This document shows positions 1 to 64,000 of a stretch of DNA of 64,000 nt, one piece after another. Both the position numbers and the translations under genes were made by a program. Every line of letters starts with the position of its first letter. Position 1 is the stretch's first letter. The stretch comes from Takakia lepidozioides. Lineage: Eukaryota; Plantae; Bryophyta. Location of the stretch: the NCBI GenBank assembly GCA_030704615.1, contig CM060731.1, positions 7,502,001 to 7,566,000 on the forward strand, written 5' to 3'. Below the pieces are notes generated by a model. The model was not told the DNA's origin. It saw only the letters and a list, made by a program, of their open reading frames with translations, and ran no database searches.

Positions 1-3000
1 CTCCTGGTCCTGCCATACCTCCATGGCTTGCCCGACAAATCACAAAGAATGTCCTTCTCTCCCACATGGTTGAACAGGACGTTATACTCTAGTGGATCAA
101 CTGTGGAATCAACAAGTCTTCCTGCTTCACGTAATTTGAATTTCGAATGTTCCTTCACGAAGCAAAATGCCTGAAAGATAAGAGTCTGCAGAGAAGGAAA
201 TGAAAACGTCAGAGGTGGCCTACATGTACAGGGGCAATTTCGGCCCAGAAATTGACATAGCAGAGGAGAACCACAGCATACCTTCTGGCCATCGTTGAGA
301 AGACCCTGCGTGTTGATGCAAGTCCAGATCTTTTTCAGGATGGGTGCTGCACTTCTCCCCGTCCATACTTTGATATCATTCTCAGTGACTTCTCCATCGG
401 CTGCTAGCACAACAACACAGCCAACGTCGTCCAACATGTTGGCTGCGAACCCGAATGTGTGGCTCCAGTATCGTTCGTCGTACTTGTTCCACTAGGGAAC
501 TGAGCCCAGCCCCAGTATCTCCTGCCCATCCGGGATATCCACAAGGATCATGTCGATGGAGGCTTTCACCGCCCTGCCCCCGACTGTGCTCTTTTTGCCG
601 TGGCTCATTGCCACAAAATACTCCATCATCTTTGTGTAGCCAGGAGTGTCCTCCATATCATTGCCAGTGGCCTTCCTCTTCCCCTTCCCCTGGTGGGCCT
701 CGATCGCCTTCCTCAAACTCGTTATCTCCAGCCTTCTGGTCAGAGCAGTTAGGAAATTTTCATTAACACACTCCACAATTGTGGGTGTTTTGAGGACTTC
801 CCTGCCCGCAATCTGCACCGCACGGTAGGGTCTGCCAGGTGCATCCTCGTATAGTGATCTCTTCGCAGCCGACCCCCCGGAGCGCTGGCCCTTGTGAATT
901 TTCGGACGAGGTGTGGCCCCCTGGGTGTTTTCCTGCTGGAAATCGTCGTCCGAATCCTCCTCATCTGGCTGACTGTGTTGCTGCTTCTTCTTCTTGGGTG
1001 TGGGGGTCTTCGTCTCTTGCCCCTGTTTGCGCGTTCTTTTCTTCCTGTCCTTGGGCTGCTCAGCTGCCTGCTTCTCCATCTGCTCCTTCGCCAACGCTGC
1101 CGCCTTGGCTGACTTTCTCAGTGCTTTCTGCTTGGCTGCCTCCTCTGCTTTCAGTCTTTCCGCGTCCTCTGGTTGGGGATCCGATTGCGCCTTCATAGCC
1201 CTGGCATTCGCTTCCTTCTTCAAGTTAACCTCCGAGAGGTCAACGGTCCCACTTGGGAGATCCACATACCAGGGGCAGTTTACCAAATGCTCGGCATGCC
1301 ACTCCTTCGCCATTACTTCTGTGTACATCGTTCCACGACCTCCAGGTGTCCTCCACGCCAGGAAGAATGGTGGAACCCTTTGAATGGCTCCGGACGGAAT
1401 GAGTGCAAAGTTTATGTACCTGCAATCACGAGGCAGTTCAACAAAAATCATTCTACCGATGCATCATGCAAGTGGAAGTTGTCAATGCACAAGGTATTTC
1501 GGCACCGAAATACGGAGTGGACCGTGCCCCAATTACCCAGAACTCACATCTTGCAGAGGTATATTTCGGCGCCGCAATATCCATCGCTGCTTAACCAAAT
1601 CATCTAAACTGCAAATAGGGGGATGCATTGTCAGCAGATTACCTGAACAGGACACGCATTGCCGCTTTGTCGGCACCCTCCTGCTCTTTGATGTATACGC
1701 TGCGTCTTGCCTTTGCAATTTCTCTGAAAAAGAGGTTTGCGAAGCGCCCTCGCCACGACTGCACGTAGTTCTCCATTGTCTCAGGCTTCGTCCAGTCGAT
1801 CTGTAACTTGAAAGTGGTGGTGTTGCAGTCCAATTGCTCCTGGGCGTGGGTCAGTACCTGCATCATGGCAGGTTTCCAAAACATTCATGATTTTGAAATT
1901 GCGACGATGTCCAACACAGAATAGGAGAAAATTATACCTGATGCCACCAAGTCATGACATTGAGCCAGTCGTTCATTTTGTCGTCTGTTGGCTCGATGGG
2001 AAAGTGGTACAACAGCTTCGTGTTTGTATGGCCGTTCCAGATTCGCAGCCACCTCGTCTGCAGCCACCTCACATCGGTCAGACAAGAGCTCCAACATAAG
2101 AATCGCGAGAAGTCACAAAACAAGAATAAACACATGCTTACCTTCTCCGCCGGCTCAACACAGGACACTGCGATGTGATGAAGTTTCTCCATGGACATTT
2201 CCGGTTTCATGGGTCTGGAGTAATGCAGTCCTATCTCCGCCAGGAACTCGGCACCAAGACCAGGGTCAGCGATTGCAACTTGCTTAACAAGTTTGGACCT
2301 GTACTTGGTCCGGGATTGCTTCCCTGCCTGCACAATATGACTCTCTATCGACGCGTCCGCCTTGTTGGGGGCATCATTCTCAAAGAATTGCCTTTTGGCA
2401 TAGGCCAAGTCATCCCTGATGTTCGTCTGCATTCCCATACCCAGCAGATACAGTCAGGCCACGGATCCCTGCAACAAATAACATTAAATTGATACTGAAA
2501 TTTGAGATGAACCTCACCGAATAGAGGATCTCCACCATGGCGTCCAGTGTTGGTCGGTACCAGGTGCGATCTGCTTTCGCTAGGGACTTCCTGTACAGCT
2601 CGGGATCGAGGGACTTTTGGAAGTCCGTCAGCGGAGCTGTCCCCACTTCTTGCACTCTGTAGAGCGTATGTGCCAGATGAGTTTCCACGAAGGCCCTCTC
2701 TGTTACCCTGCCATGGAGAAAAAAAACAACATGAAAATATGATTTCGGCACAACAATCCAATTTCCAGTTCATAGAGTGCATGACAGTGGTGAACATTGC
2801 CTATTTCGGCGCCGCAATAGGCAGTACACAAGGATGTAATTGTATACTTACAGATTTATATCCGCCATGGCACCCTTCAACAGTCCTCTGTCCCTGACGT
2901 CCACCTTCACGACAATGCAGTCCACCATGTAATGCCAACTGATATCTTGCGGATGCATTTCAGCAATGTACTCTGTCCAGGCAAGCATCCTGTGGTTCCC

Positions 3001-3863
3001 GTCCCAAACGAAGAACATCTTCCCTTCCATGTGTGCGAATGTGGGATTAGTCTTCAGATAGGCTTCAAACTCGGCATTAACAGTGTGCCAGTGGGGGCCC
3101 CAATTCTGAAGCTCCTCTGCAGTGGGGCCCCTTGTGACACCCTGGTCATTCTCAATGGAAACGTAGAATGCTGCCGACCCCCGTCTGTACCCTTCTCTGA
3201 AGTTGTGCTTCAGTCGATCGATATCCCCTGGCAGTGCTTGCCTTACAACTGGAAGGCTTACCATGCGACACAAAGGAACTTTAAGGTTCTCGGGATACAC
3301 CATGGAGCCCAAAACGCGGCCTATGTTGCTATGAGTCTCTGCCAGCAACCTGTTTGCTGCTATGTTCATGTCTCGTGCGCTCATGAGCATACCCGCCACC
3401 AGTTTCTTACTTGTATCACCTCTGTCACTTCCCTCACTCCTCTCACCAGCCTGTGTACTGTCTTGGAGGTTTTGCTCCTCCGCAAGCTCCAGCAGGTTCT
3501 GATCGTCGCCAAGTCGTACCACGTTATCGTCCTCTCCTTCTGTCAGTTGAATGGGCCGCCCTTCTGCAGATCCGACTCCCACATCTCCAGCGGCCTCCAC
3601 CACATCTGTGTTTTCTGAAATTGACTGCAAACCCAATATCTCCGCTTCCAGTCTCCCTAGGGGTTTTACTGGCGAAGCCATGGGCTCCTTCTGCTTTCTC
3701 GGCTTCCGAACTCTAGGTGGGCTTTTCGGAGGCGATATCCGAGGTGTTGAATGAGGACTCGTCTGCCTCGATGCACTTCCACCTTGTGAGCGCAGCACCC
3801 GGGCAGGAGTATCCAAAGTTGACTGTGTTGCCTCGCCCCCTGCGATCCCTCCCCAGCTCCCAT
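1..3863 (-). pseudogene. Spliced ParB/Srx-like (DGNHR) + degenerate N6/N4 amino-methyltransferase-like fusion gene, 3' end outside window
   Basis: Phase-consistent GT-AG exons: about 3863-2852, 2707-2518, 2468-2142, 2057-1938, 1857-1643, 1419-282, 186-<1. Exon 1 has FFVWDGNHRMLAW. Exon 6 has SIDMILVDIPDG...W...YWSHTFGFAANMLDDVGCVVVL, resembling the SIDLIVTDPPY...A.RVLKPGG.IYV pattern. There are premature stops early in exon 3 and at 492-494, and an apparent frameshift near the ATG. Confidence 0.7.
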
Positions 3864-4529
3864 GTCAAACAAACAGGAAAACATGAGACACTGCACGCCA
3901 AAACAAAGGTGTAAAAGGAATATTGCGTATGGAGTGCTTCACATCCGCGAAGCACGAATCTCTCACTGGTGGGCGATCCGAGTCTCCGGATAACGACGTC
4001 TGCATTTCATGCATGAGACGGAGCTTAAGTCGTGTCGTCGGCGGCTTCCCAAAATCCCGCGTCCTCCTCTTTGCCGGAGTCACCTGACCTTCCACAAACT
4101 CTATGCTACCACTATGCCGCATAAGGAGAGGAAACGCAGGAGAATGTCACTGCAGAAGGGCAAGGAGCGAGAGACCGAAGCGGTGGAACATGCAACCACT
4201 ATGCACGAGCAGATGCGTAAGCAGCCACGTCTCCCGAAGCGTTGCCACCGTCCACCACTTTCTGCCGTATGGGTGATGAAGAGATTGTGACCCCTGACAC
4301 GTTCGCACGGATGAAGTCGACTGGAACACGACGCGTGCCAGTTCCAGCCACCAGTGTATGACGGTTTATCCGAATTGCCGCACCGAAATACGTTCCGTTC
4401 ACCGGATGCGGTTCCCGGAGCAGCCGACATTGAATGAAATATCCGCACATCATGAAACCCAACCGCCATGAAAATCCCCTGCATATGACATTCAACAGTC
4501 AGGTCGGTACGTTTCATCAGCGGACGGAT

Positions 4530-6318
4530 GAATTTCGGCGCCGAAATTCATCCTATTCAAGTGCTTTCATACACAAACTTACAAATTTCGGCGCCGCAAT
4601 TCATCGCTTCCCAAGTCCTCATTCGTCATGAGCAAACCTGTCAGTGGGATATCGGAGCCGGAATTAATTCCGGGACAACGGAAACGGCTGCACTTCGGCA
4701 CATTTCATCCATATTTCGGCGCCGAAATTCATTACGAATATGTCCGTCCGCGCGTAGACGAGGTGAAATCATCCATATTTCGGCGCCGAAATTCATCGCT
4801 TCCCAAGTCCTCATTCGTCATGAGCAAACCTGTCGGTGGGATATCGGAGCCGGAATTAATTCCGGGACAACGGAAACGGCTGCACTTCGGCACATTTCAT
4901 CCATATTTCGGCGCCGAAATTCATTACGAATATGTCCGTCCGCGCGTAGACGAGGTGAAATCATCCATATTTCGGCGCCGAAATTCATCCAGAGCGAAGA
5001 CTAAATCGGCACGATGCTATGCTTTGCCGCCATCATTGCCCCTGACGGATGCTGTCCATGCCTGTTGGACTTGTCATTTCTGGACATTTAACTATAATTT
5101 CGGCGCCGAAATTATACTTTATGTGCGGCAACGTCCCGTGCGAAAAAGACCACTTCATGGATACTGTCGGTTTCAAATGAAAAAAAACGGCTTAAATGCA
5201 ATTAATTTTGACAGAAGTGGTTTAATATGCCGATTTCTCCATTAAATGCAGAATATTCCTGTTATATTCGTCGGAACGGGGTATTTCCAACGATTTACGG
5301 AAAATTATCATCCAAAAGCAAAAAGTAAGTGCCGGGTTTGGACGAATTTCGGCGCCGAAATTCATCCGTCGCATAGAAAATGTAATATTAGAGTTACTCA
5401 TTGCGGACAGTAAGGATGAATTTCGGCGCCGAAATTGATCCATTTCAAAGAAAAATAAATATTGGATGGAAGGCATTGGATGAATTTCGGCGCCGAAATC
5501 CGGCGCTAAAACCCTGAAAAAAATTTGGAGGGATGAAGTCGGCTGAATTTCGGCGCCGAAATTCATTGCTCGCGAAGGAAAATAAAAAAATTCGGGAGGA
5601 CTTCGGATGAATTTCGGCGCCGAAATTCATTGCTCGCGAAGGAAAATAAAAAATATCTCCTGGACTTGGAATGAATTTCGGCGCCGAAATTCAATGCTCG
5701 CGAAGAAAAAAAAAAAAATCGGGAGGATTTTGGTTGAATTTCGGTGCCGAAATTCATTGCTCTCGAAGAAAAAGGAAAATTAAAAGGGAGTACTTGGATG
5801 AGATTCGGCGCCAAAGTTCATCTGTCGCAAAGAAAAATAAAAACAGAAAGGACTTCCGATGAATTCTGGCACCGAAATCCATACGCAGGGCAGCAGAATT
5901 AGGGTCGGAAAAGGAGATGAAGAATGAATTTCGGCGCCGAAATACATCCATTCTGCCGAATCAGGATTACTGTCATTCGGAAGTCGGCACCGATATCCGG
6001 ACACGTGGTCAATCACGACTGTAATCAGCAACACATTTATCCGTATTTTGGCATCTAAATTCAACCCATATGTGCAGATACAATTTAATGAAGAAGAAGT
6101 TCATCCGAATTTCGGCACCGAAATCCATCCGTTGGGTGCTTGGTCAGTTTAATGAGGTAAACAAATTACGATTTCTGTTGCCAGAATTCATCCCTTGGCT
6201 TCCAAAGCTGTTACATGACAGAGATGTTCATCCAGATTTCGGTGCCGAAATTCATGGGAAGGCCTGATTTATTGTACCCCAAGTGGTTGTACATTACAAT
6301 TCAGGCACCAAATATCCG
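4530..6318. repeat. Array of 20-bp palindrome GAATTTCGGCGCCGAAATTC at about 64-bp period
   Basis: More than 20 copies, e.g. 4530, 4713, 4777, 4905, 4969, 5344, 5418, 5482, 5545, 5609, 5673, 5736, 5800, 5861, 5925, 6108, 6235. Spacers are partly related, partly divergent. Confidence 0.95.
4586..4988 (+). repeat. Near-exact 192-bp (3 x 64) tandem duplication within the palindrome array
   Basis: tcatcgcttcccaagtcc occurs at 4601 and 4793, and the match continues to about 4988. Confidence 0.95.
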
Positions 6319-6506
6319 ATGTGAACTTGCTGTTTTCGTCCGTTTTTTTAACGTACGTTACACACCTTCATCTTTACGTGCACTGATCACCCATCATGTT
6401 GGATACGGAATCCTCCAGAAAATCATTTGTGTTATACCACACTAGGCCTTCTTTGCGCACAAGCTTGCCGTTGTTGGGATTTTAAGAGCAACCCACCTCG
6501 CACAAA

Positions 6507-7332
<826 letters not shown>

Positions 7333-7481
7333 TCAAACTCACGCGCAGAGACGACAACTAAATCTGCGCGCACAACCCATGGCAATAGCAGGGCCAGACG
7401 GACTCCTGCCCCAAAATATATATTATAATAGTGCTAAAACAAACATTGTATCTAGCTTAGCACCAGCACACTAGATAATGG

Positions 7482-7495
7482 TCATCTCTCTCGAG
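7482..7495 (-). promoter_or_regulatory. Self-priming primer-binding site of the gypsy element
   Basis: Directly follows the ...GTTTATCA repeat end. 7482-7496 is a perfect 15-nt reverse complement of 7684-7698 inside the repeat, and no tRNA-type TGG PBS is present. Confidence 0.75.
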
Positions 7496-7850
7496 TGATA
7501 AACAAGCTAAAGACACACACTCTCCACACAAGAAACAACATGAATCCATCGCTATCACTCTTAAAAACAGAAGTCGAGCCAGGGGCACCCCAAGCTACAG
7601 GGACTCCACCCCACAACAACCTACACTCCCATCATAAGCACTCTCAGTCCTAAACGATGCGGGAGCTCGGTCGCGCAGGCTCAACTCGAGAGAGATGAGC
7701 TGCGCGACTGCCGCTCTCGTGAAGATAAGACGGGTCAGGTGTCAAACTAAACTTGACACCTGATTTAACACTTGACCTAAATCCAAGTGTTAAATACAAA
7801 TAACTAGCTTTATTCTAGCTAGTTTCACACTGTGCTTATTTAACTTGACA
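7496..7850 (-). mobile_element. 5' terminal repeat A1 of the gypsy element (displaced, inverted)
   Basis: Reverse complement of 55004-55360 with about six substitutions and two small indels by eye. Begins TGTC and is flanked by GGTA (7851-7854 reverse complement). Confidence 0.9.
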
Positions 7851-7854
7851 TACC

Positions 7855-8770
7855 TGCTGGATGGAAATTCGGCGCCGGATTTCCATCCATCCGCGATTCG
7901 AGTTACCTGCAAGATGGAAATTCGGCGCCAGATTCCATCCATCCGGGATTCGAATTACCTGCAGGATGGAAATTCGGCGCCGAATATCCTTACGCCAGCG
8001 ATCCGACTTACCTGCTGGATGGAAATTCGGCGCATGATTTCCATCCATCCGGGATTCGAATTACCTGCAGGATGGAAATTCGGCGCCGGATCTCCATCCA
8101 TCCGCTCTCCGACCAACCTTGCGGATGGAAATCCGGCGCCGGATCTCCATCCATCCGCCTCCGAATTACCTGCTTGAAGGAAATTTCGCGCGCTGTCCTA
8201 CCTACGCGGATGGAAATCCGGCGCCAGATTTCCATCTATCCGCTTCCGAATTACCTGCGTGAGGGAAATTCGGCGCGCCGCCCTACCGAATTTGCAGCGT
8301 CGACTTACCTGGAGGATGGAAATCCGGCGCCGGATTTCCATCCATCCGCTCTTCGAATTAGCTGCACGACGGAATTTTTGCGCGCCGACTTAGCTGGCGG
8401 ATGGAAATCCGGCGCCGGATTTCCATCCATCCGCTCTTCGAATTACCTGCATGACGGAAATTTTGCGCGCCGACTTACCTGGAGGATGGAAATCCGTTGC
8501 CGGATTTCCATCCATCCGCGCTCCAAATTACCTGCATGACGGAAATTTTGTACCTGGCGGATGGAAATCATGCGCCGGATTTCCATCCATCCGCTCTTCG
8601 AATTACCTGCATGACGGAAATTTTGCGCGCCGACTTAGCTGGCGGATGGAAATCCGGCGCCGGATTTCCATCCATCCGCTCTTCGAATTACCTGCATGAC
8701 AGAAATTTTGCGCGTCGACTTACCTGGCGGATAGAAATCCGCCATCCATCCGCTCTTCGAATTACCTGCA
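7855..8770. repeat. Array of GGATGGAAAT(T/C)CGGCGCCGGATTTCCATCC palindromes (about 53-bp, then about 85-bp units)
   Basis: Copies at about 7859, 7913, 7965, 8017, 8070, 8123, 8208, 8314, 8399, 8484, 8644. The copy at 8399-8428 is a perfect 30-bp palindrome. Confidence 0.95.
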
Positions 8771-8773
8771 TCA

Positions 8774-9195
8774 CTGGAAAAATGGCGCCGAATTTCCGAT
8801 TTTGGTGCCAGTCAGATCTGGTACTTAGCCATTTTCGGCCCCGAACTGGAAAATGGCGCCGAAAAAAAAAAAAAAAAACAAAAACGCCATTTTTCTTGTT
8901 CGGGGCCGAAAACGGCTAAGTCCCAGATCTGACTGGCACCAAAATCGGAAATTCGGCGCCAATTTTCCAGTTCTAGGCCCAGTCAGATCTGGGACTTAGC
9001 CATTTTCGGCCCCGACCAGGAAAAGTGGCGCCGAAAAAAAAAAAAAAAAAAAAAAAAAACGCCATTTTTCCTGTTCGGGGCCGAAAACGGCTAAGTCCCA
9101 GATCTGATTGGCACCAAAATCGGAAATTCGGCGCCATTTTTCCAGTTCTGGGCCCAGTCAGATCTGGGACTTAGCCATTTTCGGCCCTGGACTGG

Positions 9196-9238
<43 letters not shown>

Positions 9239-9365
9239 GGCATTTTTCCAGTTCGGGGCCGAAAACGGCTAAGTCCCAGATCTGACTGGCACCAAAATCG
9301 GAAATTCGGCGCCATTTTTCCAGTTCTGGACCCAGTCAGATATGGGACTTAGCCATTTTCGGGCC
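8774..9365. repeat. About 180-bp tandem units with internal inverted repeats and poly(A) tracts
   Basis: ggctaagtcccagatctgactgg / ccagtcagatctgggacttagcc arms around GAAATTCGGCGCC. Units start at about 8886, 9061, 9241. Related sequence occurs at 59230-59355. Confidence 0.9.
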
Positions 9366-9595
9366 CAACCTAGGAAAATGGTGGCGAAAATGGTTTACGA
9401 GTGAGTGGTCGCATTGTAAGTTGCCTCCTGATTTTGTGAGGCACCTCCTCTCGCTCTTTTATTTCATTGAAAGACCGTTTCTGCTTCTGCTGGTATTGAC
9501 ATTCTTCAAGTGGATTTGTTCTTACTGTAGGAGGGACGTCTACACCGCAGTTCATGGGCAGGAGGAACGTGCATTTTTTTGCCAGGGGAGATTTC

Positions 9596-9961
9596 ATGCC
9601 TAGTCCAGAAATGGACTACATCATTCATACTTATGTTGCCCGGCTTGCTTCCATGTCCATTAGGAGGTGTTCCGAACCTAGTCGTGTACAACAGATTTTA
9701 GACGAGGCAAACCTCAAGAAAATGAAGATGAGGGAGGAGACAACAGCTATTAGAGCCCGTCAGGCTTATAGATTTGTCTTGGATTCAGCTGAGGAAAGTG
9801 GGGGAGAAGATGCAGAAGATTCCCAGGAGGTGAGGTGGACAGTCCCCCAAGAGGATGGGATTTTTGAGAGGCATAGTGGAACTGATGCATCACAGAGCTC
9901 GGAGGATGAGGGGGATGAGGAAGAAGGTGGGGCAAGTTCCTCGGAGGGTGTAGGAGAGTAG
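9596..9961 (+). other. ORF fragment of unknown function with acidic tail, internal to Mutator-like element 2
   Basis: Open frame MPSPEMDY...SSEDEGDEEEGG between the repeat arrays and the TIR. No recognisable domain. Confidence 0.3.
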
Positions 9962-10124
9962 TGCCCATTCCGGCTATGACAGTTAGAACACACTTGTATA
10001 GACGTGGCTTGCCACAAAATTTGCAATAAAATGTTGCATTTCAAGTCCACTGGTGCCACATTCCAACTTCACATGACCCTATTTCCGTGCCTCCTAACCC
10101 TATTTCCGTGGACTCACAATGGTC

Positions 10125-10186
10125 TGCTCATGTTTTTTTTTTTTCCGCTCATGCTCATGCCGCTCATGAAATAGCAGCCCCCCCCC
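10125..10186. mobile_element. Terminal inverted repeat of Mutator-like element 2 (one end)
   Basis: (CC)GCTCATG repeats followed by AAATAGCAGCCCC, matching 59650-59722 and the reverse complement of about 38031-38085. Followed by CCCCGAGGG (10187-10195). Confidence 0.8.
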
Positions 10187-12152
10187 CCCCGAGGGCATGA
10201 GGGAGAAGTTTGGCAAAGGTGAGAAAAACGATGTGGTCACTCGGCTAGTCTCTCCATTGCATGGGCTCGGCCATGTGGTGGTAACTGACAATTATTTCAC
10301 ATCATGTCACCACAATTGTTGCATGATATGACTTTGCTTGGGACATGGGCCACTGGCACTGTAAGGCTCAATGCCCCCTTCCTTGACTTGCTTGTCCAAT
10401 TCCACTTGACTGCCAAGCAAAGAGACATTTGGTGGCAAATGCATAGTAGTCGACAAGTTGCTGCTTGTTTGTGGTAGGATAAGAAATGTGTGTTCATGGT
10501 GTCATCCGCATCTCGGCCAGCATTAGGGCCGAATCCACTTGTGATGGTTAGAAGTTTTGTAGGGAATGCCAGGGTGCAGGTGCCTTCTGTTCCAATGCAT
10601 GCTCAGTACTAAACTTACATGCATGGTGTAGATGTCTAGGACCAGTCGCGAGGTGCATATAGCATGTAGCTGAAGACTCACAAATGGGTGGCATAAAGTG
10701 TTTTTTTTCCTTTTGGACATCACGATTGTCAATTCTTATCTCTTGCAAGTCTCTCACATGTGTTGGATGGGGTTGCGTGGGATGACCCATCTTGAGTTTT
10801 CACTGGCCTTGGCACACAGTCTCACGTCACCTGCCACACTTGCTGTGCGCCCGATTCGTGCCACAGTGTTGACGACCTCGCCTTTTCGCTGGCATTCCTC
10901 TTTGTACAGTCCGCTTCGCCCTGTGTGCACTCAATGTGGGTTGCGTACCTATTACTTTTGTCCCGGTCAGTGTGATAATGCATTCTTGTGTCTTGGTTCT
11001 TGTTGGCGTGAAGCACATCTCGTCCGGAGTCGGTGAACTGGGCATGTTCACTTTGGTTTTGGACATGCTCATGGATCCTACATGTGCATGGTACTCAAAC
11101 TCTAGTGTGTGTGTGTAGGACGGAATCGCATCTGCAGGTGGTTGCTGCTACGCTGGACTTTGGACATGGTGGATAGGCTCACGGGAGTGTGTGGGGGAGT
11201 GTGTGTGTGTGTGAGAGAGAGAGTTTTTTCATGTGTGTGTGTGTTGCTTGGGGGGGAGGGTCTGTCTGCATATGAGGGCAGATTAGGGGGTTCGACTCCC
11301 CCTCAGTTCATAGTAAAGGTCGCGTGGGTGTATTGGCGGTCTTCCTGCGCATGTGTGGTTCATGGGGAGGTGGTAGTTGAAGCAGTCCCAAGACAAGGAA
11401 GCATGTAGTTGAGTGGCAATTGCATTTGGGTGCATGAGCGGCCATGCCAAAATTTCGCGGGGTCCATTGGCAAGGTTGGAATGAGGTGGCCCCGTGAAGA
11501 TGTGGGAGAGAACGACGTGGCCTGGAAAACGTTGCCTGAGTCACATGCAATTCCGGCTGGCATAATCCTAACTTGGACCAGACTTTGCCAGAAAATTCAC
11601 TGAAAGCTCCATCCGAGGGGCAAATTTTATCCAAATGGTGTAGTTCGTGGGCAGGGTGTTTTGAAAGATGCCACTGCATAGACTGACCGTTGCAACTTTA
11701 GATTTGGCACAAAATTTCTAGTGATCATGGGACCTCCATGATCTGCCCTAGAAATTGGCAATTGTAATTCTACCCCATTCACATACAAAGTGCTCAACCC
11801 CCCCTAAACTTGTCGGAGTGTCCTCAAATTTTGTGGGATGTGAAGAAGCAATGGAATATGGGGGGCATTTGCCCTGGAAAATTTTGCAACATTGCCCACG
11901 AGCTTGGTCAAAGTGCAGTTTTGGGACACTTTCTGGATTTATGTACAAAATGGACCTCACTTTTTTATTATAATGTCCCAATTGGAACTGTCAAATTTGC
12001 TGGGATTTGGGGTGCATGTGCATGTACTAGGTAGGGACACGTTTCAATGGTTCATCCCTGTGGATGACAGGGGTAAGCAGATCCAGCCTTTCTTGTCAGG
12101 GTGGGCCTAGTTTTTGTCCAAGTGGACAGAAACTGCTCTCGCCGTTTAGGGG
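10187..12152 (+). mobile_element. piggyBac element, 3' half (transposase pseudogene to 11036, then 3' end)
   Basis: GLGHVVVTDNYFTS, GVDV.DQ, HKVFFFLLDITIVNSYLL and the C-terminal Cys-rich CTQC...CPGQC...LC...CW...H. Many frameshifts. Probable right end TTAGGGG|gtaa at about 12152. Confidence 0.85.
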
Positions 12153-12869
12153 GTAAGAGCTGGGTTCCATGGGCACACCCAGTCGCCCCCCAAGCAAGCA
12201 CCCCCAGGAAGAATCGCCCCTTATAAATGAGACTGAGCAAGCTTGACACTCTTGGAAAATGGTGTTGAGTTCCATACTGACATGATCAAGGGATAACTGT
12301 GCCAAACCTTCTTTATAGCAGGTTATGATCAGCATAGATGCGGTAGGGAGATGATAGAAAACTAACTTTTGTAGCTTGTTGTGCCTACCATTATGCAACA
12401 ATACACCAGATGTAAACTTGCATGAGACAAGAAAAAAAAATAAGCTCAAGGGAAGTACTTACACTGTGCTCATCTTGTTGGTCACTTGTGGGTTAGTCAG
12501 ATCCACTGTCGTTGTAGTCTGATTGATAGCAGGTTTTGTACTGTCCCTGTTCAGTGAACGCTTCACCGGTTTCACCATCTCTATATTGACTACAATGATT
12601 GAAAGATTAGAATAGCATGAATGACATACAGTAAAGTAGTTTCAACAACAAAAATCCACGCACGCTAAACATCCACATCTGCTCTCACCTTTATCTGATT
12701 ATGCTTTGTTGTTGCATCGGGAGGCAAAGTCGTCGGAGCTCTGGGTGCAGGAACCCCCGTTGAGAATGTTATTGCAGGCTGCTGTGATCCTTGGCCATGG
12801 CTGTGCTCTTGAACAAGTAATTGGGCTGCCCATATGGGTATGGATGCTATGACACATACTCAGGGATGT

Positions 12870-26644: not shown

Positions 26645-28492
26645 GTCTGGCTGTCTTCTTGTATGGTCTGAAGTAGTTTGAAAGTAGCTCAGTAATAGGT
26701 TCTTCTAAGCAAGCTATGAAAATGCATTGCCCAAGAGTTACCTCCTGGAGTTTAGAAGGTACTTAAGAGGGTCGGCTAGGTCTTAGGAGGCTGTGTTTAA
26801 AGTGTAGCTGCTCAGCTGCAAGCTGGTGGTATTCACAGACCAACCCAAGATAACTGGACTACAGACATAAGCAGCGCGTGACAGACAGCCTTTGGATTAT
26901 GGGTCCTTGGGTGTAAGAAAAGCTAGATGCTTCCGTGACTCAAGCGCAGACAGAATGTCGTAAGGGCCTCCTTCTTCTACTCATTTAGGCTTGTTTTGTG
27001 TTCTTACCCGATTCGCCCCTAACCTCAACTCAACCATCGGGACTTGCGTCACAAGTTCCAACCTATATGGCAAGGCTTGCATGGATTACAAGCATCTGTT
27101 TATGTCCAACTCTACTGACGACTGAAGGTCGGAGACTAGTTTTAGTGTGGAGTAATAGGGTGCCTTAATGCCACGTCATCATCAGCCCCGTCATTGCCAT
27201 CATTTGTTTTAAATCTGCCCTGCCTGCCCGAAAACTTTAAGACCTATAAAAAATAAAAATAAAAAGACGTCATCTATGCCACGTTATCTTCGCCACGTTT
27301 CGGAGGCCACGTCATCAACGTACAAGCTGCCCTGATTGCCTGAAAAAAAAAATTGAATTATGAAATTTTGGACGTGTGTGTGCTTGGAAGGCTGGCTTGT
27401 GTCCATCCATTGACAAACCTTGGAGGAGTGTTGATAGAACTCCCAAAAATCCCTCTATCTCTTCAAGCTATGCTGACATGAACCATTGTTGTGTTTTCTT
27501 CAAGCTTGCAGGCCAATTGAAAGACAAATGAAGAATTCCGCGAAGAAGATGCGAAAGAAGAACGTGTAGTGCTAATGCCAAGTGGACAACGTGCCAAAAG
27601 GTTAGATAATCTCTACTCCTACTTTCCTCCCTAAATCCTCCAGCTGCTGCTTCTTCTCCGCCTTCACATCTCTACAAAAGATCTCTGAAGTTCTCCAATA
27701 CCCACGATGCTCCAAAAACCACCCAGGATCCTCCATGCCAGATTCATGCTCTCCGAACCTGACAAGCTCCCAGACTTGTCCAAACTTACATATCATCCTA
27801 CTCTCATTGCCCCAACTAGACCAAATTGCACGTTTTGAAATGCACTGTATCCTTTCCATGTGGAAAATCCAATTCACCACAAAACTCAAGTGAACGATCA
27901 ATACTCTAGTGTAGCCCGTTTAGGAGGATGTGCATTACCAGTGGTTTCAAATATATGGAACATGATCATCAAACAAGTACTCTACATACACAACCTCCGT
28001 CCTTGCATCATCTGCAGCATAACAAAGGCCCGATCATCTCAAAATACAATTCCACTCTGCAGTGAAACCTAGTCTACAACATATGGACAGGGGTCTTTCT
28101 TGCACCATTGAGACTGAAGAGGTGACTATTTAGGACAGAAGCAGCATGAAGCAGTGTGTGGGGACAGGCATATTGAAGAGAACAACAAGAGAGATGACTG
28201 TGGGCCTAGCCATGTCCACGGGACGCATGGTTTTATGTGGGTAGAGAATATGGCTACAGATCACTTTAAGATCGGGAAAGAAATTAGGGGACAGCAAACA
28301 ATCTGCACATACCTCACCCCCCACGTTGTAGGACATGCAAAGATCACACCCTGCAAAAAGAAATTGGCTTGGAGGGTTGATGTGCCATGGACCCAACGCC
28401 CAACATTCCCACTGGACAGTGAAAGAACCAAGCAGCTGCCTGGTTTTAGTGAATGAAGCAAGACAATCACACCTTCCAAGTGAACCATTGTT

Positions 28493-31400
28493 TCACCAGT
28501 ACTCCCCACAAGAACAAACCCCATCTTTGAAATGGTGAAAGCGGTTTCCATCCCGTACAACAATTGCTCGCCCAACAATCTTTGAGATGAACTTGGTGGC
28601 CGTATGGCAGTCACCACACACCCGAAGGTTCTTGATGATACGAAGAGGTGTCCCTGCAGCCGTGCTGATAAGCCCAAAAGCGATGGCCAGCTTCTCACTG
28701 TGGTGGCAAAGAGAAAATTCCTTGTGCTCCTCCTCCACATCATGCAACACAAAGCGTGTGTCAGGCACGTACCCTGACTCCCTCATCTGCCCAGACAATC
28801 TTCTCAGCTCAGCATGGATTTCCTCAATTTGTGGATGCAATTTGTCATCTACCACAAATGTGTGCACTCCATTGCCAACCTCGATGCAGCAGCGACCTGG
28901 CTGCTTTCTGACACCTCTAACTTTCATCATTTTTCTTACCTTTGCTGTGTCATTCCACCTGCCAGCTACGGCATAGATATTTGATAGCAACACATAGGTT
29001 GCAGCATCCTGTTGATCCCACTTGAGAATAGATTTCGCCGCATGTTCTGCCACCTCCACATTCCCATGAATTCTGCAGGCACCAAGCAAGGCTTTCCACA
29101 CCACAGCATTTGGTTGGACTGGCATTTTGTTAATAAAGTCCTCAGCCTCATCCAATCGCCCTGCACGCCCAAGAAGGTCCACCATGCAGCCAAAGTGCTC
29201 CACTGTACGACTGAGGCCATGATCTCGACTCAGAGAATCAAAGTAGTGTCTGCCTTCATCCACTAGGCCCCCATGGCTACATGCTTGGAGAACACATATA
29301 AAGGTGATACTGTTCGGCTTCAAGCCTTCCTTTTGCATTCTATCAAATAGTTGCAGGGCCTCCCTACGACAACCATGCTGGGCATATCCTGCGATCATTG
29401 CACTCCATGACACCACATCTCGCTCAGTCATCCTGTCAAACACTTCCTTTGCATCCTTGATGCTCCCACATTTGGCATACATGTCCACAAGAGCAGTGTC
29501 CAGCATAATATTCGGTACAATTCCAGCTTTCATGATGTCCGCATGGACCTCTTTGCCCTTTCCCAGAGCTGCCAGGCAGGCACACGCATTGCAAACACAA
29601 ATGAATGTGACCTGATCGGGCTTCACCCCTTCCTGCATCATTTGCTCATAGGTCTCCAAAGCCTCCATCCCGCACCCATGCTGGACATATCCTGCAATCA
29701 TCACACTCCATGACACCACATTTCGTTCAGTCATATTGTTGAACACTCCCATTGCATCCTTGATGCTCCTGCATTTGACATACATGTCCATGAGGGTATT
29801 GTTCAGAATAATATCTGGTACAATTCCAGCTTTCATGATCCCAGCATGGACACCTCTGCCATTATCCAGGGCTGCCAGGCTTGCACACGTGGTGCAAACG
29901 CAACCAAATGTGACCTGGTCGGGCTTCACTCCTTCCAACAACATTTGCTCATAAATCTCCAAAGCCTCAAGTCTGCACCCATGCTGGGCATATCCTGCAA
30001 TCATAGCACTCCATGACACCACATTTCGTTCTGCCATATTGTTGAACACTCTCTTTGCATCCTGAATGCTCCCACATTTGGCATACATGTCCACGAGGGT
30101 ATTGTTTAGAATGATATCTGGTACAATTCCAGCTGTCATGATGACAGCATGGACCTCTTTGCCCTTTTCCAGGGCTGCCAGGCTCGCACACGCACTGCAA
30201 ATGCAAACAAATGTAACCTGGTCAGGCTTCACCCCTTCCCGCATCATTTGCTCATAGGTCCACAAAGCCTCCATCCCGCATCCATGCTGAGCATATCCTG
30301 CAATCATTGCGTTCCATGACACCACATCTCGTTTAATCATTCTGTCAAACACTCCCTTTGCATCTTTGATGCTCCCGCATTTGGCATACATGTCCAAAAG
30401 GGTACTCTCCAAAATCATATCTGGCACAATTCCAGCTCTTATGATGACAGCATGGACATCTTTGCCCTTCTCTAGGGCTGCAAGGCTCGCACACGCTTTG
30501 AGAACACAAATGAACGTGACCCGGTTTGGCATCATCCCTTCCTGCATCAGTTGCTCATACATCTCTAAAGCCTCCATTCCACAACCCCCCTGTGCATATC
30601 CTGCGATCATCACGTTCCAGGACACCACATCTCGTTTAGCCATATTGTCAAACACTCCCTTTGCATCCTTAATGCTCCCACATTTGGCATACATGTCAAC
30701 GAGGGTGGTATTCAGAATCATATTTGGTACAATTCCAGCTTTCACAATGTCAGCATGGACCTCTTTGCCCTTTTCCAGGGCTCCCAGGCTAGCACATGCA
30801 TTGCAAACAGAAACGAATGTGACCTGATTGGGCTTCACCCCTTCCCGCATCATTTGCTCGTAGGTCTCCAAAGCCTCTATCCCACACCCATGCTGGGTAT
30901 ATACTGCAATCATTGCACTCCATGAGACCACATCTCGTTCAGCCATATTGTCGAACACGACCTTTGCATCCTTCATGCTCCCGCATTTGGCATACATGTC
31001 AACAAGGGTAGTACTCAGAATCATATTTGGGACAATGCCAGCTTTAATGATGTCTGCATGGACCTCTTTACCCCGTTCCAGGCCTGCCAGGCAGGCACAC
31101 GCCTTGAGAACACTAACAAACGTGACCTGGTCGGGCATCACACCTTCCTCTATCATTTGCTCATAGGTCTCCAAGGCATTCCTACCACACCCATGCTTGG
31201 TATATCCTGCCATCATTATAGTCCATGAAAACATATTCCGTTTAAGCATTTTGTCAAACACTCGGTGTGCATCCTCGATGCTCCCACATTTGACATACAT
31301 GGTGACAAGGGTGTTGTTTAGAAACACGTTTGGCTTAAATCCACTTTGGATAATGTGGGCATGCACTTGCTTTCCGGCTGCTAGGGCTTTCATCTTGATG

Positions 31401-32068
31401 CACTTATGCAAGAGACAGAGATAAGTATCAGAATCTGCTGAAATGACTCCTTGGGACAACATGTGCAGAGCCTCTTTCAGTTGTCCTGCCTCACATAGTG
31501 TTCTCACATTCCCACAATTGCTGGAAGAGATATTGTGGACTCCCTCTCTTGGTCCTCTTTCCGAAGCAATGGTTGAGCTGACTGACTTTATCAACTTGTC
31601 AAACACTCGGTGTGCATCCTCGATGCTCCCACATTTGACATACATGGTGACAAGGGTGTTGTTTAGAAACACGTTTGGCTTAAATCCACTTTGGATAATG
31701 TGGGCATGCACTTGCTTTCCGGCTGCTAGGGCTTTCATCTTGATGCACTTATGCAAGAGACAGAGATAAGTATCAGAATCTGCTGAAATGACTCCTTGGG
31801 ACAACATGTGCAGAGCCTCTTTCAGTTGTCCTGCCTCACATAGTGTTCTCACATTCCCACAATTGCTGGAAGAGATATTGTGGACTCCCTCTCTTGGTCC
31901 TCTTTCCGAAGCAATGGTTGAGCTGACTGACTTTATCAACTGTGCTGCTGCTTCTGCTTCCAGTTGATCATCTACCCATGCAGGCTTCTTGTAGCTACCA
32001 ATCCACAGAGAATCATTGGTACTCTTGTGCTTCCCACACTCTTGGATGGATCTGGACCCACACGTCAT
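28493..32068 (-). CDS. PLS-class PPR-E-DYW organellar C-to-U RNA editing factor (main exon)
   Basis: 1191-aa open frame with P-L-S triplets, PG box (PGRCCIEV), intact HSEK...CGDC zinc/deaminase motif and C-terminal EYW. Confidence 0.95.
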   Translation of the reverse strand: MTCGSRSIQECGKHKSTNDSLWIGSYKKPAWVDDQLEAEAAAQLIKSVSSTIASERGPREGVHNISSSNCGNVRTLCEAGQLKEALHMLSQGVISADSDTYLCLLHKCIKMKALAAGKQVHAHIIQSGFKPNVFLNNTLVTMYVKCGSIEDAHRVFDKLIKSVSSTIASERGPREGVHNISSSNCGNVRTLCEAGQLKEALHMLSQGVISADSDTYLCLLHKCIKMKALAAGKQVHAHIIQSGFKPNVFLNNTLVTMYVKCGSIEDAHRVFDKMLKRNMFSWTIMMAGYTKHGCGRNALETYEQMIEEGVMPDQVTFVSVLKACACLAGLERGKEVHADIIKAGIVPNMILSTTLVDMYAKCGSMKDAKVVFDNMAERDVVSWSAMIAVYTQHGCGIEALETYEQMMREGVKPNQVTFVSVCNACASLGALEKGKEVHADIVKAGIVPNMILNTTLVDMYAKCGSIKDAKGVFDNMAKRDVVSWNVMIAGYAQGGCGMEALEMYEQLMQEGMMPNRVTFICVLKACASLAALEKGKDVHAVIIRAGIVPDMILESTLLDMYAKCGSIKDAKGVFDRMIKRDVVSWNAMIAGYAQHGCGMEALWTYEQMMREGVKPDQVTFVCICSACASLAALEKGKEVHAVIMTAGIVPDIILNNTLVDMYAKCGSIQDAKRVFNNMAERNVVSWSAMIAGYAQHGCRLEALEIYEQMLLEGVKPDQVTFGCVCTTCASLAALDNGRGVHAGIMKAGIVPDIILNNTLMDMYVKCRSIKDAMGVFNNMTERNVVSWSVMIAGYVQHGCGMEALETYEQMMQEGVKPDQVTFICVCNACACLAALGKGKEVHADIMKAGIVPNIMLDTALVDMYAKCGSIKDAKEVFDRMTERDVVSWSAMIAGYAQHGCRREALQLFDRMQKEGLKPNSITFICVLQACSHGGLVDEGRHYFDSLSRDHGLSRTVEHFGCMVDLLGRAGRLDEAEDFINKMPVQPNAVVWKALLGACRIHGNVEVAEHAAKSILKWDQQDAATYVLLSNIYAVAGRWNDTAKVRKMMKVRGVRKQPGRCCIEVGNGVHTFVVDDKLHPQIEEIHAELRRLSGQMRESGYVPDTRFVLHDVEEEHKEFSLCHHSEKLAIAFGLISTAAGTPLRIIKNLRVCGDCHTATKFISKIVGRAIVVRDGNRFHHFKDGVCSCGEYW
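31251..31940. repeat. Exact in-frame 345-bp tandem duplication
   Basis: 31251-31595 equals 31596-31940; LIKSVSSTIAS...DAHRVFDK appears twice in the protein. Confidence 0.95.
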
Positions 32069-34135
32069 TCCCTGCCTCCTTCAGCTATCCCTGCCCTGAC
32101 AAACAATAATGTATAAATCCTCTCCTCTTGCTGCTAGCAAACACACGACAGACGGCGACGACGACCCAAATTTTATCTAGCAAACACCCCAACCTACTTG
32201 AGACACTACTTCCTATGCTGAATCACTGACAAGACTTTGAAAATGTCTTGGGAAGAGAGGGAGGATCACTACGAAAGCATTTCACCGTATCTTGTTGCCT
32301 GCTTCTGCTTTAACATAACAGGCGTTCACCTTTCTGTCTCGATTGTCCCACAATTGACTAGGGATTGAAGAATATTCCTTCCACAGCTTCCCCTCCTCAC
32401 TGTTATTTGTTTTTGGATATTTGCCTGCAACCCATTGGCTGTAACGTGTCAAAAACACTCGGAACCAGCATGGATACACTCGATGAGCTAACTTACAATG
32501 ATTAGAAAAACTAAGGATAATATGATAAGAGGACAAAACAAGCCTAAACAAGTTGAAGAAGAAGGCACCCTCACCACTTTGTGCTTGACCGTGTGCCATG
32601 GAAGCAAACATTTCTTTAACCCAAGGAGGATTCAACCAACACTCAGTCCAAAGGACCTCTTGTACAGACTGCTTATGTTTGTAGTCTGGTGATCTTGGAT
32701 TGATCTGTCAAAACCACCAGGGTGCAGCTGAGCAGCCATAGTTTTAAGCACATCGTCCTAACACCCAGCAAACCCTTCCGGTACCTTGTAAAGTAACAGG
32801 AAAAATCTTGGGCAATGCATTTTCATGGCTTGCTTAGGACGAACAAACTATGAAACCGACAGGAAGAGTCACTTATGCAGAACAGACAAACTCCTTCACA
32901 TCATGCCTGCAGAAAGCTGCACCTTGCCATTCCACCATTGTGAAGGATCTTTAAAGCACTCTTGCCAGCACTGTTCCATGCTCCATGGTTGACCTTCATT
33001 CCAGATACTCCAAGAGCATCAAAACTTTGATAGGTTCTTTTATGGGGAGTATTAGTGTAGTTCTTGACAACATCCATGCAAGTCACTCTGGGCTCAATCT
33101 GAAGTAGCACCATGAGGAACATACAAGTGTATCCACACTTGCTAAATAAGCTTGTGCATTACACGGTTGCCCCTCTAGTAAGGCTCATTGTGAGTCACAC
33201 TCACTTGTGTCCTCAAGGTTCAAAGGACCTCCACCATCTGCGCCAGAATCAAAACCACAATATGATATCTTCCCGCCATCACCACCATACTGTTCTCGAC
33301 CTTATGTTAGTTTTCTTTCGCCCAATGAGGATTGAACCAACCCCTCTATCCACATGACCTCTTGTATACACTGTAGTATGGAGATTGTGCATTCACTGTG
33401 AGAACCACCAGGATACAGATGAACAACCACAGTTATTCCAAGCCAACTCTCCCCAGTACCTTTCCCACTACAGTGGAGAATCCTTAGGCAACCTACTTTC
33501 TCGCCCTGCTTGAATAAAATTTCCTACGATAATGATAGTAAGTTCTGCTTTTTCAAAACAAACCGAGATTCAAAGTCAACTCAACAACAAGGGGTATAAT
33601 CCAGTCCACCAAATATCATTACACCAGAGTCCTCAAAATCCTTCTATAACGGACTACTTCACTCCAAATGAAGAAAGCGCACCTTGCTACCGCTGTATTC
33701 CCACCATTGTGAAGGATCTTCAAAGTACTCCTGCCATTCCATGCTCCAGCGTTGACCTACATTCAACAAACCAGAAGGTCGAAGAGGACGGTTAAGTCCT
33801 TATCTACTTCATCGACCAAATTAGATTGGTTTGGGCTCCCAAACCTGGATCCTACAACGCACACAACACAGCAAATTCAGAAAAGAAACCGCAGAGCATT
33901 TCGTATTATTACCTAATTTCATTGACATTCCCAAAGGTTTGGGAAGCGCCATAGCCACCATTTGCAAGGTACTCCGTTCTTGGCGCATTGCCAAACGGGA
34001 TGTCGCTATGTGCTTCCCAGCCCAGCCCTCTAATCCGCACGATGTGAAGCCTCTCCAATGACCGAATTGAGAAGACGGGGCCCTGGCTATGGAGTCCGCA
34101 TGAGCACTTGGGAGGACGCCGGAGCACGTTGCCAT
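32052..34135 (-). other. Upstream exons of the PPR-DYW gene: transit peptide and PDF-motif exons, apparently damaged
   Basis: ATG at 34135 (MATCSGVLPS...). Exons end WQEYFEDPSQWWEYSGSK|GT (about 33680), WQECFKDPSQWWNGK|GT (about 32923) and LWKEYSSIPSQLWDNRDRK|GT (about 32330). Apparent frameshift just after the acceptor at about 32052. Confidence 0.6.
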
Positions 34136-34792
34136 CCCCACCAGTCAGTGAGGAAAGATCATCAAGCTTCAAGGATCACCCATATTCCATTTCTACGGAT
34201 CTTTATTTCGCCATCTCCATAGTACGTGCCAATCTCTCTCCCTCTCTTTCTCTAACTCTGTCCATTCCGCCAAACGTCACCAATCCCCACCAAAAGGACA
34301 TCCTCTGAGCATGCCGCAATCCGCATCAGTAACATTGCATGAGAGCTCAAACCAGAGCAAGCAAGAGATCAAGGACCTAGTGTTCCATGTAGTTCAACTA
34401 ACTTAGAATTGAAGGGCGGACCCACCCTCAAACTGCACGAAATCATCCAGGGTTTAGGGTTTAAGGTCGCATTTTGGGGTTTAGGGGTCAGCCTTGGAGT
34501 GAAAGAGACGATAATTTGTTTGAAATGCCCTCACTCCCAGTTTGTCCTGATGTATTTCCATGGGCACCTGGGGGTGCCCAAACAAGCCTCCCACATCGGC
34601 CCTGTAGAGCTTCAAAGACTTGGTTGTACACTCTGTACGTGACGCTTGTGAATTTTCCGAACCACATTGCTTGAAGTTTGCTTCAAACAGTTTCCTGCCG
34701 ACTGTTTTAAATTTTTTAGAACCCATGATTTCCCTACATAATATGATTGATAATAATAAGTAAGGTAGCGGTATCTTAAAGTGTGTCTTTAA

Positions 34793-35567
34793 CCCCTAAA
34801 GGCCGGTGCGACCCGATCGGGTCGCAGCCATTTTTATCCACGAATAGCTTCCGTGGATGTACTTGGATGAAAAAAGTTGCCGAAGGAAAGGTGAGCGCAA
34901 CGTGGAGCTGCGCGCGAGGGAATCTATTGCGCCCCCATCGGACAAAATCTCAGGCCGCCACGATTTTTCTAAGCCCTCGAATCCATGACCAGGGCCCGTT
35001 GACATGCCACGTGGCAGTAACTGTGTGCACCCTTCTACACTTGTGCTTTTGGATTTTTCTAAAATCAATTTCACATTCCTGTTCAACTTTGGGCAATGCA
35101 GGATTGCACCAGAGGAAAGTGCATTTGGTTACAATGTGCAGGATGTATGCAACATTTTCTTTGTCACTGCCAAGTGCATCCCCCCTAAAACCAGCTAGTA
35201 GATTTTTTTGGAATTTGGTCCTCCAATTTCAGGAGGAAATCTCTAACCCACCAAGGAATTTGTCTAAGTTGGTCCGGACTGAACAAAAAAAATTGTGATG
35301 GTAAATTTCCTTGGTTAAAGTGATTTTTTCTGTCTACATTTGCTTGGACTTGATAAATCCACCATGGTAATTTGTTATAATCTCCCTAAATTGACGGTCA
35401 TTTCTTCTGAAATTCGGTTAGTAGCTGCGTGGAGTAGGTAAGAACCAGTTAGTACGGTTCAACGGTTCAATTCCCTGGATGAACCCCTGCTGGCAGATAC
35501 GGGGTTATTCATGACAGTGGGTCCCATTGTTGGGCTATTTTCCAATTTGGCTCCTGGCGCTTAGGGG
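34793..35567. mobile_element. Non-autonomous piggyBac-type element (775 bp)
   Basis: TTAA|CCCCTAAAGGCCGG ... CCTGGCGCTTAGGGG|TTAA (TTAA at 34789-34792 and 35568-35571). No ORF. Confidence 0.8.
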
Positions 35568-36299
35568 TTAAGCACTATACACTGCTCAAAAGGTGCAATG
35601 TCACAAAAATTACATGGGCAGATCAGCAAATGAAGCAACAAATTCTTTATGCAAAACACAAAATTTTCCGTTCACAGATGTAATATACATGATTATCAAA
35701 GTTAAGGTACACATTATCCCACTTCTACTCAATAGGTCCCCCTGAATGCAATATATTCCTCCTTGATATAAGCATAAAGGTGCCATGTGTGCACATACAT
35801 TGATCCCCAAAACTATCCAAAACCAAGCCATGTACGTGATCAGAGCCAACTGCCTCTCACCGTGGAATTGCGTCCAACTACCTATAATAATGAACGCCAC
35901 TATACCTAATACTAAGACCCAGAACCCACGGAAGGATCTAGAACTTTCCTTGCATGGATGACGATCTGTACAAAAATTGAGCATACACATAGCATATATG
36001 AACCCTAAGTTTGCCATGAATTGTCCGACAACACGTCATACATGGCCATCTCAGAACCGTAAACTAGTTGACCCGTGTACACCAGCCTCCCTCGTTTCTA
36101 GTTCTCCCGCCATCCCTGTGCAGCTCCTGCCACAGACCAGCTCTGCTCGTCGGTTACTTAACTTACTTACTTAGATCCATGGTGCCTCCCTTATGCTGCC
36201 TCTCGTTGCCCGATCACACTCCTCAATGGTGTCACGTGCGGGACCCCACGTAACTGCTCTCCGTGTGCCTAGGCAGGAGCCACAGTGACAAGCTAGCTG

Positions 36300-38030
36300 C
36301 TATCTTCACTTGCCTTCTTTGCTCGACGTCGTCGTATTGCCATGGCTTGGTTATGCCTGCAGATTAGGGGTGTCGATCCACAGAACGGGGCATGGTGCCT
36401 GAAAGGCCCTCCCGACTTCAATAGTGCATGCAGGTGATTGCCATACTCCCCCAATGCCTTGTTTGTCCACTGTGCGTCATACGCTGTTTTTGGCTGCAGC
36501 TTCTGCCTTTCTGATCCGAGTTGCCTCTTGTTTGTCTAATTTCTCTACCGCCCTCTTCTCTCGTGCAATGCGCTGGTCCTCTTGTTTCTTCACTTTAGCT
36601 GCAACTGCTTCTGCTTTGAGTCGTGCTTTCTGCTCTAGGGAATTGACGTAGTCGTCGCTAGTCATAATTATGGATTTAGAATAATCGATCAAAATTTGTC
36701 CATCTTGAGTCACTCGCCTTCTGTTGGGTGCAGGAGCCTCTGGTTGGGTGAGGAAACGTGTTATACGGTTCGGACCCGTGTATGCAAGCATTGACAGTTC
36801 CCGATCGGGGGGAAGCGGTTGAGACTCCTGGCTGCTTGCAGGGATATCCTCATCAACAACCTCATTTGTGGGCTCCTCATCGTGACCTCCATCTGTACAT
36901 AATAGTGCATACACTCTTCTTGGGTTTCGGAAACCATATTGCCAATCACCTCCTCAATAGCTGGATCTGGTCTCTAGTCCTCATCTGATGCCTGATCGTC
37001 AACGCAGCTGGTGTGATCTTCATTTGTTGCAGGTGGCTCTTGTGCAAAACTAGATGATGGGCCCATCTTGTTTGCCATGGCAGTAGGCCTCAGAGGCCAA
37101 ATCCCTGTGGTTCACTTCTGACAATGCTTTTTTCAGTCCCAAAGAAACCCATTGCGCTAGATTCTCTTTCTTGGCTGTCTTCCCTTTGTTTGCTATACTC
37201 CACATGTCCCATAGTTCCAAAACGCAGACTTGAAAGGCTTGAACACGGAGACATCTAGAGGTTGCAGTGCGTGCGACGTGTGGGATGGCAACGTGATCAG
37301 ATCCAACCCAACGGACCTAGCTTCATGGACAACATTGATTGTCACATGGCTATTATGGCCATCAAGGATCATCAGGTTCTTCTCTCCTGTGTAATCTCAT
37401 TCCCCATGCTTCTCACTGCTGCAATAAAATGTAGGATCCATCTGGAAAATAGGATCCGTGTCATCCAGGCTTTTTCTTGCATTGCCATTGTGGCTCCTGT
37501 CTCACATCGCTCAATATAGTTGCGACGAAACCATTTGCCTTTGAAGATATAAAAAATAGAAATTGAACTACCTGCTGCATTGATGCAGGTTGATACAGAG
37601 AGCCACTTTCTCTCGTCTGGACAAATGGAGTGCACCTGGCGAGATCCAGTCTTTGCGAGTACTATGGCCCCTCCATTTCTTCCTGCCTGCGCCCCCGACT
37701 CATCGCAGTTCCAGATCCGAGATTCATCATAGTTGTTTCTGTTGTACATATCACCTAGGTTAGTGTAGAAGCTGTCAACATTCTCTTGGCAGAGGCCCTT
37801 CGCCCTTCCCTGCTCCAAACCTTGAGCAACTCGTAGGCTTAGATGAGGGTACCTCTTCCTAAACCAACGCAGCCATCCAAAACCGGGTATTCCATTCACA
37901 AACGGTGTAATTCTTATCTGGCAAATCTCTGCCACCTTCAATCTGATTTGAGTTAGTGTCAATGGTGCCCTACATCTTGCATTCTCTCAATGTATGCCAC
38001 CAATAGTTGTTCTTCTACGTCCGTCGAGAG
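36300..38030 (-). pseudogene. pogo/CENP-B-like DDE_1 transposase, 5' end cut by Mutator-like element 1
   Basis: GWLRWFRKRYPHL (Tc5 HTH), RIWNCDESG, CINAAG, LMILDGHNSH, LPSHTSHALQPLDV. Frameshifts in the 3' half. Confidence 0.9.
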
Positions 38031-38289
38031 GGGGTTGCTATTCCATGAGCTCATGAGCGGTGAGCTCATGAGCTCATGAGCGGGCATGGCTAACCCATGA
38101 GCCGCAAAGTAACACACTTCGAATTTCGGCAGATTTTTTTCGGGCCAAAAACTATAAAATAATCAAAAATCGAAGATTTCCGCGCTCATGCTGGAAGCAC
38201 TCCGCTCATGAGTACCAGTGTACGCTCATGACTTGGAGCCCAGGCTCATGGACCGCCAGGCCAGGTCATAGAATAACAGAATTCTGGGC

Positions 38290-38760
38290 AATAACGGCAC
38301 CGAAATTATCCCAGAGGCAGAGACGCAAGCGGAATTAGGATCCGGGTTTGCAGACTCCGAAAACGCAATGGCGACCTATAACCGTGGATAGTACTATTGC
38401 AGAAGTGCAGGATGGTTGGGTATAACGACGCCGTAATTGGGCACAGGAAAAGAAATAGCGCGCTGAAGGCTCGGGAGTGAAGCCAACAACGGTGAAAGTA
38501 ATTGGGCTCTGCCACCCAAATACCCGGCTGCATCCTCCGGAGTGCAGGCGATAACGGCGCCGAAATGGGCCCCGGAAACCAAATACTCGGCTGAAGCCAC
38601 CGGAGTGCAGCCGATAACGGCGCCGAAATTGGGTCCGGAAACCAAATACCCGGCTGAAGGCTGGGGATTGCAACCAATAACGGCGCCGAAATTGACCTGC
38701 GGAAACAAAAATTCTCGGCTGAAGCTTCCGCACTCCATGTAATAACGGCGCCGAAATTGG
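38290..38760. repeat. Subterminal ATAACGGCGCCGAAAT array, about 63-65-bp period
   Basis: Copies at about 38291, 38421, 38551, 38614, 38677, 38742. Confidence 0.9.
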
Positions 38761-38882
38761 GCGTCGGAGAGCAAATACCCGCCTTACGGTGAGGGAGGCC
38801 TTGCTCTCATTTTGCTCTTCACTCTTCTCTGTTGTGCCCATCATCTCCTCCCTGCTTTGAGTTCGTGCTGTGTCGTGAGGCC

Positions 38883-39434
38883 ATGTCGTGCCCGAATCAC
38901 ATCTATCGACGCCAGACGGGAGTCATTTTCCCGAAAGCAGACGACATCATTGTCTTCCTGGATGTTTACAGGGACGATCCTCGACTTGTCCAGCTGAGAG
39001 CAATGGAGTTTCTTCCAGGATTGCACGATTCTCCTGGACCCCGGCTGGGGAGCAGGTGGTTCCTACGCATCATGGACCTGGACTTTCCGCATGTGTGGGA
39101 GCCGAACAGATCACGCACAGCGTTGCTGTATCGCTGGAATTGTTGCGAGTGGACGTATGATGAGTGCATAGGTGAAAACTTTACGCGTGGACGGACTGGC
39201 TCGGAAAGTGGGGACATTCTCTTCAGTTATGAGGATGAGGAGGAGGGGAACACAGGGCCCACTGTGAAAATGTCCTTCTACCAAGGGGGCGCTATCGATA
39301 AACACGACATCCTCGTTAGTTTCAACCGGGCGACAGAAACCACTGACATTTTGTTCAAATATAGGCACCCGGTCACTGAGGAGGTCCTTGAGAGGCCAGT
39401 TCGAGTTCCTTCTTCTTGGGCGAGGGGACCATAG
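38883..39434 (+). CDS. Uncharacterised 183-aa accessory ORF convergent with the Mutator transposase
   Basis: Intact ATG-to-TAG frame with globular-looking composition. The position is analogous to mudrB, but no homology was recognised. Confidence 0.5.
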   Translation: MSCPNHIYRRQTGVIFPKADDIIVFLDVYRDDPRLVQLRAMEFLPGLHDSPGPRLGSRWFLRIMDLDFPHVWEPNRSRTALLYRWNCCEWTYDECIGENFTRGRTGSESGDILFSYEDEEEGNTGPTVKMSFYQGGAIDKHDILVSFNRATETTDILFKYRHPVTEEVLERPVRVPSSWARGP

Positions 39435-39892
39435 GTCTTGCATGCTAGAGTAGACATGTTTCAACTTGCTGACACTCATGGCACATACATTTTCATTCAG
39501 AAATCAAGCAGCTTCCCTGTGCCATATGGGGAATATACAGGCTTCGATAATCTTCTGTTAATGTTATTTGCAATTCACTGCCAGTATGCTGGGACGTGTC
39601 CTTTGTCGTATGGATTGCTGTTTGCACAAGGTGCAGTATGCAAATGCTGGAATGTGCAGTAGGACCCTTCCCACTGGGACACAGAACTAGCAATCTTGTA
39701 AAGGCATCACATTTGCAGAACAGTAACAATGTATTTGTAGCAAATTGGAGTCTTCTCATAAAGGTGGACGAAATTCACATGTAGCCATGGCGATGCGGCA
39801 CCACCAAGTGTATAATTCCTCACAAAAAAATAGGGTGCAAGAAGATGAATGTAATATAATTGCCACTTTCTCTCCTTCCCGAATGTGGAATG

Positions 39893-42800
39893 TCAAGCAG
39901 TCCGACCAGTATCCTGCCGTAGGGCCTTGTGCAGCTCGTTGAAACTCAGTGTTGGAGCATGGATGAACACGTCCACTGCGGATATGCAACTCATGCGCTT
40001 CATAAAAATGTAATAAAGGTGTTTTGCAAGGGACGTATGCTGCATTCCTCGATTCCATAACAAGGAAGTCCTCACAGTTGCAAGCTGGGTACTGTGAAAC
40101 CGTGATTGCATACACGACACTGCGCGCAGCAGACCCGGCTGTTGACAACTGAAATATGCGCCCCATCCCGGGGTGAGGAACATCCCTGCAACCTTGCACT
40201 ATGCAGGGCATTGCAAGAGCGTTGGCCATCCTGGTGTCGTTCGCCTTTGTTGGTGGCCGCCGTCTTTTCAGTTTACCCCACCGATGGGTGGGCCAAGCTG
40301 CGGGGTCACCCACCGGTATGCGGGGCGAAGAGCTTCTCGTGGGAGGAGGATGACGATTGGGAATTGGATTTCGTGGAACGTCTGTCCTCTCCACCAGTCG
40401 AAACCCTGCACTTCCTAGAGCGTCTACCTCCTCCAGGGTAAGATCTGTACCAGTTGCCACAGGCCAGACTGCCGGTGGTTCAGGCATGCCTTGTACACCA
40501 TACTTGGGCTTGCCGAACACACACGACATGATGTCGTGCCTGCAGAACCAAAACTCCTTCAGTGTGGCCTCCACAAACTTTGTGCACACAAATCTCCCTG
40601 TGAAGCAAGGGGCAGGCACACCGCCCTGCGGGCTCCTCCGAATCATCTCATTGCATCTCTGGTTGGTGTCGACACGAACAGCACAACATTTGCCACGAAA
40701 TGTCGGACGGGTCCGTGCAATTCTCCACTGCGAGGCCGACACATCTCGCTCCACGATTGGAATGTTGTATTGGGTAACGAAAACAGGAGCAACATGCCCA
40801 TCCTCGGCATGTTGTCCCGAGTCTGGCAGCGATTCCATGGATGCTGCAGGAGAGGGGGTACGAGTCCTGCTTCGTGGAGGCGTGGGACGCAACATCGTTG
40901 CGCCCCGAGGTTGAGTGCGGATGTTCATATCTGATCTCCATGAATCCCCATCCCCTCCGGGCATGTCCTCAATTCTTCTCTTCACCGGCCGGCTGCGGAC
41001 ATCGCCCTCCAGGCAGTTCCCGTTCCCCCGACTGTGTAACGGCGTTGACCTTATAGTTTCCCGCAATGCAGCAGTCCATTTTTTGGGATCGGTCGAACGA
41101 TGCGCCGCCCTCATCAGCATCTCCTGCCTGTCTGGTCCGATACCCCATTGCTTTCCTCCCAGAAACTGGTAGTAATGAGATTGTTGCATGATGGCCCTCA
41201 CAATATCTTCTGTTGTTGCTGTCAACATGTCAACGAGATGTGCTGCAGAGGAAGCACGCCAGGAAGAGTGCACCGATTCGGCCATGTTCGTCGTCGGATA
41301 TCCGTGTCATCCTCCAAGCTCATGTCCTGTTGAAGGAAATTAGATATGTCACCGATTGTGGAGAATGTCCAAGCACAAAACAGAACAATTGTCAAGTACA
41401 GAAATGTGTTACCTGTCTCATGTAGTCTCCAAACTGGCGGAATCTATAATGCCACCACGCAAGCCACGTTTGCAGTTCTGGCTGATCTTTCACATCCACT
41501 GCCCCTGAAGACACCCACCAGGCGCGTATGGTTGCAAACTCGGTCTCCGCCTCGTCGATGGAATTCGCATTTTTCCACGCTAGGCACATACTGATATGAT
41601 CCTGCCGGTGGCGTGACGCCACGAACCTTTTCGTGTTTTGCGTCAAACTCTGCATGAAGTGGAACCCGCAAGATCTCTCATTTCCTTCCATTGGAGTCTT
41701 TGGGTCGTCCCCATATACCCTCCTAACTGCAGCCCAGTTTGCCTGGGCATTGTCAGCCATGAAGCCCCTAAAATCGGGAGGGGGCAACTTGGCTCTCGCC
41801 ATTTGCTCATTAATTCCGCGCCACATATGCAACTCCGAATCTGTGTCTTCTCCCTTCGTTTCGCAGATAACAATGGTCATCAACTTTCTGCAATGTGGGT
41901 CGTATACATGTGCCCCCATTGTCACCCAATCGTGGTTGGTAATTCGCCGGATGTGGTCAAACATGACCCAACAATTTGAGAGGTCTCCACTGATCATCCG
42001 CTTCACCAAATCGACGCCGCTCCCCGGTCCGCACGTTGACATCTTAAATATGAAGCACTTGTCCATCTCCGAGCCTTGACCAGGAAAGAAGCTGCCTTGG
42101 ATGAAGTCGTAGCCGCATGTGCGTTTCACTTCCAAGATGGAGTGCATGTCTGATCCTCTTCCGATTCATTTCTTGCAGCTGACAATGTGGTTCCTGACAT
42201 TGGGGCTGCACACATGGGGAGACAGCTTCCAGCAGGTCCTTCATGTCCCCCTCGCCCAGCTTCTCTTGTGCTTCCGTCCTCCGACATTATTCTGCCAATT
42301 GCAATCCTATGTGCCGATGCGAGCTGTATCTGTTTTGGTTTTGCACCCGGCCTCAACCTCACCTCCTCCTTGATAATATCCTGGGCTTGTTGAAAAGCGA
42401 CTCTGCAATTGCCTCTGGCGAGGGGGTGCTCATGCTTTCCGATGTGAATGCATGCTCTGGTGCACGCTGGGCCGACGGTCCCGACGTAGTACTGCTTGGC
42501 GTTGCACACTGCCATGCACGTAGGGGCTGCGTTGCAATGGGCACACTTGAACGTCCCTGCAGGAACTCTACCTTGAGGCCAAAATGGGGTCGACGAATTG
42601 CCAATCCAGTCAGTCTCATTCCTGGTGCCTTTGCTAGTGTAATGGTAACATGTGCTCGAGAAACATTTAAGATGCCCAACACACAATACATATCTCACTC
42701 GAACTCCATCACCCAGGTTGGACGATGAAGTTTTGGTGACACACCAAGGGTGGCCGTCATGTTTCCTGTTCATTCCTGCGAGCATGCCGTCTGGGCCTGC

Positions 42801-43497
42801 GCCTGCCGGCACTGGAGGGAACTCGTAGATAGCATTCCCATCCACAACATCAGGCAAAGTTTCCACAGAATGGATTGGAGTTTTGTCGTAATCAAGCCTA
42901 AGAAGGTCACTGGAGCGGGAACCCGTTGTCTTCATCCTCCGCAATATGTCGATTACTGAGCGGACAGAAGTTGAGTCAGACGGTGTATGCTGAACACTCC
43001 TAGTGACGGACGACTTCGAAACATACGATGGAAGGACCATACAGTCTTCATCGTCACTGGATAAGTCCTGGACGACTGTTTCCCTGTTTTCCTGATTTCC
43101 CTTTTCACATGTTTGGGCTTCTCTGCTTGTGAAGAGGTGCCCACATCCTTCACATCTTGCACTCCAGACCCTCTTGTGGAAGGAGGATCAACCAAGTTCC
43201 AGCGTGGGAACTCTTTAGGCACGATTTCACCAATGGCACTGTACCGGATGGATTCAGAAGCTGGGAGCCGCCACTCTTTGCCTTTTCCGAAATCTGCATG
43301 CAGAATGACACGGCACTTTCCACAAAATTTCCATAAGCATCCTTCGTCTCCTCTTCCAAAAACACCGTTCCAGGGCGGAGCCCGAACTTCACACACAAGT
43401 ACTGCTCAGTGACAATCGCAAATCCTTGGTCGCAGGGTATTTTAGCTTTCAGAGAATCAGGATGGAAGTACACGTTGACCCAAACACGGGAGTCCAT
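39893..43497 (-). pseudogene. GCM-like zinc domain + MULE DDE + SWIM transposase
   Basis: CVGHLKC...C...KCAHC...C...HIGKHEHP; WVMFDH, FMADNAQAN, SCGFHF, NMAES; SWIM CNCEDF...PCKH. One intron at about 41330-41409; several frameshifts. Confidence 0.85.
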
Positions 43498-43559
43498 TTT
43501 GAAGACGGGACCTCTCGGTACGCTCCGCAACGAAGTCCTGCAATGAGAAGAGTGTGTCG

Positions 43560-44322
43560 TGCCGCTCCACACATGAATCCCATGCCTCCCATATCTCCTC
43601 CCTCAGGAGCAGGAGGTGGACCATCCGGCCTTAGAGCCGGTACCACCTGAGCTGTAGCCATGGCAGCGAGCCTCCGCTCTAGCTGCTGAAGCCGGTTGGC
43701 CATGCCTTGGTCAACACCCTGACCTCCACGTCCTTGGCCATGTTGAGGTTGCCCTTGGCTTGCACCTCGTGGCTGGCCACCTCGTCCTCTCTGGGCTGCT
43801 CCACCTCACCCCCGGCCACCATTGTTCCTTTGGAACTGGCCTGGGTGCAACTCAGGATGCAAACCATAACACTGGGCGTCTCCATGCCCGTGCTTGCCAC
43901 AATACCCACACTGCAACTGTGTAGGCTGTGCATGTGCCGGCCCTTTGCCTCCCTCTGGGCAATCCTTCTTGACATGGGGTCCTCCACATGTCCAGCACAC
44001 CACATCCGCCCGTTGTTGGCCAGCAAATGAAGGGAGAGACCCCTGCATCTGAGGTCCTCTCTGCCCTTCCCTGAGCTTCACCTGAGCCCCCTTGTTGCCT
44101 TGAGCACATTGAGGTAGTGGTTGGCTAGGAGCACTACTCCCCCTGGTGTCTCCTTAGAAAATTTCACCATGACCACTCGTTCCTCCACCATGTTGAGCTC
44201 TATCCGCTCTGCCAGCAAAAACACATTTGCTAAGGTGGGTTGGGCCGCTTGTAGGAGAGTTGCATCCCGCACCCTTCTCCTCAGCTCCTTGTCCAATATC
44301 CCATACCAGAATTGGACTGCCC
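43560..44322 (-). mobile_element. Inverted, diverged gag fragment of the same gypsy family
   Basis: QFWYGILDKELRRRV, CWTCGGPHVKKDC, CGYCGKHGHGDAQC, MANRLQQLE. Homologous to about 48200-48970. Confidence 0.9.
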
Positions 44323-44690
44323 TCACAGCCCGTCACAGCCCCAAAGGCCTCATGCACAGCCCCTCACAGCCCATCACAGCCCCAAAGGCCACGGGCACAG
44401 CCTCTCACAGCACAGCCCGTCACAGCCCCAAAGCCAGGGGCGCAGCCCGTCACAGCCCATCACAGCCCCAAAAGGCCACCGGCACAGCCCCTCACAGCCC
44501 ATCACAGCCCCCAAGGCCACCGGCGCACCGTCACAGGCCCTCACAGCCCGTCACAGCCCCGAAGGCCACCGGCACAGGCCCTCACAGCCCCTCACAGCCC
44601 CGAAGGCCACGACATAGCCCCTCGCAGCCCGGCACAACCCGTCACAGCCCTAAAGGCCACCGGCACAGCCCCTCACAACCCGTCACAGGC
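44323..44690. repeat. (N)TCACAGCCC minisatellite
   Basis: Many 10-11-bp CACAGCCC units interspersed with AAGGCCACCGG. Confidence 0.95.
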
Positions 44691-47401
44691 CCATCCATGG
44701 CCGCTCTGGCAGTTTAGCCATTTCTCCAAGGGGTTTAGCCACGCCAAGCTAGGGTTTGTGTCTCTTGGACTCTAGGCTTCTTTCCACCGAGCTATGGCGG
44801 TTGTGAGGAAATCAGCAAGGTATTCTTGCTCTTTCGGCTCCCACACACCACCATAGTAGCCTTAAGCCATGAGGTGGTTGCCACACATTGGCGAAGATGA
44901 GTGCGAGAGACGGTTGATCAGCGAAGGGAAATGAGGCGATAGCCTTACGCAGTCTGCAGTGTTGGCCAAGGACGCCTTCAAGGAGCAGGTGGGTCAATTG
45001 ACAGGCAGCCCAACTGATTCAACTTCTACTTCAAGGCCTCAGCAAGGGGAAGGCGTTCTGAACAAAGTGGCTGGCACCATTTCGCAATTTGTACAGTATG
45101 TGAAGAGTTCCTTAATGCCCAGTTCAGCAGCCCCTGCCAATCGCCCCCTACGACCACTATCAGCACTTGAAAAACGGACAGTCTCAGTTATGAGTAGAGG
45201 AACAGGAGCTATAAGATCAAGCCTTGCGGATGTTGTGGGTGCCGTGCTTGTCCTTGTGTCGCCAGCAAGAAAGCCCTGTGTGTTTATGCTGGGAGGCGAA
45301 TACACCTCTGATACAGTGTCTGCCACAGGCACTTGAGAGTGGAGCTCTGCATCCCTTAGAGAACTCCCAGAACTTCCAGAATGGTCAAACTGATGGTGAG
45401 AGTCCATAACCACGCCATCTGCAGATGCTCGTGATACACTCACCTGTTCTTTTCCTTCATCTGTGATACTTCCTCTTTTTTTCCGGTTATGCTCCTCGCT
45501 GCCTGAACTTGACCATGAGATTGAATCATCATCTTCGGAGTCTGACACAGCTGGTCGCCTATTGGAAGTCACTACAGCAGCCAGTATTTTGGCAGTGTTT
45601 CCATTTACTCCATCTGCTCCTTGAGTCTCCTCTGTCACCTCCATGACAGCAACAACAGATCCTCTAATCACTTGCACTTAAGAGGCTGAGTTGACAGTCC
45701 GTGCCGGATCTATCCCTTGGCTGGTTAAAGACTGTTCAATGCCTCCCAAGGGACTATGAATCTCACTGGCGAAGTCCTGTCGGGGGGAACGGCCTCGGGA
45801 ACCCGTAGATAACCTGGGAACAGGTTGTAATGGCGAGAACGTTTTGGTGTTAAAAAATAAATAAAAAATAAAAAAAAAAAAATAAAATAAAATTTGGTGT
45901 TGTGTTTAAAGAGCCTGGTTGGTCATATCTTTGTCAAATGCTCCGTTTGACTCAGTTTTTGAGGGGATAGCTGCAGAAAGGGGAATCTACCTATCTAGAT
46001 TTGGTTTTTGTTTTTGGGACTCTGCTAGAAATCTATGGAATTTTTAGAGTGTGAGTGTGTCATGAAAGACCCACAATCCTGTTTCTAGAACCTGTTCTGG
46101 TCTACATGAGAGATAAATCTGGGGATGTACTCCTTGTATGGCTGGGGGAAATGAGGACGTAATTGAAGGGCAGGTCTCTTCTCTTAGTCTGTGCACACAA
46201 AGGGACAAGATTTATGTTTCCCAAGGAACTCAGACTGATTTGAGTGGAGAACAGTTGACGAGTTGATTGCATACTGGGAGTCAGGCATTAGCAGTAGACA
46301 ACAGACTGCTATAGTTGGCATTGAGGGCCTCAATATCGCCTTGGACAGTCAGAACTCTGTTGAGCCAGCAGTTTTGCAGCTGTAGGTGAAATACCAAAGT
46401 GGGTGAAAGCTAGGCTTGGAACACAGCCAAAGACAGCCCCGGGGACCAAGGTGTTCAGCCACAAGGCCGTGGTGTACTGGAGCAGAGGAGCAGGAGCTAC
46501 ACAAGTTTGTGCAATCAGACATGGTTGCAGCCCGGATACGCTCTGCACAGGGCAACCACGAGCGGGGGTTCATTAGCAATGACATGTTTGTTGTGCGTGA
46601 AGGAGATGCAGTCATTCGCAATGAGGACACCCGCAACCGTCTCAAAGCTTTCGAGTTGAGAGACTATCAGACCCTACCTTTGTTTTCTTTAGTGTTCAGT
46701 GAGCGGGAGATAGGGGAGTATTGCTTTGTCTCTACCTGGCAGAAAGAGGAGGAGGTTGGTTAGAGCGAGCTACTGTAGCTTGGGGACAAGGTTAGTGGCA
46801 GGTTTCTGGACATAGATATACCTCCTACACCTTACCATCATGCAGAGCGAGGCACTTTGAGAGAAGTCTGGCAGTTGATAGCATAGATCAGGATTAGATC
46901 TTGCTTGGTCGGGCTTCTATTCTTCCCCTCCATCTCTGTACTATTTTCATTACCTTGTACTTGTAGTTGCCAAAGCCTCTCTTGGTGGAGGCCAGTCAGT
47001 CCGGGTTTTGGGCTGGGCTATTCTGCAGGATCAGCATTGCAGCTGGATTTTGGTGTGGGGGTGTTGATGTTTTGATTTCTTTGTTTGGATCCCCCCACAC
47101 CTGCATGCTTGACTGTGCGCATGTTGGTTTTGTGTGGGCGCTTGCTTTCATAGGGATTAGGCCGGATTTGATCACCGGTCAATCCTAGAGTATGCTGTCG
47201 GTGGTGAGGCTGGAGTGATGACCAGCAAGACCACCAGTGTTTCTTCTATGGTGAGGCTGGGTTGATGACCAGCCAACCATAGGAGTTCTTGCGGTGGATG
47301 CAGGTGCAGGTGCCCTGAGCCATTGGGATATGACCCTTAAACTGCAACAGGTGCCCACCCGTGTCACTATTAGAATTAGTACTAGAGCCTTATAGTGTCA
47401 C

Positions 47402-48970
47402 GTGGAGGAGGTGCACATTGTGAGTGTCATCACGGAGTTACCCAAGGGTTTTGAGGGGAGTACGGCTACAGGCAGTAACAGTGAGAGTGGGTTCACAAGA
47501 CGAGGTATTCGGTTCAGACCACCTTCACCTCCACCCTCAACTACTGTAGAGTCAGACACAGACTCGGAGGCTTCATCAACAGGTGTGCACTTTCATTCGC
47601 CATTGTTGTGGGACGACATGGAGGAGATGTATGGAGCTACCAAGGGGCCTCGTAGGTACTCTGGAGCTGTGGGCACAATCGAGTTGGATGACTTTATCCA
47701 GGAGTTCGACAGCTGGTGTGATTTGCAGCAGATGCGCAATCCACAGCTATTCACCCCATTCATGGCGTGGAAGGGACTGTTCCAGCATTTGGAAGGCCCG
47801 CCTATGGACGATTACCACGAGTTCAGGCGAGGACATGAAGCAGAGATTGAGGAGTGGAGGATGTATTGGTCACCTGACTACGTCTCCATTACTCGAGGCA
47901 CACGCGACCAGTAGCTGCATCAGTACCAATAGCTCCCACTGCCAGCACTAGTAGTGGACAAGTAGTGCCAGGTACTTCTGCAGAAGGTGCTACTACTCCT
48001 CCTCCCACGACTACAACACATGTGCCTAGATTCAACCCGGTGGTGGAGTTCTTCCAGGAGTTGCGGAGGAACTACCAAGGTGTACGACAGAGAAGCTGCG
48101 AAGTTTGCAAGACTTCCAGCGCAAACCCAGTGAGAGCCTGCGAGAGGCGTACACTCGTATGAGGCGCTTGATAAGTGTGACCCAAGGGGTTACTGAAGCT
48201 CAGGCAATCCAGTTTTGGTATGGAATTCTGGACAAGGAGCTCAAGAGAAGGGTGCGAGATGCAACCCTGTTACAAGCAGCCCAACCCACATTAGCAGATG
48301 TGTTTCTGCTGGCTGAGCGGATTGAGCTCAACATGGTGGAGGAGCGAGTTGTTACCATTGGATTTGGCAAGGACATGCCATGAGGCGCAGCTGCAGCCCA
48401 CAGGCACAAGGGACTGCCCAACAGCGTGGTCAGGGGGCAAGGTTGCCCAGCCCAAGTTCCATGGAGCTTACAGGGGACCTCAGGTGCAGAGGCCCGTGGC
48501 ATCTTTTGCAGGCCAACAGCAACCAGGGGTGATATGTTGGACATGTGGAGGACCCCATGTCAAGAGAGATTGCCCAGAGAGTGGCAGAAGGCCGGCACAA
48601 GCACAGCCTGCACAGTTGCAGTGTGGGCATTGTGGCAAGTATGGGCATGGAGATGCCCAGTGTTATGACTTGCATCCTGAGTTGCGCCCAGGCCAGTTCC
48701 AAGGGAACAATGGTGGCCGGGGGCGAGGTGGACCAGCCCAGAGAGGACGAGGTGGTCGGGCACGAGGTGCAGGCCAAGGGCAAGCTCAACATGGCCAAGG
48801 ACGCGGAGGTCAGGGTGTTGACAAGGCATGGCCAATCGGCTTCAGCAGCTAGAGCAGAGGCTCGCTGCCATGGCTATAGCTCAGGCGGTACCGGCTCCCA
48901 GGCGGGATGGTCCACCTCCTGCTCCTGAGGGAGGAGATATGGGAGGCATGGGATTCATGTGCGGAGCAGC
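47402..48970 (+). pseudogene. gag with two zinc knuckles
   Basis: LQDFQRKPSESLREAYTRM capsid-like motif; CWTCGGPHVKRDC and CGHCGKYGHGDAQC; RGG tract. Frameshifts. Confidence 0.85.
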
Positions 48971-49519
48971 ACTACCACTAGAGCAGGTGGAGTCTGCTGC
49001 AGCCGTGACTCGAGGAGCAGCACGAGTTCCTGAGCCACGAGGTGCAGAGGTGGAGTTGGATCCACAACGTGGGGAGGCAAGCCGTCAGGCAAGGCTGCCT
49101 CAGTCATTCACCTTGGCGGAGACAGTGTCAACGCCATCCATGGCACCTAGTTCTCGCCCGACTGTTACCGAGGCGGAGGTTACTATGCCATTGGGGAGAG
49201 CTACACGTGCAGCACTGACACCTGCTGCCAAGGCTAGTGCAGCCGGTGTGTTGTTGGGGGCAGCCACCTCTGTGTGTCAAGCCCCACTGTTCTCGGCAAC
49301 CATGATTGCGACGCCGGGGGTGAGACCAGCTGCAGTGTTCAGACTAGCAGCAACACTCTGTGAGAGTGGGGAGGTCACTTCATCTTCTGCGGAGTTAGTG
49401 GAAGTGTAGTGGCAGAGGGATCCTCGGATTTGAGGGTCAAGACTGCCACGGCTGCGCCATGGCAAGCTGCAGCTGCCAGGTTGACGGAGCTGCCAGCTAG
49501 GCCAGCCTTTGAGCGCGCC

Positions 49520-49980
49520 ATGGTGACACCTGGAGTTGTCTTGTTAGACAACCAGGGAGGCATTTTCACTTTGAGTGGACCGGCAGGCAAGAAGTACCGG
49601 CCACTGCGGGTCTTGTTGGACTCAGGAGCTCAGCCACTGATGTTGGGCAGAGCTGCTATTGCAGGTTTGGGCCTCATGGAGGCGGATATGGAGCCTTGTC
49701 CTTTCCAGATACAGACATCTCTGGGAGGATCAGAGCAGGCTCGGGGCATGACACGGCATCAGTTGGCCATTAGACTGCAGCCGGATCATCCTATCGATGG
49801 CTCAGTGATGCGAGCCAAGGCCATTGTGACAGACGCGGTCTCTTACGATGTCCTCGTTGGTGGGGCAGTGTTATACCCCATGGGCTTCACCCTGGACTTT
49901 TGGGAGGAGTCAGCATCCTACAGGCCTGGATGGCAGTCAGGGGATGGTCGCCGTGCACAGCTCCCTGTGACATTCATTGG
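49520..49980 (+). pseudogene. Retroviral-type aspartic protease domain
   Basis: VLLDSGAQ ... YDVLVGG. Confidence 0.85.
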
Positions 49981-50319
49981 GGGTATTGCGGCTGCCCAGC
50001 GGGGCAAGATGCCAACACTAGCCGCCTTTACAGCTGCAGTTAGTTGGCCTGGAGAGTTGCTGGAAGGCAATGCCCATGCAGAGGATGTGCCACCTCCAGC
50101 AGAGCAGGATGACATGCATGGTACGGCGGAGTTGCCTGCCATGGTTGCTCACACTCCATTGTGGGGTACGAGCAAGGATTTGCAGCAGGCTGCTGATGAC
50201 GGGTGCAACAAGCTGGGGGTAGAGCTTTTGTACCGTCAGGAGAGGAGGAGAGTGCGGTGATTGCACCAGGACCACCTCAGTTGTCGCCATTGGACACCAC
50301 ACCTCTTGTGTGCAGTGCC

Positions 50320-51250
50320 CGGATGAAGGCATATGCCTTCTGGACTTGTTTGGCGGGATCAGCACTGGATTGGCTGCAGTGCTGCAGGCAGGTGTACGAG
50401 TTCGACGTTACCTGTATGTGGAGAGGGATGAGACTGCACGACGCGTCTCACTGCGCCATGTTGCTCAGTTGGTGCAGCAGTACCCTGAGTTGTTGCCGGT
50501 GTCTGCAGTTCGTGGATACCAACAGCCTTGCCAGCAGACATTTCGTTGCTGGGGCGCAGGATTTGGAGCGGGTTGGCTCCATTGATCTGGTAGTGGCAGG
50601 TTGGCCCTGCCAAGGGCATTCATCAGCCGGGCATGGCAATGGATTGCGAGACTCGAGGACGGGTCTGTTTTGGGAGATGGTGCGGATTTTGCGCCACTTG
50701 CAGCTTCATCAAGCTGTATCTCCGCATACATCTTGGAGAATGTGCCACTGATGGGTGATTCTCGGGCCAGGGTGATGGCCAGTGTGCATCAAGTCCGGTC
50801 GTGGCTTGGGTCAGCCGCAGTGTTGCTGGATGCACTGCAGAGGGGTCACGGGCTCATCGTCCACGGCTAACTTGATGCCACCCGCACTGCTCAAGCGTGC
50901 ATTTGATGGGGTGGAGCGGCCAGCACACCTCACAGTGGATGGCATTTTGGACACAGGGAGGCAGTATCAACGTGTGAGGACACCACGACCGTTCGCCTTT
51001 GACAGTGGTCAACAGGGTGGGTCAACCACGAGCAGCATTACCTACATGCTCAGCTTCCCAGGATCCCATGCTTTCGAGATGGTGTGGACCTGGCCTCCTG
51101 TGGGATGCTCAGTTGCAGCAGTTAGTGGAGCCCAATGCCGACGAGCGAGAGCGGGCTATGGGGTTTTCCACTGGGACCACGGCGGTGCCTTCTCTTTCTG
51201 AAGCATCACATCGTCAGGTGTTGGGGCAAGCAATGGATCTCAATGCTTGA
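50320..51250 (+). pseudogene. C5 cytosine DNA methyltransferase domain (DNMT3-like), frameshifted
   Basis: Motif I LLDLFGGISTG (about 50337), II YVERD, IV DLVVAGWPCQ (PCQ 50605-50613), GLFWEMVRIL, VI YILENV (50736), VIII AHRPR (about 50852), IX EPNADERERAMGF, X RQVLGQAM. Confidence 0.92.
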
Positions 51251-51649
51251 CTGGATTATCAGTTGGCTATGGCTGAGCAACGTAGAGTGCGGAGTGCACT
51301 TCCTTGACGGTCTCTCTGCCTATCGAGACGGACAGGCAGCGAGGGGGGCGAGCGGTGAGGACCACGGGGTATTGACATCCATGGCACACGTGGGAGGTGC
51401 TCGAGGTCAGAGGGAGTTGGCAGCCAAGGCCGCTGTGATGGATGAGGTCGGGATTCTTCTCGGGTTGAGGAGGTTCTCAGATGAGATGATGGGGAGGATG
51501 GGCCTTGTCATTGACTGAGCAGGAAGGGAGTAGTACTCAAGAGGTTGCAGCATAGCAACCACGGGACGGTCCTCTACCTCTAAGCCCACTGGACTTAAGG
51601 TTGCAGTTACAGAGGACAATTGGGAGCCTGATATTAGACCCATTGTCAC

Positions 51650-53010
51650 CGGAGGAGAGAGACGACGTATACGGCGGTTCCTGAGGGCTTACAGGAATTG
51701 CTTTGCCTTCAGTTTGAAGGACTTGGGAGCACTGAAGGGTCAAGAGATCCGTATTGAGTTGGCCACTGACACGCCAATCTTTCGGAGACCCTATAGATAC
51801 AGTGACATGGAGAGGTCTTTGATTCAGATGAGGACTCAAGATCTCTGGGAGGCAGGTTTGGTGGAGCTCTCTGGTGGAGAGTATGCTTCAGCCAAGTGAT
51901 GCCAGCCAAGAAGGATGTCTATGGCAATTGGACGGAGAGACGTATGTGCGGTGATTACCGCCTGTAAATCATCAGACCAAGTCGATAGGTATGCCATGCC
52001 CACACCAGAGGAGATCTTTGATGCCATTGGGCATGCCAAGGTCTTTAGCACTTTGGATTTATGATCCGGATATCACCAGTTGCCGATCAAAGAGGCGGAT
52101 AAGCAAAAGACGGCATTATGGGGGATCAATGAGCACGGGAAGGATTGCCTATACCAGTGGCGGTTCTTACCATTTGGGCTTAAAAACGCTCCCGCTGAGT
52201 TTCAAAGAGTCATGGACAGGATTCTAGCAGGGGTGGAGTTTGCTCGGTGCTATATAGATGACATCATCATCTTTAGTGCTACGGTGGAGGAGCATGAGAG
52301 ACACCTTCAGGGGGTATTTGAGCGCTTGAGGACGCACGGATTGAAGTTACATCCAGGCAAGTGCAAGTTTTTCCACAACCAGATTGAGTATCTGGGTCAC
52401 ATGATATATCCTGGAGGATTGGGGGGTACAGCAGACTAAGGTAGAGTCCATTGCACAGGTTCCACGCCCCACGGATGTGAGCCGAGTTCGAGCTTTCATG
52501 GGGTTAGCAAACTATTACAAACGGTTTGTTAAGGGATTTAGTGCCATTGCAAAGGCTCTAACCAAGCTGACCAAGGTGGACCAGGAGTGGCAGTGGGAAG
52601 ATGAGCAAGAACAAGCTTTTCAAGAGCTCAAGGCGAGGTTGACCTCGGCGCCCATCTTGAGACGACCTATCAGGGGCGTCCTTTTCAGCTGCATACAGAT
52701 TGGAGCATGCTGGGGCTTGGAGCGGTGCTCACACAGGTGGATGATGAGGAAGAGAGTTCGTAGTGGCTTATGCTAGCCGCTCGAACAATGCTGCAGAGTC
52801 TAAGTATAGCTCATATGAGGGAGAATGCTTAGCTGCAGTGTGGGCCGTGACACACTTCAGGTGCTATCTATACGGCAATCTCTTCACCCTTGTCACGGAT
52901 CACCAACCACTCAAGTGGTTGATGGAGTCAGACAAGCTTACGGGGAAGCTTGCACGGTGGGCACTCATCCTTCAAGAGTATGACTTTCAGGTGGTGCATC
53001 GACCCGGTTT
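51650..53010 (+). pseudogene. Reverse transcriptase and RNase H
   Basis: RMCGDYR, FSTLDL.SGYHQ, LPFGLKNAPAEFQ, CYIDDII, YASRS...YSSYEGECLA, LVTDHQPLKWL. Confidence 0.95.
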
Positions 53011-53330
53011 GGTCAATCGCACATGCAGATGGGGCAATTCCATGCACGAGCCAGCAGATGACACTGGAGCTCGGTGGCATGGTGAGACGGACGAGGAGAT
53101 GGTGCCCGATGGCATGCATCTGCATTTCTGTGTATCTTGGCAGCGGAAGGCCGGTTGGACCTGCAACAGGGATGACTGTAGATCAAGTGTCTGAGACCCT
53201 GAGGCCAGCAATGAGCAAGTGGCGCCAAAGATATACATGAGGATTCAGTTGTGTTGGACTACCTCCGCACTGGAGACACTGCAGCCACTGTGACTGCCAA
53301 TGAGAGAGATCGGATCCTACACGAGCCAAG

Positions 53331-54669
53331 ATGCTCAAGTGGGAGGGGACACACCTGCTCCGAGTGTGGGAGGATGGTCGAGTGAGGATTGTGCCTCACC
53401 CAACACAGCGGGCACGGTTAGTGCGGCATGCCCATGAGGAGTTGGGGCATTTTGGGGTGCGACGCACTCATAGTCTATTGCAGGGGCAGTATTGGTGGCG
53501 TGGTATGCACATAGAGGCGCAACAATTTGTGGCTAGGTGCATGGTGTGTGACAGGGTGTGTGCTTCATTCAACGCCCCTACTCCACATTTGCACCTCTTC
53601 CGATCATGGGATTGGCTACAGGTGGAGTCTTGACTTCGCAGGGCCGTTGCCATTGACATGCGCCACAACAAGTACGTGTTGGTGATGGTGGAGCACTTCT
53701 CCAGTGGATTGAATTGGTTCCATTGCCTGATAAGGCTAGTGAGGAGCTGCATATGCATTCTTGGATTGTGTGCTTAGCCGATTCGGTGCTCCAGCTGAGG
53801 TACTCACGGACCAAGGGAGAGAGTTCTTGGGGGAGTTTCAAGTTTTGTGTGACAAGGCCTTGATAGACCACCGCACCACTTCTCGAGATCATCCTGAGGC
53901 CGATGGCTTGGCAGAGAGAGTTGTTCAGATAGTAAAGAGGGGTTTGCGCAAGTATGGCTTGCAGAAGGGACACCTAGGAGATTGGGACCTTCAGTTACCC
54001 TGGTTAGCCATGGGCTACAGGTTCAGCAAGCAAGCATTACTTGCTTCCTTCTCACCATACTTTCTTCTCTTTGGCCGAGAGCCGGATTTGCCTACATCTA
54101 TTCGCAGAGAAGCTGCTACAGTTCTTAACCTTGACGATCCGGACGTGTGGGCACGTGCATGTGAGCAGCGTGCAGAGTTGTTCAAGAGAGTCATGCCCAT
54201 GGCTTTCGAGAACCTTGTCATTGCCCAACACCGTGATACGTTGAGGTATGCTACCATACGTGGTGGGGGCTATCATCTTGGGGTTTGGAGATTCAACCCT
54301 GGTGACTATGTCTATCTGCAGCAGACTGCTCCTACGACCCTGGATGTGACTGCAGGACGTGTTATTTTGAGGGTTCGAGAGGTCTTGCCCTCAGGCGTCT
54401 TGGTCTTGGAGGGTCGGGATGGCATAACTTGGAAGGACCATGTGCGTAATTGTGCGCCATGTCACCTTCCGAATGTCGATGGCAGGATTGACCCAAACCT
54501 GGCAGTGGTATCTGCAGATTTGAGGTGCATGTTGTGTGGGTTTGCTAGAGGGGGAGCCACCATGCTGGTGTGTGATCGATGCTCTCGAGGTTGGCATATG
54601 GGATGCTTGACACCACCTTTTGAGATGGTTCCGGATGGGGATTGGTTATGTCCACATTGCATTGGATAG
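53331..54669 (+). pseudogene. DDE integrase with C-terminal PHD finger
   Basis: HEELGHFG...CMVC; VLTDQGREF; HPEADGLAER. C4HC3 PHD at 54526-54660 (CMLC...VCDRC...WHMGCL.PP...PDGDWLCPHC). Confidence 0.95.
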
Positions 54670-54905
54670 TGAAAGTGGATACACCATGGAAGGCTAACAA
54701 GAAACGCAAGGCCCAGCTACTAGGAGACCTTGAACACACGAGATCCTGGCTCAAGTTCACAGATTGCAACGATGGGGCTACACTTGTACCCGGCCTCTTG
54801 GTCGATAGAGTTTGAGCACAATAGGGACAGTGATAGAGGACTTAGTACGGCTGTGGCTATTACATCTTGTAGCTATATGGAGGTAGAGGGACCTATCCAC
54901 CAGCT

Positions 54906-54915
54906 AGGGGGGCGA
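54906..54915 (+). promoter_or_regulatory. Polypurine tract
   Basis: AGGGGGGCGA one base before TGTGGTAGAC (54917). Confidence 0.7.
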
Positions 54916-54916
54916 T

Positions 54917-55446
54917 TGTGGTAGACTACTTTATTGTGCATATATGTGTGGTGTGGTTTGGACAGCGATGTAGTTGTGTTGCGATACGTATGCGCACGAT
55001 AGCTGTCAAGTTAAATAAGCACAGTGTGAAACTAGCTAGAATAAAGCTAGTTATTTGTATTTAACACTTGGATTTAGGTCAAGTGTTAAATCAGGTGTCA
55101 AGTTTAGGTTGACACCTGACCCGTCTTATCTTCACGAGAGCGGCAGTCGCGCAGCTCATCTCTCTCGAGTTGAGCCTGCGCGACCGAGCTCCTGCATCGT
55201 TTAGGACTGAGAGAGAGTGCTTATGATGGGAGTGTAGGTTTGTGGGGTGGAGTCCCCATAGCTTGGGGTGCCCCTGGCTCGACTTCTGTTTTTAAGAGTG
55301 ATAGCGATCGATTCATGTTGTTTCTTGTGTGGAAAGTGTGTGTCTTTAGCTTGTTTATCATTGTGGTAGACTATTTTATTGTGCATATATGTGTGGTGTG
55401 GTTTGGACAGCGATGTAGTTGTGTTGCGATACGTATGCGCACGACA
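54917..55446 (+). repeat. 3' terminal repeats B1 (54917-55001) - GC - A2 (55004-55360) - T - B2 (55362-55446)
   Basis: B1 and B2 are 85-bp direct repeats with two mismatches; A2 matches 7496-7850. Confidence 0.92.
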
Positions 55447-56700
55447 GGTAAGTCGGATCGCTGGCGTATGGATATTCGGCGCCGAATTTCCATTCGCCAG
55501 GTATTTCGAAGCGCTGAATTACCTTCCTGCAGGTAATTCTGAGCGTGTCCGATTGATTTTTCGGAGAAAAACAAACCTAACTGTTTGTTTTGTGCTGAAG
55601 TGCACTTGTAGACACGTTTTTCTTGGAATCCTTGACTGCTAGAGGCAAATCGGAACAGCCTCGGACGGAAATTCGGCGCCGTTTTTCCATTCTGGGAGGT
55701 TTTTACGACTTCCTTTGAGGGGGCCCCGATGGAAATTCGGCGCCGAATTTCCATCCGGGGGATGGTCTCTGTCGGAGAGGTGCCGGCCTCCGCCGCTCTG
55801 TTGGATATTCGGTGCCGAATTTCCGTCCGGGGTTGAAATATGACGGCCAGGTGCCGGCCTCCTCCCCCCTCCCTGACTGCATTGGAACGGCCCTGGATAG
55901 AAATTCGGCGCCGTTTTCCATCTGAGGAGGTTTTTTATGTCGGCCAGTTTTCGGCCTGACCCCCCGACGACTTCCTTTGGGGGGGCCCGGATGGAAATTC
56001 GGCGCCGAATCTCCATATAGGGGATGCTCTCTGTCGAACACGTGCCGGCCTCTACGCCCGAGGCGACTTCATCCGGGCGTCCCCTGTTGGATATTCGGTG
56101 CCAAATTTCCGTCCGGGGGTGAAATGTGACGGCCAGGTGCCGGCCTCTCCCCCCTCCCCGACTGCATCCGAACCGCCCCGGATGGAAATTCGGCGCCGTT
56201 TTTCCATCTGGGGATGTTTTTATGCCGGCCAGTTTTCGGCCTGACCCCCCGACACGACTTCCTTTGGGGGGGCCCGGATGGAAATTCGGCGCCGAATGTC
56301 CATCCAGGGGATGTTCTCTGTCGCACACGCGCGCCGGCCTCTGCGCCCGAGGCGACTTCATCCGGGCTTCCCCTGTTGTATATTCGGTGCCGAATTTCCG
56401 TCCGGGGGTTGTAATGTGAGGGCCAGATGGCGGCCTTTCCCCCGAGCCGACTGCATCCGAAAGGCCTCGGATGGAAATTCGGCGCCGTTTTTCCATCCGC
56501 GGAGGTTTTTAGGTCGGCCAGTTTTCGGCCTGACCCCCCGACAGGACTTCCTTTGGGTGGATCCGAATGGAAATTCGGCGCTGAATTTCCATCCGGGGGA
56601 TGTTTTCTGTCGGACAGGTGCCGGCATCTCTGCCCCAGACGACTTCATCCGTGCGGCCCCTATTGGGTATTGGGTGCCGAATTTCCATTCGGGTGTAGTA
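55447..56700. repeat. GGAAATTCGGCGCCGAATTTCC palindrome array with about 230-290-bp higher-order units
   Basis: GAAATTCGGCGCCGTTTT at about 55669, 55900, 56185, 56475, each unit holding three palindrome variants. Its start continues the unit broken at 7851. Confidence 0.92.
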
Positions 56701-56990
56701 ATGTGATGGCACGGTGCCGGCTTCTCCCTTTAGCCGACATCATCCGGACGGCCCCCCACTTTCTTACTGCATACCGTTGGCAGTTATTGCGCAAAGACCA
56801 GGGGCCGCATTCCGGAGACAAGGTTCATTAACACTCTGACTCTGGATTTTTGAGATAGTTGGCTCCTTGGATTTGGATCAGGCTTCGTCGCTCGGACAAA
56901 TCGGCACGCATTCCTTCCCATCGCTGCATCCCCCTTCTACCAGGGAGCTTCCCCGCACGCCATCCTGGCAGTCTTGTGTGCACATCTCCC

Positions 56991-59245
56991 ATGGCGGAAA
57001 ACCCGGCGCTACAGTGTACTGCCCTCCTCACGAGCATAGAGCTTCATTTCCATGCAGAGGGACATCTGCCGGTGATGGAGAAATATCTGTGCGTTCGATA
57101 CCACCTGAAACCGGGGTCGGTTTTTTTGGAGGAGGAAAGGAAGGACTCAAACAGCCTTGTTGTTGAGAGTATTGTTGTGCTCCACGATGATTTCGGCGGG
57201 GGAATGGCGAGTTCCACCATCGGACAGCGTCATATACAGGGCTGTCGGGGACTTCATTTGCCCGCCAAATGCACCTTCTATCCTGGCGCCTTCCACGAAA
57301 CAATCCACGAATCAGAGAGTGGCTACCTCAAAGAGAGAAGTCCGCAACGAAGTAAATCCAGAGCCGAACCCATCCATGAAGACGAGCGAGAACCGGGTTG
57401 TTCACAACCTGTCCGACTCAGACGAGGTCATGGAAGTTCCGAGGTCGTCCTGGAGATCAGGCAAGTCCTCAATGGACGTCAGTGGAGGAGGGAGTCATAT
57501 TCCCAGCACGAGCACCGCAATTCGATCTATTCTTGAAATTCTGCGAGGGCTTCACCTGGAGGGACACCGGTCGGAGCTGGCCGGGCTGGACTACAGCAAG
57601 TTTGCAATTAAATCGGTTACATGCCTTCCGCCGACGTCGACGGTAATATCTTCTTTGAGTTCCCTCCTCGGGCGGACTACTCGAGGGCGTCCGGAATGTT
57701 GACAGATATGGATAGAAAACATGACGGTCATCTTTGGTGCGTTACCAAAACCACCAGCATGAAGATGCTCGATGGTGTGCGGGTGCGCTACGTTGTTTGT
57801 GCGGGCGCGTTGCGGTGTTTCTCCCCAACTTGCTTCACTTTAAATCCAGAGGTCAAGGAACGAGACCGATTGGACGGGCACAGGTCATCAACCATTTCGA
57901 GCTCAGGAGAAGGTTCCGAACTCCACATTTAAGTGTGCGCATTGCAAAGAACCACCACACTGCATGTCTGTTTGTAATGCCAAGCAGTTCTATGTGTTGC
58001 ACCGTTTCCCTGACCTCACCCGAGCTTGAATACACGTTGGTTCCCATTGTCACAAATTGGCGAGGGGGAACTCGCGGGAGGCTGCCCACGAAGCAGAGCA
58101 GCTCGTTCAGGAGGAGATTAAGTTGAGACCGGGTGCCAAACCCAAACAGATGCAGCTCCAAGCCGCCCATAAGATGGCATTGGCCAGAATTATGTCGGAA
58201 GACGGCTCCGATAGAGTTCCTCTCGACGAGAAGGAAATGGAGGCATTGCTGGAGTCGGTGTCCCACGTATGTTCACCGAATGTCCGAAACCACATTGTCT
58301 CATGCAAACAGAAAATTGGGCATGGCTCGGATATGCACTCCATTCTGGAGGTGAAGCGACGATGTGGATATGACTACATTCATGGAAGTAGGTTTCCAGG
58401 ACAAGGGGACTGAGGCAGATCGTTGTTTCGTATTCAAAATGTCCACGTGTGGACCTGGCAGCGGCGTCGAACTGGTCGACAAGATGACGAGTGGGGACTT
58501 ATCAAACAGTTGGGTCATGTTCGACCATATCAAGCGAATTACAAATCACCAGTGGGTGACAATGGGTGCACATGTCTACGTCACTCACTAATGACAATTG
58601 TTATTTGTGAGATGAAAGGAGAGGACACACAATCGGAGATACTTCTTTGGCAGGGAATAAACGAACAGATGGCCAAGGCGGGATTGCCCCTCCCAATTTC
58701 CGTGGTTTTCATGGCAGACAACGCACAAGCAAATTGGGCTGCCATCCGAAGGGTGTACGGGCAAGACCCCAATGTTCCCATGGAAGGCAAGGAGAGATCT
58801 TGTGGATTCCATTTTCTGCAGAGCCTTTCGCAGTACACAACCAGGCTCGTGGCGCCAGATTTCAGAGAGGAGCACCGTTCCATGTGCCTTGCGTGGAAGC
58901 GCGCTCCCACCTTGGATGATGCAGAGACACAATTTGCATGTATACGGGCTTGGTGGACATCGTCAGGTGCTGTAAGGAAATCAGACGAGGGAGCAATGGT
59001 CAGTTGGCTAGCATGGTGGCATTATCGTTTCCTCCAGTTCGGCGACTATATGCGGGAGGTGAGTTGCACAAATTTGCGTCCCGTTGAATATTATTCTTGG
59101 CCATATTTGTAACTTGCTTGTAACCTCAACATGTGCTTGTGCAGGAAATGTGTCTCGACTCCGACACCGACATGGCCACGACAAACATGGCCGAAAACTG
59201 GCTCCGACACCGACATGCCCACGACAAACATGGCCGAAAACTGGC
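56991..59245 (+). pseudogene. Second GCM-MULE transposase, truncated before the SWIM region
   Basis: Paralog of 39893-43497 (DRKHDGHLWCVTKT, FKMSTCGPGSGV, WVMFDH, FMADNAQAN, SCGFHF, TTNMAE) with the same intron position (59059-59144). Frameshifts. Confidence 0.88.
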
Positions 59246-59649
59246 TAAGTCCCAACATGCACTGGTACAGTGTCTGGAAAAATGGCGCCGAATTTCCCTA
59301 TTTTGCGCCGAAAGCTGGCTAAGTCCGAACATGCACTGGAAAAATGGCGCCGAATTACCTGTCATGAGGGGACCTATAGCCGCGGAATTCGGCACCATTT
59401 TTCGCCAGAGAGACCTATTACCGCGAAATACGTCGCCGTTTTTTCAGGTTACGGACCTTATTACCGCGAAATTCGGCGCCATATTTGCACATGTCGCTGG
59501 GAATTGGCATGAGCGGAAGACGAAATATCATGAGCACAACTGTCAAAACTACAATTTTCCCTTCAAGGGGCTAATATATTTGTTTTTCCTGACACATTGC
59601 ATTAAATTAATGTTTTTTATGTTTTTTATTTTTGAAATTTGTACTTCTG

Positions 59650-59722
59650 CTCATGAAAACCGATTGTCTTACTACTCCGCTCATGCCGCTCATGCCGCTC
59701 ATGCTCATGAAATAGCTAACCT
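59650..59722. mobile_element. Terminal inverted repeat of Mutator-like element 2 (other end)
   Basis: CCGCTCATG repeats followed by AAATAGCTAACCT, then CCCTCGGGG (59723-59731), the reverse complement of 10187-10195. Confidence 0.8.
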
Positions 59723-60285
59723 CCCTCGGGGCCCCGTTCTTGCGATAGTTACATCGAAATCGTATACATAGCTACTGACAGCATCTGCAAGCCCACACTT
59801 TTATGCCCCACTTCACTGGCTTCTTAGGCATATATTGTCGTATGGCCCAGTATTTTCTCTTGTATCTTATCATGATCTCATCGACAGTCAGTAGTTTGTG
59901 CAAGTTCTAATGACGTTTGTAGGCACTGGCAATTTCTGCACAAGCCCACCTGACTTTGCCAATCTTGTTGAATGCAACACTGCCCGATCGTTACCCAACG
60001 TCGAGTTATCCACCAAATGCAAGCAACGCAAAATTGCTTCATAACGATCTCTTGTCATAACCTTTCTAATCACAAGGCATGCAAAAAATACCTCACTCTA
60101 CTGCCCATAGCAGCAGCTGTTCGACAGCCTCTTTATCCACGTGAACAAACACACGCCGAACCAGGCTTCCAACTCTGGCACAACCAATGGCCTCCACATT
60201 GGCCCACCTCGAGTTCCGCATATTACGTCTGTCTTCGCAGCGTTATAAGGTTCGATGATAATGAAAGCTCAAGCAAATGATGGGG
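59723..60285 (-). pseudogene. piggyBac transposase, 5' part
   Basis: WRPLVVPELEAWFG, VMTRDRYEAILRCLHLVDN, VDEIMIRYK...QYMPKKPVKWGIKVW. Confidence 0.88.
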
Positions 60286-60739
60286 TTAAGCGTACCAAGT
60301 TTTTTAGTTAAGCATTACCATACATTGTATACAGTTCTTTCCCGATATTTCGCCAAATCACTCGGAAATGTCGTTGTCCGAGTTCTTTTAGGCAAGGACT
60401 ACGCTTACCCGACGAGTTTAAGGCAAGCGTGTGAGGTGGTGGGCCCCGATGGCCTGAGCTCATGGAGACTACCTGTCAAATGTCTTCCCCCATTGTGAAG
60501 GTGGGGAGCGCTCCACACCTCCTGCTCCCTCCTCACGCTCCCCACCTTTAGGACCATGTTCCCCAACATTCTCCAATTTTGCTCCCCTGTTCCCGGTCGA
60601 AGATCCTTGGTCCCCATAGTGGGAGAGGGGAGCGGGCGAGCCGCATTCCACAGGGCGAGTAGGGGAGCGGGGTCGGGAACCGGGAGCGAGGAGGGGAACG
60701 AGATCAGGAACAGGGGAGCTATCAGTCAACTTGACTATA

Positions 60740-60802
60740 CTGCCACGAATTGAACCTCAAACCTTGTCTTTGCAACACACGTCACCTAGCCACCACACTA
60801 CC
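60740..60802 (-). other. Possible tRNA-derived (SINE-head-like) sequence
   Basis: A-box-like TGGCTAGGTG and B-box-like GGTTCAATTC at tRNA-like spacing; no convincing cloverleaf. Confidence 0.3.
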
Positions 60803-62750
60803 ATCCGCTTCTTGCACTAAACCCGATTTCCTAATGCTTTAATCTACAAGGCTCGCAGGTGAAAGGGGAGCAAGGGGGGTGGGGATTTGACAATGCGCCC
60901 CACCGGTACGGCCATCCCCGGCGACCGTACGGGTAAGGCTCCCACGCTTGCATTCAACTCGTTGGGTGAGCGTAGTCGGCTCCGTTCTTTTATGCAATAT
61001 CGAAGCATCTTTTTCTAAGTATGCAAGCGATACTATTTTAAATTTTTGCACATGATAAGTATGCGGAATTGATGAATGACTTGATACACTTGGTCACCTG
61101 AATGACACTCGTGGCATAGAGACTATCACCATTTGAAAATGTAAATGCAACATTGTGCTGCCAATGGGGTAGAATTTGTTTGGGTTCAAATCCCACTCAC
61201 ACAAGAGTGTAGGCACGTTTGTGTGGGGCTGTTGGGTTGGCACACAGGTTGAGGTGGGTTGCATCTGCCTGTGAGGAACTGAGCGAGTTGGCAGAATCTG
61301 AATTATGGTGATCTTGGGGCATTGCCATGTGGGGCTCCCAATCTGAAACATACAAAGCAACTGCCCTCAGGTACTAAGTAGGTTGGCAGAATCTGAATTA
61401 TACCCTGAAATGGTGAGCCTAGGACCTTGTCAAGGGCTGCCACTGTGAAACAGACAAAGACATAGCCTTTGAGCTTGCAGGACGTTATATGTACCCATAC
61501 GAGCTCTGTCCGCTGGCTGCCTAACGTGCGTGCCTTCTCTGTTGTCAGAGGCCATGACCCCATAGAACAACGGGCGAAGTTTGTCGCAGTCGACTGTCGG
61601 TGTGCGCAGTTAACAGCGATGGAGGGCTCGAGCAGGGCATGGATTTGATGTACTACAAAATCGTTGTACTGCACAGAACATAAAAGTAGATGTGATGGGA
61701 GCAGGTGAAGTGACATGCATGGTACATGGCGCATAGGATCCTGGAAGGGCCCGCGAGAGAGAGAAATGTGGCGCAGTGGGCAGCCATCAATTGAGAGAGA
61801 GAGACACGTCCTGCACTCCAGCTATCGAGAGTGAGAGTGAGAGACAGTTAAGAGTCGTAACAAAGGGAGAGGAGCTTGAAGGTAGCGCGCGTGGAGGGAG
61901 TGTTTCTGGATACCCTATTTACCAAGGGTATATCATGCCACATTATTCAGACTCCAACTGATATGGACCAGCTATACGAACATGTATCTACTATCTGCAT
62001 CTTATGTTCTGTCATCATGTCATTCTCAATGCATCAGTGAATGTTTTACAAGGGCTTGCGAATAGAAGGATGGAGAGTACAAGTAATTTCACATCCACGA
62101 GGCATCTTACTGAGTAGAACAACATTATTGAACATCAGGCAAGGCCGTCAGCTAAGAGTGCCTCACAACAAAATAAGAATGTTTGTGTAGTAGAAACACC
62201 TTTGGAAAGCCACATAACCAGGTTGAAACCAATGATGATTTCACATAGCTCTGTGGCATTCCCAACCTGCCCCTATAAAAAGTTCCAACGAGATGCACCA
62301 TGTGTCAACCTTCAACAAAGCTTGTGTTGAATGGGCTCATGTCAGCACACAACAACAATTCAATGTCGACCAAGAAAAGCTTGAGTCATTTATTAGTCTC
62401 TCTCTTGTTTCTGGTTCTCTTGGTACATTTTAATTCAGGCATGTTCTATAAGCAATATTTACAACTTGGTAGCATGAAGCTGTAGAAATGTCCTTCGCGT
62501 AGAAAGGTGCTTGTTGTAGTTGTGATGTTATGGACCTGGACAGAGAGATATGGATGTGTGACTTGGGGAGGAAGGGCTGCAGGTGACCTTTATTCCAGAG
62601 GAGAAACCTCCGCCAGCCTTCCATCACTCATGAGAGCTTGGGGGCATAACATACACGTTGTATTCATATAGCTTCCTAGACTTTTGGCCAGGTTGGCTCT
62701 AAATTAGGGCCTGCCGTTCAAGAAGCGATTTCAATTGATTAGATGTGGAC

Positions 62751-63082
62751 TATCACGGACATAGCCCAGAGGAACTTACCAGGAGTAAATACCAGAAATT
62801 ACCAAGTTACCATGTTACTGGAAGTTACCATGACTTACCGTGATTTATCATGATCTACCATGATTTACCATTAGTTACCAAGTTACCGGGAGTTTACCAA
62901 TTTACCAAGAGTAACTTGGGAAACTGGTGAGGAAGCTTCCTTTGGAGGAAACTTCTTCATCAAGATACCTCATTTGTTTAAGGAAGCTTCTCCATCAAGA
63001 AACATTTGTTTAATCTTGGAAACTTCTCCATCAATAAACCTCTATAGGGGAAGCTTCTTAGGGAACTTCTTAGTAGCCAGTA
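62751..63082 (+). mobile_element. Partial LTR (same family as 14514), interrupted
   Basis: TATCACGGACATAGCCC start, TTACCA repeats and GAAGCTTC repeats as at 14514-14810. Confidence 0.7.
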
Positions 63083-63521
63083 TGTCGCGCACCTCACTTC
63101 GGTAAGCTCCCCCCTCAAGTCATAGTTACTCGCTTTGATGCGCGCGCCTGACTCCCAACCGCCACCGGGCCAACTTGGAGCTTCGGCTGCTCACCGGGAC
63201 ATAACGGTCCCCCTTCGCTCTCCCGAAAGACCCTCCACCTATTTGGGCCTAGTGGAATTCCCTTTGGTAGATGGCAGTCCGGAACAGCTCCCCACTCTTT
63301 GGTCGCTTTCCGGCTCGCTCGCTTACTCACTAGTTTTTGGTCACCAACGGGTTTGCACCGTTCTCGGGGTTACTACTCCCTATATATACTTCTGTAGCTG
63401 TCCGCGGGGGTTTCACAACCAGCCATGCCATTTTATGGCGAACCACCACGAAGACCCTCGATTCCCGGTGGTGAGTCGCGGTGAGTCTTGGCCCGCTCAC
63501 CACGGCCCCTATGGACCGTGA
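63083..63521. mobile_element. Probable LTR of a third family nested in the previous LTR
   Basis: TGTCGCG...CGTGACG imperfect terminal inverted ends and an internal TATATATA. Confidence 0.45.
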
Positions 63522-64000
63522 CGAGTCCCAAGACTCCCCACGACTCCCACCACGAGGTCTCCGCCCCCATGGTGAGTCCTATGCCACCCCCACTAAGTCC
63601 CACTAAGCTACCACCACCCCTTGTGGAGCCACCCCCACCGCAACCCGGTGTGCGGGGCTCCACCTAGTGAGCGCCTCCGCTCCTGAGTGCCTTGGGCACT
63701 CAAGGGTGCTTCAGCCCCCCATACCTATCGTTGTTGCTGCCCCCACCACAGGGGCAGCCCCTCATGTGTCCCGACCCCCTGCCCTCAAGGCAAAGGGCCG
63801 CGACACACACCCCTACCAACAGGGAGTCGATGTCCTCATCGACTTGTCCATTTTGTAGAAACGAACATCCAAGTTGTGGCATCCCACATCAAGGAGTTTG
63901 TTTCTGTACCATGGCGTCCCATGGCAAAGAACCAAACCCCACACTTGACTCTACTCTCCACTAGCTAGTTCGGCCCGACTTCCTCCAAGTCCCGGCCAAG

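Follow-up and report, generated by a model that had tools for sequence, protein, structure and literature searches.

A conserved in-frame stop codon between a DNMT3-like methyltransferase and reverse transcriptase in a Ty3/gypsy retrotransposon family present in Takakia lepidozioides

A stretch of 64,000 nucleotides from Takakia lepidozioides (contig CM060731.1, positions 7,502,001 to 7,566,000, hereafter the window) contains a Ty3/gypsy retrotransposon with a DNMT3-like C5 cytosine methyltransferase (DNMT) behind its protease, and an in-frame stop codon that is conserved among its relatives separates this domain from the reverse transcriptase (RT). The initial annotation had stated that DNMT-bearing retrotransposons were already reported, and the Gypsy-DNMT3 kind itself is indeed published, as KnitGypsy-Dnmt3 (PMC5890265); the conserved stop between DNMT and RT is new. 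In the literature open to full-text search, mostly journals without subscription, we found no account of land-plant or chlorophyte members of the Gypsy-DNMT family and no description of a stop or of readthrough behind a Gypsy DNMT.

The element lies on the + strand and shows the Ty3/gypsy order of gag, protease, RT, RNase H and integrase. Its 5' internal region (45950..47395) has an approximate left edge, placed where contig depth climbs in the 45837-46173 bin in sequencing runs X1, X5 and X6; an A repeat sought near this edge gave no match nearby. The gag region (47396..48873), delimited by ORFs and tblastn, contains CCHC knuckles and a GR-rich stretch and is broken here; it matches residues 1-567 of the Marchantia protein P0011 (tblastn), and its Pfam match to Retrotrans_gag is weak and below the cut-off. 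The aspartyl protease with its linker (49364..50260; ORFs, Pfam, tblastn) bears the motif LLDSG, and its Pfam match over 49364-50257 is likewise weak and below the cut-off. After the DNMT (50328..51250) and the stop with the CAA CCA that follows it (51553..51561) come RT and RNase H (51562..53050; RVT_1 E 2e-26, RNase H E 2e-27), broken in the window copy, and an integrase (53304..54669) matched by H2C2 and the rve core, with a PHD finger at its end (E 4e-10). With the protease match upstream and RVT_1, RNase H, integrase and PHD downstream, the placement of the methyltransferase between protease and RT made in the initial annotation is borne out.

Seven C5-methyltransferase motifs were located on the + strand over nine frame segments (50328-51250), namely DLFGG at 50343, YVER at 50415, GWPCQ at 50599, ENV at 50736, HRPR at 50855, ERERAMGF at 51143 and GQAMD at 51224. 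Motifs I, II, IV, VI, VIII, IX and X are all intact and unpermuted, as first proposed, and the catalytic residues persist despite the frameshifts. Altogether 286 of the 319 positions of an intact relative can be read in the window domain, at 76% identity, and 50200-50748 matches Pfam DNA_methylase with E 2e-10, better than the curated cut-off. Contigs nearly identical to the window copy depart from it mainly through gaps; one comparison over 449 bases shows 3 gaps and 1 other letter. Many of its frameshifts may therefore be assembly errors. Matching to DNMT3 by sequence and fold was done on the relatives P0001 and P0169 and not on the broken window copy. The intact P0001 matched human DNMT3A with E 6e-12; its matches to DRM entries were weaker (1e-8 to 2e-4), those to bacterial enzymes weaker still, at E of at least 3.5e-4, and the structure model of the more distant P0169 (pLDDT 87.6) matched DNMT3A with E 7e-20 and TM 0.71, with DNMT3 in every row among the best 50 matches listed. 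The closest solved sequence and fold for these two relatives is therefore DNMT3, and not DRM, DNMT1, DNMT2 or a bacterial enzyme, which upholds the earlier reading of the domain as DNMT3-like rather than DRM.

The methyltransferase is a family feature and is not peculiar to the window copy. With a 69-residue DNMT piece as the query, 45 of 426 candidate proteins were related at 65-88% identity, 20 of them named Marchantia polymorpha, three Calypogeia fissa and one Sphagnum troendelagicum; several relatives carry gag, protease and DNMT in a single protein. Of 276 stretches found by scanning metagenomes, 102 were confirmed; 80 loci were kept and called moss-like, a label that rests on visual near-identity and on 63 of the 80 loci scoring best to a Sphagnum protein among three named references with similar median identities. 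The contig on which a distant intact element (L081) was found has 9285 bases; it is assigned to a cyanobacterial metagenome bin and is most likely eukaryotic. A domain unique to this copy had been named at the outset as an outcome that would overturn the interpretation, and what we found is the same site in liverworts, in moss-like loci and in the distant intact element. In run X1, 81,862 contigs align to the element, a contig depth that is not a copy number, and cover over the DNMT is similar to that over the RT in runs X1, X5 and X6. A further run, X7, which may be RNA, covers 50555-51228 little or not at all and was given no weight in either direction. No relatives were found when viral contigs were searched with two queries. 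As a side observation, two intact Gypsy-DNMT elements (L081 and L082) stand in a bacterial genome record, most likely as eukaryotic contamination of the metagenome bin, and P0151 and P0368 are similar matches under other bacterial labels.

Selection on the domain can be read at two depths. Between Marchantia P0011 and two distant relatives, identity is 49-52% in the DNMT, 45% in the protease and 23-31% in gag, linkers and tail, and the DNMT is thus kept as strongly as the protease. The dN/dS analysis proposed with the initial annotation was carried out and gave about 0.11 for the window against 75 moss-like loci, with dS saturated. Within the moss-like copies it gave 0.60 for the DNMT, 0.66 for the protease and 0.37 for the RT (250 random pairs each), as expected where post-insertion decay dominates.

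The stop codon stands in the window as GCA TAG CAA CCA (51550-51561). The homologous codon is covered in 51 of the 80 moss-like loci and reads TAG in 34, TAA in 16, GAG in one and CAG in none, which makes a stop in 50 of 51 loci and in 42 of 43 once these are collapsed at 98% identity. A methylation and deamination hot spot turning CAG into TAG was ruled out as its origin, because 11 control columns with a CAG majority reach at most 30% stops and no CAG is seen at the stop column. In the moss-like loci the RT continues in the same frame, with FRRPY 210 bases further on, and two of these loci (L002 and L003) run without a further stop to the contig end. In L081, two ORFs of at least 1162 and at least 1047 codons lie in one frame and are split solely by TAG CAA TCA; protease and DNMT are encoded by the first of them, whereas RT, RNase H, integrase and PHD belong to the second. 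The stop is thereby present in three diverged lineages. No variant of 5% or more occurs at 51551-51562 in four runs, among the rows listed (40 of 41). Each of the four runs also shows other copies whose length from stop to RT is one base different from that of the window copy, which makes this distance a multiple of three.

Protein records show a similar division. Named gag-protease-DNMT proteins stop about 95 residues past motif X, and 36 of 44 protease-DNMT proteins that reach motif X end before the RT, though some of these ends may be contig ends or decay. The other eight continue into RT or RNase H, four of them being Marchantia gene models, and in distant relatives (P0309, P0059, P0384 and P0187) the DNMT shares one ORF with RT and RNase H. 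The view of the DNMT as part of pol therefore stood in one respect and failed in another: the domain is in frame with the RT, but the conserved stop cuts it off, and hence it belongs to a gag-protease-DNMT frame and not to an uninterrupted pol. That the stop is conserved and functional we regard as almost certain.

By analogy with known viral sites, readthrough at this stop is likely. The tobamovirus (type I) readthrough motif is UAG-CAR-YYA, preceded by A (PMC3542737), and the window and L081 have both this motif and a downstream ORF in frame. Only one of the 108 TAG triplets on the element's + strand is followed by CARYYA, and it is the stop at 51553. The moss-like copies have CAA CCC after the stop in 48 of 51 cases, one base off CARYYA at its last position. 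CAA stands directly 3' of the stop in all three lineages, whose flanks otherwise differ. The likeness to tobamoviruses thus comprises the A, UAG, CAA and YYA of the window and L081 and the polymerase downstream; unlike there, the carrier here is a retrotransposon, the moss-like copies have CAA CCC, and the readthrough is predicted. Murine leukemia virus, MuLV (PMC3542737), and Candida Tca2 (PMC2194720) also have a single in-frame stop upstream of the RT. Theirs comes after gag, whereas here it follows protease and DNMT, and no conserved pseudoknot or hairpin was found. We found no conserved RNA structure of this or another kind 3' of the stop in the window, 11 moss-like copies and L081; the structure z score was close to 0 in the window, lay between +0.6 and -1.4 in the 11 moss-like copies and reached -3 in L081 only. 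For Tca2, the flanks of the in-frame stop are described as giving no readthrough in yeast (PMC2194720). This case, the missing RNA structure, and the CAA CCC and nearby ATG of the moss-like copies all weigh against readthrough.

The element works like KnitGypsy-Dnmt3 of Klebsormidium nitens and is probably its relative. Both have the Gypsy domain set and an unpermuted domain related to Dnmt3 whose key residues are conserved, and both show purifying selection and DIRS-like repeats in the order A-coding-B-A-B (PMC5890265). The integrase-PHD protein of the window shares 56% identity with one from K. nitens. In KnitGypsy-Dnmt3, however, the DNMT is described in one ORF with RT and RNase H, whereas a conserved stop lies between them here, and the host there is a charophyte alga, not a land plant. 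The portion of PMC5890265 available to us on KnitGypsy-Dnmt3 gives no position of the DNMT within the ORF, no PHD finger and no readthrough. Among the matches listed and 20 looked-up proteins, K. nitens was represented by the integrase-PHD match and by no DNMT. With the shared ORF lacking and no K. nitens DNMT retrieved, we do not class the element as KnitGypsy-Dnmt3 proper. Other retrotransposon-borne C5 methyltransferases are those of SymbioDIRS-Dnmt3 (PMC5890265) and the EpiLTRs (bioRxiv 10.64898/2026.05.21.726589). SymbioDIRS differs by its tyrosine recombinase; EpiLTRs likewise contain a chromatin-reader domain, but their DNMTs are sister to DNMT4 and accompanied by an adenine methyltransferase and a chromodomain, and the preprint sets them apart from streptophyte Gypsy-DNMT3.

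A profile search extended the family to 288 clusters at E 1e-30 or better, in which the DNMT occupies two positions, either behind the protease or between RNase H and integrase. The second order, RT-RNase H-DNMT-integrase-PHD, was found in 51 proteins and then in 51 more, and the named members of this class are chlorophytes (Pleodorina, Tetrabaena, Haematococcus and Tetradesmus). REM1 of Chlamydomonas is described as PHD-bearing. In a FastTree phylogeny of DNMT domains (135 rows, element sequences only, midpoint root), from which domains below 250 residues, most DNMT-only fragments and most of the 45 protein matches were left out, all 102 after-RNase-H sequences fall on one side with support 0.90, and the window groups with Marchantia, Calypogeia and the moss-like copies in a clade with support 1.0. 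In an RT-RNase H tree (152 rows), all DNMT-before-RT fusions fall into a single clade (0.995) together with the window, Marchantia, the moss-like copies and a protein from Coleochaete, and the major split is shared by both trees. The two positions mean that the domain was either retained through rearrangement or captured twice. Two further observations concern these algal sequences: motif IV reads EC instead of PC in 107 versus 42 cases of the after-RNase-H class (P0091, P0123 and P0315, for example), and many algal element DNMTs are often absent from Pfam's precomputed annotation.

Two full LTRs around the coding region were not found; split repeats in the order A-coding-B-A-B are present instead. 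Five moss-like loci (L021, L051, L056, L058 and L071) have the complete order A1-coding-B1-A2-B2. These loci have TG..CA termini and, before B1, a purine tract nearly the same as the polypurine-tract-like stretch of the window (54899..54915, +); target duplications of 4 bases are exact in L058 and L021 and carry one mismatch in L056. The 3' end of the window element (54916-55446) consists of B1 (54916..55001), A2 (55004..55360, TG...CA, linked to B1 by two bases) and B2 (55361..55446), followed by GGTA (55447-55450) within a satellite unit, and A1 is not beside the element body. A lone A repeat lies on the - strand (7496..7850) and is preceded by GGTA; its flank and the 3' flank of the element are halves of one satellite unit. 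This repeat is, with fair probability, the A1 of the window element, moved by an inversion of about 38 kb or by a mis-join, and the competing explanation is a second insertion at a preferred site, or site-specific targeting of the satellite. Between the lone repeat and A2 there are 6 substitutions and 2 gaps, including a TG/CA pair (columns 271-272). The initial annotation had noted such a pair between two A copies; it does exist between 55004-55360 and 7850-7496, which we infer to be the A1 and A2 meant.

The B1-A2 junction (54995-55010 in the window; also in L058, L081 and L082) reads CA, two bases and TG. It forms a 10-base palindrome in L081 and L082, from which the window and the moss-like copies are off by a base or two. 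As it resembles joined element ends, we speculate that it may be the integrase cut site in a circular intermediate. Satellite arrays of several unit lengths, all built round a palindromic GAAATTCGGCGCCGAATTTC core, occupy 4500-6300, 7850-9400 and 55447-56800. A short frame (7140-7330, -), which lies some 170 bases past the lone A repeat, we take to resemble monodehydroascorbate reductase.

Other features of the window were recorded alongside. In the element's 5' region, a broken reading frame (46100-46763, +) has high depth in the host runs; the ORF at 46407-46763 had no Pfam match and no counterpart in the listed moss-like loci of at least 8 kb. A second gag fragment of the same element family, 83% identical, lies at 43551-44321 (-) and ends at a tandem array of 41-50-base units (44319-44702). 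Two related multi-ORF, transposase-like stretches (39756-43187, -, and 57100-59100, +) show a 77% inverted match, and three ORFs of the former gave no match when scanned against Pfam. Two tandem PPR-DYW genes with 303-base repeats occupy 21899-32080 (-): one is an intact PPR-E-DYW gene of 1194 codons (28493-32080, -) with a duplicated N-terminal block, and its tandem neighbour is frameshifted. The intact gene in itself indicates that the host is a land plant.

Traces of methylation in the DNA were analyzed as well. For the element, the CpG observed/expected ratio is 0.49; three flanking stretches have 0.44-0.64, and two transposase-like stretches 0.71-0.86. Among the moss-like copies, C-to-T changes affect 0.20-0.21 of cells at CG, 0.23-0.25 at CHG and 0.065 at CHH, and this joint CG and CHG pattern is the one expected of host silencing. 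In moss, CG and CHG methylation is attributed to host enzymes and CHH methylation to host DNMT3b (PMC6453930). CpG loss was rejected as a sign of self-methylation, since the neighbouring DNA is depleted too and CHG mutates like CG. For the same reason the TG/CA pair, at first read as consistent with CG methylation, loses its value as evidence: CHG cytosines decay as fast as those in CG and host enzymes explain both, so the pair is uninformative on the element's own enzyme and its context. Host PpDNMT3b resembles the element's domain in being of the DNMT3 family and unpermuted, but it is a cellular gene and methylates CHH (PMC6453930), and hence a DNMT3 fold alone is no predictor of CG specificity in plants. 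In yeast, the retrotransposon DNMT3s of Symbiodinium produced CG methylation, and the domain from Klebsormidium was inactive, a result that its authors deem inconclusive (PMC5890265).

On these grounds we propose, with about as much belief as doubt, a gag-protease-DNMT element with a leaky stop that would make its methyltransferase at Gag-like amounts and likely methylate the new DNA copy in the particle. One transcript would give mostly Gag-protease-DNMT and, through low-frequency readthrough, a little full polyprotein, and the methyltransferase would accumulate at Gag-like rather than Pol-like amounts. The protease would free the DNMT inside the particle, where the new copy should be the only DNA; cDNA methylated before integration would then give an insertion that arrives marked. 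Such marking could let the new copy escape surveillance by the host or determine its chromatin state upon arrival, a role put forward by de Mendoza et al. for DIRS elements (PMC5890265), and the integrase PHD finger may read histone H3 tails at the target site. Given an active enzyme, methylation of the cDNA is the outcome we would rather expect, and self-methylation by the element, as suggested in the initial annotation, is plausible. Gag-level amounts are not required in every lineage, as the chlorophyte DNMT sits inside Pol and some proteins run on from DNMT into RT.

The same architecture and stop would also suit an element that makes its RT and integrase through RNA splicing, from an internal promoter or by re-initiation. 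Ogre elements splice between protease and RT, and most moss-like copies have an ATG three codons past the stop. For Tca2, a junction promoter is described, as is an unexplained bypass (PMC2194720). However, neither the window nor L081 has the near ATG; their first in-frame ATG comes about 84 and 117 codons past the stop, respectively, in L081 already within the RT profile beginning at 94. Exactly one stop with an open frame on either side, and the CAA retained in all three lineages despite divergent flanks, also speak against such a route, which we consider unlikely. The methyltransferase might, in turn, have another job, acting in trans on host or integrated DNA, acting on element RNA, or serving as a structural nucleic-acid binder in the particle. 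Gag-level amounts would fit a structural or trans role, the Klebsormidium domain was inactive in yeast (PMC5890265), and EC replaces PC in motif IV of many algal relatives. Against this, both the window and L081 have an intact catalytic Cys, ENV, HRPR and SAM-binding motifs, the fold is that of DNMT3, and the domain is retained at both polyprotein positions, either of which would place it in the particle; we find this reading doubtful, if conceivable.

Much the least credible, and in our estimate highly improbable, is a piece of host DNMT3 captured by the window copy alone or decaying neutrally, with the stop as a mutation. The heavy frameshifting of the window copy and the dN/dS of 0.60 within moss-like copies would agree with it. 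A copy-specific capture is nevertheless refuted by the relatives, since liverworts, moss-like loci and the distant intact L081 all have the domain at this position, and by the stop column, where CAG does not occur; the similar cover over DNMT and RT (X1, X5 and X6) and the major split common to both trees likewise oppose it.

Detailed accounts of retrotransposon DNMT3s have so far come from dinoflagellates and a single charophyte alga. The leaky-stop reading can be carried further, tentatively, to the possibility that Gypsy elements with a PHD finger and split repeats form one old green-plant lineage in which an active DNMT3 has been kept from chlorophytes to land plants, that the domain was relocated from between RNase H and integrase to behind the protease, and that one branch added a virus-type leaky stop, which would raise the DNMT to Gag level and deliver pre-methylated DNA. 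The conserved stop predicts DNMT far in excess of RT, and self-methylation of cDNA becomes testable because the family is present in Marchantia polymorpha, a model with methylation mutants. If this extended proposal is true, the genes annotated in land plants as hypothetical proteins include many mobile de novo methyltransferases. Surveys of plant DNMT repertoires should expect element-borne copies.
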